Made by a program: the position numbers and the translations under genes
The notes under the pieces: model-generated
What the model saw: only the letters and a program-made list of their open reading frames with translations
Told to the model about the DNA's origin: nothing
The model's database searches: none
Virus record (IMG/VR): IMGVR_UViG_3300032243_000867
Span: 128,001-192,000 of that record
Length of the DNA: 64,000 bases
Reading direction: 5' to 3' (one strand)
From: a virus
Lineage: Duplodnaviria; Caudoviricetes
Shown: positions 1 to 64,000 of the stretch, one piece after another
Numbering within the stretch: position 1 is the first letter of the stretch
Layout: every line of letters starts with the position of its first letter

Positions 1-40
1 TCGCCAACGCCATGGGCGTATTGTTCTCTTCGGAGGAAGA

Positions 41-625
41 ATGAGTACAGAAGGTCCGAAGGTTCTCTGGGTGCTCGGTGAGCCTGGGGTGGGGAAGACA
101 ACTCTGGTCCGTGAGCTCACGAAGGGAACTCTGTTTTCATTCGTCGAGAACCCGAAGTGGACCTTTGCCGGGGAAGGGTTCGCTCTCGCTGGTCACTACA
201 AGGGCGGGACGTTCGACGGCGCGGACACGGTTCCCTACAACGGGGCTGACGCCGCACTGATCTACTGGGAGCAGAACCTTCGGGGCAAGTACCCGGTGAC
301 GATTCTGGACGGTGACCGTTTCTCTCACGACGGTGCTCGGCGGTTTTTTTCGCCCCTCGCGTCTACGTTCGCGGTTCTACTGACGGCCCCTTCGGAAGTC
401 GTCTCCGCCCGCAGACAGGAGCGCGGGTCGAATCAATCTGCTTCCTGGGTGGCGGGGCGGAAAACGAAGTCCGCCCGTTTCTTCGAGGGTTTCGATAACT
501 CCCACGCCCTTCAAATCGACGCCTCGCTCCCGGTTGAACAGATTGTGGAACGGGTGAGGGACCTGTTGCAGAACGGCTCTGGGCGGGACAACTCCGACGG
601 TCTTCTCTCTTGGTTGGGATCGTGA
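41..625 (+). CDS. P-loop nucleotide kinase, probable 5-hmU DNA kinase of a thymidine hypermodification cluster
   Basis: Walker A GEPGVGKTT; GHYKGGTFDGAD and ILDGDRF segments; GGAGG RBS at 32-36; directly upstream of an amino acid:DNA transferase-like gene. Confidence 0.7.
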   Translation: MSTEGPKVLWVLGEPGVGKTTLVRELTKGTLFSFVENPKWTFAGEGFALAGHYKGGTFDGADTVPYNGADAALIYWEQNLRGKYPVTILDGDRFSHDGARRFFSPLASTFAVLLTAPSEVVSARRQERGSNQSASWVAGRKTKSARFFEGFDNSHALQIDASLPVEQIVERVRDLLQNGSGRDNSDGLLSWLGS

Positions 626-644
626 GCGATCTTCTCTCTTGGTT
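601..644 (+). repeat. 15-bp direct repeat TCTTCTCTCTTGGTT across the kinase/transferase junction
   Basis: Identical copies at 601-615 and 630-644, each read as LLSW: once at the kinase C-terminus, once at the transferase N-terminus. Confidence 0.9.
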
Positions 645-1572
645 CGGTGAAGCCTCTGCGCCAGCCCCTTCCGAGACCGCCCCTTACTACGAACGCCCCT
701 TGTTCGATTCGTTCGTGAAGTTCGCGAAGGCCCATATCGAGAGCGGCGACATCGACCCGGCTTACCCGGTCTTGAAGGAGGTCTACCGGATGCGGGGATA
801 CTCCCGCGAGACTGCCCTCTGGCACACTCTTCTGTACGTCACTTGGTACAACGTCGGGTCCGCCGAGGAAGCGTTCGCCCGATACCCCAATGCCCCGTCA
901 AGGCTCGAAGAGCCTCTGACCCTTCCGACGGGCACGGAGCGCCGTTCGTTTCGCGGTAACGATCTGGCCCGCACTCACCTCAACGCTCTTCTGGAGAGGG
1001 CTCGCCCCCACGGATCCCTTTCACGTTGGGCGGAAGCCGCAACGGAGAAGGGCGGGGAAGCGGGCTGGGACGGGATACGGACGGAGTTCCAGAGCGTGAA
1101 ATACGCGGGTCCTTGGAGCAGCTACAAGCTCGCTGACCTCCTCGCCCACGTTCACGACTTCCCCATCACAGCTTCGGACCTCGGTATCGGGGGGGCGAGT
1201 GAGACAGCGGGTCCGATTCCCGGTATGGTCAAGCTCACCGGGTACGACTGGAAGAAGTGCGCGACGGACCTCGGACTCCAGCGGGAGCTTTTGGCCCGCA
1301 GCCGCGACCGGGGCGTACCCTTCTCTGGCCTCGACCAACTAGAAACCTCCCTGTGCGACTTCAACTCTCTCTGCAAGGGTAGGTACTACGTCGGGCACGA
1401 CCTCGACCAGCAAATGGAGCACCTCCGTAGCGCGAGCGCCGCCGAGGACTTCTGGACCGCCCGCAGAAAGACGTTCCCGGTTCGTTATCTCGGAGAGGTG
1501 AACGGGTGGTTCGGCGTAAGAAAATCCCTCAAGGACAAGTTTCATTTCAACGGCGATCTGGTGCAGATCTAG
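622..1572 (+). CDS. Amino acid:DNA transferase (aGPT-Pplase2/AADT family, HhH-glycosylase-like fold)
   Basis: GPWSSYKLADL and ETSLCDFNSLCKGRYYVGHD motifs typical of this family; GTG at 622 overlaps the upstream TGA (track start 610 TTG is the alternative). Confidence 0.75.
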   Translation: MSDLLSWFGEASAPAPSETAPYYERPLFDSFVKFAKAHIESGDIDPAYPVLKEVYRMRGYSRETALWHTLLYVTWYNVGSAEEAFARYPNAPSRLEEPLTLPTGTERRSFRGNDLARTHLNALLERARPHGSLSRWAEAATEKGGEAGWDGIRTEFQSVKYAGPWSSYKLADLLAHVHDFPITASDLGIGGASETAGPIPGMVKLTGYDWKKCATDLGLQRELLARSRDRGVPFSGLDQLETSLCDFNSLCKGRYYVGHDLDQQMEHLRSASAAEDFWTARRKTFPVRYLGEVNGWFGVRKSLKDKFHFNGDLVQI

Positions 1573-1578
1573 GGGCGA

Positions 1579-1796
1579 ATGGAAATGAGACGCGCCTCAA
1601 ATAGGTTGAGGACAGGGAAGATTCTCTGCTGTCACGTCACAGATGCCAATCTCAACTATTCCGGTAGCGCGACAACGGATCCGGCGCTTCTGGAAGCGGC
1701 GGGGCTCTCCGAGAGGTCGAGATCTGGAATGTGACCGACGGAGAGAGGTTCTCCGCCTACCTTCCCAATTCATCGAAGTCCCGCAAGGAAATCTGT
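1579..1796 (+). pseudogene. panD: Frameshifted, truncated aspartate 1-decarboxylase relic
   Basis: Frame from 1579 reads GKILCCHVTDANLNYSGSATTDPALLEAAGL; after a shift near 1711-1716 another frame reads VEIWNVTDGERFSAY. Both match PanD (E. coli [32 protein letters not shown]...IDIWNVTNGKRFSTY). Confidence 0.8.
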
Positions 1797-2610
1797 GAGT
1801 CTTCTCATCGAAGGAACACCCGTCGAACGGGTAACTGATCGCGTCTCCGTGAAGCGGGAGGATATGTGCTCCCCCTTCCCTGGACCCTCTTTCAGTAAGA
1901 TCCGGGGCGTGCTGAAGCACATCGAGAAGCGCCCGGAAACCGAAATCGGGGTTCTGGACACCTACCACTCCAAAGCGGGTTGGGCCGTGTCCTACGTCTC
2001 CCACCACCTGGGTAAGAAGGCTCTGGACTTTTACCCCCGATACAAAGGGGACGGACCCGAGGTGCGGGATCAGCAGAAGATGGCGCGGGAGTATGGCGCG
2101 GAGCTTTTCGAGCTTCCGGCGGGACGTAGCGCGATTCTCTATCACCAAGCGCGTAAGGAGTGCGTACGGCGCGAAGCGTACCTCATGCCCAACGCCCTGA
2201 AGCTGCCGGAAACCGTGGGGGAGTGTGCCGAGGAGGTTCTCCGTACCCCAGACCTTCACAAGTACGCGAATCTAGTGATCAGCGTCTCGTCGGGGACGAT
2301 AGCGTCAGGGGTGCTTCTTGGTTTCGCGAAAGCCAAGATTTACCCGACTGTCTGGCTCCACGCCGGGTACTCGCGTTCCGAATCCGAGCTCCGCCGATAC
2401 ATCACGGCGAAGGTTCCGAAGTTGTCTTTCTGGCCTTCAGAAGTGAACCTCATCGACGAGGGCTACGGATACAAGGACGCCGCGAAGATCGACGACCCGC
2501 CCCCCTTCCCCTGCAACCCCTACTACGACCTGAAGGCGTGGAAGTGGCTGAAGAGCGGGGCGGAAGATCGAATGACGGGCGAAATTTTGTTCTGGAACGT
2601 CGGGGCGTAA
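1795..2610 (+). CDS. PLP-dependent enzyme, fold type II (TrpB-like); probable decarboxylase acting on modified DNA bases
   Basis: SFSKIRGV candidate Schiff-base lysine, SKAGWA, SVSSGTIASG phosphate loop, FWNVG C-terminus; lies between the transferase and radical SAM genes. Confidence 0.7.
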   Translation: MSLLIEGTPVERVTDRVSVKREDMCSPFPGPSFSKIRGVLKHIEKRPETEIGVLDTYHSKAGWAVSYVSHHLGKKALDFYPRYKGDGPEVRDQQKMAREYGAELFELPAGRSAILYHQARKECVRREAYLMPNALKLPETVGECAEEVLRTPDLHKYANLVISVSSGTIASGVLLGFAKAKIYPTVWLHAGYSRSESELRRYITAKVPKLSFWPSEVNLIDEGYGYKDAAKIDDPPPFPCNPYYDLKAWKWLKSGAEDRMTGEILFWNVGA

Positions 2611-2642
2611 GTCCCCAAAACTCTGAAACTGAAAGGCACGCG

Positions 2643-4106
2643 ATGGATCTCGACGCATGGCTCGAAGAAGACCTCACCTCGGAGGAGACGAAACAAGCCT
2701 ACCAGTATTTCATGAAGCCCGAGCCCCGCGACATCGCCGGGGACTTGGAGACGGACCCGGAGACGGGCATCCGTTCCCGGCTCATGCGTATCGGAATGCT
2801 TCGGGGCATGAAGGACGAGGACAAGAAGACCTATCGGGTGTATCTTGACCCGATTCCCCACATCCGCATCGACGAGGGCAAGCCTCTTCAGGCTTGGTAC
2901 AAATCGAAGCACGAAGAGCCCGGTGTCCGCAACCGCCCGTGCTTTACCGAAGCGATCCTCACCCAGCCGTACGGAGGGTTCTGCGCGGTGGGTTGTGCTT
3001 TCTGTTACATCAATAGCGGGTTCAAGGGCTACCGGGGATCGGGCCTTATCTCCGTTCCGATGGGGTACGGGAAGCAGGTCCGGGAGTCCCTGAAGAAGAT
3101 GAAGACCTCGGCAGCGGGGTACTTCAGCTCTTTCACCGACCCGTTCCTTCCCTTGGAGGACGTTTACCACAACACGCAGGAAGGCGCTCAGGCGTTCGTG
3201 GATGAGGGGCTCCCCATCTTCTTCCTCTCCCGCATCAAATACCCTTCCTGGGCGTTCGATCTTCTGCGGCAGAATCCGTATAGCTACGCTCAGAAGAGCA
3301 TCAACTGCGCGAACCAGGAAGACTGGAAGCGCCTGTCCCCCGGCGCGGCATCCCTCGCTACTCACATGGAGGACATCCGCGAGCTTCGCAAGGCGGGCAT
3401 CTACGTCAGCATCCAAGTCAATCCCATCATCCCCGGAGTCGTGAATCATGACGACGTAGAGCAGGTGTTCGAGATGCTTGCGGAAGCCGGGGCGAACCAC
3501 GTCATCGTGAAGTTCGTCGAGGCCAGCTACTCTTGGGCTCCCGCGATGGCGGAGAAGATCCGTTTCCGCTTCGGGAAAGAGCGCGGAAGTAAGTTCGAGA
3601 GCCTCTTCACCGAGAACATCGGGGGTCAGCGAACCATCGTGGAGGAATACCGGATGGAAGGTCACCGCCGATACCAGAAGGCGGCTACCCGTCTCGGGAT
3701 GACGTACGCGACCTGCTACGAGTACCGGATGGAGCGGGATGCCGCCGGAAGGGTCACGAACAAGACGGGCGTGTCCGTGGGAAAAGAATTCCTCACGGCG
3801 GATCAGTGCCACGGACACAAGGTGCCGATGTTCACCCGGTCCGATCAGAAGGAGCCCTTCCGCGAAGTTTCACACTGCCCGCCGACGGGATGCCTCTCCT
3901 GTTCGGACGACAACGGCGGGAAGGCCCGCTGCGGTTCCGAGTTGTACGGCGCGGCAGCGGCGCTTCGCCTACCGGACTTGAAGGTCGGGGTGTACGATGA
4001 CGTTCCCGCTTCGCGGAAGCGTTCGCTCCCCGTGATCAACACCCCGGCCCCCGCTCCCCTCCCCACGACCATGTCCGAAATCCTCGGGCTGAGCGGAGAA
4101 GAGTAG
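2643..4106 (+). CDS. Radical SAM enzyme, probable glycyl-thymine isomerase type
   Basis: CAVGCAFC (CxxxCxxC) at 2982-3005; FSSFTDPF and VNPIIPG segments; Cys-rich C-terminal region; ATG 2643 preferred over the track GTG 2160, which overlaps the PLP gene. Confidence 0.8.
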   Translation: MDLDAWLEEDLTSEETKQAYQYFMKPEPRDIAGDLETDPETGIRSRLMRIGMLRGMKDEDKKTYRVYLDPIPHIRIDEGKPLQAWYKSKHEEPGVRNRPCFTEAILTQPYGGFCAVGCAFCYINSGFKGYRGSGLISVPMGYGKQVRESLKKMKTSAAGYFSSFTDPFLPLEDVYHNTQEGAQAFVDEGLPIFFLSRIKYPSWAFDLLRQNPYSYAQKSINCANQEDWKRLSPGAASLATHMEDIRELRKAGIYVSIQVNPIIPGVVNHDDVEQVFEMLAEAGANHVIVKFVEASYSWAPAMAEKIRFRFGKERGSKFESLFTENIGGQRTIVEEYRMEGHRRYQKAATRLGMTYATCYEYRMERDAAGRVTNKTGVSVGKEFLTADQCHGHKVPMFTRSDQKEPFREVSHCPPTGCLSCSDDNGGKARCGSELYGAAAALRLPDLKVGVYDDVPASRKRSLPVINTPAPAPLPTTMSEILGLSGEE

Positions 4107-4571
4107 TCACCCCACCCACCACTCCGGGCGATTCCTCCGCCAAGTCCCCAACCTCCCCCCTCGCTTCGTCTGGTAGTACCTCCGATACGCGCCCACCGAT
4201 TCGTGACCTCTCAGTTCCACGGGCATCGCTTGGGCGAACGGGGTCATCATTCGGTCGGGGAGGGAGGGGACGTTCTCTGCGAGGTGGAGCAGCACGGCCT
4301 CCGTGGCGTGCGTCTTCCCGTACCGGGCCGTGTACTCGCGGCACAGTTCCAGACCTAGCTCGCACAGCCACAGGTAGTTTGCTTGTGAGTCTCTCGCCCA
4401 CACGGCGCAAGGGTGGTTCGCGTGCGTCGGTCGGTACGGGGCGGTACTCCCCGTGAGGTGATGGGCGGTGCAGAGTAGCTGCGCCGTTTCCAGCACCATC
4501 TTCACGACGTGGGCATCGCAGTGCCACCGTGCGGCTTGGCGGGGATCGTAGTGGAGGGCGAAGACGTTCAC
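4107..4571 (-). CDS. Pyrimidine dimer DNA glycosylase / endonuclease V-like protein
   Basis: MNVF...HVVKMVLETAQLLCTAH, YRPTHANHPCAVWAR, ELCREYTARYGKTH, FAQAMP, YRRYY motifs. Confidence 0.8.
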   Translation of the reverse strand: MNVFALHYDPRQAARWHCDAHVVKMVLETAQLLCTAHHLTGSTAPYRPTHANHPCAVWARDSQANYLWLCELGLELCREYTARYGKTHATEAVLLHLAENVPSLPDRMMTPFAQAMPVELRGHESVGAYRRYYQTKRGGRLGTWRRNRPEWWVG

Positions 4572-4578
4572 GCGGGCG

Positions 4579-4593
4579 GTTACGCCTCTATTA
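4579..4593. promoter_or_regulatory. Divergent control region: AGGCGTAAC on minus (4579-87), CTAT on plus (4588-91)
   Basis: 38-nt gap between the glycosylase gene (-) and the GGCT gene (+). Confidence 0.5.
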
Positions 4594-4609
4594 TCCTAAC
4601 GGTCCGTAG

Positions 4610-5059
4610 ATGGAACCCGCCCGCCCGGTCCTGTACTTCGGGTACGGGTCGAACCTGAACGTGCCCGTGATGCTATCGCGGGTGCCCCACGCCAAGTTGC
4701 TGTTCGGTGCGTACCTCCCCTACCACAAGCTCACCTTCGCGGGCGATCACCCGATCAGCGGCGGTGGCGGTAAAGCGACGCTGGTGCCCGCGATGTCCCT
4801 CGTGCCCGGTGCCTTGTACTCGGTGACTCGCGATGACCTTCACCTACTGGACCACATGGAGGGCACCCCCACGGGCAACCACCGCCACAACGAGTACGTC
4901 TACGGCTGGGACGGCACCCGCTACGAAGCCTTCATGTACCGCCAGAACTCGGGCACCCCGTACCACCAGCCCTCGGAAGAGTACCTGCGGATGATCGTCG
5001 AGGGCCGTAAGATGTTCGGATACCCTTTCTCCGACGTGATCCAAGAGGCCATGCGATGA
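4610..5059 (+). CDS. Gamma-glutamylcyclotransferase (AIG2-like) family protein
   Basis: YFGYGSNLN N-terminal motif, LDHMEG catalytic-Glu motif, PSEEYL C-terminal motif. Confidence 0.85.
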   Translation: MEPARPVLYFGYGSNLNVPVMLSRVPHAKLLFGAYLPYHKLTFAGDHPISGGGGKATLVPAMSLVPGALYSVTRDDLHLLDHMEGTPTGNHRHNEYVYGWDGTRYEAFMYRQNSGTPYHQPSEEYLRMIVEGRKMFGYPFSDVIQEAMR

Positions 5060-5655
5060 CCCCCGGCACGCACAAGCTCCCGCCCCTGCCCTACGCCTAC
5101 GATGCCCTTGAGCCGTGGATGGGCGCGGAGACGGCGCGGCTGCACCACGGCAAACACCACCAAGCCTACGTTGACGGGTTGAACGAAGCTGAAGTCGAGC
5201 TCGCCAAGGCGAGGGCTTCGGGCGACATCAAGCTCGTCCCGTACTGGCAGACCCGGCGAGCGTTCAATGAGGGCGGGCACGTTCTGCACTCGATCTTCTG
5301 GCATTGTATGTCGCCCGACGGCGGCGGGCTTCCCGCGGGCAACCTAGCCACCCTGATTGACCGGGACTTCGGCGGGTACAAGGCGTTCCGCCGTGAGTTC
5401 GTCGCCACGGCCAAGGGCGTCGAGGGGTCGGGCTGGGCGGTTCTCGTACTCAAGCGCGGGATGCGCGGTGGACGCCTAGAGGTGGCACCCGTTCACAATC
5501 ACGAGAACCGCGCCCTGTGGCAGTCACAGGTGCTGCTCCCGATGGACGTGTGGGAGCACGCCTACTACCTCGACCACCAGAACGACCGGGAGGGCTGGGC
5601 CAACACCTTCCTCGACCATCTGGTGGACTGGGACTACGTCGGAACGAGGCTCTAA
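5056..5655 (+). CDS. sod: Fe/Mn superoxide dismutase
   Basis: LPPLPYAYDALEP, HHGKHHQAYV, GGHVLHSIFW, GSGWAVL, DVWEHAYY with all four metal ligands. Confidence 0.95.
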   Translation: MTPGTHKLPPLPYAYDALEPWMGAETARLHHGKHHQAYVDGLNEAEVELAKARASGDIKLVPYWQTRRAFNEGGHVLHSIFWHCMSPDGGGLPAGNLATLIDRDFGGYKAFRREFVATAKGVEGSGWAVLVLKRGMRGGRLEVAPVHNHENRALWQSQVLLPMDVWEHAYYLDHQNDREGWANTFLDHLVDWDYVGTRL

Positions 5656-6023
5656 TGCCCCCTCGAAAGAAGAAGCCGTCCACCGCCGCGAGAGGCGACT
5701 GCTACGAAGCGGCTGGGAAGTATATGTTCGAGAACTGTCTGATGGACCCCCAGTGCGGGCTGCGGGTCGTTCACGGAGAGGTCGCTGGGCAGGGGCCGCT
5801 AAAAGGCGTCACCTTCGGGCACGCTTGGGTTCTGGACGGCGACACGGTGATTGACCGCTCGAACGGTCGGAGCTTGCGGATTCCCAAGGTCGTGTACTAC
5901 GCGCTGGGTTCCATCGAGCGCATCGGGAACCTGCACACCTACACCTGGGACGAGGCCAAGAAGAAGATGCTTCAGTTTGGGCACTACGGCCCGTGGGACC
6001 TCAAGACCCGGAGCGGGCTATGA
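5655..6023 (+). CDS. Hypothetical protein with possible Cys-His-Asp (papain/transglutaminase-like) triad
   Basis: GDCYEAA...GHAWVLDG..ID; ATG overlaps the SOD stop (TAATG). Confidence 0.55.
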   Translation: MPPRKKKPSTAARGDCYEAAGKYMFENCLMDPQCGLRVVHGEVAGQGPLKGVTFGHAWVLDGDTVIDRSNGRSLRIPKVVYYALGSIERIGNLHTYTWDEAKKKMLQFGHYGPWDLKTRSGL

Positions 6024-6148
6024 AGGAACTGTTCACCCTCCCTTCGGTGAAGCGCGAGCCCGTACCGGCGACGGTGCTGGACGTGCTCCGCGACGGCGGC
6101 GGGGAGCCTTCCGCCCGGAGGGTTGCCTCCCGATTTCTGGGGCGGTGA
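6020..6148 (+). CDS. 42-aa small protein ending in ARRVASRFLGR (absent from ORF track)
   Basis: Manual translation MKELFTLPSVKREPVPATVLDVLRDGGGEPSARRVASRFLGR; ATGA overlap with the upstream stop; GC3-rich codons. Confidence 0.6.
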   Translation: MKELFTLPSVKREPVPATVLDVLRDGGGEPSARRVASRFLGR

Positions 6149-6155
6149 CCCCCTC

Positions 6156-6164
6156 CGGGCGTAA
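6156..6164 (+). promoter_or_regulatory. Class A motif CGGGCGTAA upstream of the vWA gene
   Basis: In the intergenic gap, 19 nt before ATG 6183. Confidence 0.55.
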
Positions 6165-6182
6165 TAGCCCCCGGAGGCCACA

Positions 6183-8648
6183 ATGGCAACGAAGTCAAAG
6201 ACCCAGACCAACATCACCAAGTTCGCTCTCCGTAACTTCAAGGGCACCCCCACCCGCTACTTCCGCTGCGAGGCGGAAGACCTCACCGCGAAGGCGACCG
6301 TCGAGGTTCGCAAGCCTTCGCACCACATCCTCGTGATCGACCGTTCGGGCTCGATGTACGGGGACATCGGGGACGTGAAGGGCACCGTCGAGAAGCTCCT
6401 CACCCTCTCCGAGTTCCGCGATCCGACGCTGAAGGTGTCCCTCATCTCCTACTCGTCGCGGGGCGACGTGAAGCTGCACTTCAGCAAGGTGACGGTGGAG
6501 GACGTGATGCGGGCGGGCTCCCCGTACCTCGGTGAGATCCGCAGCATTCACGCCACGGCCCTCACCTGCATCTCGCAGGGCCTCGCGATGGCAGAGACCA
6601 TCGTGGACGATGCCGATACGACGTGCGTGACGCTTCACACGGACGGTTTCGCCAACGACCGGAGCCCCACGGCGGAGGCCCGCGACATCAAGGCGGCGGT
6701 CGAGAAGCTCAAGAAGCATCCCAACCTGTTCGCCAACACCATCGGGTATCGCGACTGGTGCGATTACAACCTCCTCGCCAGCATCAGCAACGCCCTCTCG
6801 GGCGTGTGCGTGCAGGCCAAGGGCATCAAGGCCGTGTACGAAGCGGTCTACAACACCACCAAGCTGCTGGCGGGCACGATGTCGACCGCCGTCGAGGTGT
6901 CGCGCGGCAAAGCGGCGTACACGCTGTTCGTGTCGAAGGCGGGCCGCAAGGTGCTGGGTTCCCGCGACGACACGATGCTGGTGCGTGGCCTCGCTCCGAC
7001 CGACGACAAGACCTCCTACCGCCTGTTCGAGATCAACGGGCAGGACTACGCGGCGCTGGACGTTCCGGTGAACGGCGACGGCGCGGACGTGCAGCCCGTC
7101 CTCGCCTACGCCCGCGCGCTGGTTTCGGAAGGTGAGCTCAATGCGGCGAAGTACGCGATGGTGGCCACTCGGTGCGGGGAGCTTCTGGAAGGCCACGCCC
7201 GCGCGCTGGTGTCCTCGGACATCGCGGCGATGGCCGACGCCATCGAGGGCTACACCTTCGACCGCGCCTTCACCCCCGCCCCCGTCTACGGGTTGCCCTC
7301 CACGGGTCCGTCGGTGCTCACGGTGCTCACCTACCTCAACGGGCACACGGACACCCTCTCGGTGGACCTCCCGACTTTCGCCAAGAGCTACAAGCGGCGG
7401 GGCGTGAAGCGCATCCCCGGCACGCGCCTCGCGGACGGCACGGTGGAGGAGCCCAAGGTTAGCTCCAAGGTGCGCGAGGGCGGGGACGGATGGGTGCGGG
7501 TCAACAGCTTCGACCTCAACCGCAACACGGCCAGCATCAATATGCTGGTGAGCCAACCCATCGACCTGTTCCCGAAGGGGTCGTCCCAGCGGGTGGCGAG
7601 CGTGGCGGGGGTGTCCCTCGACGACCTCAAGAGCTACAACAACTACACCCTCGTCGGTGATGGAATGCTGAACGTGGCTTCCCTCAACCTCCGCACGTCG
7701 GATCAGAAGGTGATCGTCGGGCTCGCTTCCCTCGGGCTCCACCTCGCCAATGCCAAGGCGGGCCAGCCCTTCACGCTCGACCTGTCGGGCCTCCCGCTGG
7801 TGGACTACGACCTCAACGTGAGCGCGGTGGACAACACTACGGCTACGCGCCTCGCGCGGCTCACGGTTCTCTCCAAGATCCTCAACGGCATGGTGAAGGG
7901 CGACGCCAGCGGGTTCACTTCGGAACAGGTGAACGACCTCAAGGCCCACTACCTCACCCCGGCGATGTACTTCTCGCCGCCCACCACCACGGAGTACGCG
8001 GACCTCGCGGACGCCATCGCCACGGGCAAAGTGGACACGAAGCTGTCCTACAAGGTGAACGTCGGCACGCCTTCCATCACGGGGCTGGACAAGCTGAAGT
8101 CGGGCAACGAGTACCTCCAGCGGCGCTTCACCTTGAAGGCCAACGGGGCGGACATCGAGAAGCCCACGCTGGATTACATCCCGCTTCCCAGTTCCGAGTG
8201 GGCGGTCAAGAAGCTCTCGGCCCGCACCGCCCTCGACGCCGTGGACGACCTCTCTTACCCCATCTACGAGGGCATCCTCGGTCTGGGCGACGGCACGGTG
8301 CTGAAGGATCTTCTGAAGGGAGTGGGGTGCGTGGACCCGGCGCGGTTCATCGCGGACATCAAGGGGGCGAACGCCCGCGACGAGATCAAGACGGCGATTC
8401 GGTTCGTGGACGATGCCATCGAGGCCGTGTACGAGACGGTTCGACCGCTGGCCTTCTACATCGGTGCGACGGGCCTTGTGCCCGATACCCTCGGCGCGAA
8501 GGCCCTGACTGCCGACGAGTTCGCCACGGCGCACCCGGAGGCGAAGCTGTCGAAGGCCGAGAAGGAGGAGGGCACGTTCTTCACCCTCCCCGACAACACG
8601 GTGCTGACCGTGTACGTCAAGGGCGAGCACTTCTCGACGGGCAACTAG
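6183..8648 (+). CDS. Large von Willebrand factor A (MIDAS) domain protein
   Basis: ILVIDRSGSM (DxSxS), ALTCISQG and LHTDG MIDAS motifs; GGAGG RBS; strong GC3 bias. Confidence 0.85.
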   Translation: MATKSKTQTNITKFALRNFKGTPTRYFRCEAEDLTAKATVEVRKPSHHILVIDRSGSMYGDIGDVKGTVEKLLTLSEFRDPTLKVSLISYSSRGDVKLHFSKVTVEDVMRAGSPYLGEIRSIHATALTCISQGLAMAETIVDDADTTCVTLHTDGFANDRSPTAEARDIKAAVEKLKKHPNLFANTIGYRDWCDYNLLASISNALSGVCVQAKGIKAVYEAVYNTTKLLAGTMSTAVEVSRGKAAYTLFVSKAGRKVLGSRDDTMLVRGLAPTDDKTSYRLFEINGQDYAALDVPVNGDGADVQPVLAYARALVSEGELNAAKYAMVATRCGELLEGHARALVSSDIAAMADAIEGYTFDRAFTPAPVYGLPSTGPSVLTVLTYLNGHTDTLSVDLPTFAKSYKRRGVKRIPGTRLADGTVEEPKVSSKVREGGDGWVRVNSFDLNRNTASINMLVSQPIDLFPKGSSQRVASVAGVSLDDLKSYNNYTLVGDGMLNVASLNLRTSDQKVIVGLASLGLHLANAKAGQPFTLDLSGLPLVDYDLNVSAVDNTTATRLARLTVLSKILNGMVKGDASGFTSEQVNDLKAHYLTPAMYFSPPTTTEYADLADAIATGKVDTKLSYKVNVGTPSITGLDKLKSGNEYLQRRFTLKANGADIEKPTLDYIPLPSSEWAVKKLSARTALDAVDDLSYPIYEGILGLGDGTVLKDLLKGVGCVDPARFIADIKGANARDEIKTAIRFVDDAIEAVYETVRPLAFYIGATGLVPDTLGAKALTADEFATAHPEAKLSKAEKEEGTFFTLPDNTVLTVYVKGEHFSTGN

Positions 8649-8681
8649 CCTTCGGTGATCCCCCTATCCCTAGCACGGGAT

Positions 8682-9146
8682 ATGGCCACCCTTCGTACCC
8701 GTCTCATCCGTCTGGCCCACCAGCAGCCCGCGCTGCGACCCCACCTTCTGCCCCTTCTCAAGTCGGCGCGGAGCTCGTTTGAGTTCCTCATGTCGATGGC
8801 GATGAACCATGACATGGCAGACGCCGTGCGGATGGATCGGGACGAAGAGCTCACCGAGAGCTACGTCGATCTCCTTCGATCTTCCCTCAACCGGGTCGAG
8901 AACTCGCTGGACGGCGAGCGCGTCCAAGGGTCCGTCCTCAAGGTCAAGCGTATCGAGGCCACGCGCGGGAAGCTCGTCGTGGTCCTTGAGGCTTCCCCCC
9001 CTCCTGTTACGGAGGAAGATGAAGAGGCAGTCCTCTACAGGGCAGAGCGTCTGCTGGAGAGGGAGATCACCGAGGAATTCAATCGACCCGGCGGTGAATG
9101 GTTGTACGAAGAGATGAAGCAAGAGCTTGAGATCGAGATTCTCTGA
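8682..9146 (+). CDS. Hypothetical protein with N-terminal LRTRLIRLAHQQPALRPHLLPLL segment; possible head-internal protein
   Basis: ORF 8655..9146, ATG 8682 preferred; basic N-terminus, acidic C-terminus; CTAT motif 18 nt upstream. Confidence 0.6.
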   Translation: MATLRTRLIRLAHQQPALRPHLLPLLKSARSSFEFLMSMAMNHDMADAVRMDRDEELTESYVDLLRSSLNRVENSLDGERVQGSVLKVKRIEATRGKLVVVLEASPPPVTEEDEEAVLYRAERLLEREITEEFNRPGGEWLYEEMKQELEIEIL

Positions 9147-9165
9147 TCCTTCCTAGCGGTCTTCA

Positions 9166-9420
9166 GTGAAGTACAAGACCCACACCACCGATCCGCGCAT
9201 TCCAGAAGGTTTCGTCGTGCGAGAGCACGACGAAAACACCCTCGATCCGTCCATTCGCGCGTCGGGGTGCCGTTGGGTCACGCGCCACGAGAGCATCGAC
9301 CACCCGTGTGGGTGGTACTCGTGGCATCGGTCCTACCCTGCTGCCGTACTTGCCGCCCGGATTCACGCGGGCCAGCCCTGCATCGGGACGGAGGGGCGAC
9401 GGAAGCGCCGTGCGCGGTGA
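9166..9420 (+). CDS. Hypothetical protein
   Basis: 84-aa ORF filling the gap between collinear genes. Confidence 0.45.
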   Translation: MKYKTHTTDPRIPEGFVVREHDENTLDPSIRASGCRWVTRHESIDHPCGWYSWHRSYPAAVLAARIHAGQPCIGTEGRRKRRAR

Positions 9421-9447
9421 CGCGCCTATCACCCGTGGAAGGTGGAC

Positions 9448-9750
9448 ATGGCAACGAGCAAAGCCGTAGATTGGTTGGAGACAGGGTGGAAGGTGCTGGC
9501 CGTTCTGGTCATCCCGCTCCTTGGGTTGGGCGTGTCCATGTACACGGACGCTTCTGTAACCCGCGAGAGGGTCACTCAGATCCAGCGCCGTCTCGACGAG
9601 GACCGCACTCAGATCGAGTCCGTGAACGCACGGATCAACCAGATTTCCCTCACCGTTCAAGACACCAACGGTCAGATTCGGGAGCTGCGTACGGTGCTGG
9701 ACATCATCCGTACCCAAGTAACTCGTACTTCAGAGGTGGGTAGGCCATGA
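9448..9750 (+). CDS. Single-TM coiled-coil membrane protein (holin/lysis-accessory-like)
   Basis: Hydrophobic VLAVLVIPLLGLGVSMY followed by a heptad-rich region. Confidence 0.55.
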   Translation: MATSKAVDWLETGWKVLAVLVIPLLGLGVSMYTDASVTRERVTQIQRRLDEDRTQIESVNARINQISLTVQDTNGQIRELRTVLDIIRTQVTRTSEVGRP

Positions 9751-10064
9751 GTTCTTCTCGCGCGCTGGAAGTGTTCTTCGGGGTCGTCACCCTGGTTTCC
9801 GTCGTTTCCGTGCCCGTTCCCCGAAGAAGCCCTCCCGCGGTTGTTATCCCCGCGAGGCCCCGGCTCGACCTTACCAGGTTGGAGTACCTTCACCGGGAAT
9901 CTCTGGCCCAGAAGGAAAGCGTCTCTAGCCTCTCCCGCGAGACGCGGGAGCTCTCGAACCTCCTACGCACTCAACCGATCCGGTCCGACGGCGGTACGGT
10001 AGCGTCACACGCGCCCCGTACAGGGATTCAACCGGAGAACGAAGAGTATGAGTGCAGCCAGTGA
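9747..10064 (+). CDS. Hypothetical membrane-anchored protein
   Basis: N-terminal hydrophobic VFFGVVTLVSVVSVPV; ATGA overlap with the upstream gene. Confidence 0.5.
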   Translation: MSSSRALEVFFGVVTLVSVVSVPVPRRSPPAVVIPARPRLDLTRLEYLHRESLAQKESVSSLSRETRELSNLLRTQPIRSDGGTVASHAPRTGIQPENEEYECSQ

Positions 10065-10332
10065 CATCGCGAAGAAGCTGACCGACGACGAGTCCAAGGA
10101 GATTCAGGGCCTCCACCGTCAGGCTCAGGAGATCGTCCACGCCATCGGCCAGACGGAGGTTCGCAAGGCGAAGCTCCTCTCTCAGTTGTCGGACGTTGAG
10201 GAGCGGGCGCAGGGGACGATGAACTCGGTGGGTGCCCGTCTGGGTCTTCCGCAGGGCGTGCCGTGGCACATCACCCCGGACGGAAGCATCGTTCTCATCG
10301 ACCCGAAGACGGGCCAACCCCTCGCGCCGTAG
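10048..10332 (+). CDS. Small coiled-coil hypothetical protein
   Basis: 94-aa helical ORF with typical codon bias. Confidence 0.6.
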   Translation: MSAASDIAKKLTDDESKEIQGLHRQAQEIVHAIGQTEVRKAKLLSQLSDVEERAQGTMNSVGARLGLPQGVPWHITPDGSIVLIDPKTGQPLAP

Positions 10333-10356
10333 CCCTTCTATCGCACCCTCTCGGGT

Positions 10357-10842
10357 GTGATCCCTTCCCGTACCGCCTACCAACGCCAACGCCGCCAGCG
10401 CGGTTTGGCGAAGGTCAAGTCCCACCGCTACTACATGAAGCACCGCGCGCAGAACAAGATGCGGGCGCGGAAGCGGTACAAACGTATGCGGAACAACCCG
10501 GCGTTCAAGCGCCGCCAGCGTCTCTACCGCATGAATCCTCAGAGGTTCATGCGGCGCACGGCGTCGTTTGCCGGGTTCGATCCGATTCCTTTCTGGTCGG
10601 CGTCTCTAGGGGACGGGCTGGTGGTGGGGGTGGACGACGATGAGGTGTTCTACACCCTGTTGTCTTCGCCCGAAGACCTACAGGTGATCTACCATCAGGA
10701 TTTCCTCGACACGGCGGCGTTCCTAGAGGACGCCGACATCGAGCGTTTCTTCTCTATCCTCGACGAAGCGATGGGGGTTCCCCTCGTCGTCTCCGCCGTG
10801 TCGGATGCATTGGTATCCGAGATGGAGGCGCATGAAGTTTGA
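10357..10842 (+). CDS. Hypothetical protein with highly basic N-terminus and acidic C-terminus
   Basis: 26 K/R and no D/E in residues 1-69, then a D/E-rich domain. Confidence 0.65.
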   Translation: MIPSRTAYQRQRRQRGLAKVKSHRYYMKHRAQNKMRARKRYKRMRNNPAFKRRQRLYRMNPQRFMRRTASFAGFDPIPFWSASLGDGLVVGVDDDEVFYTLLSSPEDLQVIYHQDFLDTAAFLEDADIERFFSILDEAMGVPLVVSAVSDALVSEMEAHEV

Positions 10843-11281
10843 CCGGAAGGCGCTGGACGCACTAGGCAAGAAGTGGCTGAAGTACCTGAAGGAAGAAATC
10901 GCGAAGGACGCGGCGAAGAGCACCTTCATCCCGCGCGACCCCGAGTTCCTCAAGAGCTTCAGCTACACCGTCGAACCCGGCGGAATCGTGTCCCTGTACT
11001 CGACGTGGCCGTGGCTAGAGGTCATCACCAACGGCACGCGCGGAAAGTACAAGATGGCGCGGCTCACCCAACAAGCCGGGGTGAACGTCGTTCCGTTGGT
11101 TCAGCGGGACGGTAGCGTTCACTTTAGAACCGCCCCGTTGACCTTCGGGGAGGCGTGGGTTCACCCAAAAATCGCGAAGCACACGTTCATCAACAGGGCC
11201 TACGAGAGAGCTTTTCAGGACCATGCCGATGAGGTGGTGGGCTCCGCGATACAGAAAGCTGTGGATAAGAAGAAACGATGA
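10832..11281 (+). CDS. Putative neck/tail-completion protein (HK97 gp10-like)
   Basis: ~149 aa basic protein ending PKIAKHTFINRAYE, reminiscent of the gp10-like PF..A C-terminus; position ahead of tail genes. Confidence 0.4.
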   Translation: MKFDRKALDALGKKWLKYLKEEIAKDAAKSTFIPRDPEFLKSFSYTVEPGGIVSLYSTWPWLEVITNGTRGKYKMARLTQQAGVNVVPLVQRDGSVHFRTAPLTFGEAWVHPKIAKHTFINRAYERAFQDHADEVVGSAIQKAVDKKKR

Positions 11282-11853
11282 ACGAGGGCGAGGTCAAGAT
11301 CATCTGTTTGGTGGACTCGATCCATCTCACCGACCTCGGGTTGAGACTCACTCGGGGGGCTCAAGCCACTGTCGCGATGTCTGCTGCGATGAAGTCACGG
11401 GATCTCTCGAAGGCGAAGGTAGACGGCACGGTCAGCACCCAGACCCTTCGGTCATCGGTGATTCGGGTGCAGGAACACGTCTCCTCGGACACGGTTACGT
11501 CTCAGTCCCCCCGCGCCGCCCCGCTGGACATCGCCCCCGTCCTGACGGCTCTACAAAGGCTGACGGACGAGGTTCGGGGTCTGCGATCGGACCTATCTTC
11601 CCGGCCCGTATCCCCGCCTCCTTCCGTAGACTTCTCCCCGTTGCTTCGGGCTCTGTCGGCTACCCCCCAGGCGGGCGGGGTCCCCGCCCCCGTGGCGGTT
11701 TCCCCGCCCGCCTCTCCCGAAGCGGTGTTCATCCCGTCGAACCTCACGGGGGGCGATCTGTCCGCGAAGCTCAACGTGTCGTCGGAGAGCACGGACGACC
11801 CCGGACTCGCAGACGCAATGCAAGCTCTCAAAGCGGCACGAAAGAATCGGTAG
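11278..11853 (+). CDS. Hypothetical protein with Pro-rich linker, upstream of the actin-like gene
   Basis: 191-aa ORF with ATGA overlap; short coiled segment, PVSPPP repeats, amphipathic C-terminal helix. Confidence 0.6.
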   Translation: MNEGEVKIICLVDSIHLTDLGLRLTRGAQATVAMSAAMKSRDLSKAKVDGTVSTQTLRSSVIRVQEHVSSDTVTSQSPRAAPLDIAPVLTALQRLTDEVRGLRSDLSSRPVSPPPSVDFSPLLRALSATPQAGGVPAPVAVSPPASPEAVFIPSNLTGGDLSAKLNVSSESTDDPGLADAMQALKAARKNR

Positions 11854-11862
11854 GGTACAAGC

Positions 11863-12870
11863 ATGGCAAAGCAGACTGAAGTTGCGCTCGGGTGTGGTCT
11901 GGACGTGGGCACCATGAATGTGGTCGCCGCGAGGAAGTCCTCGTCGGGAGTTGAAACCCGTCGCGTGCGAGACGCCTTTCTGGAGCTGCCGATTGATTCT
12001 AAGAAGATGCTCAAGCTCTCGAACGTGAGCTTTGTGGAGCGCGCCGACGAACTTCTCATCCTCGGTGACGCCGCGATGGACACGGCCAACATCTTCGGGC
12101 GCGAAGCCCGCCGTCCGTTGTCGGCGGGCTTGGTGTCCTCCTCGGACATCGACGCGATGGAGATCCTCGGGCTGCTCATCAAGAACGTCCTCGGTGAGCC
12201 CAAGGTTCCCGGCGAGCACTGCTACTTCAGCGTTCCCGCCGCTCCCGTGGACAAGCCCGGGCAGGACGTGATCTACCACCGTGGGGTGCTGGAGAAGATT
12301 GTCCGTGAGTGCGGGTACACCCCCACGGCGGGCAACGAGGCGATGGCGATTGTCTACGCCGAGACCGCCAAGGAGGGCTTCTCGGGCATCGGCATCTCGT
12401 TCGGCAGCGGAATGACGAACATCGCCCTCGCGGTGAACACCATCGAGGGGCTGTCGTTCTCCGTGGGGCGCGGCGGTGACTGGATCGACCAGGGGTCCGC
12501 AAAGGCTCTGGGGTCTACCGCGTCTCGGATGTGCGCTATCAAAGAGAAGGGTATCGCCCTCGGTGCCCCGGTGGGGCGGGAACAAGAAGCCTTGGAATTT
12601 TACTGTCGCAACTTGATCGAGTACTCCATCGACCATATCGCCCTTCAGTTCATGTCGATTCAAGGCAAGTTCACTCTCCCGAAGCCCGTGCCCATCGTGG
12701 TGTCGGGGGGTACTTCCAAGGCGGGCGGGTTCCTCGATCTGTTCAAGGCGGTGTTCGAGAAGAAGCGCAAGAAGTTCCCCATCGAGGTGAGTGAGATCCG
12801 CGCCTCTACCGACCCGCTCAACGCGGTCGCGAACGGGTTGCTCATCCAAGCGATGCAGGAGAGCGAGTGA
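11863..12870 (+). CDS. Actin/Hsp70-fold ATPase (MreB/ParM/MamK-like)
   Basis: Phosphate-1 GLDVGTMNV, connect-1 NEAMA, phosphate-2 ISFGSGMTNI, GRGGDWID, adenosine VVSGGTS, connect-2 PLNAVANG; 335 aa. Confidence 0.85.
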   Translation: MAKQTEVALGCGLDVGTMNVVAARKSSSGVETRRVRDAFLELPIDSKKMLKLSNVSFVERADELLILGDAAMDTANIFGREARRPLSAGLVSSSDIDAMEILGLLIKNVLGEPKVPGEHCYFSVPAAPVDKPGQDVIYHRGVLEKIVRECGYTPTAGNEAMAIVYAETAKEGFSGIGISFGSGMTNIALAVNTIEGLSFSVGRGGDWIDQGSAKALGSTASRMCAIKEKGIALGAPVGREQEALEFYCRNLIEYSIDHIALQFMSIQGKFTLPKPVPIVVSGGTSKAGGFLDLFKAVFEKKRKKFPIEVSEIRASTDPLNAVANGLLIQAMQESE

Positions 12871-13136
12871 TGGAGCCCGCCCCGTGCGACTACTCGGCCC
12901 TGTCCGACCGTGGCGACACCCCCCCATGCTGGGGTGAGGTCACCCTCATCGAAGAGATTGAGATGTCGGGCGGCGATCGTGTAGCCGTATACGCTTGTGG
13001 CGGGCACCGTGGAATCCCTGAGCACGGGGGCTACCTTGAGGAAGGAGCCCCCGTACCGCCCGAGGAGGGGGAGGTGCCCGAAGAGTTAGCCGCCCTGTGG
13101 GATGCCGTTCCCAACAGTTTCTTCACCGACCTCTGA
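12867..13136 (+). CDS. Small acidic hypothetical protein
   Basis: 89-aa ORF overlapping the actin stop; several Cys/His. Confidence 0.55.
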   Translation: MMEPAPCDYSALSDRGDTPPCWGEVTLIEEIEMSGGDRVAVYACGGHRGIPEHGGYLEEGAPVPPEEGEVPEELAALWDAVPNSFFTDL

Positions 13137-13142
13137 GGGCTC

Positions 13143-14267
13143 ATGTACTACTTTTTGACGGCTGCGGTCCAACGGCGCTTCATCCAAGAGCTCCGTAACT
13201 ACTGGGGTACTCACCCTCGGTACCAAGACCTCATTGACAACGTGCAAGGGAAGTACTCGTTCGAGCAGCGCCCGCAGTACGGAATCATCGTCAAGACGGG
13301 CAGCGCGAACAAGGTTCAGCTATCCGCCGACAACTTCATGGGCACCGTGCAGAGCTACGTCGCCCTCGCCCGCATTCCCGGTTACACGGGCCACTCCTGC
13401 GAGTGGGTGCGAGAGGACTCCCTCGCCGTCCAGTCCAACGGTGGGCGGTTTCCAACGCCCGCTGGGATCTATTACTGCGAGATGACCGAGGACGATCAGT
13501 TCTACGTCGATCCGCTGCTGGAAGTCCGCAACGAACGCCTCACGATGACGGCCCCCAGTGAAGGTGTACTTCAACAGGTTCCGTACGAGGGCTCCCTACG
13601 TCTGGTAGAGCTTCCGGGCGGGAAGCTGTACGTCGAAGGGCGGGACTACACTTTGGGAGGGGAAGAGGGGACCACCGTCTACCTTCGTTCGCCCCTCCCA
13701 ACGGGAACGGCCCTCCGGGCGAACTACCGCTATGCGGGGGAGACTACGGGTCCGTGGGAGGCGAAGTCCCTGTACGGGTACAACAAGGCCATTCCCGGCT
13801 GTGTTCTGGTGTTCGGGCGGAGGGCAAAGAAGGGTGACCGATTCGCCGTGGTGGTCACCGACGCTCGCGAAGACGCCTATCTGGAGTACGGCGGTAGGTG
13901 GGACCTCACCTTGGACATCGACATCGTGGCCCGTGACGTGTACGCGCAGCGGGAGATCGCAGACCTCACGGCGATGTTCCTGTGGGCCATCCTGCGCCCT
14001 AGCCTCATCGACGAAGGCATTGATGTCACGGAAATCTCCATGGGCGGGGAGACGGAAGAAGTGTTCGACGAGAACGCCGACGACTACTTCTACAATTCAT
14101 CCATCTCCATGACCGTCCAGACGGACTGGTTCACCTTCGTTCCGATCATCCCTCGCGTCCTCTCCATCGCTCAGACGGTAACGGGGTTGACCCAGGGGTT
14201 GCAGATCGACGCGGTGCGGGACCCGTTCTTCGGGGCTCGGTTCGCATCCTACGAGACGGTTTCCTGA
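13143..14267 (+). CDS. Putative tail terminator/completion protein with inserted beta-sandwich domain
   Basis: WDLTLDIDIVARD...REIADLTAMFL and YNSSISMTVQTDW resemble tail-terminator folds; LYVEGRDYTL insert; directly upstream of the sheath. Confidence 0.5.
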   Translation: MYYFLTAAVQRRFIQELRNYWGTHPRYQDLIDNVQGKYSFEQRPQYGIIVKTGSANKVQLSADNFMGTVQSYVALARIPGYTGHSCEWVREDSLAVQSNGGRFPTPAGIYYCEMTEDDQFYVDPLLEVRNERLTMTAPSEGVLQQVPYEGSLRLVELPGGKLYVEGRDYTLGGEEGTTVYLRSPLPTGTALRANYRYAGETTGPWEAKSLYGYNKAIPGCVLVFGRRAKKGDRFAVVVTDAREDAYLEYGGRWDLTLDIDIVARDVYAQREIADLTAMFLWAILRPSLIDEGIDVTEISMGGETEEVFDENADDYFYNSSISMTVQTDWFTFVPIIPRVLSIAQTVTGLTQGLQIDAVRDPFFGARFASYETVS

Positions 14268-14698
14268 TGCCAACCTACCGCTTCCAGTGCGAGTCCTGCG
14301 GCCTGAGTTTCACGGCTCGCGGCCCCGCGGACATGGCCAGCGCCCCTTGCTCCGAGTGCGGGTATATCGTCCATCGCGCCCTTCCCAAGACGCTCTACGC
14401 CGCGACCTCTGGCGGGGGGTCGGACTTGACGAAGGACACGGGATTCTCCGGTGTGGACTACAACTTCGACCGGGCGGTGGGCGAGTCTTCCAAGAAGAAC
14501 TGGCAAGGTATCGCCAACCGGCAACGGGACAAGATCGACGTAGTTCAGTCCCACGGCGTGACGGGCTGGGATCTTTCCCGCAATCCCGACGGGACGTACC
14601 GGGTGATGACCCCGGAGGAGCGCGCGTCCAGCGAACGGTCGCGCGAGTTTCACTTCAAGGTTTTGAAGCACGGCAAAGACAAGGGCCTACTGAAGTAG
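14267..14698 (+). CDS. FmdB-family zinc-ribbon protein
   Basis: MPTYRFQCESCG...CSECG N-terminus. Confidence 0.75.
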   Translation: MPTYRFQCESCGLSFTARGPADMASAPCSECGYIVHRALPKTLYAATSGGGSDLTKDTGFSGVDYNFDRAVGESSKKNWQGIANRQRDKIDVVQSHGVTGWDLSRNPDGTYRVMTPEERASSERSREFHFKVLKHGKDKGLLK

Positions 14699-14823
14699 TT
14701 TCCGGCGGTTCCCTACCTATAACGGGAGCCTTCGTGTAACGCCTCCTAATCTTCCGTGAGCTTTCTCGCCGGGGTGTTCTCGGCGTGTTCTTCAGCTTCG
14801 GGGGGCGGTACGCGGAGACTTTC

Positions 14824-17800
14824 ATGCCTAGCGTTCTCACGGGCGGATACGCGCCCCCCGGCGTGTACACTCAGACCTTCTTCGGCACCCCTCCTCAGAT
14901 CCCGGTCGTTCCTCCGCTGGTCCCGCTGTTCATCGGGACGGGCTCGGAGATTCTCTCCCAGACGAACCTCGCCGTGGTGCGCGGTAGTTCGGCCTCGGTC
15001 GATCAACAGATCGTCAACGAGGACGAAGCGGGCCGCGCCGTGGTGTACGTTGCTCCCAGCGGCGCGATCACCCTCGGAGCCTTCGACGGAACCGTCAACA
15101 AGTTTCAGGTCAAGAACTACCCCGTGGTCAACGGGGACGGTTCGGGCACGACAACGACGGACACCTCTTCTCTCTCCGTGACCATCAACGGCGAGCCCAC
15201 GGTTGTGCTCGGCCTCAACGGCACGACGGGCGTGGTGGAGATTTCCGACTACCCCGCCCCCACGGACCTCGTTCTCTGCACCTACTACTTCAAGCGCACG
15301 GACACGCGGGTGACCGACGACGTGTCGGCGCAGGTGACATCTACCGCTGCGATTCTCAACGGGCGCGTCGGAGAGAGCTTCACCTTCGCCTCGGGCTCCA
15401 ACCAGTTCACCCTCTCCGTGGACGGCCTCGCTTCGGTGACGGTGCCCTTTCCCGTCGGCACGTTCGCCGCTGCGGTGGTTGCGGCGACGCTGAACGGGAC
15501 GGCGGGCCTCGGTTCGCTCGTGGCCTCAACCTTCGTGAACAACCTCGGGGCGGTGTGTGTCCGTCTCTCTGCCGACAAGTCCCTCACCATCGGCAGCGGC
15601 AACGCCAACGGCGTGATCGGTTTCGTTGCAGGCGACGCGACCACCCGCAACCGCACGTTCTACACGTTCAACGGCCCCATCGTGAACGGGAACAACGGCG
15701 GTATCACCACCACCAACCCGTCAGACGTGGTGGTGAAGGTGAACGGCGTGGTTGTGACCCCCTCGTCGGTCAACGGTCGCACCCGTGCGGTGACGCTTCC
15801 CTACGCCCCGGCAAAGGGAAGCACCGTCACCATTCAGTATTACTTCAACGCATGGCAGGATACGTTCGATTACCTCGCCAACACGGGCGTGACTGCCATC
15901 ACCCGTGCAGCCGTCACCCCCAACAGCAACGGCGCGGGCGTGTACGTTCAGGGCGCGGACTACGTCCTAAAGAACGACACCATCGTCTGGGGCACTGCGG
16001 TCCTCGTCAACTCGGGCCTCCACACGGAGGGCTTCGCTACCTTCGGTAGTTCGCAAATCTCCGCTATGCTGGTGGACAACCAGGCGTTCATGGCGGAGTG
16101 TAGCGCCGTGGTGAACACGACGGGGACCGTCTCCGTCGAGTCCCGTACGCAGTTCCAGCTTCCGTACCAGCCCACGACGGGCAACGGGCGCGGCAACCCG
16201 CTCGGGAGCACCCAATACCAGATCATCTCCAACGGTCGCATCGACCTCCCTACGGACCAGCCGGAACTCGTGACGGCGTACTGGGGGTTCGGCGTCGCGG
16301 ACGCGATGGAACGCGGCCCTGTCACGGTCATCAAGGTGGATAGCGACTCCAGCACGATCACTCTCGCGGGTGAGGTGCCGGAAGGCGCGACTGTCTACGC
16401 CAGCTTCTATTACAACACCCTCACCGACCAAGCCTTCATCGGATCGTCGCGCGGATTCACCCTCACCAACGTGTCCGCGGGCACGTCGGGCGTAGGCACC
16501 TACTCGATCACCGATGGCAACAACCTCCCCGTGTACGGGGTGACGTATCTCGGCAAGGGTACTTCCCTCAACTCCATCGAAGTGGTGTTTCCCTCGGGCT
16601 CGGAGTTCCTCTCCGATGCCCGTCTGGAGAACGGCACCCCGACGCTGGAGACGGTCACGGTCGAGTTCGCCTCGACGGACGAAACCCCCGCCCGGTTCAC
16701 CCTTTCCGGCGCGGGTTCGTACAACACCATCGCGGGGGAGTCCAGCAACCTCGCGCTGAAGATCGACGGCTCGCTCCTCGCGGGCAGCGCCCTCAACCTC
16801 ACCGTGCCCTCGGGCGGCACCCGTGGCGGAGCGTTCGCCAGCATCGTCAGCGACGAGATCCCCTACACGGCGGCGTCGGGCGGCACATCCTACGTCATCA
16901 CGGCAGGGGTCAACGACACCGTGTCCCTTCTCGTGGACGGCGTGAGCCTCACGGCCACGGCGGGCGCGGGCGGCACCCAAGACGCTGCCGACTTCGTGAA
17001 CGCCATCAACGCGGAGTCGGTCGCGGGCGGCAACGAGCCCTACTTCGACTCGGCGGGCGCGTTCCCCTCGGGCTTCACCGTCACGTTGGGCCTGTACGAC
17101 CGGATCGTGTTTCGTTACACGGGCGACGTGTCGGGCTCCTCGGGTAGCCTCACGGCGACCCTCACCCCCATCCCCGGAGCGTACACGGCGGCGACTCTCG
17201 CAACGGAAGTCGAGGCCCAGCTTGCGGCGCAGATCGGGACTCTCGGCGGGGCGTTCGCGGGACTCGCGGTGGCGGTGGACGCCACGGCGACGAGCGCCCT
17301 GCGCTTCACGCTCACCAAGGCCACGGGCGATGCCTCGGGCTACTTGGAGTTCGTGACGGGGGGCACCCCGGCGCGGGACTTCTGCATCGTCGCGGGCATC
17401 AGCACGGCGGCGGCAAGCGGCGACGGGACCAAGCTCTACCACGGTCCTATCGCCGTTCACTACACGGTGACGACTGCGGCGGGCCGCATCCCCTACGACC
17501 GGATTGCCCTCCGCAACCGCATCTTCCCCGGTGCGGGCTCCCTCGCTCCGTTCAACGCCCTGTCGCAGTGCGTCCTGCAATCGCAGGGCGGCAATGGCTC
17601 GGCGCTCGCGGGTCTGCCCTCGACCCTGTCTGGCTCGGCGGCGTACACGGGCTGCGCTCTCGGCCCGAACCTCTTGGGCAACACGGGTTGGTCGGGTCAG
17701 ATCGCGGCGGCGACTTTCGGCGACGCCCGTGACGGTCAGCCCTCGGTGACTTTCTACGACGGGACGGACCCTCTCTATCCCGCCAACAACGTGTTCAAGC

Positions 17801-19773
17801 TCACGGTGAACGGCACCCTCATCACGGTGGTGTTCGCGGCCTCCGCCACGGGCACGGTGACGGCGGTGGGTCCGAACATCGCGGGCTCGGTCCTCGACGC
17901 CCTCAACACGGCGCTCGGTTCTGCCCCCGGCTCGGTGAGCGCGACCCAAGAAGGCGCGAGCATCCGCATCTACGCCTCGGGCACGGCGAACCTCTCGCAG
18001 AGCGCGGCGCTCATCGTCGGTGACGGCAACGCGAACTCGGTCCTCGGATTCTCGTCGGGCACCATCGCCTCGGTGAACCCGATCACGGCGAAGCAGCTTG
18101 CGTCGGCACTCATGTCGAACGTCAACAACACGGACTTCGTGAACTGGCTGCACGACCCCACGGTTTCCTCGACGGGGTACTTCCAAGGGGAAGCCCTCGC
18201 CAGCACGGTGACGAGCGCCACGAATCAGTCGTACCTGTACGTTCAGAGCCGCGCCAACGCAGGTCTGGGCACGGCGTCCAGCATCCAGTTCCAAGATGCC
18301 GCCGCGAGCAACGCCCTTCGCACGGGCAGCGGCCTCGGCGTGGTCGCGGGCGACGGTTCGAGCGGCGAAGCGGCCATCAACGGCTTCTTCGTCACCTCCT
18401 CCGATCCCACCTCGGGCTCGGGTAGCGCGAACACCTCGGTGTTCAACTCGGGCGTCGGTCAGGACGGCATCATCGGCCAGACCTACGTCGATGACGCGAC
18501 GGGCCTCACCTTCACGGTGCTCCCGCGTGCGGGGGGGCTCCAGTACCCCACGGGAGGGTCGGCCACCCTCACGTTCCGTTCGAGCACGACCTTCGTGACG
18601 GACGCCAACATCCCGACGCTGGCCATCCCCGGCCTTGATCTCACCGTGAGCAACACGGCGGGCGTCGCGGTGGGCGACACGGCGCTGGTGGAGACGTTCA
18701 AACGCGGTGGGGCGGAACCCGGCATCGGGGAGCTCTACTACGTCAGCTACAACTACGCCAAGACGGACTTCAGCCCCAAGCTGTTCGCCCGTCTTCAGGA
18801 CGTAGTGAACGAGTACGGGGTCGTCTCCCCCGACAACCCCCTGTCCCTCGCGGCGTACATCGCCTTCCTCAACGGGTCGTCGGTCGTCGGGTGCATCCAG
18901 GTGCCGAAGACTCCGGGTTCCGCTACGGCGAGCGAAGCCGCGTACCAAGCGGCCATCGACGTGTCCTCGGGCGAGAGCCTTCCGGGCTTTGTCGCCCCGG
19001 CGGTGCTGGTGCTTCTCACCCCGGCAACGGCGAACCTCGTGCGGTACATGACGATCCACTGCGATACGCAGTCGTCCATCCGCTTCAAGGCGGAACGCAC
19101 GGCGATCTTCGGATTCGCAGCGGGCACCCGCATTGACCAGGCCCTCACCCTCGCTCAGTCGGCGGGCGATACCCGCGTGCGCTTCGTGTACCCAGACATC
19201 GCCAGCATCTCGCTGACCGACGCGCTGGGCACGACCCGGAGCTACCTCGTGGACGGGCGCTACCTCGCGGTTGCGGTCGCTGCTTCGACGACCTCCCCGA
19301 TCATCGACCCTGCGACCCCGTGGGAGTCCCGCTCCCTCACCGGGTTCACCTCCCTCAACCGTCGCCTCGACGCGGTTCGCATGAACCAACTCGCGGTGGG
19401 CGGCATCACGGTGCTGGAGAACCGCCCGCCGTTCATCCGCATCCGTCACGGACTCACGTCCGACGTGAGCAACGTGCTCACCAAGACCCCGACCGTCATC
19501 CAGATCGCGGACGAGATTCAGAAGCGCGTTCGCGCGGTCTGCAACCCCTTCATCGGCGCGAAGTTCCTGCCCCAGCTACTGGGGCAGATCGAAGGACGCC
19601 TCTCGGAGATGTTCAAGGTGGCGGTGAACGAGCAGATCATCACCAGCTTCACGAACGTCGCGGTGACGGCGGACCCCACCGACCCCACGGCGATCCTCGT
19701 TTCTGCCTACTACCAGCCCGTTTTCCCGCTTCTCTATGTGCAGATTACCCTGCGCGTCTCCGCTTCTAGCTGA
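14824..19773 (+). CDS. Contractile tail sheath protein, 1649 aa
   Basis: N-terminal YAPPGVYT; C-terminal sheath domain (MNQLAVGGITVLE, IRIRHGLT, EIQKRVRAVCNPFIG, YYQPVFPLLYVQITL); ATG 14824 preferred over track 14785. Confidence 0.9.
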   Translation: MPSVLTGGYAPPGVYTQTFFGTPPQIPVVPPLVPLFIGTGSEILSQTNLAVVRGSSASVDQQIVNEDEAGRAVVYVAPSGAITLGAFDGTVNKFQVKNYPVVNGDGSGTTTTDTSSLSVTINGEPTVVLGLNGTTGVVEISDYPAPTDLVLCTYYFKRTDTRVTDDVSAQVTSTAAILNGRVGESFTFASGSNQFTLSVDGLASVTVPFPVGTFAAAVVAATLNGTAGLGSLVASTFVNNLGAVCVRLSADKSLTIGSGNANGVIGFVAGDATTRNRTFYTFNGPIVNGNNGGITTTNPSDVVVKVNGVVVTPSSVNGRTRAVTLPYAPAKGSTVTIQYYFNAWQDTFDYLANTGVTAITRAAVTPNSNGAGVYVQGADYVLKNDTIVWGTAVLVNSGLHTEGFATFGSSQISAMLVDNQAFMAECSAVVNTTGTVSVESRTQFQLPYQPTTGNGRGNPLGSTQYQIISNGRIDLPTDQPELVTAYWGFGVADAMERGPVTVIKVDSDSSTITLAGEVPEGATVYASFYYNTLTDQAFIGSSRGFTLTNVSAGTSGVGTYSITDGNNLPVYGVTYLGKGTSLNSIEVVFPSGSEFLSDARLENGTPTLETVTVEFASTDETPARFTLSGAGSYNTIAGESSNLALKIDGSLLAGSALNLTVPSGGTRGGAFASIVSDEIPYTAASGGTSYVITAGVNDTVSLLVDGVSLTATAGAGGTQDAADFVNAINAESVAGGNEPYFDSAGAFPSGFTVTLGLYDRIVFRYTGDVSGSSGSLTATLTPIPGAYTAATLATEVEAQLAAQIGTLGGAFAGLAVAVDATATSALRFTLTKATGDASGYLEFVTGGTPARDFCIVAGISTAAASGDGTKLYHGPIAVHYTVTTAAGRIPYDRIALRNRIFPGAGSLAPFNALSQCVLQSQGGNGSALAGLPSTLSGSAAYTGCALGPNLLGNTGWSGQIAAATFGDARDGQPSVTFYDGTDPLYPANNVFKLTVNGTLITVVFAASATGTVTAVGPNIAGSVLDALNTALGSAPGSVSATQEGASIRIYASGTANLSQSAALIVGDGNANSVLGFSSGTIASVNPITAKQLASALMSNVNNTDFVNWLHDPTVSSTGYFQGEALASTVTSATNQSYLYVQSRANAGLGTASSIQFQDAAASNALRTGSGLGVVAGDGSSGEAAINGFFVTSSDPTSGSGSANTSVFNSGVGQDGIIGQTYVDDATGLTFTVLPRAGGLQYPTGGSATLTFRSSTTFVTDANIPTLAIPGLDLTVSNTAGVAVGDTALVETFKRGGAEPGIGELYYVSYNYAKTDFSPKLFARLQDVVNEYGVVSPDNPLSLAAYIAFLNGSSVVGCIQVPKTPGSATASEAAYQAAIDVSSGESLPGFVAPAVLVLLTPATANLVRYMTIHCDTQSSIRFKAERTAIFGFAAGTRIDQALTLAQSAGDTRVRFVYPDIASISLTDALGTTRSYLVDGRYLAVAVAASTTSPIIDPATPWESRSLTGFTSLNRRLDAVRMNQLAVGGITVLENRPPFIRIRHGLTSDVSNVLTKTPTVIQIADEIQKRVRAVCNPFIGAKFLPQLLGQIEGRLSEMFKVAVNEQIITSFTNVAVTADPTDPTAILVSAYYQPVFPLLYVQITLRVSASS

Positions 19774-19808
19774 GATTTCGCGGGTTTAGACCACCTCTTC
19801 GATCACGG

Positions 19809-19837
19809 TTGACGGGAGGTGGGGTTCGTAGTAATGT
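19809..19837 (+). promoter_or_regulatory. Sigma70-like promoter for the zinc-finger gene
   Basis: TTGACG (19809-14), 17-nt spacer, TAATGT (19832-37); inverted repeat CCACCTC (19791-97) / GAGGTGG (19816-22) brackets the -35. Confidence 0.55.
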
Positions 19838-19851
19838 GATACCACCGAACT

Positions 19852-20607
19852 ATGAACCCCACCTGCCCCGTTTGCACGCGCACCTTCACCACCCCCCAAG
19901 GTCTGTCCCACCACTTCCAGCACCGTCGGAAGGACGGCGACGCATCCCACATCGCCTACGAGACGGCTCGGGAGGACGCCCGTTGGTCCGACCTCACGGA
20001 AGGCGCGGACTACGTTCGCTGCTTAGAGTGCGGACATCGCACGGTGACCCTAGCTCGGCATCTCAAGGGCGAGCACGGCATCACCGCCGACCAGTACCGG
20101 GCGAAGTACGGGGAGGGGGTGCCTATCCGTTGCGAGGCCCTCAAGGCAAAGCGCGGCGCGGCAATCTCGGCGCGGCCCATTACCAAGGGCGAGCAGAAGT
20201 CCGTCGTCTGCCCGACGTGCGGCGGAACGTGGGAGGGGTCCAAGTACCTCGGGACGATCCACGACCTCCGGTGTGCCCCGTGCCGGGAGCGAGATTGGGA
20301 GGGGAAGTCCGAGCCCGCCGACTTCGTAACGTGCCGGGTGTGTGGCTACCGGGCCGAGAACCTCACATCCCACGTTCAGAACGAACACCCCACCCTCATC
20401 GGCACCTACCGTGACACCTACCCCGGCGCGGAGCTCGTGGCCCTTCGCAGCCCGGTGAGGGACAAGGCGGCGATCCGTGGCGTGGCCCGAACGCTAGACG
20501 CCTTCGCGCTCTCGGCGTCTTCGCGTGACCGCCCGCCGCGTTTCCCCACCTATACCCTCGGCTACCTTGACGGGGCGTTAGCCGCCCTATCGCCCCAAGA
20601 GAGGTAG
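19852..20607 (+). CDS. Multi-zinc-finger protein with two Ros/MucR-like modules
   Basis: C2H2 CPVC...HHFQH; YVRCLECG...LARHLKGEHGITADQYRAKYG; CPTC..CAPC; FVTCRVCG...LTSHVQNEH. Confidence 0.75.
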   Translation: MNPTCPVCTRTFTTPQGLSHHFQHRRKDGDASHIAYETAREDARWSDLTEGADYVRCLECGHRTVTLARHLKGEHGITADQYRAKYGEGVPIRCEALKAKRGAAISARPITKGEQKSVVCPTCGGTWEGSKYLGTIHDLRCAPCRERDWEGKSEPADFVTCRVCGYRAENLTSHVQNEHPTLIGTYRDTYPGAELVALRSPVRDKAAIRGVARTLDAFALSASSRDRPPRFPTYTLGYLDGALAALSPQER

Positions 20608-20611
20608 ACCT

Positions 20612-21409
20612 ATGGCAACCAACCAAGACACAAACGTATCGAACGGCTCGCAGGGCAGTTCGTACCTGTACAACTACGGCACCTCTCCGAACACTCGTAC
20701 GGCGGTGTCCCAGAAGGTCCGCATTCTCGCGCCCGTCTTCGGGGCTCGGGAGCCCGCCCTCTACCAGATGGGCGTGGTGAGTTCGTTCAGCCCGTCGAAC
20801 AGCCGCACGGTGGAATCAATCCGTGGTATCGGCTACGGCGACAAGATCGCGGAGCTCGTGCCCAGCATCACCGCTGAGGTGACGGCGAGCCTGGAGCGCG
20901 CCCTGTTGTATCTGTCGAACATCTGCCAAGCCGTGGGCTACGCGGGGGGCGTGGACGGCCCGGTGCGCTCCCTCGCCCATCACCGCTGGCCGTTCGACAT
21001 CGAGATGCAGTTGGTGTTCTCGTCCCTCGCGGACCAAGACCTCGGCGTTGCGAACGCGGGCGTGGAACCTCCGGGCCTCCCCTCCACCGGGGGTCAAGGA
21101 ACCAAGCGCGTTCAGTACCCGAACCTCGGTTACAGCACGGGTCCGTATCCGAACCCTCCCGGTCACTCGGCCATCATCACGATGTACGAGGCGTGCTGGA
21201 TGACCTCGTGGGGCGTGTCGGGCTACTCCAAGGACTCGGGCCAGATCATGGAAACCGCTGAAGTCATGGTGTCCGACGTTCACGACTTCGCCTCGCAGTA
21301 CGGCGAGTTCCTGCCCACGGGCAATGACCCCACGGCGGGCCAGCTTGGTTCGATCCGGTACGGGAGTGCTCCCCGCGTCGCTGCCTCCACTGGCGGGGCC
21401 TTCGTCTGA
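20612..21409 (+). CDS. Tail tube protein
   Basis: Follows the sheath; GVVSSFSPSNSRTVESIRGIG, ELVP, WPFDIE, MYEACWMTSWG..YS and METAEV beta-strand pattern of contractile tail tubes. Confidence 0.75.
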   Translation: MATNQDTNVSNGSQGSSYLYNYGTSPNTRTAVSQKVRILAPVFGAREPALYQMGVVSSFSPSNSRTVESIRGIGYGDKIAELVPSITAEVTASLERALLYLSNICQAVGYAGGVDGPVRSLAHHRWPFDIEMQLVFSSLADQDLGVANAGVEPPGLPSTGGQGTKRVQYPNLGYSTGPYPNPPGHSAIITMYEACWMTSWGVSGYSKDSGQIMETAEVMVSDVHDFASQYGEFLPTGNDPTAGQLGSIRYGSAPRVAASTGGAFV

Positions 21410-21439
21410 TCCTGGATCGCCCCTTCTGACGGTAAGGTG

Positions 21440-21480
21440 AGGCGCGGTGCGGGAGGGTTCCCGCCCGCGCCTTTCCTATT
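21440..21480 (+). terminator. Intrinsic terminator-like hairpin after the tube gene
   Basis: AGGCGCGG(T)GCGGGA-GGGT-TCCCGCCCGCGCCT, 14-bp stem with one bulge, followed by TTCCTATT. Confidence 0.6.
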
Positions 21481-21492
21481 GGAGACACCGCC

Positions 21493-22623
21493 GTGACCCT
21501 TTCGATCAAAGACCTTCAGAGCATCATGGCCCCGCTGACGGAACTCGGTCGCGGCGAGGCTACGTTCGAGGTGGGGGGTCTCTCGATCACCCTTCGTACC
21601 CTCACCCCCGAGGAGGAGATCGCGACTCAGCGGTACGCGCGCGGCGCTCTCACGGACGGGGATTCCAACGATCAGATCAACGCCCTGGACTACCTCGACC
21701 GTTTTCGGGCGTCGTGTCTCGGGTACTCAATCGTACAGATCGGGGACACGGACTTCCGGGGGGTGACCACCATCGAGACGGGTGAGAAGCTCCCGAACGG
21801 CGTGGCCGTCAAGGTGAAGAAGCACGAAGCTCTCATGAAGGTGACCGAGTCCTGGTCCCGCGTGATGGTTACCACTCTCTTCCAGCGGTTCACCTCCTTG
21901 ATGGAGAAGGTGGAGTCGGGGATCGAGAAGACCCTGAAGTACGACGACGATCACATCGACGCGGAGATTTCCCGGCTGGAGGAGAAGCTCAACGAGCTCA
22001 AGTCCGCGAAGTCGAAGCGTGACGTATCGAAGTCGGACCCCCGCGACAACGCCCTCAACGTCGCCTCCGAGAAGCCCCTCAAGGCTTCCCCGAAGCCCTC
22101 GGAGCCCGAAGCCCCGGCCCCGAAGGAGACGTGGGAGACGGCGCACGGGAACCGCGCCGCAACCGAGAGCCCGGAGGTTCTGGAGCCCCCGGCGGACATC
22201 CCCCGGTCCCTTGCTTCCGACGACGAAACCGCCCCGGCGAGAGCAGAAGCCCCTACCCCAGCGGCCCGAAAGCCTGTTTTCGGGGATCGCCCGAAGCCCC
22301 GCGAGGTTTCCCCGGCCACGGAGGAAACGGACCCCTTGGAGGGGGTTCAGTCTTCTCTGGTGGATACCAGCGACCCCGCCGTGATCGACGCGGAGAATCG
22401 CCGGTTGATGGCGGAGCGGGCGAAGCGCCTCGCCCCCGTACCGCCCCACATGGCCGCGCGCGAAGTCGCCAAGGCGGTGGAGCAAGCAGGGTCAATCGAC
22501 GGCGTGCCCGTGTTCAAGATGCCCGTTCAGGAGCTCAACCCTGACACGGCCCAGAGGCCCGCTCGCACGCCCCCGCCCGTAGCGAAGTCGAACATCAACC
22601 CCAACTTCCGTCCCGCGAAGTAG
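21493..22623 (+). CDS. Putative tail assembly chaperone with disordered Pro/Glu-rich C-terminus
   Basis: Between tube and tape measure; FEVGGLSITLRTLTPEEE N-terminal domain. Confidence 0.6.
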   Translation: MTLSIKDLQSIMAPLTELGRGEATFEVGGLSITLRTLTPEEEIATQRYARGALTDGDSNDQINALDYLDRFRASCLGYSIVQIGDTDFRGVTTIETGEKLPNGVAVKVKKHEALMKVTESWSRVMVTTLFQRFTSLMEKVESGIEKTLKYDDDHIDAEISRLEEKLNELKSAKSKRDVSKSDPRDNALNVASEKPLKASPKPSEPEAPAPKETWETAHGNRAATESPEVLEPPADIPRSLASDDETAPARAEAPTPAARKPVFGDRPKPREVSPATEETDPLEGVQSSLVDTSDPAVIDAENRRLMAERAKRLAPVPPHMAAREVAKAVEQAGSIDGVPVFKMPVQELNPDTAQRPARTPPPVAKSNINPNFRPAK

Positions 22624-22637
22624 GGGGATGATAAGCC

Positions 22638-23810
22638 GTGACCGAACGCACGGCGATGTACGACGACCTCGTGCGCCTCCTGGTGCCGGGGTTTCTCACC
22701 TGTTCAATTGAGCAGGACGGGCATCGTTTCACCCTCCGGTCCCTCTCCCAAGGCGACCTTCAGTACCTTCGGCAGTTCGTCCGCGACGACGATCACAGTT
22801 GGAGAGTACACCTCGCCGCCCACAGCCTGTGGATGGTGGACGGGTTGCCGTTTCTAGGCAATCCGTTCTCCCATCGCGTCGCCTATGACCTCATCCTTCG
22901 CAGCAACCGCCCTCTTCTATGGGCGATGCTCGGGGCGGCTTACGGGTTCTTCTCTCGGATGCGGGAGGCGAACCGATACCTCGAAGCCTACTTGTATGAG
23001 GACGATTCGCGCCGCCTTTGGAAGAATACGGGAAGCGGTTTGTATTCCCTGCAAAAGATGGCTTCGATACCGGGGGTCGAGTCTCTCGGGATGAACCAGT
23101 GGCAGACTTCGTGGGTGGCGTGGAACCGCCTAGAAGACGAGCGCGACCACCAAGAGTACCTCTGGTCGAACACGAAGGTGCTCGTGTCCCTTCAGTCCCA
23201 CAAGGGCTACGAGAGCCTCAACAACCGTGACCGCCAACGGCACCAGACGGAAGAAGAGCGCCGCGTGGCCGTGCAGGAGCGCGCCGCCCATAGGTTCCAA
23301 TACGGCGATCCCGAGGAGGACCCGACGAAGCCCCCGGCGGAGACGGTGCGGCGGGCGCGCACGAACGACGAGCTAGAAGACGAGATGCGCCGCTGGGTCG
23401 CGGGCGAGCTAGACTGGCACGACCAGATCGTGGAGAACTACAAGAACCGCATCCGAGAGCAGCAAGAGGAACGCGAGCGCCAGAAGGAGGCTATCATGGC
23501 CGAACTTCGGGCACAGCGCGAACAACAGGAGCGGGACCTAGGCGTTCCGAAGCCCGTCCTCCGCGGCATCACCCCAGAGGAGATGGCCCGCATACGGCAG
23601 GAATCTCCCACCACGGGGGCGAAGCACATCGTCGAGGCTGATCCGGTATCCCGTACTTTCAACCGCTATCTACGGCCCGACGTGCAACCCGGAAACCTCA
23701 GCGTAGACGCCGCTGGAAGAATCGTGGAGAAGCCCCCCGCCATTCCCGAACGGGAAGGGGGCTCTCTATCGGACCAAGTAGCATCCCGAAGGGTGGTTCT
23801 CGATGGCTAA
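22638..23810 (+). CDS. Second putative tail assembly chaperone
   Basis: Immediately before the tape measure; FTLRSLSQGD motif echoes the previous gene; charged coiled-coil C-terminal half. Confidence 0.55.
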   Translation: MTERTAMYDDLVRLLVPGFLTCSIEQDGHRFTLRSLSQGDLQYLRQFVRDDDHSWRVHLAAHSLWMVDGLPFLGNPFSHRVAYDLILRSNRPLLWAMLGAAYGFFSRMREANRYLEAYLYEDDSRRLWKNTGSGLYSLQKMASIPGVESLGMNQWQTSWVAWNRLEDERDHQEYLWSNTKVLVSLQSHKGYESLNNRDRQRHQTEEERRVAVQERAAHRFQYGDPEEDPTKPPAETVRRARTNDELEDEMRRWVAGELDWHDQIVENYKNRIREQQEERERQKEAIMAELRAQREQQERDLGVPKPVLRGITPEEMARIRQESPTTGAKHIVEADPVSRTFNRYLRPDVQPGNLSVDAAGRIVEKPPAIPEREGGSLSDQVASRRVVLDG

Positions 23811-26800
23811 CAAGACCATCTACACCGTAGACCTGAACTTCAAGAACGCCACGAAGGCGGCTGACGAGTTCGCGTCGAAGCTCGACAGCGCGATCTCCGA
23901 CGCGCTGAAGCAGAACCGTGGCTTCACGGGGCTGATTCAGGGCTTCAATAATATCAACGAGAAACAAGAGAAATTCCACAAGAAGCAGAAGCAGTACGCG
24001 CTCCAGGAGGCCATCCGTCAGAAGAGGGACGCCGGAGAGCTCACCTCTCACTACAAAGACCTTATCAAGAAGATCGGTGAGGTCGACGCGGGGCTATCCG
24101 GGGTCCGCGACACGAGCTCTCTGGCCTACAAGGAGCTCAAGAAGCAGAAGGACGAGCTCGAAGAGCAGAAGAATCTGTCCGAGCAGATCCGCGACAACTT
24201 CGAGGACTTCGAGGCTACTCACCAAAGGCTCGCCAAGGATCTCGTAAAGGACACCAAGAACTACGAGAAGATGGCGAGGAATATCGCCGTCTCTGCCGAG
24301 TCCGCGAAGGAAATCCGCGACGCTTTCAACAGTCTGAAAGACCCCTCGAAGCTCGCCGAGGGCATGGAGGGTGCTGCGGAACGCATGGGGGAGGCGTTCA
24401 AGGACGGCATCGACGTTCAGGCCCTTTCCCGCGATCTGGGAAAGGGGCTGGCGAAGGGGATCAGCACGGCCACGAAGGCCATGTCGGGTGGCAGCGGCGC
24501 GATCATGGCGGTGGGCGGTGCCATCGCGGGGGTCGTCGCGGGGTTGGGGATTCTTCTCGCGGCGTTCATCGCCGTGGACAAGAAGGTCAAGGAGTTCAAC
24601 AAGGGCATCATCAGGTCCCACGGCGCGCTATCCCTGATGCGCTTGGGCGGCGGTGACCTCAACAAGGGTCTCCAGGTTGTCAAGCACACGGTGATGGACC
24701 TCACGGGGACTCTCGGTCTCAGCGAGCAAGAAGCTACCGACCTTCTCGACACTCTCGACAAGGGGGGCCTCACCTTTAGCCGTCTTACGCAGGGGGCTCG
24801 AAACGCGACGCAACAGCAGGAGATGCTGACCCAGTCTTTGCGGGATATCAACGCAATCGCGGGCGCGTCGGGGGTGAGCCTCTCGGAATACACGGACAAC
24901 CTCACGAACTACGTCAACGACCTGGCAATGTCCACCCAGACGGTGAACGACAGCTTCGCGTCCATCGCCTCCATGGCTAGCGAAAGCGCCTTCGGTACCC
25001 GCCGTTTTTACTCCATGGTGGTGCAAGCTACGGCGGGTCAAGCCTCGCTGAACACCCGCCTAGAGGACACGGGAGACCTCCTCCTGCGGATGTCCAAGAT
25101 TCTAGGGGCGAAGAAGGCTACAGAAGTGGTCGCCGGGGCCAAGTTGTCGGACAAGTCCACGGCGGACCTCACCAAGATGGTCATTCAGTCCAAGGGCGGG
25201 ATGCGCCGCGTCATCGAACAAGAAGCCCGGACCTCGGCAGGGAACCTCTCCCGTCAAGCGTACGGCGGGGGTAGCGGAGCCGCCGCCGGGGGGGAGGGTT
25301 CCGCCGTCGCCCGGGCCTTGAAAGCGGCCCACTTGGGGACGGATATCGCCCGTGCGATGGAACAGGCCGGTATTTCCGGGGATAGCTCGCAATTGATCAA
25401 CCTCATCAAGGATATGAACCCTCAAGCCCAAGCGGACGCCATCACCGCGATGACCAGTAGCTCCGACCTGGGGGTTCAGCAAACGGGCCAACAGTTGCAG
25501 CAGTTGGTTAGGAATGTTCGCGGCATGACCGGAGGCATCGGGGCACAGACCGAGGCGATGGCTAACTTCGGTCCCCGCGGGTCCATCATGGCCGTCCTCG
25601 CGGCTACGAGGGGCACTATCGGGGACTTGATGAACCAGGACGGCGAGATCAGCGAAGCTAACCTAATAGCGTTGGAAAACGTATCCGGGTACAGCCGCGA
25701 GCAGGTTCAGTCGATGCGCGCGGTCCTAAGCGCGAACGAGGCAACCTGGCGCACGATGAAAAGTATTCAGGCTCAAGGCCGCGCGCAGACTGCCGAGGAG
25801 AAAATCGCGTCTGCCCGGGCCAACGGGGCCATCGTGGACAACGGCCATATCTTTCAAGCCAGCGTCGATTCCATGGGAAGATTGATCACCGGGGCAGAGC
25901 TCCGTAACGCCCAGGAGATGTTTTCCAATCAGAACACGGCCCTCGCCGCCGATGGCGAGGCCACGCGCACGGCGCAGGACATAGCGCAGGACACGATGAA
26001 CGCGACCGTGTCGGTCGCAGACATCCTGGAGAACAAGATCGCCCGCGTGATGCAGAGCCTGTACGAGTTGGTCGAGGGTCCGCTCATAGATGCTCTAACT
26101 TGGATTATGGACAAGATGGGCATCACCACAGGGACGAAGGGGCAAACCCTTCGCGAACGGAGGGACACCTCCCGCGCCATCGACGAGAGAATTCAAGAGA
26201 TCCAAGACGCGAAGAAGCGTACCGCATCTAATATCGCGAGACAGCGGGGAATTATCCAAAGTGAGACCGCTACGCCTGATCAGAAGGTCGCGGCGCGTCA
26301 AGAAATACAACGCTTGCAACAGGAAGCCGCCGGTCGTCAAGACGACGTTAGAATTCAAGCCTTGACCGAAGCTCGGGGTCGGGTTCGTTCTGGCACTAAC
26401 ACCTACGACACAAGGCGATTTGAGGTGCGTGGGGCTTTCTTCAATACCAGAGAAGAGGCTTTGGCCGAAGAGGCTAGGAGAAACCGTGCGGGAACCCTAG
26501 GTTCAGTAGGGGCTGCGGGTCATGCTGTAAGAGAGGTGCAAATGACCGCAGAACAAACGGTCGCTCGTATCCTTCAGCGCGCGGTCGGTACCGCTCCCGC
26601 AGCGGGTACCGCTCCCGCACGTACCGTTGGTCAAGGCGTTCTAGCACCGGGTGCCGCCCCCGGTGCAGGTGGCGCGGCCCCTGCCGCTACGGCCACCCCG
26701 GCACCCCCGACGCCCCAACACGCAGAGGCGGCGAACGCGCCCACTGTGGAAGCCGTGGTCGAGGCCCACGAGGACGCGCAAGCTAACAACCAACGTCAAC

Positions 26801-27327
26801 GCCGAGAAACGCGCCAGCGGCACCAAGAAAGTCAGGCGTTGCTGAAGGAGTTGACGGGCAGAAAACTCGGTGATCAGCTTGCGATAAGCGCCCTACCCAT
26901 GGCCATCGCTGAGGCTGACGCGAAGATGCGAGTTCTTGAGGGAATCTACAAGGCGGGCGGGCGTGTGGACAACACTGTGGTCGAGGCCCTTATGGCGGGT
27001 ACGGCTACCTCGGCTCAAACAACCCTAGCGGGGGAGGGGTCAAATGCGGCTAAGGCTTTGCGATACCTCAACCTCACGGCGGGCGCGGACGATTTCGTCT
27101 ATCGGAGCAGCGGGGGTCAGTCTTCCCTCACCCCGATCAACCGCGAGGACCAACTAGTCGGGATGAAGCCCGGTGGCCCCATCGCCAACGCGACGGGGCG
27201 CGGCACGGGCGGGAACGTGAACATCTCGATCAACGGTGGTGACGAGCGCCGGGTGTTCGAGGTGGTGCGCCGCGCGATTCAGCAAGCTGGCATCACCCCT
27301 AACCGCGTACCGTCTGGGGCTACCTGA
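23803..27327 (+). CDS. Tail tape measure protein
   Basis: 1174 aa, helical, A/G/Q-rich; hydrophobic GGAIAGVVAGLGILLAAF segment; C-terminal DDFV...NVNISING. Confidence 0.85.
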   Translation: MANKTIYTVDLNFKNATKAADEFASKLDSAISDALKQNRGFTGLIQGFNNINEKQEKFHKKQKQYALQEAIRQKRDAGELTSHYKDLIKKIGEVDAGLSGVRDTSSLAYKELKKQKDELEEQKNLSEQIRDNFEDFEATHQRLAKDLVKDTKNYEKMARNIAVSAESAKEIRDAFNSLKDPSKLAEGMEGAAERMGEAFKDGIDVQALSRDLGKGLAKGISTATKAMSGGSGAIMAVGGAIAGVVAGLGILLAAFIAVDKKVKEFNKGIIRSHGALSLMRLGGGDLNKGLQVVKHTVMDLTGTLGLSEQEATDLLDTLDKGGLTFSRLTQGARNATQQQEMLTQSLRDINAIAGASGVSLSEYTDNLTNYVNDLAMSTQTVNDSFASIASMASESAFGTRRFYSMVVQATAGQASLNTRLEDTGDLLLRMSKILGAKKATEVVAGAKLSDKSTADLTKMVIQSKGGMRRVIEQEARTSAGNLSRQAYGGGSGAAAGGEGSAVARALKAAHLGTDIARAMEQAGISGDSSQLINLIKDMNPQAQADAITAMTSSSDLGVQQTGQQLQQLVRNVRGMTGGIGAQTEAMANFGPRGSIMAVLAATRGTIGDLMNQDGEISEANLIALENVSGYSREQVQSMRAVLSANEATWRTMKSIQAQGRAQTAEEKIASARANGAIVDNGHIFQASVDSMGRLITGAELRNAQEMFSNQNTALAADGEATRTAQDIAQDTMNATVSVADILENKIARVMQSLYELVEGPLIDALTWIMDKMGITTGTKGQTLRERRDTSRAIDERIQEIQDAKKRTASNIARQRGIIQSETATPDQKVAARQEIQRLQQEAAGRQDDVRIQALTEARGRVRSGTNTYDTRRFEVRGAFFNTREEALAEEARRNRAGTLGSVGAAGHAVREVQMTAEQTVARILQRAVGTAPAAGTAPARTVGQGVLAPGAAPGAGGAAPAATATPAPPTPQHAEAANAPTVEAVVEAHEDAQANNQRQRRETRQRHQESQALLKELTGRKLGDQLAISALPMAIAEADAKMRVLEGIYKAGGRVDNTVVEALMAGTATSAQTTLAGEGSNAAKALRYLNLTAGADDFVYRSSGGQSSLTPINREDQLVGMKPGGPIANATGRGTGGNVNISINGGDERRVFEVVRRAIQQAGITPNRVPSGAT
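26587..26619 (+). repeat. 15-bp tandem duplication GGTACCGCTCCCGCA (period 18) in the tape measure gene
   Basis: Copies at 26587-26601 and 26605-26619 encoding GTAPA-A-GTAPA. Confidence 0.85.
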
Positions 27328-28205
27328 TGCCCAGCCAGTACCAGATCAAGTCGGCGTTTCAGTCTCCCCTCGACGAGTTCGACGGCAGCGGGAAACGTCC
27401 CGTCGTGTTTGACATCATCGGCCCGGACCGAGTGACCTCTCTTCTCCCGCCCGATTTGAAAATGGTGCTGCACGTCAACCCCACCTCCATGGGGTTCACC
27501 TACGCGAAGACCATCTCGCGGCAACAGACCATGCGGGGCTTCGTTGAGTACCACTGGGGAAGCAACCCCACGGAGATCGCCTTCTCGATGGCCACGGGCG
27601 GGTTCGTCCGCTTGTACTCGGGGCTGTCGAACGTCACCGGGCCTACCCCGTCGAACGGCGATCTTCCCAAGAATATGCAGGCGGTGTCTACGGGCGGCAC
27701 GCGCCGAGAGACCATCGCGTACGACAAGTACCTAGATATGCTGGCCCTGTTTCACAACAACGGGGCCATCTACGACAGTAACGGCGTCATCGCCTTCCAG
27801 GGACAGATTCTCTGCACCTACGATGGGGGTTCATGGTGGGGCTGGTTCACGACCTTCTCGGTCGAGGAGTCCGCCGAGAAGCCCTATCAGTTCACCCTCA
27901 ATGCCAGCTTCACGGTCGAGCGAGAGCTCCATCGGGTGAAGTCCATGTACGTTCCGCCCGCCACCGCGCGCGGGCCGTCCAGCACCGGACCTACGGGGAA
28001 TGGTACGACTGCGGCGAACGGCGCGGCGGCGACGGCGGGCACCCCGGGGGCCAGTACGAACCCCGTTCGTGAACCCCCACCGTTCACAGCCGAGGACGCT
28101 TGGATTTCCTCCAAGCAGTCCGCACGGGACATCGAGTTCACGCTCGAAACAACGTCCGAAGGCCCCATCCGCGCCCCGGCACCGAGAAGCCCTAGGAGGA
28201 GGTAA
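27327..28205 (+). CDS. Tube-like baseplate protein / tail tube initiator 1
   Basis: LHVNPTSMGFTYAK...EYHWG...IAFS and FTTFSVEESAEKPYQFTLNASFTV pattern; follows the tape measure. Confidence 0.6.
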   Translation: MPSQYQIKSAFQSPLDEFDGSGKRPVVFDIIGPDRVTSLLPPDLKMVLHVNPTSMGFTYAKTISRQQTMRGFVEYHWGSNPTEIAFSMATGGFVRLYSGLSNVTGPTPSNGDLPKNMQAVSTGGTRRETIAYDKYLDMLALFHNNGAIYDSNGVIAFQGQILCTYDGGSWWGWFTTFSVEESAEKPYQFTLNASFTVERELHRVKSMYVPPATARGPSSTGPTGNGTTAANGAAATAGTPGASTNPVREPPPFTAEDAWISSKQSARDIEFTLETTSEGPIRAPAPRSPRRR

Positions 28206-28207
28206 CG

Positions 28208-29461
28208 ATGCCGCCGAAGCCCGTACAAGCTCCCGCTTCGTTCGCGGGAATCCCGAACGTGTTGAGCGGCCCGGTCGGCCCGAACTTCGCCCGCGAGATC
28301 GAGATTCAAGAAGGGGTCGCTATCGACGGCTCCGACCGGACGCCCCGTACCTACTCGCCGTTTCTCATTCGGGTTCTTCTCCCAGACGCTATCGGGGGCG
28401 ACCAGAACACGACCATCTCGACGCAGAGAAATCCCGACCGGGCTCCTCCGAGTTCGACCGTTCGCTCGGACAACCGCGACGGGTATACCTACTCTCAAGG
28501 TCAGAACAGCGCCCGCGTGAACCCCTCGGGAGCCCCTGCGTATGCCCGTCTGGTGAATACCGGGGAAGCCGTGCCGGGGTTGACCGAGGCGTCATCCCGG
28601 TCCCTGGAGGACGCTTACAACCAGGCCACGTTTCAGCAGGTCTTCGGCGGAGAGGTTCAGAACGTCACCCGCGCCCCGGCTAACACCCGTACCAACAACG
28701 TCACCCCGGCGATCACCAACGACACGACGGCGCTATCCATGGCGTTGCAGTTGAAACAACTGTCGGAAGTGCCCCCGTTGCTCATGCTCATCAACCCGTC
28801 GTCGATGAAGATCGACTACACGAAGGTGGCGCAGTTTCAGAACCGCAACCGCTTCGGGTACGTCTACGAAGCGTGGGGCGAGGAGATGCCCAAGCTCTCG
28901 TTCACCTTCAAAATCGGCGCGTACACGGCGGGCCTTCAGAACGTCTCCCAACAGGGAACCGCGGTGTCCGGGGTGCAGCGGGCTTCGCGCAACGACAGTG
29001 CGGCGTACCAACAACTGATGACCCTTCTTACGATGTTCCAAGGAGCAACGTACATCCAGGACACCGTCACGAACACCCGTGCGTTCTGGATGGTCGGCAA
29101 CCTCGCTATCGAGTACGACCAGATGGTGTACGTCGGGCACATGGAGAACTTCAGCTTCACGGATGATGAGCAGCACCCGCACGGCGGTCTGGAAATCTCC
29201 ATCGACTTCGTGGCCAACCGCATCTACGACGCGGCGGATACCCCCGGAGAGATAACCGCGATGAGCGGGCCGGAAACCCGTACCCGTTCGCGCGGGACTC
29301 TTCTTCGGGGGGGCTCCGGTACGAGTGCTTCGTTCTTCACGCTTCCGGGCGTCGGCGGCACGAGCCCCGTATCAGGCACGGTGAACCGGGCTTGGGAGAG
29401 CGCGGCGGGAGCTACGGCGGGATCTAGTGTGGTCGCCGTGTCGGATACTCGGAGGCGCTGA
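28208..29461 (+). CDS. Tube-like baseplate protein / tail tube initiator 2 (paralogue)
   Basis: LINPSSMKIDYTK...YEAWGEE..KLSF and MENFSFTDDEQHP...ISIDF parallel the preceding gene. Confidence 0.6.
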   Translation: MPPKPVQAPASFAGIPNVLSGPVGPNFAREIEIQEGVAIDGSDRTPRTYSPFLIRVLLPDAIGGDQNTTISTQRNPDRAPPSSTVRSDNRDGYTYSQGQNSARVNPSGAPAYARLVNTGEAVPGLTEASSRSLEDAYNQATFQQVFGGEVQNVTRAPANTRTNNVTPAITNDTTALSMALQLKQLSEVPPLLMLINPSSMKIDYTKVAQFQNRNRFGYVYEAWGEEMPKLSFTFKIGAYTAGLQNVSQQGTAVSGVQRASRNDSAAYQQLMTLLTMFQGATYIQDTVTNTRAFWMVGNLAIEYDQMVYVGHMENFSFTDDEQHPHGGLEISIDFVANRIYDAADTPGEITAMSGPETRTRSRGTLLRGGSGTSASFFTLPGVGGTSPVSGTVNRAWESAAGATAGSSVVAVSDTRRR

Positions 29462-32400
29462 TGTCGATCCTCAATCGCCCCTACGCAGGAACTTGGCAGG
29501 CCAACAAGCGGTCTGTGGTAGCCTGGACCCCCGATTTCTTGGTGTACGTCAACGGGGATACGTCTCTCCCCGGGTGTCAAACCTGTCGGAGACAAATCGA
29601 CCTCAACGAGTTTGTGAACAGCATCTCGGTGGACTTCGGCGTCGAGCCCGGTGCGTCGAACTGCTCTATTGGCATGGCGATCCCCCGGCACTACGGGGAT
29701 ACGCTGTTCCGGGACGGCAACACCCTTCTCCGTCCCGCGCTGGAGATCCACGTCTATTTTCGGGGCTACTTCCCCATGCGGGGGCTCACGTCCCCGAACT
29801 CCCAGCCCGTCGCGGGGATCAACCTCTCGGACATCCCCCAGCACCCGTACTACCCGGTGTTCCACGGGGTGGTGACGCAGGTGACGCACGAGTACTCGGG
29901 CGGCTTCTACACGGCGAACATGACGTGCGCGGGGATGCTGCATTTCTGGGAAACCCAGAAGCTCTCGGGCGCTTCGGGGGGCTCGTTCTTCGGGGCACGC
30001 CCGGTGAACTCGGGCGTGCGAACAACCCTCACGGGCCACCCCATGTCGGGCAAGTCCCCGTACTCGATCATCTACTCCCTGTATCGGGATACGGCGGGCG
30101 TGGCAGACGGGGTGGGCTTCGCGCTGTCCTCCCGAACGAACTACGGGGCGGTCAACGCGACCACGGGAGACTCCCTGTATGCGATGACGCTGCGATACTG
30201 GGAGCAGCGGTTCCGAGGGAAGATTTACGGGCTACGGATGCACGGTGCCTCCGGTCAGTTGTTCACCTCGTCGCAGCAAGCCTACCTGTCGATGTACGGG
30301 ACGGCGGCGTACGGGGGCGGTAGCGCCCACAGCACCGGGAACGTCAACAACAGCACGGCAAACCCCGGAGGCTGGGACGTTTTCGCCCAAGACCCCACGA
30401 CCCTTCTCGGGATGAGGGTTCGCGGGGCGGATGGGAAAGTCCTTCGCCAGCCCGATACGCGCCTTGCCGGGGCCGTAGACAACCGTGGGCGTCTGGGCCT
30501 GGATGTGATGAAACTCCAGGCATTCCCCACGGACATCGGGAGCTACGGGCAGGTAAACCTTTGGGAGAGCACCTACGAGTCTAAGATGGATGTCGCCACG
30601 GCGGTGACCAACGTCTGCGGCTACGAGTTCTACCAAGACGCCGACGGCGATCTGGTTTTCAAGCCGCCGCTGTACAACCTCGACACGAGCTCGTCTCGGG
30701 TCTACCGCATTGAGCCCGAGGACATCGTTTCGATCAACTTCACCGAGGCGGAACCCAACGCGACGTACTGCATCGTCAAGGGCGGCGCATTCCAAAATAT
30801 GCGTGGGGTGGTTGACGAGAGCGAGTGGGGGTGCCGGTCTACCTACGTCGATTACAAGCTCGTGGCTCAGTACGGCTGGAAAGAAGCCAGCATCGAGAGC
30901 ACCTACTACACCAATGCCAAGAGCGCGTTCTTCTTCGCGATCAACTATCTCGACCGTCAGAACGCCGGGACGAACGGCTGCACCGTTACCATCCCCCTGC
31001 GTCCAGAGATTCGCCCGGGATACCCCGTATACATCCCGCACATCGACTGTTTCTACTACGTCACGCAGGTATCGCACTCCTTCAACCTCGGCAGCGAGTG
31101 TACGACCTCTCTCACTCTCACGGCGCGGCGACGGAAGTTTCTTCCCCCCGGAGCTTCGGGAAATGCGAACGTCGCGTTCGATCAGAACCTCACGCAGATC
31201 GACCTCGCGGCTACCTCGAACCCCGTTCGCCCGTTGCAGACGCTCGACGGAAACCGGGTGCCCCGGATCACGGGTTTTCCGAACGTGGTCATGGCCATCG
31301 ACCCGACGCGGATCAGCCCCTTGTTCCAGGTTCTCGGATTCCAAGCGGTGGAGAGAGAGCCCACCACTCGGAACGCGAGAGAGGGGACGAGCCTCGAAGG
31401 TCGTCGGATCGCTTTCGTCTGGCAGTTCCTCCGAATGATGCTCACGCGAACCCCCCGTATGCTGAACCCCTATGGTCAGCCTACGAGCGCGAACGGGACG
31501 CTTCCGACGGACGACGACTTCTCCGCCGACGTGAACCGTCAGTACGAGGTGGTGGGGGTTCCGGGGCCGAACGGACGGCCCCTCACGGTCACCGTGGGGA
31601 AAATCGAACAGGCGCTGGAGACGTACATCTCTTCGCGTGCCACGCTCAAGCGGGCGCGGGCGTTGCTGGTGGACCAGATCGTCGAGCAACAAAACTCGAT
31701 CAACAACTCTCAGCGTCAGTACCAGCAAGCGCAGCGCCAAGCGGATGCACGGGAGAATCAAGGTCAACCCGCTACGACGGTTCCCCAGCCCCCGAGCACT
31801 TCCACCCAAACCGAACGAATCACCCAATTACAACAACAACTAAAACAGTTCGACGATAACTTCGACGCGGTCCCGCCGAACAACGATTTCGCCGAATACG
31901 CGGCCCAGTACGAAACCCTCACGAACATCACGAACAGCGTCGGGGACACCGTCGGCGGGAGAAACCCCCCGCACCTACCTCCGCAAGAAGCCGGGGCCAA
32001 CCCGAACGACACGATTCTCATGTCGTACCTGATTGGTACCTACCGAACGGAGGGGGCTCAGTCTGGGGATACGGTCACGGACCCCTCGGGGACGACGAAC
32101 CAGTCGGCTACCCTGTTGGAGAACCTCTCTGACCGCAAGGCGAGCCTGTCCCTCACCGTTCCGGGGTACTACCGTTACTACTCCGCCTCGCATCCGAACG
32201 TGGCCATGCAGGGCTACGAGAGGATCGACACTACGGGTACTCCGAGCCCCGCTTCGGGAAGCACCGCCGCACCCGACGCGGAGAACTCGACGGGTTTGAC
32301 TCCCATTGTGCGCCGCCCCGGACGCAACATCGCCCGCGCCGGGGGGTACATCTCTGGGCCGCGTCAAGACGTTCTTACCCAGACCACCCCCTTGACCCCC

Positions 32401-34530
32401 CTTCAGGCGGCGGGGTACCTAGCGGAAGCATGGCGGAGGGTCGTTCGTTCGCCTCCGCTGAACCGATCCATTCTGGAGATTCTCGTCGCCCAGTGGTCCC
32501 ACGAAACGGGGAGTGGGCGGTCCATGAACAACTGGAACTTCGGCGGGTTGAAGTACGGCGGCGGGGGTCTTGCCGCCGTCTACAACCTCACTCACGAGGT
32601 CGTGAACGGGCAGCGGGTGGAACTGCGCGGTGCGGCGTTTCAGGCGTACCCCAACGCCCAAACCGGGGCGGCGCACTTCGTAACCTTCCTAACGGACCGG
32701 GAACGAGTCTCCGCGATTCAGCAGTACCTAGCGAATCCCGGTAACGCGACGGCGTACGCGCGGGAGCTAAAGCGAGCGCGTTACTTCACGAGCGAATTCG
32801 ATGTGTACGGGCGCGACCTTCAGGGTCGCGTGAACGGCATTCGCCGCTCGGGGCTCCTCGACAGCATTCCGAACCTCCCCCCCGCCCCCGACCCGGTGCA
32901 GTCACCCCCCGCTGCGGGCACCGCGGCGAATCAAAGTACGACCTCGGAACCCCCGATCACCACCTACGGGATTCGACCGATCACGGACGGTCAAGGGTTG
33001 CCCCCGGACCGTATCGGTCAGTACGTCGAGCTGTTTCCGAACCACCGGCCCACGAATGGCTTGAGGGTTCGCGTTCCCGACCGCGAAGGGACCGTGGTTC
33101 TTCCGACGAACCTCATCTACGCGATGACCATAGAATCCCGCAAACGGCGGATATACACGCGCACGGCGGTTCCCCGGAACAACCCGTTCAACCCGAGGGA
33201 CGTGTCAGTTTTCATCGACCTGTGCCTTCAGCCTTCGGGTCCGACGGGGCCGATTCTTACGGGGCTCACCGACCTCTTCAAGCAGCAGGTAGGTACCTCC
33301 GCTCTGTCCGTTCAGAGGACTACTTTCGATAGCGTGCGGGAGCTGATCACCTTTGCCGTGGAAGGGATCACGGACTTGCGTACGGCTACGGGTCCCATCG
33401 AGAACACCCTGAACATTCCGTCGAACGGAGTTCCGGGCAACTACAACCCCTCGGGCTTGTATTCCATCACCCCTCCGAACAATGCCGAGACCGTTCTCCG
33501 GGCGAAGGCGGCGGCGCTCCTTCACGATGTCACCGTAGCGAATCAGGTCCAGTTGCAACAGGCCAAGGATCTGATTAGTAGGCTCGGGCCGAACGAGGTT
33601 CTCACCACGGAGATTCAAGACCTTCTCCAGCCCTGGGAACGGTGCCTCCAGAGGCTGTACCGGGGGAGGCCCCTACCGAGCGCGGGGCCGTTCCGCGCTC
33701 AGAACTCCGTTGAGTTCACGGAGAGTGAATCGTCGGACTTCTCCCCGGTGTTCCCCGTCTCCGATGCCCTCGGATACGACCACTACGGGTCGTTCCAATA
33801 CGGGCGCGGGCTGTCCATCGAACCGGGCGGTAACTACGAACGGCTCATGTCCACGGACCCCTTGCAGTACCTCGAAGACTCGCAACGGGAGCGGTTCCTT
33901 CGGGAGTTGCGGAGCCCTCCAGATGGGCGCGGGGGACGTATTCGCGCGCTCTTCGAGGAGTTCTCTCGGGACCCTCGTTTCTCCAATAGCCCCGGCGCGC
34001 AAGCGGCCCTCGACTACTTGGAGAACGATCAGCGCAACGGCGACCGCACGACGATGATCGCCAACGGGCTGCGTAACTACATCGCTTCCGAACGCGATGC
34101 GACGATGAAGATGCCGATCAACAACGTCGCTTATCAAATGGCCGACCTTCGCCCGATGGGACAACAGGACACCTGCGAATGCCGGGGCGCAGAGGCCGAC
34201 CTTCTCCTTGCCGCGTACATGGCGGGCACGGAAAGCTACGCCTTGATCACTTCGGCGGACGAGGCTTCCATCTGGGTATCCGCGCAGATGCAACAGGCGG
34301 CGCAATCGTGGTCGGAGGCGCAGTCCCGTATGCGCGGGATGTCCGCCGATCAGGGACGGCGATCCGTCCTCGATACGGTCGAAGGTTGGAAGGGGATGGT
34401 CAACGACTTCCGCACTACGAACCAACAGAACGTCGCCGGGGTGAATCAGACCGTAGGAAGCGCCAACGCGGTAGCGGAGCGAACCCAGCAGCTATTCACC
34501 CGTCCGTTGGTGCCGAACCGCGGTCAGTGA
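29461..34530 (+). CDS. Baseplate hub protein (gp27/VgrG-N-like) with inserted GH73-like peptidoglycan hydrolase domain
   Basis: YEFYQDADGDLVFKPP, IPLRPEIRPGYPVYI and FYYVTQVSHSF...TTSLTL hub motifs; AQWSHETG...NFGGLK...FQAY...RYFT at ~32400-32850. Confidence 0.75.
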   Translation: MSILNRPYAGTWQANKRSVVAWTPDFLVYVNGDTSLPGCQTCRRQIDLNEFVNSISVDFGVEPGASNCSIGMAIPRHYGDTLFRDGNTLLRPALEIHVYFRGYFPMRGLTSPNSQPVAGINLSDIPQHPYYPVFHGVVTQVTHEYSGGFYTANMTCAGMLHFWETQKLSGASGGSFFGARPVNSGVRTTLTGHPMSGKSPYSIIYSLYRDTAGVADGVGFALSSRTNYGAVNATTGDSLYAMTLRYWEQRFRGKIYGLRMHGASGQLFTSSQQAYLSMYGTAAYGGGSAHSTGNVNNSTANPGGWDVFAQDPTTLLGMRVRGADGKVLRQPDTRLAGAVDNRGRLGLDVMKLQAFPTDIGSYGQVNLWESTYESKMDVATAVTNVCGYEFYQDADGDLVFKPPLYNLDTSSSRVYRIEPEDIVSINFTEAEPNATYCIVKGGAFQNMRGVVDESEWGCRSTYVDYKLVAQYGWKEASIESTYYTNAKSAFFFAINYLDRQNAGTNGCTVTIPLRPEIRPGYPVYIPHIDCFYYVTQVSHSFNLGSECTTSLTLTARRRKFLPPGASGNANVAFDQNLTQIDLAATSNPVRPLQTLDGNRVPRITGFPNVVMAIDPTRISPLFQVLGFQAVEREPTTRNAREGTSLEGRRIAFVWQFLRMMLTRTPRMLNPYGQPTSANGTLPTDDDFSADVNRQYEVVGVPGPNGRPLTVTVGKIEQALETYISSRATLKRARALLVDQIVEQQNSINNSQRQYQQAQRQADARENQGQPATTVPQPPSTSTQTERITQLQQQLKQFDDNFDAVPPNNDFAEYAAQYETLTNITNSVGDTVGGRNPPHLPPQEAGANPNDTILMSYLIGTYRTEGAQSGDTVTDPSGTTNQSATLLENLSDRKASLSLTVPGYYRYYSASHPNVAMQGYERIDTTGTPSPASGSTAAPDAENSTGLTPIVRRPGRNIARAGGYISGPRQDVLTQTTPLTPLQAAGYLAEAWRRVVRSPPLNRSILEILVAQWSHETGSGRSMNNWNFGGLKYGGGGLAAVYNLTHEVVNGQRVELRGAAFQAYPNAQTGAAHFVTFLTDRERVSAIQQYLANPGNATAYARELKRARYFTSEFDVYGRDLQGRVNGIRRSGLLDSIPNLPPAPDPVQSPPAAGTAANQSTTSEPPITTYGIRPITDGQGLPPDRIGQYVELFPNHRPTNGLRVRVPDREGTVVLPTNLIYAMTIESRKRRIYTRTAVPRNNPFNPRDVSVFIDLCLQPSGPTGPILTGLTDLFKQQVGTSALSVQRTTFDSVRELITFAVEGITDLRTATGPIENTLNIPSNGVPGNYNPSGLYSITPPNNAETVLRAKAAALLHDVTVANQVQLQQAKDLISRLGPNEVLTTEIQDLLQPWERCLQRLYRGRPLPSAGPFRAQNSVEFTESESSDFSPVFPVSDALGYDHYGSFQYGRGLSIEPGGNYERLMSTDPLQYLEDSQRERFLRELRSPPDGRGGRIRALFEEFSRDPRFSNSPGAQAALDYLENDQRNGDRTTMIANGLRNYIASERDATMKMPINNVAYQMADLRPMGQQDTCECRGAEADLLLAAYMAGTESYALITSADEASIWVSAQMQQAAQSWSEAQSRMRGMSADQGRRSVLDTVEGWKGMVNDFRTTNQQNVAGVNQTVGSANAVAERTQQLFTRPLVPNRGQ

Positions 34531-35090
34531 CGTGGAGTAACCCACGGGGCGCACTCCTCGTGGGCAAACCCGAGGTTCCCTCCGCACCAGACTCCCAAAC
34601 GCCGGGAACCCTCGTACGGGTGAATGGAAGATTCGCAGAAGGGGCACGTAGTGAGGGTCTTTTTGACCTCGATGGTCTCTGGCCTCTTTTTCCAGATCCC
34701 GTCCCCACCCCTCATCAGATAATTGCGAATCGGGGCGTGAATGTACGGGGGGTCGAACAGCGGGCAGTTGGGGAACCCTTCAGCGAGCGAGAGCCCGATA
34801 CGCGGGTCGTGCTCGAAGAGCTTGAACGACATCTTCCGGGCGATGCCGTGGTAGGTCGCCCACACCGTTCGCTCTAGGTCTTCCTGCGCGATGCGCTTCA
34901 GGTTCAACACCTCCTTCGCCACCACCGGGGCGCTATCCGGCACCGTCACCGTCAACCCAACCATCACCTCGTCCTTGAAGGGCACGGGCTCGTGGTGGAC
35001 GGTCACGGCGATGTGCGGGTAATCCTCCGCGCGAACGTCCCCGAACACGATGTCCCGGATGAACTCCGGGTCGAAGTCATACTTGGGCAT
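34524..35090 (-). CDS. Hypothetical protein with C-terminal Cys/His cluster
   Basis: 188-aa ORF coupled to the HNH gene; CPFC...WCGG...HEEC. Confidence 0.55.
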   Translation of the reverse strand: MPKYDFDPEFIRDIVFGDVRAEDYPHIAVTVHHEPVPFKDEVMVGLTVTVPDSAPVVAKEVLNLKRIAQEDLERTVWATYHGIARKMSFKLFEHDPRIGLSLAEGFPNCPLFDPPYIHAPIRNYLMRGGDGIWKKRPETIEVKKTLTTCPFCESSIHPYEGSRRLGVWCGGNLGFAHEECAPWVTPRH

Positions 35091-35520
35091 CGTCTAGCCA
35101 CGACAGGTCAAGGGTCCATGGGTGCTGCGACCGCTCGCGCCACACGCGAAACGCCTCCGTGACGTGCGCCGTGGTCTGCTCGGGAGACCATTCGTTCACC
35201 CGGTCTAGGTGAATCATCGCCCGATCACCGTTGCCCACGGACATAGCCCGACCGAGGTGTCTCACTTCGTGGCAGTAGGGGCATAGGGCTTCCAGCCCGA
35301 CGAGCTTCTGGACGTGGTTCACGTCATCGTACTCCCACCGCTCGTGGCACTCCACGGGGTGCTTTCGCCCCCGCCCGCCGCAGACCTCGCACTTGTGACC
35401 CGCCCGCGCGTAGGTAGCCTTACGGAGCCGGTCCCATTCCGAGGGGCGCAACTCGGAGCGGAGGTTCCAGCCCCAAGTCGATTGCGGGACGAGTTCGACG
35501 ATCAATTTCGCGGGCGGCAT
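35077..35520 (-). CDS. HNH endonuclease-like protein
   Basis: CEVCG...ECHERWEYDD...QKLVGLEALCPYCHEVRH. Confidence 0.8.
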   Translation of the reverse strand: MPPAKLIVELVPQSTWGWNLRSELRPSEWDRLRKATYARAGHKCEVCGGRGRKHPVECHERWEYDDVNHVQKLVGLEALCPYCHEVRHLGRAMSVGNGDRAMIHLDRVNEWSPEQTTAHVTEAFRVWRERSQHPWTLDLSWLDDAQV

Positions 35521-35529
35521 CGGTGAACC

Positions 35530-35556
35530 TTACGCCCGCGACCCTATCCCTTCTAT
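35530..35556. promoter_or_regulatory. Divergent control region: CGGGCGTAA on minus (35530-38), CTAT twice on plus (35544, 35553)
   Basis: 52-nt gap between the HNH gene (-) and the 1468-aa structural gene (+). Confidence 0.55.
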
Positions 35557-35572
35557 CCCCCACGGTGTAGCG

Positions 35573-38500
35573 ATGCCCACGGACCTGAACATTCTCAAGA
35601 AGGCTTTCCAGAACGCCACCGCCACCTACGAGTCGGTGTCGCCGGGGAACGAGCCCCTCACCCGTCGGGAGTCCGTACAGGCCGAACAGGTACTGGGTGC
35701 CCCCGCGCTCCCGAACGACGTGGGCGGGTGGGTGGCCTCGGGCGGGTTCCCGTACCAGTCCACGGAGTACCTCGCGGGTTCCACCGCCTATCCGATTCAG
35801 ACGGGAGCAATGCCCCCGGCCCGGGGGTACAGCGAGACGAACCCCGGTGCGGCGGGCTACCCGGACGTGGACTTTGTCCCGTACAACTGGGGAACCAACC
35901 GCTTCGGCAACAAGGGCGGCGCGCTCCTCGGGCACCCGATTTCTTGGGAGGTGGTCGGCCCCACGGCGAAGTCCCCGTACCTCCACTGGCAGTGGGCGGT
36001 GGACGGGACGCTCAACACTATCTCTCTTGAGCCCGGTGTGCTCACCAACACCTTCACGGGCGGCGCTCTCGTCCCCACGGTGGAGCAGGGCTACGGGCTG
36101 TCCGTTGGTGGCATCGGTGACTACAACGGGGGTCTCTACGTCCTCGTGACCCTCACGGGCGGCGAGGCAGACTCCACGGGGGCGGGCGCGCTCCTTGTCC
36201 CCGCCAGCCCTCTCACCCCGACCAACCTCGGCACTTCCTCGTTTGAGGTGTTCCGTGTCAAGAGCTACGCGGGGCAGGACATCGTTCTGGAGTCCAGCAA
36301 GCTCCTCTCGGGCTACTTCACGGTGCCGGTACTGAATCCCAAGATCAAATCGATCACCCTCATCCGCCCCAAGGTTACGCGCCTCGCGGCGTTCCCCCTG
36401 TCCGTCAGCGGGGCACAGCGCAACCAAGTGTATGTGTTTCTCCCGCCCGAGACGGCGGCGCGCTCGGAACTTCTCCCCCCGTATGTGGGCGCGGGCTCCT
36501 GTCCCGATTGGTCGGTGAACGGCATCGGCACCATCGTGAGTGACGGGAACTACGGGGAAGACACACCTCTCCCCGTGCCGCTGCCCCTGTACCGACTCGA
36601 CGGGTACATCGACGCCTCGTTGAACGTCCTCAACCAGATGCAGGTGAACGTCACCCTTGGTGCGGGTCAGTCCATCACCCAAGGGCAGATCGTTCGCGTC
36701 ACCTCTCACGCGATCGATACGATCACATCCGTCCAAGAGCCCAGCGTCTTCGGCTACTTCGAGTCCCTCACCGCCCTCATCGGTGTCTCTGGAACTCTCA
36801 ACCTCCGTCGCATACCAGAGGTGAATCCCGCCACGGGAGCCGTCTTCTACGGCCCCGGACCTTCGGGTGGGGCGAACGAGCTCGTGTCTGTCGAGGTGTA
36901 CGACCCGATCAGCACGGTCTTCACCGACCCGGTGCTGAACGTCGCGAAGGTGGCGGCGACAAGGCTCGACCACCTCATTGACCCCCGCAACGCCCCGTAC
37001 ACGTTTCAGCGGTTCTCTGGGACTGACTCGCCCGTGGGTACCACCACCCCGCCGGGGGCTTCGATCTTTGACACGGTGACGGGTTCACCCAACCCCGGCA
37101 ACCTCACGGAGCTCGGGTTCCGGGTGGTGCTGTTCCCGGCGAAGGACGAAGCGGGGGTTGCCGTCCCCGACTTCGACAACCCGATCACCAGCGAGCGGGT
37201 GGTGCTGGACCCCACGTTGCCCGCAACGACGGCGCAGACCATCGAGATCGACTACTCGGCGGGAGTTCTGTACCTGTCGCACCAGCCCGTGCCGGGACCG
37301 GGCTGCACGGTGGCCCCGAACGGCATCGTCGGCACGAGCGGGAACAACCCTCGGGGTGAGATCGTCCTGTTCGCCTCGTGCGTGCCGTACTCCCGTGAGG
37401 AGACGCAGCGCGGCGGCGGCCTCCGGGTGAAGGCCACGCGCCCGGTGAGTGACCTCAACCCTTTCGGGGAGCACGATGCCTTCGACGTGTATGGGAAGCG
37501 ATGCATCGCCATCCCGTCCTCGCCGGGTGTGTTCAATTCGGGCACCGACCTCGCCGTTATTTTTCCCACGTCGGAGCTCCCCCCGGAGACAGGTTGGTTC
37601 TACTTTGCAGAGGTGACGGCGGGGACCATCTCCTCGGTGTCCGCGCCGAACTACTATCCCTACTTCGACGGTTCTGCCCTCCTGAACACGGTGTCGGTAG
37701 CTACCGGATCGTACACCATCACGGCGGACACCAAGGTGGTGTTCATCAAGGGGCCGTGGAACCAAGTCCCGACGACGGACCTCTGGTACGCGGGCACCAC
37801 GCGAGGCGCTTCCAAGCGGGCCGACACCGTCAACTTCAAGGGAGCAAACGTCTCCCTCGGTGCGGACGGCTCGGTCACGGTGCAGACCGTTGCCACCCTC
37901 GACGAAGCCTACCGGGCCGGGGACCCCTTCACCCCCGGTGCGGGACGGGTCATCACCGTGGACGGGGCAGCGGTCGAGGCCCAGCCCGATGCTGCGGCCT
38001 ACAACGACACCTTCCGGTCCAGCTTCCGGGTGTCCGTGGCAGACGTTTTCGGGGCGAAGTCCCTCACGGGCTTCGACTTCAAGTCGGACGCCTCTACCGC
38101 TGCGTTGGCTGACCCCTACGCGGGGTTCAGCGACCGACGTGTGTTCGCCCCGACCTCTACGAGCACGACGCTCACCCCCAGCTTCACCGTGAATGTGGCG
38201 GGGGATGTAGTGACAGCGACGGGCGTGTTCTTCTGGCTCGCGGGGACTTACGCGAGCACCCTGCTGGTGTTCCGTCTCGACCTCATCGAAATCGAGGGCG
38301 TCACCTACGTCATTGAAACCTACGGTGGGTCGGGAACCCAAGTCGTCATCCGCAAACTCGACGGGACCATCCCTGTGCTCACTCTCACGGGCGTCACGGC
38401 CACGGTCTACCGCCCAAGGCTGATCACGAACCGTGGTGCGACGGGCACCCCCGCCGACAACTTCAACACTTGGATCACGGCACAGGAGCAGAGCGAGGCG

Positions 38501-39979
38501 GTCGCGGGTCAGCCCTACGGCGCACTGAACCTCTTCGCGGGTTCGTCTACCGCCCTCGCCCCCGGTGACGAGGGTGGGAGCACGGCGGCGCTGGCCTTCT
38601 GGTCCCGGTACAACTTCTTGGGCGTTGAGGTGAACGCCACACTCAACTGGCACGACACCTTCGGGCGCTTCAACTCCATCATGAACCCCACGTTCATGAC
38701 GGGCGGTGCCTACCCCGACTACCTGTACCGGGGGGACTTCGCGACGCGCGCGGTAAAGGACACGATCTTCCCGACCGCGCCCGCCTTCGGGCACATCGTC
38801 GAGGAGTATTCCGACGTAGAAGCTCGGTACGACTACCTGTCCCTCGTCCCTCTCATCCCCGGTGGTGCCACCTACAACGCCACGGCGACGAACGTCGCGA
38901 CGGGACAAGTCCGCGTGTCGCCATCGCTCTTGGCGAATCTAATCCCTTACGGCTCCGCGATCTTTGAGCTCACCAGCGTCAACGGCAATACCACCAAGCG
39001 GGGGCTGTTCCTCATCACTTCGGGCGACGGTGTAACCGTGTTTCCCGACGTGTATTTCTGGCTGCGTGACCTCAACGGCACCGTGGGCACGCTCGCCAAC
39101 CCCCCGTTGTCCGTGGTCAACGGGGACACCCTCACCTTCCGGCTGCACTTCTCGACCTCCATCGGGAAGCGCAAGAACACCCTGTACCTCGACACGGCAC
39201 TCGCGGCAGTGTCCCACACCCCTTCCCAGTCCCTCGGCGTGGGCCTTGAGACCAATGCGGTGGGGCTCGCCATCAGCGCCCCCATCCGTTACTTCGGAGC
39301 GATCAACGAAGATCGCCACGCCTACCGGGTGACGCAAGCCACCCTCGGGACCGGGCTGTCACCGTCGAACGTCGAGACGGCGGCGCTCGACGTGGAGGGC
39401 TACCACAAAGCTTACGACTACCTGTACCTGTCGTCGCGGACCATCACCAAGCAGATCAACAGCCAGCTAGGGCAGAGCTTCGGGTCCACGAACAACCCAG
39501 AGTGGCACTGGATCGACGGGAGCCATTACTGGCAGGGGGCGGGCAACGTCAAGAAGATCAAGTTCCCCCTAGACCTCCCTCGGTCCAGCACCCGTACAAA
39601 CAGCGCGGCGGCACTCACACACCGCACCCGTCTCACGTCCGTGATCGTGACGGGCACCTTCGGCGCGGGAGTGACCCCGGCCTACGCGGAGCTTCACAAG
39701 ATCACGGTGAACCCCGCCGCCGTGCCCACGTCTACGCCTATCTATCTCGGTCCTGCCGTGACTCCCATCGCAACGACGTACAACCTCGCCGCCCTCGGTG
39801 ACACCCAATACACCATTGGTGTGTGGGCCGACAACGCGGGCACGGTCCCCGTCTACGTCGATAACACTTCGACGGACTACTACTACCTCACGATCACATC
39901 GAGCAACAACACGGGCACAAACGACCGCATCTACGGTGTTTCTATGGTCTACACCGACCCCGGCCCCAAGAACTACTGA
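35573..39979 (+). CDS. Large virion structural protein (baseplate/tail fibre-like), 1468 aa
   Basis: T/G/V/P-rich beta-strand composition, IEIDYSAGVLYLS motif, location in the tail module. Confidence 0.6.
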   Translation: MPTDLNILKKAFQNATATYESVSPGNEPLTRRESVQAEQVLGAPALPNDVGGWVASGGFPYQSTEYLAGSTAYPIQTGAMPPARGYSETNPGAAGYPDVDFVPYNWGTNRFGNKGGALLGHPISWEVVGPTAKSPYLHWQWAVDGTLNTISLEPGVLTNTFTGGALVPTVEQGYGLSVGGIGDYNGGLYVLVTLTGGEADSTGAGALLVPASPLTPTNLGTSSFEVFRVKSYAGQDIVLESSKLLSGYFTVPVLNPKIKSITLIRPKVTRLAAFPLSVSGAQRNQVYVFLPPETAARSELLPPYVGAGSCPDWSVNGIGTIVSDGNYGEDTPLPVPLPLYRLDGYIDASLNVLNQMQVNVTLGAGQSITQGQIVRVTSHAIDTITSVQEPSVFGYFESLTALIGVSGTLNLRRIPEVNPATGAVFYGPGPSGGANELVSVEVYDPISTVFTDPVLNVAKVAATRLDHLIDPRNAPYTFQRFSGTDSPVGTTTPPGASIFDTVTGSPNPGNLTELGFRVVLFPAKDEAGVAVPDFDNPITSERVVLDPTLPATTAQTIEIDYSAGVLYLSHQPVPGPGCTVAPNGIVGTSGNNPRGEIVLFASCVPYSREETQRGGGLRVKATRPVSDLNPFGEHDAFDVYGKRCIAIPSSPGVFNSGTDLAVIFPTSELPPETGWFYFAEVTAGTISSVSAPNYYPYFDGSALLNTVSVATGSYTITADTKVVFIKGPWNQVPTTDLWYAGTTRGASKRADTVNFKGANVSLGADGSVTVQTVATLDEAYRAGDPFTPGAGRVITVDGAAVEAQPDAAAYNDTFRSSFRVSVADVFGAKSLTGFDFKSDASTAALADPYAGFSDRRVFAPTSTSTTLTPSFTVNVAGDVVTATGVFFWLAGTYASTLLVFRLDLIEIEGVTYVIETYGGSGTQVVIRKLDGTIPVLTLTGVTATVYRPRLITNRGATGTPADNFNTWITAQEQSEAVAGQPYGALNLFAGSSTALAPGDEGGSTAALAFWSRYNFLGVEVNATLNWHDTFGRFNSIMNPTFMTGGAYPDYLYRGDFATRAVKDTIFPTAPAFGHIVEEYSDVEARYDYLSLVPLIPGGATYNATATNVATGQVRVSPSLLANLIPYGSAIFELTSVNGNTTKRGLFLITSGDGVTVFPDVYFWLRDLNGTVGTLANPPLSVVNGDTLTFRLHFSTSIGKRKNTLYLDTALAAVSHTPSQSLGVGLETNAVGLAISAPIRYFGAINEDRHAYRVTQATLGTGLSPSNVETAALDVEGYHKAYDYLYLSSRTITKQINSQLGQSFGSTNNPEWHWIDGSHYWQGAGNVKKIKFPLDLPRSSTRTNSAAALTHRTRLTSVIVTGTFGAGVTPAYAELHKITVNPAAVPTSTPIYLGPAVTPIATTYNLAALGDTQYTIGVWADNAGTVPVYVDNTSTDYYYLTITSSNNTGTNDRIYGVSMVYTDPGPKNY

Positions 39980-39994
39980 CCAAAGGACCCATCA

Positions 39995-40501
39995 ATGAAC
40001 CCGCTGGACATCCTGTACGCTTGGCAGTCGGCCCTTCTCGCCGTGGTGATCGTCGGCCTCACCCAAGCGGTGAAAGCGGGCATCGAGGCGTACCTCGTTC
40101 TCAAGAACGCGGGCACCCCCAAGACCGGGAAGGAACTTCGGGGCGAGGTCGCCGTGATCGACCGGGCGGTGCTCCCCCTCGTGCCGCTCCTCTCGGGCGC
40201 GATCATGGGCGCGTTCGTCCCGATGCGCCCGGAGGTGCTCGTGCAGTACGTCAACGAGCACGGTGGTGGTTCCCGCCTCGCCTACGCCATGTGGGGCGCG
40301 GCCATCGGGCAGTTCTCGGACTACCTGTATCAGCGGTTCAAGCGGATGCTCCCGGCGCAGCCCACCGCGCCCCCGGTAGCAACGGGCACCTACTCCGTGA
40401 CACCCCCCGCGGAAGAAGCGGCACCCGCGCCCGCCCGCGACGACAGCGAGGGCCGGGAAACCATCCCGCCCGCGTCGATTGACGCCCCCCGGCAAGACTG
40501 A
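39995..40501 (+). CDS. Putative holin-like membrane protein
   Basis: Two to three hydrophobic segments (ALLAVVIVGL, VLPLVPLLSGAIMGAFV, AMWGAAIG) and a charged, low-complexity C-terminus. Confidence 0.45.
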   Translation: MNPLDILYAWQSALLAVVIVGLTQAVKAGIEAYLVLKNAGTPKTGKELRGEVAVIDRAVLPLVPLLSGAIMGAFVPMRPEVLVQYVNEHGGGSRLAYAMWGAAIGQFSDYLYQRFKRMLPAQPTAPPVATGTYSVTPPAEEAAPAPARDDSEGRETIPPASIDAPRQD

Positions 40502-40524
40502 ACCCCCCGTAGAGTAGGACGCCC

Positions 40525-41316
40525 ATGAGAATCTACGCGGACGTGAACCGTCTCCCGGACCTCCCGGTCAACGAGACGAGCTCGGTCATCATTCAGGTCG
40601 CGCCGTCACCCGCCGCGGGCGTCTCCACCCCGATCAACGGCAAATTCGTGGTAGACATCCCCGACGGGGTGTACCCGCCGCGCATCACGGAAGCCTCGCG
40701 GCTGATCAACACCGCCGCCCCTAACTACATCACCGGAGAGATCTTCGAGAACCTTCGGCGTGCGTTCGCGGGCTACCGCCATGTCGTATCGAACCCGCTG
40801 CTCACGTCGGCGGACGTGGGCCTTCTCGACCCCACGGCGACGTTTCCCTTCGACCCCGGACCCCCGGCGCAATCGTGGCCGTCCCGGTGCCAGCTAGGTA
40901 GGGCAGCGGCCCCGGCGGGCGTCGCCCCGAACTCGGTGGCGGTGCTGGCGGAGAACCCGTACACCACGCCCCCTAGGCCGGGGGTGCTCATCACGGACAC
41001 GATTGACATTGGCCCTGTGACGGGCGGTGTGGGCGCCAACAACTTCATCGTGTACTGGAAGGTGTACACGATGACGGTGACCGACGACGTGATGGACTAC
41101 GGGGCGGGCACGAACACCCCGGCGATCAAGAACCTCGTCGAAGCCCCGCAAGACATCGTAGAAGTTTTCCTGTCGGTCAATGACGGCGCGGGCTACACGC
41201 CCGTATCCCGTCTATCCCCCTGCGTAACGTGTGACCCCGGTACGCTACTTCGGTTGGCGTTCGTGAATCACAACCCGTACAAGGTCTACCTCACCGCCTA
41301 CGCGGTGTTGTTCTGA
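40525..41316 (+). CDS. Putative virion structural protein
   Basis: 263-aa P/T/V-rich ORF between large tail proteins. Confidence 0.5.
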   Translation: MRIYADVNRLPDLPVNETSSVIIQVAPSPAAGVSTPINGKFVVDIPDGVYPPRITEASRLINTAAPNYITGEIFENLRRAFAGYRHVVSNPLLTSADVGLLDPTATFPFDPGPPAQSWPSRCQLGRAAAPAGVAPNSVAVLAENPYTTPPRPGVLITDTIDIGPVTGGVGANNFIVYWKVYTMTVTDDVMDYGAGTNTPAIKNLVEAPQDIVEVFLSVNDGAGYTPVSRLSPCVTCDPGTLLRLAFVNHNPYKVYLTAYAVLF

Positions 41317-41326
41317 AAGGTGCCCC

Positions 41327-44300
41327 ATGTCTGAGAGCTTCGGCCCCGGCGTTTCTCGCGTTCTGACCGCACTCGCGCAGCAGTTCACGACCGTCGTTTG
41401 GCAAGCAGACAAGCCTCCGCTGGACAGCGAGCTCAACCTCATGTCGCAGGTGGACTGGGAGAATCTCTCTCAGTTGGTGCGGGCGCAGGTTCACTCGGGG
41501 TTCTTTCTCGACCCCACGCGGTGCGAGGAAGACTACATCGCCAACCCGCTGAACAGCAACCAGTTCATCCTCTCCCCGCCCGCCCTCCCGGATGGGGACT
41601 ACGAGAACGCCCCCGCCCTGTACGCAACGGTGAACGGCTGGGTCATCCCGATCACGGGCGCGTATATGCCTGAGAGCGGCGGTCCCGACGGGGTATCGAA
41701 CAGGATTCTTCTGAACCCGCCGCCCAGCACGGACGGACGTACGGACTTCGTGTTCCTCGAAGTGTGGCGTGCGTTGGTGTCCCCGAACCCGTCCACTACC
41801 AACAAACCCACCGCCAGCACCGTCTTCAAATACGGGAACACCCAGTACGGCGGGACGAATCTCGCGGATCAGATCGAAGACCCCGCCGTGGGCTTCGAGA
41901 CCACCAAGCGGGTCCAGATTCAGTACCGCTTCCGGGTGGTGGGTAGCGGCGGCGGGCTCGGCACCTCGGTGGACCTCAAAACCTTCCCCGATGGGATGAC
42001 CGATCCGGTGGTGCTCGCGCAGGGCACGGCTGCTTCACCCGTTGCGGGATTCACCTTCACGAACATGAGGGATGAGCTAGGCGATCCTTCTCTCTGGCGC
42101 TCGGGCAACGGAGTTCCCTCGAACGCCTTGGGGACCGTAGACGGGTATGTGTATGCCGTGCCGGTGTGTGCGGTGTTCCGGCGCAACTCCACGGAGTTCA
42201 CGGCGGTCGCCACGGGCGGCACGCCGAACCAGAACGGTGGGGTGACCCGCACACCCAGTTCGACCAGCTACCTGAACTCGCGGCTGCTGTTTCAGGCTAC
42301 GCTGAAGAACGACCTGTTGGAAACGACCGTCAGTTGGGTCGAGGTGGCGAACTACGTCGCTTCGGCGCTGAACGACCCCAACCTGTTCCCCGTGGGGACC
42401 ACCCGTAGGTACCTGACCATCGGGGAGGGCATCGACCGCGAAGTCATCGCCATCGACCAGAACCTCGACACCGTTACCTACCCCTCGCACATCCTCATCG
42501 ACCTACTGGGGCGTGGTCGCGCGGGAACCCAGGCCCGGTTCCACCCAGCGGGCACGAAGGTGTCTCTGTATAGCGCCCGCCCCGATGGCCTGTACGCCGA
42601 TCAGATCGCCGTGACGGACATTCTGGATATGCGGCGCTCGGTGAACTTCGGGGACTGGGATTACACCCGATTGCTCCAAAAGGGCGTCGCGGCGCTCATC
42701 CAGAACAACCTCCGTACCACCTTCAAGACCTCGGGCACGGGGGGCGATAGCGCGGGACCCGTCACCACGGAAGTCTCGATCTTCTCGAACACCCTTCCGA
42801 CGCCGAACCACACCAGTCCGGTGGACGCCCCGAACGGCATCCGTACGGTGTGGAGCGATAGCGCGGCGCTCCAGACGGATGTCACGATGATCCTCAACGA
42901 CCAAGCGTCGTTGGACGGGACTCACTACACGGCGACGACCTTCGACAACCTCAGCGCGGGCGTCGCATGGACTCCGGGTGCAGACTTCAAGCCCAACGGG
43001 TTCATGAATTTCGGGGCTACCGGGGACCAGGGCTGGGCGAACGGCTCGGTGATCTTCGTGGACATCGGCGGCGTGGACGGAGTTTCCGGCGCGTTCTACG
43101 GCTCCCTCAACGGTCAGAAGAACGCCCGTTTCGTCGCCCCGTACGAGGTGTGGAAGCCGGGTGAGGTGGACCTGTATTCCCACCAGCCGTGGCAGCTTCG
43201 ATTCCTCGGCGGGGCGAACGGCAACCTTCCCGCTTTGGGCACGTCCGCGAACCAGAACGCCTACCGGGTGGGGTACGTCACCGCCTCGGCGCTCTCTGCT
43301 CCTTCGGGCGCGGTGCTGAACCACCCCGGCCCCATGTTCCCGGTGGCTAGCACGAACTTCGAGCGACCTTTCATCGTCCTCGGCGGTCTGGTGCGTTCCG
43401 ACCTTCGGTTCACGGGGGTGCTAGCGAACAGCACAAACCTCGTGAACGCTGCGGGTCCTCAGTACGAGATCAACATCTCCTCGATCAACTGGAACACGTA
43501 CACGCCCCTCCTCGGTAGGGGTCAGAAGACCCTTCGGGACTACCTCACCAACGACGGGGCTGATTACACGGGTCGGTCTTCTAAGCTGTACCTTGTGGTC
43601 TACGGGGACCCGGACGACCGCGACAACAACGGCGCGTTTCAGGTCATCGGCGCGGGCACCACTGCGGCGACAGACGGGCAGTACACGCAGAACGTATCCT
43701 CCGACATTCACCACTTGGTGGTTCGACCCCTATCGGCGGACTTCAGCGCCTTCGTGAGCAGCCTCACCCAGAAGGTCACCATCGAGTTCCGCTCGCAGGA
43801 GATCAACCTCGAAGACGACGCGGGATCTTCCAACCAGCCCCACGGCGTCGCCGTTGTGCTCACCGACCTCAAGGCAGCGGGGCTCCCCTGGGGCACCGTG
43901 GACGTGGGGTACCGGCTTTTGGAGACCGGCGGCAAGCTCGTCCCGGTCAAGAGCAAGGCCACGCTGACGACGGACCTGCTTTGGTCCCCGTCCCGCGGGG
44001 CGAGCGAGCGGGTGCCCGACCGCCTGGACCGCTTCGGGGTTCGCAACCCCATCGCTTCGTTCGCCCGTAGCCCCGTGTCGGTGCAAGATCCCGGGTTCGT
44101 CACCGACACGGGCTACCCCAGCGGTGACGTGGTGTACGAGGCGACCCAGGTACAACTCTGGAACCGCCTCCCCTCGGAAGGTCTATCGGGTCCGTTCGCT
44201 CCCGCCTTCGGCGGCGCGGTGGTGGGCCTCACGGAGCAGGACCGCGAGGCGGAACTGTTCGTAGACCTCGGCAGCAAGACGGCGGTGTTCCGCCCCCTCA

Positions 44301-46807
44301 CCAAGAAGACCCTGATTCTCAAGGGTCTGAACGTCACCGACGCTTGGTACAGCAGCACGGCGCAGCCCTTCTCGGTGTCTACCACCCTCATCGGCCCGCT
44401 GAACTACCAGCCCGTCGCCCCGTACAACTTCGCCAAGGACGGTCACGGGCTCTTCGCCTCGGGCATTACCCAGGCGTACATCCTGCCCCCGGAGTTCGTC
44501 CCCCGCTTCGGGCGGCAGGACATCCCGTACCACTACTACACGGGTGCCAGCGATCCGATCTACCCGGGCATCAACCACTTGTTCCTCGATCAACCGGGAA
44601 CGTCCGCCGACGTGTTCTACGTCATCGGCGGCGCGGACAACGGGGGTAGTGCCGTAGTGGTGTCCCTTCTGTTCGACACCAACGCGGGGGTTTACGGGGG
44701 GGCTACGAACACGGGGGGTAGCCCTCACCTCTCCTACGCGGCCCGCAAGACGTACCTACCGGACGTGGTGAGCTCGGATCTCGGTGAAGGTATGTGGGGG
44801 ATCGAACTTCCCCCGTACCTCGGAATCGCGCGGTTGTACGGCGTGTACGAGCGCGCCGACTTCCTCGCCCACCAAGACGGCACGAACGTCGGCGCGTTCC
44901 TCAACACGGACCGCACGGCCCCGATCAGCGCGACCCCGCCCACGAACCTTCTTCGCACGGACGCGACGAAGCAGACCCTGTTCATCCGTCAAGGCGGGGG
45001 GAACGACGTGACGCAGTTGGACGACTCGCACACCTACTTGGTGCCCGATTCGGCCATCGACATCACTCGCGTCCCCGCCGCCTACACGGTCCCGAGTGCG
45101 ACGTTCAACAGCTACAACTACGTCGTCGAGTGCGTGGTGTTTGGTTTCGCGGAAGGGTTCATCAACAAGAACTCCTACATCCTCGCCCGCGCCCATGCGG
45201 GTAACGGGACTTCCGTCACCTCCACATCCAACTTGGAGCTCACGTCCGTGGACGTGATGCTGCCCTCCCCGCCCCCGCCGGGAGTTCAGCCGTACGAGGT
45301 GTTCGACCGCACGGTGTACCAGGGCGACCCGTACATGACGCGGGACGGCTCTACGCCCCAGGCGGCGGACTACGGCACCCGGTACGGGCAGATCGCACAG
45401 ACGGATGCCGTGGGCCTTCAGACCTCCGTCACCCCGCAGTCGGAAGTCGAAGTGCCGAACCCGCGCGCCGTGGAAGTCCTCGCTACGATGGACTTCTACA
45501 CCACGCTGGGTACCGGCAAGATCGGTGGGATGCTGTACCAAGACACGGTGACGGACTGCGGGATTACCTCCCCCGCGTCTTTCAGTAGCTACGGCCAGCG
45601 CGTCCCCGCCACCTCTTCGGACTATACCTGGAGAGTGATCCCGAGCGCGTTCACGGCGGGGCAGACGAACAACGAGACGTACGCCCGCGCCTCGGTCAAC
45701 GTCGTGGACTTCACCTTCTTCGACGCTATGGACCTCACGGTGACGTTCACCGTCTCGGGCGTCACGAAGTCCCTCACCGCGGCGGGGGCGAGCTCGCCGG
45801 GATTCTTTGCCGTGGGGTCGAACAACACGGACACGGCCACGGGGCTTGCCACGGCGATCAATCTCGCCGTCAACGGTCTCACTCCGTATGTGCAAGCGGT
45901 CGCCGTGGGTCCCACCGTCACGGTGATCTCGCGGTTCCCCGGAGCGCGCGGTAACGCCGCTACGATCAGCCTGTCGCTGGGCTCTCCCTCGGCGGGGACG
46001 AACATCCTGAACCTCGCCACGGTCCAGAACGCGCAGTCCCTCCCCCGTACGTCTACCAACTTCGCGGGAGGTGTGGATTACCCGGCGAACGCGGGGGACG
46101 GTAGCTCGGTGATCTCCCTCACGGGCATGACCGAACGACTCCCGCTGGGCATCCTCGTTTCGGACAGCGACTTCGCGGCTGAGAACCTCCTCGGGGACGG
46201 GGCTACCTCCCTCCGTTCGTACCAAGGGAGCCTTCGGGCCGTGTACGAGAACGTCCCCCTCACCAGCGGCGGGAAAGAGTACACTCGGTTCATCGGAGAG
46301 CCGGGAACGGTTCTCTCGATGTGCGACGGGTCGATCCTCGAATACTTCGCGTACGACCCGACTCTCTATCCGTCGGGCACGAAGAAGTACCGCATCTACA
46401 GGGGCGGCGGCGCGGGATTTGTGCTTTCGGGCGCGGCCCCCGGCGGGCCTATTACATGGGTCAGCGATTCGTTCGCGGCCAGCGTGCAGCCCGTCCTCAA
46501 GGGCGCGGCCCTCGCGTGCAAGGCGATCCTCGTGCGGAACTACCGGGAGAAAGCCTTTGGGGTTTCCTCCGTCCGCACCGAAGGCGACGAAATCCAGATG
46601 GTGGTGCTCACCCAAGCCGTCTACGGAACGCCCACGACGACGGGGGATGGGGTGACCCTCTCGGGGGTGATCTCCCCCTCGGGCTACGGTCAAGGCTACG
46701 CGGCGGCAGACCGCTACCTCATCCCCGGTCGCCCGATGGATCGGGGGCGCACCCGTAGCACCCGCGATCCGAACGCCACCCCCGCCCCGTACTATCCGGG
46801 CACCTGA
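41327..46807 (+). CDS. Very large tail/baseplate protein, DUF6519-like N-terminus, 1826 aa
   Basis: VVWQADKPPLDSELN, RTDFVFLEVW and ETTKRVQIQY resemble (from recall) DUF6519-type proteins of contractile injection systems and phage tails. Confidence 0.6.
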   Translation: MSESFGPGVSRVLTALAQQFTTVVWQADKPPLDSELNLMSQVDWENLSQLVRAQVHSGFFLDPTRCEEDYIANPLNSNQFILSPPALPDGDYENAPALYATVNGWVIPITGAYMPESGGPDGVSNRILLNPPPSTDGRTDFVFLEVWRALVSPNPSTTNKPTASTVFKYGNTQYGGTNLADQIEDPAVGFETTKRVQIQYRFRVVGSGGGLGTSVDLKTFPDGMTDPVVLAQGTAASPVAGFTFTNMRDELGDPSLWRSGNGVPSNALGTVDGYVYAVPVCAVFRRNSTEFTAVATGGTPNQNGGVTRTPSSTSYLNSRLLFQATLKNDLLETTVSWVEVANYVASALNDPNLFPVGTTRRYLTIGEGIDREVIAIDQNLDTVTYPSHILIDLLGRGRAGTQARFHPAGTKVSLYSARPDGLYADQIAVTDILDMRRSVNFGDWDYTRLLQKGVAALIQNNLRTTFKTSGTGGDSAGPVTTEVSIFSNTLPTPNHTSPVDAPNGIRTVWSDSAALQTDVTMILNDQASLDGTHYTATTFDNLSAGVAWTPGADFKPNGFMNFGATGDQGWANGSVIFVDIGGVDGVSGAFYGSLNGQKNARFVAPYEVWKPGEVDLYSHQPWQLRFLGGANGNLPALGTSANQNAYRVGYVTASALSAPSGAVLNHPGPMFPVASTNFERPFIVLGGLVRSDLRFTGVLANSTNLVNAAGPQYEINISSINWNTYTPLLGRGQKTLRDYLTNDGADYTGRSSKLYLVVYGDPDDRDNNGAFQVIGAGTTAATDGQYTQNVSSDIHHLVVRPLSADFSAFVSSLTQKVTIEFRSQEINLEDDAGSSNQPHGVAVVLTDLKAAGLPWGTVDVGYRLLETGGKLVPVKSKATLTTDLLWSPSRGASERVPDRLDRFGVRNPIASFARSPVSVQDPGFVTDTGYPSGDVVYEATQVQLWNRLPSEGLSGPFAPAFGGAVVGLTEQDREAELFVDLGSKTAVFRPLTKKTLILKGLNVTDAWYSSTAQPFSVSTTLIGPLNYQPVAPYNFAKDGHGLFASGITQAYILPPEFVPRFGRQDIPYHYYTGASDPIYPGINHLFLDQPGTSADVFYVIGGADNGGSAVVVSLLFDTNAGVYGGATNTGGSPHLSYAARKTYLPDVVSSDLGEGMWGIELPPYLGIARLYGVYERADFLAHQDGTNVGAFLNTDRTAPISATPPTNLLRTDATKQTLFIRQGGGNDVTQLDDSHTYLVPDSAIDITRVPAAYTVPSATFNSYNYVVECVVFGFAEGFINKNSYILARAHAGNGTSVTSTSNLELTSVDVMLPSPPPPGVQPYEVFDRTVYQGDPYMTRDGSTPQAADYGTRYGQIAQTDAVGLQTSVTPQSEVEVPNPRAVEVLATMDFYTTLGTGKIGGMLYQDTVTDCGITSPASFSSYGQRVPATSSDYTWRVIPSAFTAGQTNNETYARASVNVVDFTFFDAMDLTVTFTVSGVTKSLTAAGASSPGFFAVGSNNTDTATGLATAINLAVNGLTPYVQAVAVGPTVTVISRFPGARGNAATISLSLGSPSAGTNILNLATVQNAQSLPRTSTNFAGGVDYPANAGDGSSVISLTGMTERLPLGILVSDSDFAAENLLGDGATSLRSYQGSLRAVYENVPLTSGGKEYTRFIGEPGTVLSMCDGSILEYFAYDPTLYPSGTKKYRIYRGGGAGFVLSGAAPGGPITWVSDSFAASVQPVLKGAALACKAILVRNYREKAFGVSSVRTEGDEIQMVVLTQAVYGTPTTTGDGVTLSGVISPSGYGQGYAAADRYLIPGRPMDRGRTRSTRDPNATPAPYYPGT

Positions 46808-46814
46808 CGGTCGG

Positions 46815-46827
46815 CGGGCGTAACGTC
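46815..46827 (+). promoter_or_regulatory. Class A motif CGGGCGTAACGTC upstream of SNF2 helicase
   Basis: Identical 13-mer also at 54459-54471 upstream of polA. Confidence 0.6.
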
Positions 46828-46834
46828 GGGAGCT

Positions 46835-49597
46835 ATGTCCACCGACGACCTGCTCCCCATCGACGAAACGCCCGCCGATTCCCTTCCCCCCAACCCCGCA
46901 TACGAGAAGCTCAAGAAGATCCGCGAGCGCACGGACCTCGAAGCGCGTCCCTCCGCGTATATGCGGGACGCCTTCACGGCGTTGGACGGCACCCCCCGCC
47001 CGCTGAAGCTCCGTTACTATCAAGTGCAGGGGGTGATGCACCTTCTCGCGATGAAGCGGTTTCTGCTCGGGGACGACACCGGGCTTGGGAAGACCCTTCA
47101 GTCCATCTCGGCCCTGTGCTACCTCTGGGAGCGCACGCCCGACCAGAAGGTGCTGATCCTCACGAGCAAGTCCTCGGTGGAGCAGTGGGCGGGGGAGTTT
47201 CGCAAATTCACGAACGGGGTCACCCCCTTCGTGAGCCGGGGCACGCCCGTTCAGCGCCGCAAGGTGCGGGAAGCGTTCTGGGCGGAGACGGGGCCGACGG
47301 TGCTGGTGATGGGCTACCGCACGGCGGTGCAGGACTTCGCGGAACTGCAAGACCGAGATGGGTACGTCCTCATCACCGACGAGTGCTTCGACTACCACAC
47401 CCCGGTGGTGCTGGCGGATGGTACGACGGAGCTCATCGGAAAGATCGTATCCAAGAGGTTGCCCGTGTCGGTGATGTCTTGGAACCCGGATACGGGGGCG
47501 GTCGAGCCCAAGCCCGTGATCAACTGGTTCCGCAACCCGCTGAACGCGGGCAAGCGGAAAGATTTGTCAAAAGTCTCCTTCGGTTACTCGGGGAACGTCC
47601 GGGTGACTGGGAGCCATGAGTTCTACACGCCGAGCGGGAAGGTCCCGTTGTACAGACTCCGAGTGGGGAGCCCTGTGTACCACTACTCGAACAAGATCCC
47701 CAACGAGGTTCAGTGGCAGGTTCTCTTGGGTTCGCTTCTCGGGGACTCCAGCATCACGTCCCCAGACCGAAATCTTCAAGGGATGGCCTTCGGGCACTGC
47801 GAGGCACAGAGGAAACTTCTGGAGTTCAAGCACTCCGTGCTCTCACAACTAGGGGTGTCCGATATCCGATGGGGGGCTAATGGTGGGTACCCCAAGAAAG
47901 ATGGCACGGAGAAGCTGCACGGCAGGTTCTTTGTGAACGGAAACCCTGCCCTCTCTAGCTTCATCGACAAGTCGGGCATCTGGCGGGAAGGCAAGAAAAG
48001 AGTTACGGCGGAATGGTTGGATCGTATCGGACCTCTCGGGCTGGCTGTCTGGCACGCGGATGACGGAAGCCTCAACACCCATGTAGATTCAAATGGAACC
48101 GTGAGTCACGTTGTGAGCATCAGTACTCACGGGTTCACCCGCGAGGACCACGAACTGATGGTGGGTTGGCTCCGGTGGAAGTGGGGCGTGCGTGCTGAAG
48201 TCAAGACCGCTCGTGCCACCGGGGCGGGTCGAAAGCCTTACTCGTACCTGTATCTCAACCGTAAAGAAACAGAGCGGTTCTTTTCCATCCTGCCGGGGTC
48301 GATTCCGGGCGTTGAGCACAAGTTCCCCGCCGGAATGCCGACTGTAGACGTGTCTGGGAGTTCGACTCCCGTCTGGGGTCTCGTAGAGGACTCCATCACA
48401 GCCATCGAGCGATGGTCACCCCAACCCAACCACAAGTATGTCTACGACATCGAGGTGGAGGGGAACCATAACTACTTCTCCAACGGTACGCTCGTGTCGA
48501 ACTGCTCCGCGTACAAGAACAGCGAGACGCAGGTTCACCAAGTCTGCAAATACCTGTCGAGCAAGGCAGAGCGAACGTGGGCGTTGACCGCCACGCTCAT
48601 CAAGAACAACCTCATCGAGGGGTGGGGCGTGTACAACGTGCTGGTGCCGGGGCTCTTCGGGTCCAAAAACCACTTCATGAACGAATACTGCATCACCCGG
48701 ATGCAGATTCTCCCCGGCACCCGTAGGCAGGTGCCCGTGATTGTCGGGTACCGCCAGCGGGACATCGAGGAGTTCCGCAAGCGCATCGACCCGTACTTTC
48801 TCGGTCGTCCGAAGTTCGAGGTTGCGAGCGAGCTTCCTCCCCTCGTCACCCGTCACGTCAAGGTCGGGATGACCAAGTTGCAGGAAACCAAGTACCAAGA
48901 GGCACTGGAGGGTCTTCTGCTGGTGGGCGAGAAGACCGGGCAGACCGAGGAGAAAGAAGTCACCAAGCTCACCGCCGTCACTTACTGCCAGCAGATCGTG
49001 AACCACCCAGAGCTCATTGGGATCGACGGTGAGAGCGAGAAGCTCGACGCCCTGCTCGACCTCATCACGGACGGGGAGCTCGACGGCGAGAAGGTGATCG
49101 TGTTCACCCGGTTCCGCAAGATGGTGGACATCATCGTTCCGGCCCTCAAGAAGAAGGGTGTGCGGGCGGTGCGGATCACGGGCGCGGAGGACGAGCGGGA
49201 GCGAAAGACCTCGCAGGACGCCTTCCAAGACCCTAAGAGCGACGCGAGGGTGGTGGCGATCACGACCGCCGCTGCGGAAGCCATCAACCTCCAAGCCGCC
49301 AAGGCCCTCATCTTCTATGACACGCCGTGGAGCGCCGGGGACTACCTGCAAATTCTCGGGCGGATGATTCGCATCGGTAGCACCCATGACCGCTGCTACG
49401 CGATTCACCTTGTGACCGAGGGGACCATCGACGACCGGGTGGTGAAAGTTCTCACCAAGAAGATGGGGTTGGTGGAGAGCGTTCTGGGCAAGCGCATCAA
49501 GGGCGAGGACGACGCGGGCGTAACCGTAGACGCGACGAACGACCTCTCCGACCTGTTCTCCGAGCTCATCTCGGACGCCCGCGCGAGGCACAAGTGA
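46835..49597 (+). CDS. SNF2-family helicase interrupted by an intein
   Basis: LGDDTGLGKT, reconstituted Walker B ITDE|CSAYK, ALTAT, KVIVFTRF, AEAINLQAA, QILGRMIRIG. Confidence 0.92.
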   Translation: MSTDDLLPIDETPADSLPPNPAYEKLKKIRERTDLEARPSAYMRDAFTALDGTPRPLKLRYYQVQGVMHLLAMKRFLLGDDTGLGKTLQSISALCYLWERTPDQKVLILTSKSSVEQWAGEFRKFTNGVTPFVSRGTPVQRRKVREAFWAETGPTVLVMGYRTAVQDFAELQDRDGYVLITDECFDYHTPVVLADGTTELIGKIVSKRLPVSVMSWNPDTGAVEPKPVINWFRNPLNAGKRKDLSKVSFGYSGNVRVTGSHEFYTPSGKVPLYRLRVGSPVYHYSNKIPNEVQWQVLLGSLLGDSSITSPDRNLQGMAFGHCEAQRKLLEFKHSVLSQLGVSDIRWGANGGYPKKDGTEKLHGRFFVNGNPALSSFIDKSGIWREGKKRVTAEWLDRIGPLGLAVWHADDGSLNTHVDSNGTVSHVVSISTHGFTREDHELMVGWLRWKWGVRAEVKTARATGAGRKPYSYLYLNRKETERFFSILPGSIPGVEHKFPAGMPTVDVSGSSTPVWGLVEDSITAIERWSPQPNHKYVYDIEVEGNHNYFSNGTLVSNCSAYKNSETQVHQVCKYLSSKAERTWALTATLIKNNLIEGWGVYNVLVPGLFGSKNHFMNEYCITRMQILPGTRRQVPVIVGYRQRDIEEFRKRIDPYFLGRPKFEVASELPPLVTRHVKVGMTKLQETKYQEALEGLLLVGEKTGQTEEKEVTKLTAVTYCQQIVNHPELIGIDGESEKLDALLDLITDGELDGEKVIVFTRFRKMVDIIVPALKKKGVRAVRITGAEDERERKTSQDAFQDPKSDARVVAITTAAAEAINLQAAKALIFYDTPWSAGDYLQILGRMIRIGSTHDRCYAIHLVTEGTIDDRVVKVLTKKMGLVESVLGKRIKGEDDAGVTVDATNDLSDLFSELISDARARHK
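47384..48502 (+). mobile_element. Intein with LAGLIDADG homing endonuclease, 373 aa
   Basis: Block A CFDYHTPVVLADG, block B VTGSH, LAGLIDADG-like LLGSLLGDS and LAVWHADDGS, block F/G YVYDIEVEGNHNYFSNGTLVSN followed by +1 Cys. Confidence 0.92.
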
Positions 49598-50412
49598 CGG
49601 ACAATCCCTGCGACAAGTGCTACGGTACGGGCTACCTCGACGCGGGCACAGACGCGCGGGGTATCCCGCTCACCAAGCCATGCCCGTGCCAGATCGCCAA
49701 GGACACGGTGCGAAACGTCAACCGTGCGTGGGCGGGGCTGACCTCCGCCCCGCGGTTGGATCGTAGCCCCCTCACTCGGTACGCGGGAAAGAACGTGTAC
49801 ATCACGGCGACGGACGCGACCCTTCGGGCGCACCTACGTCACGTCGGGCTACGCAATGGCCCCTACTGGGGGTTCAAGGTGGTGACAGACAGCGACATGA
49901 TGACGGCGTGGTTGTCCCCTATCGGCCTTGTCGGGAAGGAGATTCTCGACCCCGACTCTGCCAGCGTGTCTATCGAGAAGGCCACTCTGGTAGACCTCGT
50001 AGACCCGCCCGAGCTTTTGGTAATCCGTCTAGGGGTGAAGTCCGCTCGCAACAGCGCGATGGGGGAAGTTTTCCTCGAAGCCTTGTACCACCGTTCGCAC
50101 GTCGGGAAGCCTACGTGGGTTGTCGATCAGCCCGCCCGACGGTTCGACCCGTCGCACCTCGCGTTCAGTGAGGACGGTCTGCATCACATTCAGCAGTTCC
50201 CTCGCGTTGTGCTGGACGATCTTCAGCCGGGGCTTTCCATCGAGATGGTATCCGGGGATACCGAGACGGAGGTTCCCGCCCCGAAGGCCGGAACATCCCT
50301 CACCCTTTCGGCGGGGTACTCTTCTCCGGGGGCTTCGGTCGCACAGACGACGCGAATTGAGCGTCCCGATCCTATGCCCCGGAAGCGTAACCCGAAGGGG
50401 TTTGGTAAGTGA
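49594..50412 (+). CDS. DnaC/IstB-like helicase loader with degenerate ATPase motifs
   Basis: CDKCYGTGY...PCPC Zn knuckle; LLVIRLG and EALYHRSHVGKPTWV align with DnaC-like Walker B and sensor regions; GTGA-coupled to dnaB. Confidence 0.6.
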   Translation: MTDNPCDKCYGTGYLDAGTDARGIPLTKPCPCQIAKDTVRNVNRAWAGLTSAPRLDRSPLTRYAGKNVYITATDATLRAHLRHVGLRNGPYWGFKVVTDSDMMTAWLSPIGLVGKEILDPDSASVSIEKATLVDLVDPPELLVIRLGVKSARNSAMGEVFLEALYHRSHVGKPTWVVDQPARRFDPSHLAFSEDGLHHIQQFPRVVLDDLQPGLSIEMVSGDTETEVPAPKAGTSLTLSAGYSSPGASVAQTTRIERPDPMPRKRNPKGFGK

Positions 50413-51953
50413 AATTTCTACTGCGCTCGTGTTTCATCGCGCTCCCCTCCGACGACAAAGAGCTCGCGTTTCGTAACTATCTCGCTCTGTCCGAGAGCGG
50501 GCTGGGCTTCGACGTTCCAGAGGACACGGTGCTGTGGGAGTTCGTGCGCGACTTCGCCCGAACGCACAACCACGCCCCAGACATTCGCACCGTCCGTTCT
50601 CACTTCGAGACGCTGAAGAATCCCGAGGCGGGTGACCGTCTGGAGGTGCTCGCTCCGCTGAAGCCCGTCTTCAAGGGAGACTTCATCAAGCGGCTGGAGG
50701 AGCGGGCGGAGGAGCGCCGTTCCCGAATGGTAGGGGACATCCTCCGAGAAGCCGCGCAGATCCTTCAGACGGGCGTTGAGATCAAGGAGGGCAAGAAGTC
50801 ACGGCATCTTCGCGGCCCCGTAGACGCCGTGCGGTACCTCGTCAACAAGTCTCACGACATCGTGATGCCCACGACGGGTGCGCGGTTGTCGGGCGAGATC
50901 ACCCTCGATGGCGAGGACTTCAAGCGCGAGTACGAGAAGGTCGAGAACGACCCGTTGGCGGGCGTCGGCCAGTACACGGGCATCCAGCAGATGGACGAAG
51001 CCCTGGGCGGGGCGAAGAAGTACGAGCTCTGGACGCACGCGGCGTTCACGGGCGGTCTGAAGTCCACCCTCGCCCTGAACTGGCTGTACAACCAAGCGGT
51101 GTACTACAAGTACGACGGGCTGATCTTCTCGCTGGAGATGCCGTACTCCCAGTGCCGTAGAATTCTCTACGCGATGCATAGCCTCCACGGGAAGTTCCGC
51201 GATGACCGCATCCGTCTGGGCATTCAGAAGTCCCCCGGCCCGAACGTGGGGCTGGACTACGGGAAGATCCGCGACGGCGGGCTGACCGAGACGGAAAAGA
51301 CGTTCCTGATGGATTACGTCATCCCGGACTTCAACAGCGGGTCGTACGGGAAGATCCACATCGAGGTGAGCGACCCGGACAAGTCCGACTTCAACGTGGC
51401 CGACCTCCGAGCGAAGGCGGAACTCATCTACTCGAAGTCACCGTTCAACCTGTTGTTCGTCGATCACGCGGGGTTGCTCGCCCCGCGCCAGTGGGTGCCT
51501 AGCACCACGGAGCGCCTCAACGAAGTGCTGCGCGACCTCAAACGGTTGGCGATGAACTTCAACCGCGGCGCGGGGATGGCGGTAGTCAACCTCTTCCAGA
51601 TCAGCCGTGAGGGTTTTAAGGCTGCGGAGAAGTCCGCCGAGAAAGCGGCGGCGAACGGCGGCAACTACGCCAACGGCCCGTACAACCTAACCCATTTGAG
51701 TTACGCCAACGAATGCGAACGTAGCTCCGACATCGTGACGGCCAGCTACGTTGACAACGACCTCCGGGCGCAGAACAAAGTGCTGTTCCAGTGCCTCAAG
51801 TCCCGCGACCAAGCGCCTTTCCAGAACCACTTTGCGCGGGTCGAGTGGCACTGCCGACGTATCCTAACCTCGCAAGAAGTCCCGATGATGCAGGGCAAGA
51901 AGGACGATATGAAGGTGGACGCGGCTCTGAAAGAAATCGAAGGGATGCTGTGA
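50409..51953 (+). CDS. dnaB: Replicative DnaB-like helicase
   Basis: GIQQMDEALGG, Walker A AFTGGLKS, IFSLEMP, LFVDHAGL, FQISREG, ECERSSDIV. Confidence 0.85.
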   Translation: MKFLLRSCFIALPSDDKELAFRNYLALSESGLGFDVPEDTVLWEFVRDFARTHNHAPDIRTVRSHFETLKNPEAGDRLEVLAPLKPVFKGDFIKRLEERAEERRSRMVGDILREAAQILQTGVEIKEGKKSRHLRGPVDAVRYLVNKSHDIVMPTTGARLSGEITLDGEDFKREYEKVENDPLAGVGQYTGIQQMDEALGGAKKYELWTHAAFTGGLKSTLALNWLYNQAVYYKYDGLIFSLEMPYSQCRRILYAMHSLHGKFRDDRIRLGIQKSPGPNVGLDYGKIRDGGLTETEKTFLMDYVIPDFNSGSYGKIHIEVSDPDKSDFNVADLRAKAELIYSKSPFNLLFVDHAGLLAPRQWVPSTTERLNEVLRDLKRLAMNFNRGAGMAVVNLFQISREGFKAAEKSAEKAAANGGNYANGPYNLTHLSYANECERSSDIVTASYVDNDLRAQNKVLFQCLKSRDQAPFQNHFARVEWHCRRILTSQEVPMMQGKKDDMKVDAALKEIEGML

Positions 51954-52588
51954 GAACTTCCTCTGCTTGGATCAACTACTTCATATGGAAGTGCGAGCGA
52001 CACATCCCCACGTCGAAGAGGTACCCCGCCCTCACCCTCAAGTGCCCCGCGTGCGGGTTCCCCCGCCCCGCCGAGGCATACCGCCCGCCGATGAACCCCG
52101 AGGAGCCCAAGCCCGTCGTGTGGCGGGTGCCCCCAGTGGGGGTGAAACCGCCAGCGCCCGTGACGGTACCGCCACCCCCCGCGAAGGCGTTTTCCGAGGA
52201 TATGTCCTTGGGTCAAGCGCAACGGGATCTGGACGAGACCGTCATCGCGGATCTCGTCGCAGCGTCGGAAAAGCTCAAGAAGTCACGGGTCAAAGCACCG
52301 ACCCCTCCCGCACCCAAGCCCGTGGTGGAAGACCCCGTTGACGTGGCACCCGTGTCGAAGCGCCCCAAGGACATCCCGGTCACCGAGAAGTCCAAGGCAC
52401 ACCTGTGTCCCGGCCCGAAGTGCCGAAAGGTGTCCCGCCGGAACAGCCCGTACTGTTCCAAGATTTGCAGCGACAAGTGCCTTCGCCTTCGTAAGAAGGC
52501 CACGGAGAAGGTGCTGGACGGCCAAGAGGTAAAGTGGCTGAACCGCATCCTCGCCGTGCTGGAAGCGTGGGGCAGTGACAAGGTCTGA
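51950..52588 (+). CDS. Hypothetical Pro-rich protein with two Cys clusters
   Basis: CPACG and CPGPKC...CSKICSDKC; GTG 51950 overlaps the dnaB stop. Confidence 0.55.
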   Translation: MRTSSAWINYFIWKCERHIPTSKRYPALTLKCPACGFPRPAEAYRPPMNPEEPKPVVWRVPPVGVKPPAPVTVPPPPAKAFSEDMSLGQAQRDLDETVIADLVAASEKLKKSRVKAPTPPAPKPVVEDPVDVAPVSKRPKDIPVTEKSKAHLCPGPKCRKVSRRNSPYCSKICSDKCLRLRKKATEKVLDGQEVKWLNRILAVLEAWGSDKV

Positions 52589-53126
52589 GCGCCGCGCCGC
52601 GCGCATCCGCACGGACATCCCCATCACCCGTGTGCTGGAGGACTACGGCTACCGGGTGCAGGACGTTGACCGGGAGCAGCAGTTCCAGTGCGACCTCCAC
52701 GGTGACGGGACGGATGGCAAACCCTCTGCCCGCGTCTACCCGAGCACCAACCAGTGGTACTGCTGGGCCTGTGCCCGGTCCCGGGACTCTCTTGCCACGG
52801 CGCGCGAGAAGGAGGGGTTGTCCTTCCACGCGGCCCTCGACGCGCTGGAACAACGGTACGGGCTACCTTCTCTCCCGTGGGAAGAGGGCGATGACGACAC
52901 CACCCCTGCCGATCCCGTAGCGGCGGTGCTCGACGCCCCGCACGCAGACCCGGTACGGGTCCGCACCGAGAGGGTGCTACGAGCCCTCACCATCGAGCGC
53001 ACGGAGCCCCTTCCACGGGTGCTGAAGCTTTGGGAGGCGTTCGACCGGGCGCGTGTGCTAGAGGACGGCGGGGATGAAGGCCCGATGCGATCTTTGCTGA
53101 CGGCCCTGCTGCGGCCCCGGGCGTAA
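52575..53126 (+). CDS. Stand-alone CHC2 primase zinc-binding domain protein
   Basis: FQCDLHGD...PSARVY...WYCWAC...DSL...EGLSFHAAL; no TOPRIM domain in 183 aa. Confidence 0.8.
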   Translation: MTRSERRAARIRTDIPITRVLEDYGYRVQDVDREQQFQCDLHGDGTDGKPSARVYPSTNQWYCWACARSRDSLATAREKEGLSFHAALDALEQRYGLPSLPWEEGDDDTTPADPVAAVLDAPHADPVRVRTERVLRALTIERTEPLPRVLKLWEAFDRARVLEDGGDEGPMRSLLTALLRPRA

Positions 53127-53143
53127 TCTACGCCGAGGTGCCT

Positions 53144-53356
53144 ATGCCTTCGTTCAATCACACCCGGGAAGACGGCTTCTACGATCCCTGTGCTCAATGC
53201 TGGGGCGAGATGTCCGAGGCAGACAAGATCGAATCCGTGTTGGGGATGTCCGACGACCCGTACGAGGACGGGCGCATCTTGGAGTGCCTTCAAGCAGCGG
53301 GGCACCCTCTGAGCGAGCCCATCAACGAGCTCCGCGCCAGATACCAAAACAGATGA
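53144..53356 (+). CDS. Small acidic hypothetical protein
   Basis: GAGG RBS and GGGCGTAA motif upstream; typical codon bias. Confidence 0.55.
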   Translation: MPSFNHTREDGFYDPCAQCWGEMSEADKIESVLGMSDDPYEDGRILECLQAAGHPLSEPINELRARYQNR

Positions 53357-53829
53357 AGGGCATCGTCACCGCCAAGCTCCCCGACCTCCGGTGGGGTGAG
53401 CCTACCATCGCGCGGGTGATCCCCACGGAGACGGGTGGCCCGTGGGGCGCTTTGCACTTCCTCGTCGGGACGGATTGGGAGCCGCTGTTCTCGGTGATCC
53501 CGAAGCTGGTGCTCGACCAAGCCCTGCGCGGCCACGCCACCCCGTTGATGAAGGTGCTAGGACCACCCCCCAAGGCGCTGGTCAAGAGACTCCCCGTGGT
53601 GGAGACACCCTGCGCCCAGCGACGCTCGTGCCTCAACGCCACCCCGAACTGCGTGCCGGGACCGAAGCTCCCCGACTGCTGGGAGCCCACCACGTTCACG
53701 GGCGAGGAGGCGACCCTCGTCAACCTTGTCGTGCGCTACTGGCGGGACGGCGTGGTGGTCGTGGTCGAGGAGCCCGACGCCTCACCGAAATCGGTGAAGT
53801 CAGCCACGCCGCCCTCGCCAACGCGGTAG
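53353..53829 (+). CDS. Hypothetical protein; probably continues to 53951 past a 1-nt indel
   Basis: ATGA-coupled start; Cys cluster CAQRRSC...C...CW; codon bias switches frame near 53780. Confidence 0.55.
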   Translation: MKGIVTAKLPDLRWGEPTIARVIPTETGGPWGALHFLVGTDWEPLFSVIPKLVLDQALRGHATPLMKVLGPPPKALVKRLPVVETPCAQRRSCLNATPNCVPGPKLPDCWEPTTFTGEEATLVNLVVRYWRDGVVVVVEEPDASPKSVKSATPPSPTR

Positions 53830-53972
53830 GCATCGGCGTCGCGCCAATCGGCCTCGAAACGGTCGCGATGCGCGAGACGGTAGACCGGGGCGGGAAGTAC
53901 ACCTGTGAGGTGACGGCGCACCCGCTCAACGGCGGCACGGAGAAGGTATGACCCCGGATCAAGAGGTTGTTT

Positions 53973-54443
53973 ATGAAGTCGTTTCATGAAGTTCTGGCCC
54001 CGCTGCTGGTGGGGTTCACGGTCACGAAGGTCGAGGCGGGCGAAGGGCGCGAAGGGGACCCCGCCCGTATCACCTGCCGCAAGGGCGACACCCTTCGCAC
54101 GTTCGAGGTGTGGGGCGGCATCAACGGCCCGTGTGTGAGTCACGTCAAAGAGTCCCGTGCCGGGGCACCCGAGGCGTGGACCGACGTAGAGGGGATGTTC
54201 ACGGACATCACCGATCACGTCGTCTACGCGGCCCCCGACACGGTGATCGAGGCCGTGGACGACCCGCGCACCTTGCGCTTTGGGTTCCGTTGCCGGGAGA
54301 CGGGCGCGGAGTGGTGGGTGAAGCTCGCCACCGTGAAGGCGTCCCGTTGGTCGCCCCGGTTCGCCACCGTTGCGGGGCGCGCGGAGCTCGCCCAGTGCCT
54401 CACCAACGTCGGGCACGGGCTGTACGCCTTCGACACGAAGTGA
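53973..54443 (+). CDS. Hypothetical protein
   Basis: ORF 53967..54443 with typical codon bias. Confidence 0.6.
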   Translation: MKSFHEVLAPLLVGFTVTKVEAGEGREGDPARITCRKGDTLRTFEVWGGINGPCVSHVKESRAGAPEAWTDVEGMFTDITDHVVYAAPDTVIEAVDDPRTLRFGFRCRETGAEWWVKLATVKASRWSPRFATVAGRAELAQCLTNVGHGLYAFDTK

Positions 54444-54458
54444 CGGGGGACACTCTCC

Positions 54459-54471
54459 CGGGCGTAACGTC
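54459..54471 (+). promoter_or_regulatory. Class A motif CGGGCGTAACGTC upstream of polA
   Basis: Identical to 46815-46827. Confidence 0.6.
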
Positions 54472-54473
54472 CC

Positions 54474-57137
54474 GTGATGGACCTGTTCACCTTTCTCGAA
54501 GACACGAACACCCTCAAAGTAGAGCCCAAGTCGTGGATGACGGGGGGTGATTACACCCTCGCCCGGGCTACGAACGAGACCCTTCCCGGCATCATCGACG
54601 CTTGCATCGCGGGCGGGCGGTACGCCCTCGACCTCGAAACCACCGGGCTGAACTCCTGCGTCTACGACGGTGAGACGGTGTCGAAGATCGTCGGGTGCTG
54701 CCTGTCCCCCGACGGAAAACGCGGCTACTACATCCCGCTACGTCACCGCACGGGCACCGAGCACAACGTGTCGTGGTCGCTGTGGAAGCGGGAGATGGCG
54801 CGGTTGATCGCCAGCCCTGCCGTGGCCGTGTTCCACAACGGCAAGTTCGACCAAGAGTTCCTCCAGAACTGCGGCGGCGAGCCGCTGGGCGAGTGGGACG
54901 ACCCGAAGAAGTGGGACGACACACTCATCCTCGCGTACCTGCGGGACACCCGGTCGAAGTCGAAGGGGCTGAAGCATCTCTCGAAGACCGAACTCGGCAT
55001 GGAGATGATCGAGCTCGATGAGCTTTTCCCCGAGGACAAGCGCAAGAACGGTCTGGACTTCTCGGAGCTCGACCCGTCTTGGGAGCCCGTGACGTGGTAC
55101 GGGGCCAGCGATGCCATCTGCACATGGAACCTCTACCAGAGGCTCGCCCCCGAGGTGCTCCAGCCCAAAGAGGGGAAGGGGCAGACGCTCGTCTATGCCA
55201 TCGAGAAGCTCTGCGTGCCCTCCACCCGGTGGATGGAGAGGGCGCGGATTCTTACCGACCAAGGGAAGGCGCGGGAGCTCATCCGTATCGGTCAGCGTGA
55301 GTGGATCGCGGCGCTGGAGGAGGTGTACGAGAGCTCGTCTGCCCTCATAGGGCGGGACATTCGCCCCGGCTACTATCGCATTTTGCGCGGGAGCGCCCCC
55401 GGCCATGAGGCTCTTAAGTTCGACCCCGAGGTGGTGACGCCTAGTTACTCCGACCGCATCGACGTGGCGCGGGCCGCTGCCACCAAGGGCAAGCTCGACC
55501 CTTTGAAGGAGAAGGGGAAGGTAGCCACGATCACCAAGCGGGTGCCCTCCATCGTCAACAAGGGCCAGACGGAGGACGTGGATTTCCCGCTCGTGTACGA
55601 CGTTCTGTCCGCGCAGCAGCTAGGCGGGCTACTCCGCGAGTGCAAGGTTCCGGGGCTCAAGGCCACGGAGAAGTCTGGGCAGGTGGACACCAGCAAGGAC
55701 ACGCTGGAAGAAGTTCTTGAGAGCGCGGGCGATAGGTTCCCGTTCGCGGGCAAGATCAAGCGGTTCCGCGAAGTTTCCAAGGCCCTGTCTACCTACCTCC
55801 TGCCCATCATCGAAGACGCTCACGCGGACGGGTCCCTCCGCGCGTACTTCAACGCCTTCAGCATCGAAACGGGACGGTTCAACGCTCCGTCGAGCAAAGA
55901 CCCCAAGGTGGACGGCGGGACGCGCTTTCCGTTTCACGGGACGCCCGCTACCTACGACCCGAACCGCCCGGAGTGCCTGGGGCGGGTGCGCGAGTGCATC
56001 ATCTCCCGACCGGGAAAGGTTATCACGGCCATCGACTTCAGCGGCGTGGAGCTTCGCATCGTGACGAACCTGTCGGGCGAGCCGAAGTGGCTGAGGGAGT
56101 TCTTTCACTGCTCGGGATGCGACCGAATGTTCCAGCAACCCACGGCGGATGCCCCCATTCCCGTGGCCCCGCCCCCGTACTGCCCCGACTGCGGAAGCGA
56201 CAAGATCGGGGACCTGCACACCCTCACGGGCATCTCTGTGTACGGGGAGGACGCCCCGAAGCGGGAGAACTGGAAACAGCTTCGCGGCTTCGCCAAGGGG
56301 TGCAACTTCGCCCTGTGTTACGGCGGCGGGGGTAACGCCGTTGTGACCAGCATCGGATGCGACAAGAACGAAGGGTGGCGCATCAAGGAACAGTTCGACA
56401 AGACCTACAAGACTCTCTCTGGGTGGTGGAAGCTTCAGCACCTGTATGCCAAGAAGCACAAGTACGTGACCACGGCTTTCGGGCGGCGGTACCCCTTGCC
56501 CGACATCGACCACGAACTCGGCGGGTTCCGGTCGAAGGCAGAGCGCAACGCGGTGAACGGCCCGGTGCAGGGCACGTCGGCGGACATCACGAAGATCGCG
56601 ATGGGGCTCGCCTACAAAGAGTGCAAGAAGAGGGGTTGGCTTGAGAAGGTCCATATGCTGATCACCATGCACGACGAACTCGTGTTCGAGATCGACAAGG
56701 ACATTCTGGAGGAGGCCATCGACCTGTTTGTGTGGCTGATGTGCCGCAACGACATCCTCCTTCGTCTGGGCTGGGCCGTCCCCCTCACGTCCGACGTGGA
56801 GATGGGGCCAGACTGGACGGTGCCGTGGGACCTCAAGAAGATTCGCAAGAAGGGCGAGTGCCCGCCCGAGCTCGACGGGTGCTTCAAGGGCATCGGGCCG
56901 AAGGTAGAGAAGCCCAAGGGTGACGCGCAACCCACCGAAAAGAAACGGGAAATCCTCACCCTCACCCATAAGGTAAAAGGCTTTATGTTAGGCGAGGTAG
57001 AGACTCTGGCGCGGCTGATTCACAGCGGCAAGCTCTCCCCGTCCGCGAAGCTGAAGGTGGAGGGGCCGAACGGCGAAGACCTCACCGGGGCGTTGTCCAC
57101 GGTGTGGGGCGGGAAGGTACCGATGGTGCAGGGATGA
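54474..57137 (+). CDS. polA: Family A DNA polymerase with 3'-5' exonuclease
   Basis: ExoI ALDLETTG, ExoII FHNGKFD, ExoIII YGASDA, TGRF, motif A IDFSGVELR, motif B RGFAKGCNFALCYGGG, motif C MHDELVFE. Confidence 0.95.
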   Translation: MMDLFTFLEDTNTLKVEPKSWMTGGDYTLARATNETLPGIIDACIAGGRYALDLETTGLNSCVYDGETVSKIVGCCLSPDGKRGYYIPLRHRTGTEHNVSWSLWKREMARLIASPAVAVFHNGKFDQEFLQNCGGEPLGEWDDPKKWDDTLILAYLRDTRSKSKGLKHLSKTELGMEMIELDELFPEDKRKNGLDFSELDPSWEPVTWYGASDAICTWNLYQRLAPEVLQPKEGKGQTLVYAIEKLCVPSTRWMERARILTDQGKARELIRIGQREWIAALEEVYESSSALIGRDIRPGYYRILRGSAPGHEALKFDPEVVTPSYSDRIDVARAAATKGKLDPLKEKGKVATITKRVPSIVNKGQTEDVDFPLVYDVLSAQQLGGLLRECKVPGLKATEKSGQVDTSKDTLEEVLESAGDRFPFAGKIKRFREVSKALSTYLLPIIEDAHADGSLRAYFNAFSIETGRFNAPSSKDPKVDGGTRFPFHGTPATYDPNRPECLGRVRECIISRPGKVITAIDFSGVELRIVTNLSGEPKWLREFFHCSGCDRMFQQPTADAPIPVAPPPYCPDCGSDKIGDLHTLTGISVYGEDAPKRENWKQLRGFAKGCNFALCYGGGGNAVVTSIGCDKNEGWRIKEQFDKTYKTLSGWWKLQHLYAKKHKYVTTAFGRRYPLPDIDHELGGFRSKAERNAVNGPVQGTSADITKIAMGLAYKECKKRGWLEKVHMLITMHDELVFEIDKDILEEAIDLFVWLMCRNDILLRLGWAVPLTSDVEMGPDWTVPWDLKKIRKKGECPPELDGCFKGIGPKVEKPKGDAQPTEKKREILTLTHKVKGFMLGEVETLARLIHSGKLSPSAKLKVEGPNGEDLTGALSTVWGGKVPMVQG

Positions 57138-57472
57138 GTGACGAGATTCTGGAGCGGCTCTCGGAAGCGGAGCGGAAGACGGATAACCTGGTAGACGTAT
57201 GCGCCGCCGTTGCAGACGACACGCTGCGTATGTGCTTCGTACTGGACGAGCTTCACCGGGCGGGCGCTATTCCAGAGCTTCCCTGGAAAACGGCGACGGT
57301 TCTGGTCGAGCTCCACCACGCGATGCTCGCGGCGAACGATGGGATGGAGGACGGTGCGGGAACCCCGGCCTCTCAGCGCGTAGAGGAACTCCGAAAAGAG
57401 ATTCTGGAGCTGCGGAGAGCCTATGCGGCTTCGGTGAAAGGAGAAAACTTTGAAGCCCGACCTGCTGAATGA
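57134..57472 (+). CDS. Hypothetical helical protein
   Basis: ATGA-coupled to the polymerase stop. Confidence 0.55.
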   Translation: MSDEILERLSEAERKTDNLVDVCAAVADDTLRMCFVLDELHRAGAIPELPWKTATVLVELHHAMLAANDGMEDGAGTPASQRVEELRKEILELRRAYAASVKGENFEARPAE

Positions 57473-58103
57473 GTGTAACGATCAAAAGATCCCCCCGCGC
57501 GAGTTCAAGGAGACGTTCTGCAAGCGTTGCCGGAACCAGAACTGCGCGAACGCCGGGTGGGCGAGTTCTTCGTTCGACGAGCGGGTCCGCACACAGGTAG
57601 ACAGGCTTCTCATCAACCCTCTGCAAGCGCGCCCCGAAGACACGCGCTTCGACCCCCTCCGGGCGATGCACTTCGTTGAGGTGTCCGCAGCCGTCTCCCT
57701 CGCCCGACGCGCGGACCCTTGGGCGGGTCCGGGGGTTCACCTCTCGGAGCCCGACCCCGAGACGGCGAAGTCCTTGGTGGTCGAGGAAGCCGTCTCGCGG
57801 CTGGCGGAGGCGCGTGGAAAGAAGCCCCCCGCCCCTACGATCATCGCCGTCGAAACCGAGACTTCCCCAGCCCCAGACCCGGTTCCCGCGAGGGAGCCCG
57901 AACCGCCGCCCGCACCCCGACCCCCTCTCGCGAACCCGAGGCCCCCAGCGACGATCAACACGGAGTTCCCGGACGAGGGGGTGATGATCGGAGGGGGTCC
58001 GCCTCCCGCGAATCAGTCCCCGGTGAGGGACGAAGACGCATGGGCACCGAAACCGAAACAGACCGTCGTCCCCCGCGGGGCGAAGATCAGGATGGGAGAA
58101 TGA
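57450..58103 (+). CDS. Hypothetical protein with Cys cluster and Pro-rich tail
   Basis: TTG start after AGGAG; C...FCKRCRNQNC; C-terminal VVPRGAKIRMG. Confidence 0.6.
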   Translation: MKPDLLNECNDQKIPPREFKETFCKRCRNQNCANAGWASSSFDERVRTQVDRLLINPLQARPEDTRFDPLRAMHFVEVSAAVSLARRADPWAGPGVHLSEPDPETAKSLVVEEAVSRLAEARGKKPPAPTIIAVETETSPAPDPVPAREPEPPPAPRPPLANPRPPATINTEFPDEGVMIGGGPPPANQSPVRDEDAWAPKPKQTVVPRGAKIRMGE

Positions 58104-58411
58104 ACCACATGAACAGAATCCTCAAGCAAGCCTGCGAGCGCGGGACCCGCGCCGTGATTCTCATTCCCGAAGCCGCCTACGAAGAAGCCCTGAAGTTCTT
58201 CGCTTGCAAGTTCGAGAAAAACGCTGGGCGTACCGCCCGGATGCCGGGGGGAAACCTTCTGACGGTTATCACGCCCCAGACCTCGGCAGACGAGATTCCG
58301 GGGGAGTTCGATCTGTACCTGTCGGGATGGGGGAAGGCAACGCCGAAGGACGAGCGGGAAGTATCGAAGTGGATGTCCCGCGCCCGAGGGGTTTACACGG
58401 AAATCAGTTGA
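58100..58411 (+). CDS. Hypothetical protein
   Basis: ATGA-coupled start; 3' part of track ORF 57719..58411. Confidence 0.55.
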   Translation: MNHMNRILKQACERGTRAVILIPEAAYEEALKFFACKFEKNAGRTARMPGGNLLTVITPQTSADEIPGEFDLYLSGWGKATPKDEREVSKWMSRARGVYTEIS

Positions 58412-58634
58412 CGGAAGCCGACAGGGACTTCTCGAACAGACTCTTGCACGCCTCGTCCTCTAGGACGAACTTCAAGTAATGGACGAGATGGAGGGACCGA
58501 AGGTAATCCTCGCTGTTTTCTTCCTCAGAGGCGATGAGGAACTCCACCTCACCGTCCGAACGTATCACCATCGACACGTCTCCCTCGAATAGCTCCAGAT
58601 TCCCCATGTCCACGGGATCTTCCTCTTCTGACAT
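58404..58634 (-). CDS. Small acidic hypothetical protein
   Basis: 76-aa ORF filling a gap between + strand genes; CCTATC 18 nt upstream on the minus strand. Confidence 0.55.
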   Translation of the reverse strand: MSEEEDPVDMGNLELFEGDVSMVIRSDGEVEFLIASEEENSEDYLRSLHLVHYLKFVLEDEACKSLFEKSLSASVN

Positions 58635-58664
58635 ACCCTAGATGGCCGATAGGTAACGTAGTGC

Positions 58665-58988
58665 ATGGCCGGTAACTGGTGGTACGACAACCAAGGTCGC
58701 AACAACCTCGCGGGGGTACCCGGTAGCCCTACCAACCCTGCGATCCTCCCCGATCACGTCATCGTGGATTTGCTCATCAACGTCCCCATCGCGAAAAGGG
58801 ACTTCCAGGCTCTCGTTCCCACGATGCTCCCCGAGGAACAGGTGCGTCTGAACGACTTGGTGGCGCTGAACCCGATCACCCTCCAGCCGTTTCCCTTCAA
58901 CGACCAGCAGATCGACGACCGCTTCATGGCGTCCCAGAACCGCCCGGGGATTCACGACCCGAACAACCGCAGGAAGAAGCAATGGTGA
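58665..58988 (+). CDS. Hypothetical protein
   Basis: 107-aa ORF divergent from 58634. Confidence 0.55.
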   Translation: MAGNWWYDNQGRNNLAGVPGSPTNPAILPDHVIVDLLINVPIAKRDFQALVPTMLPEEQVRLNDLVALNPITLQPFPFNDQQIDDRFMASQNRPGIHDPNNRRKKQW

Positions 58989-59347
58989 GGCGCTTCCTTC
59001 TCGCGGTAGCCTTGGCGGGGTGTTCCGGCACCGTGCTACGGGACCGGGACACCTATCTCACCGAGGTGACCTTCGCTGACCGTCTGTTGCGGGAGGGGGC
59101 ACCCGCTACGCGGGACATCGTCGTACATCGTTGCACCTGCGCGAACGGAGTTTGGCGGTCCAACAGCCCGTGGGCGACGGACCTCCTATGCCAAGGCTAC
59201 GCGGATTGGTGGGCGGTGTACTCCGCGCGGTGGACGTGGCATCGAGACATGATGCTGTACAACGGGCGATTGCTGGAAACCCGCCCGCCCTCAACCCCTG
59301 TGCTTCCCCCGAGAAGCTGCGAGCTACCCGATGCCCGACCCGAGTGA
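58982..59347 (+). CDS. Putative lipoprotein
   Basis: MVRRFLLAVALAGC signal peptide with LAGC lipobox. Confidence 0.65.
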   Translation: MVRRFLLAVALAGCSGTVLRDRDTYLTEVTFADRLLREGAPATRDIVVHRCTCANGVWRSNSPWATDLLCQGYADWWAVYSARWTWHRDMMLYNGRLLETRPPSTPVLPPRSCELPDARPE

Positions 59348-59696
59348 TCGTGCCCTCGTTCCGTTGCTGTCCCTTCGTGACCAGTTTCCCGGCGGGTGGG
59401 AGCGTTCCCTCGTGGAAATCTCCATGCGCGCCTTGCGCGACCGAGGGGTGGAGGGGGTGAGGGTTCTTCAGACTCTCGTCGATTCGACCCGCACCGGGCA
59501 CATGGACACGGCACAGTTGGTTGAGGCGGTAGGTCGCACGTTGCCCCTGCGGGACGCGAGCGACTTCTTGGCGATCCTCCAGAACGCCGAGGCGGACCGT
59601 CTAGACCGCGCGAGGGACCTACTGCGGCGGGCGCTCGCCCTCGCAACGGTGGCGGCAGGGGAACTTCTGAGGGTCGCGTTGGGAGGCAAGCTGTGA
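59331..59696 (+). CDS. Hypothetical helical protein
   Basis: 121-aa ORF overlapping both neighbours; hydrophobic C-terminus. Confidence 0.5.
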   Translation: MPDPSDRALVPLLSLRDQFPGGWERSLVEISMRALRDRGVEGVRVLQTLVDSTRTGHMDTAQLVEAVGRTLPLRDASDFLAILQNAEADRLDRARDLLRRALALATVAAGELLRVALGGKL

Positions 59697-60088
59697 AGGG
59701 CACCGTACGGCGTTACCTACCGGAAAAGCGGTACGGCTTCATTCTATCGGGCGACGTGGAGGTGTTCTTTCACCTGTCGGTGTTTTCCGGCCCGACCACT
59801 GTTCCCCCGCTCACGGGCGAAGAGGTCGAGTACGAACTAGAGGAGGGCACCCGCGCCAGCACCGTCGTTCGTTGCGAAGCCCCCCTGCACCTTGAGGGCG
59901 CGGTGTCCTCGTACGACCCGGTGCGCGGGTACGGGTTCATCACCACCGACCGTGGGGGCTACTACCTTCACAAGTCCGAAGTGGTCGGGGGGGGAGTTCC
60001 AGCCGTAGGGTCTGGGGTTCACTTCTACACGACCGGAGGTTCCGCGTCGGGGAAGAAACCACGGGCCTGTTACGTGACGGTGTTCTGA
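59693..60088 (+). CDS. Tandem cold-shock-domain (OB-fold) protein
   Basis: KGTVRRY...RYGFI...VFFHLS and GAVSSY...GYGFI...YYLHKS (RNP1/RNP2 twice). Confidence 0.85.
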   Translation: MKGTVRRYLPEKRYGFILSGDVEVFFHLSVFSGPTTVPPLTGEEVEYELEEGTRASTVVRCEAPLHLEGAVSSYDPVRGYGFITTDRGGYYLHKSEVVGGGVPAVGSGVHFYTTGGSASGKKPRACYVTVF

Positions 60089-60651
60089 TGAGCGAGAGAA
60101 ACCCCTTCGGCGGCAAAAATTCCCATAGCCTGTACGTCCCGATGTCGGAGACGGAACAAGAGTTCGTCTCCCGCCTTGTCGAGACGGGTGACCTGATCGT
60201 GAAGGTACACGGGTGGGGCGTCGTGCCGAACCCGTCGGTCACCCTGGGGGATCTCCAGGTCATCATCCCCCTCACGCTGAAGTTCGACCGCCCAGAAGTA
60301 CCCATCCCCGTCCCCTACTTCGACCTGGAGCTCCTGACCGGGTCGGGCATCTCTCTGTACCGGGAGAAACAGCCCTGCGAGTACGGGGGACAACCCCTAT
60401 CTGTGGGAAGCGGGACGGTGATTCAGATGATCTGGCATATCGGCATCCGAGCGATGGACCCGAACCTAGTCAAGATGATGATGCCGGGGACGGTGGGTCT
60501 CACCTCCCGGCGCTTCGACAAGGACACGGGAGCTCTCACTCTCACCGGGAACATGGACCTCGACGCCTCCCAGAAGCGCCTGATCGAGCTCGTGACCGCG
60601 GGCGAGAACAACGTCCGCGCCGAACGCGACGCCAAAGTGGGGTCGCGTTAG
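60088..60651 (+). CDS. Hypothetical protein
   Basis: 187-aa ORF, TGATG coupling to the CSD gene. Confidence 0.6.
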   Translation: MSERNPFGGKNSHSLYVPMSETEQEFVSRLVETGDLIVKVHGWGVVPNPSVTLGDLQVIIPLTLKFDRPEVPIPVPYFDLELLTGSGISLYREKQPCEYGGQPLSVGSGTVIQMIWHIGIRAMDPNLVKMMMPGTVGLTSRRFDKDTGALTLTGNMDLDASQKRLIELVTAGENNVRAERDAKVGSR

Positions 60652-60674
60652 CGATTCTATACCTTCGCGGGGGC

Positions 60675-61466
60675 ATGGACAGTCTGACCAGCCGCATCGC
60701 CCGCAAACACCTCGCCGCCAAGGCCCCTATCGGACCGATGACCTCCTACGAGGATTGGCTCGATAACAATCCCGAGTTCGCGAAGGCTTCGACGGTCGCG
60801 CCCTTCCTGATGCGGAAGCTGGTGATGGAACTGAAGCTTCGGGCGATGCCCGCTTCGTTGCGGTTCTTTCAGCTCGTGGATCAGGTCCATCATATGTCCC
60901 TCGGGGCTCCCGTTGAGGACTTGTCTCAGGAGTTCCGGGCGGCAGCGAAGTACCTGTCGCAAGCCGTGATCCGAACCCTCGGAGATGAGAAGGGTGCGGC
61001 CCTCGCGAACAGCATCACGGACTGTGCCGTGGACAACGCCGCAAACCTCCGCCGTATCGGGGCGGGGGCGAAGGGCGTGGTGTTCACGAACTTCGGCGTG
61101 TCCGTCGCGGAGGTTCTCCAGAGTCTATCCCGCGAGGCGGGGCTCTCCGCCGGGTATCAGGTCAAGACCATCGAGGGGACCCGGTGGCCTCTGATCCGTA
61201 TTCTCTCGAAGGACGAGAAGGGGCTCCGCGACCTTCAGGAGAACAACCCCGATCTCTACACCGAGCTTGTCGGGAACATCGAGCAAGCGGGCAAGTTCCA
61301 ATACGAGGTGGAGAAATCCATCATCGAGAAGGGGCTGGTCCCGACGACGGTGATGAGCGACGGCGTGCCCTCCCGGCCAGTGAGGATTACGTCACCAAGG
61401 AGAAGACCGTCTACACCCCGGACGGGCGCGTGCTCGGCGAAAAAGAGTTTCTCCGGGATCGCATGA
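60675..61466 (+). CDS. N-terminal part of a large protein starting MDSLTSRIARKHL; probably continuous with the downstream SNF2 ORF
   Basis: ATG 60675 with CTAT motif 18 nt upstream; codon bias leaves this frame at ~61372. Confidence 0.6.
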   Translation: MDSLTSRIARKHLAAKAPIGPMTSYEDWLDNNPEFAKASTVAPFLMRKLVMELKLRAMPASLRFFQLVDQVHHMSLGAPVEDLSQEFRAAAKYLSQAVIRTLGDEKGAALANSITDCAVDNAANLRRIGAGAKGVVFTNFGVSVAEVLQSLSREAGLSAGYQVKTIEGTRWPLIRILSKDEKGLRDLQENNPDLYTELVGNIEQAGKFQYEVEKSIIEKGLVPTTVMSDGVPSRPVRITSPRRRPSTPRTGACSAKKSFSGIA

Positions 61467-64000
61467 TGAAGGCCCGCGAGCAGGCCATGCTGACATCGGA
61501 GTTCTCTCCGATGTACGTGATGAACGCCAAGGGTCAGCCCGAGGTGGTTCGCCGCCCCGACCAGCTCAAAATCGAGGGCTTGTCGAAGCTCTCGGACGAT
61601 GACCTCAACAACCCGGAAATGATTCCCCTCGGAGCGGACGGCAACCCCCAGGAGGTTGATTTTCGGGCGATGACCGACAACAAGGCGTCGGCAAAAAATC
61701 AGGGCACCCGTATCTACCCGACGCGCCGGGACATCAACGGGCGGATCGTGATCGTGGACGGGCGCTTCAAGGGCTTCTACCTCGACGAGATGGTGAACCA
61801 GAAGGGCCGTCTGGTCGAGGGCACGGCCTACGACATGGGCGCGGACGGGATTCCCGTCGCGTTCGAGACGCTGGAACCGGACGGAAACCTCCGTCTCTCC
61901 ACGGTCAACAAGGAGCCCTACGTCACCCTCGATAGCCAGGGGAAGCTCCTCATCAAGATTCCCTTCATCGGCGGCGGTCGCGGCACGAAGGACCCCTTCA
62001 AGCGTGCCCGCGACTCGATGGCGTCTCGCGCTTCGATCCCCGAGAAGACGAAGTGGGTCAAGGGTCCCGACGGCAAGCGAACCAAGGAGAAGGTTCCGGG
62101 CCGCACCCGTACGACCATCTTCGAGGTGCCGAAGATCCGAGACGACGAGGACTCGAACACGCTGTTCACTTTTGAGCCCCAGGACTTCAACACCGTGCGA
62201 TCCGCCGTGGGCGGGATGTGTATGTCGGCGGAAGCCGCCAAGAAGCTCCGCGACTACTACGCCCAGCAAGCACGGGTTGAGGAATCCACCCGGCAAGAGA
62301 ATACCAAGAGCTACTCTCTCGACCGCATCGGCGGGTTCAAGACTCAGTTGGTTATCAACCCGGAGACGGGCGAGCCCTTCGACCCGCCGGTTCTCACGAA
62401 GGACCTGCTGTCGAAGCAGAAGGAAGCCCTGTCGTGGATCGAGGCCAAGGGCTACAAGGGCCTCGCGGCGCTTGATACGGGCGTGGGCAAGACCCTGCTC
62501 ACCATCGCCACGATGCAGAAGATGATTCGCGACGGCGCGGCGGGCGAAGGTTCGCGCTTCCTGTACGTCTGCCCGGACCACCTGCGGGGCAATTTTCCGA
62601 AGGAGCTTCAGGCTTGGATGACCGACGATGCCGCGAAGGGGCTTCAGTCCCGCGTGGACGTGATGTCCTACGAGGAGTTCCAGTTCGCGGTGAACGGCGG
62701 CAAGCGCCCCATGAAGCAGAAGGTTCCCGGCACCGAGAAGCAAGAGAAGATCATCGACCCCGCGACGGGCAAGCCCCAGCGCGGCCCGGACGGGAAGCTG
62801 ATGTACCGGGCGATCCCCGGCACCGAGAAGCAAGTGTCCGTCAAGGACGCAGAGGGCAAGCGCGTCTACGAGGCTATCGCCCCCGACCCCGAGCTCTCCA
62901 AGAAGTACGCCGCCGTGTTCTTCGACGAGGCCCACATTCTCACAAAAGACGAGAACAGCAAGTTCAGCGTCGCCGCTCAGAAGTTCGACCACCCCCGCAA
63001 GGTTCTCCTTACCGCGAGCCCGATGGAGGACGACCCCGACGAGCTCTACATCGGGGTGGCGATCACCAACAACTCGAAGCTCTCTAAGAAGGCGCTGGGG
63101 GCTTCGGGATCGCGGACTCTGACCCCGGCTCAGAAGGAGCTCATGGCCTTCCGCCGCAGGTTCGTGGATCGCAAGGCGGGCCGCGCTATGGGTATCAAGG
63201 ACGACCCGAAGAACGACCCGACGAAACGCCAGGACTTCGATGCGTGGGTCAAGAACGGTATGTACTTCGCGGACAAGCGGACCGTGGGCGCACCGGGGAC
63301 CAGCTCGTACGAGCAGTCTTTGAAGCTCCCCGACCTGCTGAAGCAGGACACCGTGTCTCTGACCATGCAACCGGAGGTCGAGATCGAGTACCGCAAGGCG
63401 GCGAAGGGCATGACCAAGCTGTTGAAGCTCATGTCCAAGGTCTTCCGCGACAAGGCTTCGGTTTCTTCGGCGGATTCTTCCGTCGTCGCCCGATTCGAGA
63501 CGGAGTTTCGCAAGTACCGCAAGCAGCTCGATATGCTGTCGAACTACCCGGACGAGGTGATCGACCCCGCCACGGGCAAAAAAAAGTTCCCCGGCGTGGC
63601 GAGCTCCAAGGTGGTCGGCGCGACGTGGCTCGTCCACGACAAGATCAAGAGCGGGAAGCGCACGCTTCTCTTCACGGACGACGAGAAGTTCGCCGTGAAG
63701 ACGGCGGAACAGATGAGCGAACACACCCCTAACATCAGCATCGCCGTCGCCCTCAAGGGGAAGGTCATCGTCTACCGCGGCGGGTCGGTGTACACCAAGG
63801 AGGGTGTCAAGCAGGTCTTCGGCCCCCGAGAGTACACGAACCTCAAGGGTGAGAAGGTTCCGAAGGGCGAGTGGGCCTCGCACGTTCTTCGCGAGATCAT
63901 GGGCGGCGATCCTTCGGTGAAGGCTATGGTCCTCACGAAGTCCTACGCCCTCGGTCAGAACCTCCAGATGTTCAACACCGTGGTTCACCTTGACCGCGAT
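61463..64000 (+). CDS. Second SNF2-like helicase, 3'-partial (not in track because there is no stop in the window)
   Basis: Manual translation: QKEALSW, LDTGVGKT, LYVCP, VFFDEAH, VLLTASP, TLLFTD, SYALGQNLQMFNTVVHLDR. Confidence 0.85.
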   Translation, partial: MMKAREQAMLTSEFSPMYVMNAKGQPEVVRRPDQLKIEGLSKLSDDDLNNPEMIPLGADGNPQEVDFRAMTDNKASAKNQGTRIYPTRRDINGRIVIVDGRFKGFYLDEMVNQKGRLVEGTAYDMGADGIPVAFETLEPDGNLRLSTVNKEPYVTLDSQGKLLIKIPFIGGGRGTKDPFKRARDSMASRASIPEKTKWVKGPDGKRTKEKVPGRTRTTIFEVPKIRDDEDSNTLFTFEPQDFNTVRSAVGGMCMSAEAAKKLRDYYAQQARVEESTRQENTKSYSLDRIGGFKTQLVINPETGEPFDPPVLTKDLLSKQKEALSWIEAKGYKGLAALDTGVGKTLLTIATMQKMIRDGAAGEGSRFLYVCPDHLRGNFPKELQAWMTDDAAKGLQSRVDVMSYEEFQFAVNGGKRPMKQKVPGTEKQEKIIDPATGKPQRGPDGKLMYRAIPGTEKQVSVKDAEGKRVYEAIAPDPELSKKYAAVFFDEAHILTKDENSKFSVAAQKFDHPRKVLLTASPMEDDPDELYIGVAITNNSKLSKKALGASGSRTLTPAQKELMAFRRRFVDRKAGRAMGIKDDPKNDPTKRQDFDAWVKNGMYFADKRTVGAPGTSSYEQSLKLPDLLKQDTVSLTMQPEVEIEYRKAAKGMTKLLKLMSKVFRDKASVSSADSSVVARFETEFRKYRKQLDMLSNYPDEVIDPATGKKKFPGVASSKVVGATWLVHDKIKSGKRTLLFTDDEKFAVKTAEQMSEHTPNISIAVALKGKVIVYRGGSVYTKEGVKQVFGPREYTNLKGEKVPKGEWASHVLREIMGGDPSVKAMVLTKSYALGQNLQMFNTVVHLDRD
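62726..62834 (+). repeat. 19-bp direct repeat CCCGGCACCGAGAAGCAAG, 90 nt apart
   Basis: Copies at 62726-62744 and 62816-62834, both encoding PGTEKQ in the second SNF2 gene. Confidence 0.85.

Follow-up and report, generated by a model that had tools for sequence, protein, structure and literature searches.

The window analysed here is a 64,000-nt stretch, positions 128,001 to 192,000 of IMG/VR record IMGVR_UViG_3300032243_000867; the searches covered the 266-kb record, which is about 59% complete. The phage is a giant freshwater phage with a genome of roughly 450 kb. Four adjacent, co-oriented genes on the + strand occupy 41-4106. [quoted passage not shown] A fifth gene, encoding a TET/JBP dioxygenase, lies directly 5' of the kinase. 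It was hidden from the first-pass annotation, since the window holds only its final 44 bases and the other 1153 of the 1197 are upstream. The features are as follows.

1-44, + strand: 3' end of the TET/JBP (5mYOX) dioxygenase gene (whole gene at genome positions 126848-128044, 1197 bases, 398 aa, start 1153 nt upstream of the window)
6-41, + strand: hydrophobic-acidic C-terminal tail of TET, by translation (...NAMGVLFSSEEE)
41-625, + strand: predicted 5-hmdU DNA kinase, Ploopntkinase3-type P-loop, 194 aa, Walker A GEPGVGKTT
593-622, + strand: kinase C-terminal tail SDGLLSWLGS, by translation
622-1572, + strand: AADT (formerly aGPT-Pplase2), likely start GTG 622, TTG 610 also open
622-648, + strand: AADT N-terminal peptide (M)SDLLSWFG, encoded by copy 2 of a direct repeat of 21 nt
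1573-1794, no strand: non-coding spacer of 222 nt between the AADT and PLP genes, single occurrence in the genome
1795-2610, + strand: PLP-dependent enzyme, 271 aa, ortholog of M6 gp52 (C-alpha-glycinylthymine decarboxylase; 55% identity, E 2e-101)
2643-4106, + strand: radical SAM enzyme, 487 aa, ortholog of M6 gp53 (N-alpha to C-alpha glycinylthymine isomerase; 63% identity)
4071-4103, + strand: radical SAM C-terminal tail MSEILGLSGEE, by translation
54474-57137, + strand: family A DNA polymerase (phrog_17, E 1.8e-101)

Stop and start codons overlap at two junctions, in ATGA (41-44) between TET and kinase and in GTGA (622-625) between kinase and AADT, and the five genes form a translationally coupled operon. 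The spacer at 1573-1794 gave no significant promoter or terminator signal and is missing in L006, a related giant-phage locus where the AADT and PLP genes overlap. The complete order TET, kinase, AADT, PLP, radical SAM recurs in L006 with proteins 63-85% identical, the only one of the 42 IMG/VR radical SAM loci to carry it. For the radical SAM gene the longest-ORF start at 2160 was rejected; the true start is ATG 2643 (MDLDAWL...). As to the wider genome, the PolA and DnaB named in the first-pass annotation were both confirmed, and the label 'myovirus' is based solely on a 1662-aa ORF with a sub-threshold match to the C-terminal domain of a sheath protein; PF04984 gave no match.

The relation to Pseudomonas phage M6 is carried mainly by the last two genes. 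In the M6 pathway to 5-(2-aminoethyl)-2'-deoxyuridine (5-NedU), gp51 is the AADT, gp52 the PLP decarboxylase, gp53 the radical SAM isomerase, gp54 the 5-HMUDK and gp58 the dUMP hydroxymethylase (Lee et al., 2018, 2021); the 2021 study reconstituted the activities of gp53 and gp52 (PMC8989533). The PLP enzyme matches phrog_7093 (E 2.9e-84) and scores 34.5 bits against PALP (cut-off 35), and the lysine of its FSKIRG motif aligns with gp52 K36 (PMC8989533). The radical SAM enzyme matches phrog_9252 (E 1.9e-204), and CAVGCAFC together with a second cysteine set (CHG, CPPTGCLSC, CG) is present in all four aligned sequences. With both orthologs in place and an AADT that falls in PF18724 and in the PHROG of gp51, the view of the locus as an M6-related thymidine hypermodification cluster stands. 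As in M6, the four activities are adjacent and co-oriented, with all cofactor motifs present in the two orthologs. In its differences from M6, the gene order is rotated so that the kinase comes first, a homolog of M6 gp55 was not found in the 266 kb, and the phage is a roughly 450-kb freshwater giant rather than a 60-kb siphovirus. Orthology of the PLP and radical SAM enzymes favours the same final product as in M6, and the product is probably identical.

The AADT contains ETSLCDF...GRYYVGHD and conserves the motifs DIDPxYP, PTGTERR, GPWxxYK and ETxLC; its database gene call begins VSDLLSWF. Its family assignment held up well, at 47.1 bits against PF18724 (cut-off 26.2 bits, E 3.3e-12) and E 2.1e-24 against phrog_6364, which also contains M6 gp51. 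Two observations count against the pathway reading: identity to the glycine-specific gp51 is only 23%, and the position aligned to Asp175 of PaMx11 gp46 is not conserved. Both would fit a divergent AADT that transfers a non-glycine amino acid or an amine, so that the radical SAM and PLP enzymes yield an undescribed base; the closest phage relatives of this AADT (33-36% identity) come from actinophages without those two enzymes, and AADT clade 2 uses Gly, Ser or putrescine depending on the phage (PMC8989533, Table 1). We nevertheless judge a different product unlikely, since the radical SAM and PLP enzymes are closely orthologous to those that carry out the Gly-specific steps in M6, and the isomerase chemistry as described requires an N-linked alpha-amino acid. 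Moreover, AADTs of the window type adjoin the radical SAM gene in four other loci (L006, L010, L012 and L051), with the PLP gene also present in each except L010; this recurrence argues that the AADT makes the substrate of the radical SAM enzyme.

The kinase scores 23.5 bits against Pfam Ploopntkinase3 (PF18751), slightly below the 27-bit cut-off, whereas its 76% identical ortholog in L006 reaches 31.6 bits, and PF18751 is present in most of 120 kinase homologs. It also matches phrog_800 (E 1.8e-9) and, at 95.4% probability (hhalign), the M6 gp54-type profile; identity to the M6 kinase is 35% over 54 aa, and the best phage matches are from actinophages (∼32% identity). Neither the kinase nor the AADT is of the M6 clade; both resemble the actinophage type. 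The sub-cut-off score counts against the pathway reading, as does membership in PF18751 rather than PF18748, the characterised family to which the M6 kinase belongs.

TET scores 62.7 bits against PF12851 in a profile search (cut-off 34.9 bits), and the alignment shows that HxD and the distal H and R are kept. The first-pass annotation had proposed that the phage replaces T with hmU and suggested a search for a dUMP hydroxymethylase elsewhere in the genome. That search found no ThyA-type enzyme in the 266 kb (neither PF00303 nor a tblastn search with M6 gp58 gave a match), and a replacement at the nucleotide level is not supported on the present data. The record encodes ThyX (97.6 bits), which implies a supply of dTMP. 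The lack of a ThyA-type hydroxymethylase in the 266 kb, the presence of ThyX and the translational coupling of TET to the kinase point instead to post-replicative oxidation of T, with TET/JBP in place of the M6-type enzyme as the source of hmU.

A hydroxymethylase could sit in the missing part, because the record is only about 59% complete, and 5-hmdUTP might then be made before replication as in M6, with T partly replaced and TET accessory or unrelated. A related giant-phage contig, G003 (locus L012), carries a thymidylate synthase (TS) homolog, a dUTPase/dCTP-deaminase-like gene and no TET beside the same clade of AADT, PLP and radical SAM enzymes; a TS homolog is found in nearly all of the 42 IMG/VR radical SAM loci. 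In those loci, however, it lies within a few kb of the cluster, a position occupied here by TET, which overlaps the kinase start. TET and the TS homolog are mutually exclusive among the related giant-phage contigs examined, G004 (L006) and G002 (L007) having TET and no TS. Gene fusions bear on the same point: TET-kinase fusions occur in L007 (723 aa), P0314 and P0315, and kinase-TET-AADT fusions in P0317 (1281 aa) and P0318 (1246 aa), which places TET, kinase and AADT in one pathway. Given these arrangements and ThyX, we hold the pre-replicative route to be quite unlikely.

The substrate of TET cannot be read from homology, because its relatives are distant and have other neighbours. The nearest cultured-phage relatives (∼35% identity) are flanked by glycosyltransferase and methyltransferase genes, not kinases, and this TET is only 21% identical to its counterpart beside the nearest actinophage AADT and kinase. 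Those neighbours would suit oxidation of 5mC to 5hmC followed by phosphorylation and aminoacylation to a hypermodified cytosine; 5mC is the substrate of phage TETs in clades A and B, and P-loop kinases lie beside some C5-MT/TET pairs (Burke 2021; PMC8256090). Phage T-dioxygenases have also been demonstrated, and a C5-MT is found in just 6% of 5mYOX contexts (PMC13229309). No match to the C5 cytosine methyltransferase family PF00145 was found in the 266 kb, although such a gene, too, could sit in the missing part. The cytosine route is highly improbable in our estimate: the M6 orthologs of the PLP and radical SAM enzymes act on uracil-based conjugates, and G003 pairs the same enzyme clade with a TS-type (dUMP) route.

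Post-replicative modification of thymine, the reading we prefer, has precedents. Modules of TET/JBP, P-loop kinase and aGPT-Pplase2 in actinophages were predicted by Iyer et al. (2013), and in such modules, for example Gordonia phage Wooper gp1-gp4, a TET/JBP gene neighbours genes for a kinase of PF18751 and an AADT of PF18724. Among phages, the window kinase (about 32%) and AADT (about 34%) have their nearest relatives there. The radical SAM and PLP genes found here are absent from those modules, and the TET is of another clade than Wooper gp2 (21% identity; phrog_24024 versus phrog_6059). TET-fed thymidine hypermodification clusters are already known (Lee et al., 2021; O'Toole et al., 2026). 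Figure 2 of Lee et al. (2021) includes metavirome contigs with TET_JBP beside T-hypermodification genes (sequences 22-25; PMC8989533), which are alike in concept in that a dioxygenase substitutes for the dUMP hydroxymethylase and the hydroxyl acceptor is formed in situ. Unlike the ParB-dependent T-dioxygenase class (O'Toole et al., 2026), no ParB partner was found in the 266-kb record.

From family membership, context and gene fusions, the TET/JBP Fe(II)/2-oxoglutarate dioxygenase is predicted to form 5-hmdU by hydroxylating the thymine methyl group in DNA. The P-loop kinase would phosphorylate the hydroxyl group to 5-PmdU, and the AADT would replace the phosphate with the amine of glycine, giving N-alpha-glycinylthymine; glycine is proposed as donor from the later steps. 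The radical SAM enzyme would then move the linkage from N to C-alpha, and decarboxylation by the PLP enzyme would yield 5-NedU, both steps being assigned from identity to gp53 and gp52. The required catalytic residues are kept throughout (TET HxD, H and R; kinase Walker A; AADT ETxLC cysteine; PLP lysine; radical SAM CxxxCxxC and second cysteine set). The product is most likely 5-(2-aminoethyl)uracil or a near relative, and in contrast to M6 a modified dNTP pool would be unnecessary.

Short hydrophobic-acidic peptides lie at the extreme ends of four of the five enzymes (TET, kinase, AADT and radical SAM), a feature that M6 gp51-54 lack. The TET tail has counterparts in L006 and many TET homologs (e.g., ...LNDLFDNGE, ...SLDDFF), and radical SAM orthologs end in ...MSELFDFDE (L006) and ...VSDMFGVSTEAK (L012). 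Kinase homologs end in a linker followed by GVLDMFG, SVLSMFG or GILGFF; a strict regular expression gave 7 matches at their C-termini versus 1.3 expected, and 120 AADT homologs gave 10 true N-terminal matches versus 0.8 expected. Across the whole proteome the terminal motif is only weakly enriched (p 0.03-0.07), which counts against the docking reading. The kinase tail and the AADT N-terminal peptide are encoded by the two copies of the direct repeat (598-618 and 627-647). The phage DNA polymerase begins with a similar peptide, MMDLFTFLE (54474-54500), its 66% identical ortholog in G001 begins MSGDMFDFLTE, and a beta clamp of DnaN fold is among the phage's own gene products.

Known sliding-clamp clients include proteins with the bacterial QL[SD]LF motif, the T4/RB69 gp43 C-tail and T4 alpha-glucosyltransferase, which interacts with gp45 (Sommer 2004; PMC13216743). 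The putative docking peptides resemble them as short hydrophobic sequences at the extreme N- or C-terminus next to flexible linkers (e.g., xLSLF, VLDLFG, DMFDF), but lack the conserved Gln. We found no published clamp-docking case for thymidine hypermodification enzymes in the literature. The peptides probably tether the enzymes to a common hub, and the enzymes may dock on the phage's own beta sliding clamp as the most plausible one. On balance, we consider it rather probable that thymine is hypermodified in replicated phage DNA by enzymes whose terminal peptides serve as docks on a common hub, most plausibly the phage clamp. The expected DNA would be a mosaic in which T is interspersed with a positively charged base, and it would resist host nucleases. 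The locus represents a variant of a known sort of thymidine hypermodification system, in which the unusual element is the combination of genes.

The source record is 265,895 bp long, with a CheckV completeness of ~59%, and the window covers its bases 128001-192000. The first-pass annotation had placed a four-enzyme thymidine hypermodification pathway at 41-4106. Translation and profile matches recovered the four co-oriented ORFs there as claimed: a P-loop kinase, an amino-acid:DNA transferase (AADT), a PLP enzyme and a radical SAM enzyme. The closest phage relatives of the AADT and the kinase are all in actinophages (28-36% identity), and in Gordonia phage Wooper they stand after a ParB-like gene and a "Tet-like J-binding protein". 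Because of these TET neighbors in actinophages, we searched the record for PF12851 and found a fifth gene of the cluster. The five genes are listed below (plain coordinates refer to the window; "genome" marks coordinates of the whole record).

Genome 126848-128044, plus strand: TET/JBP dioxygenase, 398 aa, directly upstream of the kinase; PF12851, 62.7 bits (cut-off 34.9 bits)
41-625, plus strand: kinase with Walker A motif GEPGVGKTT; Ploopntkinase3 (PF18751), 23.5 bits, slightly below the 27-bit cut-off; phrog_800, E 1.8e-9
610/622-1572, plus strand: AADT; PF18724, 47.1 bits (cut-off 26.2 bits); phrog_6364, which is also the PHROG of M6 gp51
1795-2610, plus strand: PLP enzyme; PALP, 34.5 (cut-off 35); phrog_7093, E 2.9e-84
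From ATG 2643 (start assigned from the orthologs), plus strand: radical SAM enzyme with CAVGCAFC; phrog_9252, E 1.9e-204

The stop codon of the TET gene (TGA) and the kinase ATG share bases in ATGA (window 41-44). Alignments showed that cofactor and catalytic motifs are kept in all cluster enzymes. The Fe(II) ligands HxD...H and the 2OG-binding Arg of TET are conserved among seven sequences (HQD, HGNT, R(V)S), the CAVGCAFC motif and a second, downstream set of Fe-S cysteines are invariant in a four-sequence alignment of the radical SAM enzyme, and the Schiff-base lysine of the PLP enzyme (FSKIRG) aligns with K36 of M6 gp52. In sequence searches against the PDB, the AADT matched a single AADT-domain entry weakly (E 1.7e-4) and TET gave no match; an NCBIfam search returned no informative names for the cluster proteins. 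A megablast of positions 1-6000 against 50,697 phage records found no near-identical phage DNA. Neither 1-6200 nor the window gave a signal beyond background for promoters, terminators, tRNAs or Rfam families, and the 222-nt spacer between the AADT and PLP genes is unique in the genome and belongs to no repeat family. Codon GC3 is 0.71-0.80 in the cluster genes and 0.81-0.92 in their neighbors, a difference too small to claim horizontal transfer of the cluster.

The resemblance to the 5-NedU pathway of Pseudomonas phage M6, also proposed in the first-pass annotation, held for the back end and broke down at the front. Over 449 aa, the radical SAM enzyme shares 63% identity with M6 gp53, and the PLP enzyme shares 55% with gp52 (E 2e-101); we regard both pairs as orthologs; a protein search with the radical SAM enzyme retrieved 73 phage records, chiefly of the M6/YuA group of Pseudomonas phages. 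The AADT and gp51 share PF18724 (clade-2 AADT) and PHROG 6364, yet they are only 23% identical, and the alignment of the kinase with gp54 spans only 54 residues. The AADT passed its family HMM; the kinase had no match to the HMUDK family PF18748, and its nearest family was PF18751, at a sub-threshold score. Pfam places gp54 in PF18748 (HMUDK) and Wooper gp4 and the window-type kinases in PF18751. PHROG 800 is nevertheless common to the window kinase and gp54, and profile-profile comparison by hhalign (95.4% probability, E 1.9e-8, 118 columns) indicated that the window-type kinases are homologous to the gp54 type beyond the P-loop.

It had also been suggested that this phage replaces T with hmU. 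Replacement at the nucleotide level was not borne out in the 266-kb record (~59% complete), where neither the PF00303 HMM nor tblastn with M6 gp58 found a ThyA-type thymidylate synthase (TS)/hydroxymethylase. A homolog of gp55 and a C5-cytosine methyltransferase (PF00145) were likewise absent from the record. A ThyX gene with a LAGLIDADG intein lies outside the window (genome 74086-75918; positions 280-2112 of L005, a stretch of the same record); its motif reads RHY instead of the canonical RHR, followed by an insertion of 8-9 residues before SQESTRY. Among TET/JBP enzymes (5mYOX), it is usually the ParB-dependent subclass that is associated with kinases and AADTs. We found no credible ParB match in the record, the single ParB_N match (14.6 bits) being stop-interrupted and 100 kb distant, so the TET enzyme, if active, would be ParB-independent or work with another helper.

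Nearly all of the 42 IMG/VR loci with the radical SAM enzyme carry the M6-type AADT, kinase, gp55 and TS homolog within a few kb; those that depart from this pattern lie on giant-phage contigs. One of these loci (L006) has the identical order TET-kinase-AADT-PLP-radical SAM at 63-85% identity, and a second (L007) encodes a TET-kinase fusion of 723 aa. In a third (L012, on a 288-kb contig), AADT, PLP and radical SAM genes of the window type occur alongside a TS homolog and a gene resembling dUTPase/dCTP deaminase, and TET is missing. From the gene contents of these three loci, TET and TS look like alternative feeders of one back end. An exhaustive search yielded 1207 TET relatives, including two further TET-kinase fusions and two proteins of ~1250 aa (P0317 and P0318) in which kinase, TET and AADT form a single chain; these fusions connect all three enzymes with one pathway. 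In P0317 and P0318, an unassigned stretch of ~390 residues separates the kinase domain from TET and matches none of the proteins of the window. Metagenomes of freshwater and estuaries, produced by at least four studies, also contain DNA of the cluster.

Two of the related loci carry interrupted genes. The orthologous radical SAM gene at L006:4482-6887 contains a 317-aa intein inside CxxxCxxC (CAVGCAF / intein / C), with the third cluster cysteine as the +1 residue. In the 248-kb contig of the relative G001, an in-frame stop interrupts the AADT gene (L010:5958-6845) at the conserved arginine of PTGTERR, and PLP, TET and TS genes are missing. The G001 pathway either has decayed or is split with G002, a contig from the same sample that carries the TET-kinase fusion.

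Several other genes of the window and the record were also annotated.

4107-4571, minus strand: phrog_624 protein, 154 aa, E 1.3e-58, convergent with the radical SAM gene
4610-5059, plus strand: gamma-glutamylcyclotransferase-like gene (AIG2/GGACT), 3' of the cluster
5056-5655, plus strand: Fe/Mn superoxide dismutase, complete, 3' of the cluster
11863-12870, plus strand: Volactin-family protein, 335 aa; PF25216, E 1.1e-69
14785-19773, 29461-34530, 35573-39979 and 41327-46807, plus strand: four ORFs of 1468-1826 aa, almost without family matches
Genome 116845-119337 (L004:845-3337, a stretch of the record upstream of the window): bactofilin-domain protein, 830 aa

The first three were considered as cluster members and left out because their adjacency to the cluster is not conserved in the relatives. 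The phrog_624 protein shows a sub-threshold likeness to pyrimidine-dimer DNA glycosylase (PF03013, 20.5 bits; cut-off 23). Volactin, a cytoskeletal protein with an actin fold, was first described in haloarchaea, and the match implies that this giant phage encodes an actin-like protein. Among the large ORFs, the one at 14785-19773 has at its end a sub-threshold match to a tail-sheath C-terminal domain, and the one at 29461-34530 has a glucosaminidase domain; the sheath family PF04984 gave no match.

The best reading of the cluster, based on gene content and homology, is a five-step route from T to 5-NedU in phage DNA. TET would oxidize T in DNA to 5-hmdU, the kinase would convert this to 5-PmdU, and the AADT would attach glycine via its amine; the radical SAM enzyme would then isomerize N-alpha-GlyT to C-alpha-GlyT, and decarboxylation by the PLP enzyme would give 5-NedU. 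The kinase, AADT, radical SAM and PLP activities have been reconstituted for M6 (PMC8989533), and phage 5mYOX enzymes were shown in 2026 to oxidize thymine (PMC13229309). The TET substrate and the AADT amino acid are the weakest links. The closest cultured-phage relatives of TET adjoin glycosyltransferases and methyltransferases. The AADT has just 23% identity to gp51 and differs in one nucleoside-contacting residue, and it might use an amino acid other than glycine; against this, AADTs of the same clade neighbor this type of radical SAM enzyme in four further loci, with the PLP gene also present in three.

Alignment with orthologs revealed that cluster enzymes begin or end in a short hydrophobic-acidic peptide.

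TET, C-terminus: ...AMGVLFSSEEE
Kinase, C-terminus: ...SDGLLSWLGS
AADT, N-terminus: (M)SDLLSWFG
Radical SAM enzyme, C-terminus: ...MSEILGLSGEE

The kinase tail and AADT head are encoded by one 21-nt direct repeat in the window. Relatives carry such peptides at the N-terminus of the PLP enzyme (MTDLFGV, MSDTLSLF) and the C-terminus of the radical SAM enzyme (...MSELFDFDE, ...SDMFGVS); the window's PLP enzyme and M6 gp51-54 have none. A subset of 120 kinase homologs has a Pro-rich or acidic linker followed by a terminal GVLDMFG, SVLSMFG or GILGFF, and TET homologs and TET-kinase fusions have similar C-terminal ends. A first, narrow regex for the motif showed no enrichment (3 terminal matches, 1.9 expected). 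With a strict pattern, the 120 kinase homologs gave 7 matches at C-termini (1.3 expected) and none at N-termini; in the AADT homologs, also 120, 10 N-termini matched (MSDVLSLF, MDFMDFL, MDFFDF or similar; 0.8 expected) and no C-termini. The phage PolA begins with MMDLFTFLE, and its 66%-identical ortholog on another giant-phage contig with MSGDMFDFLTE. Matches to a PSSM built from the cluster peptides were only weakly enriched among the remaining proteins of the phage.

The record further contains genes for clamp-loader subunits and for a clamp:

Genome 66883-68001: DnaN-fold beta clamp, 372 aa; AF2 pLDDT 94.1; Foldseek TM 0.81-0.85, E ~1e-23 to bacterial beta clamps

The peptides are similar to bacterial QL[SD]LF and to the clamp-binding tails of T4/RB69, but lack the Gln. 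The chance that they dock the enzymes on the phage clamp seems somewhat short of even. Complex prediction with the clamp dimer and kinase residues 150-194 gave a score of 0.02, which speaks neither for nor against binding. ParB is itself a DNA-sliding clamp and serves the ParB-dependent phage thymine dioxygenases. We tentatively propose, as a scheme we consider less likely than not, that the entire pathway is post-replicative and runs on the replication machinery, with TET, kinase, AADT and radical SAM enzyme docking via PolA-like peptides on the beta clamp as a sliding platform that would take the role of ParB. The only published precedent we found is the binding of T4 alpha-glucosyltransferase to gp45.

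Similar ends occur elsewhere in the record. A SNF2-type helicase of 920 aa (window 46835-49597, plus strand), with a LAGLIDADG intein inside, has a C-terminus (...DLSDLFSEL...) resembling the terminal peptide. Outside the window, the proteins at genome 96804-97526, 119438-119848 and 123394-124875 end in ...TASLFGLFR, ...EGLFARLFGTGKKK and ...SVLDFFRGA, respectively; the last is homing-endonuclease-like.

Published work already covers thymidine hypermodification, the enzymes involved and the concept of TET as a feeder. What appears to be new is the pairing of an M6-type radical SAM/PLP back end with a kinase and an AADT of the actinophage type that follow a TET of another clade lacking a ParB, found in only one of 42 other loci; the occurrence of this chimera in freshwater phages of ~450 kb, the fusion proteins and the terminal peptides also appear to be new. 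The locus joins a 5-NedU-type back end (radical SAM isomerase and PLP decarboxylase) to a dioxygenase front end. If the proposed route is true, a complex cationic base could be put onto ordinary DNA with no altered dNTP pool, by a self-contained five-gene cassette for post-synthetic DNA functionalization. The natural TET-kinase and kinase-TET-AADT fusions are ready-made constructs for biochemistry. Docking of the peptides on the clamp, if it occurs, would explain how several post-replicative enzymes efficiently find and process new DNA, and it bears on the question left by O'Toole et al. of why phages use post-replicative over pre-replicative hypermodification. With this locus, predicted DNA hypermodification joins the known repertoire of the ~450 kb freshwater megaphages.
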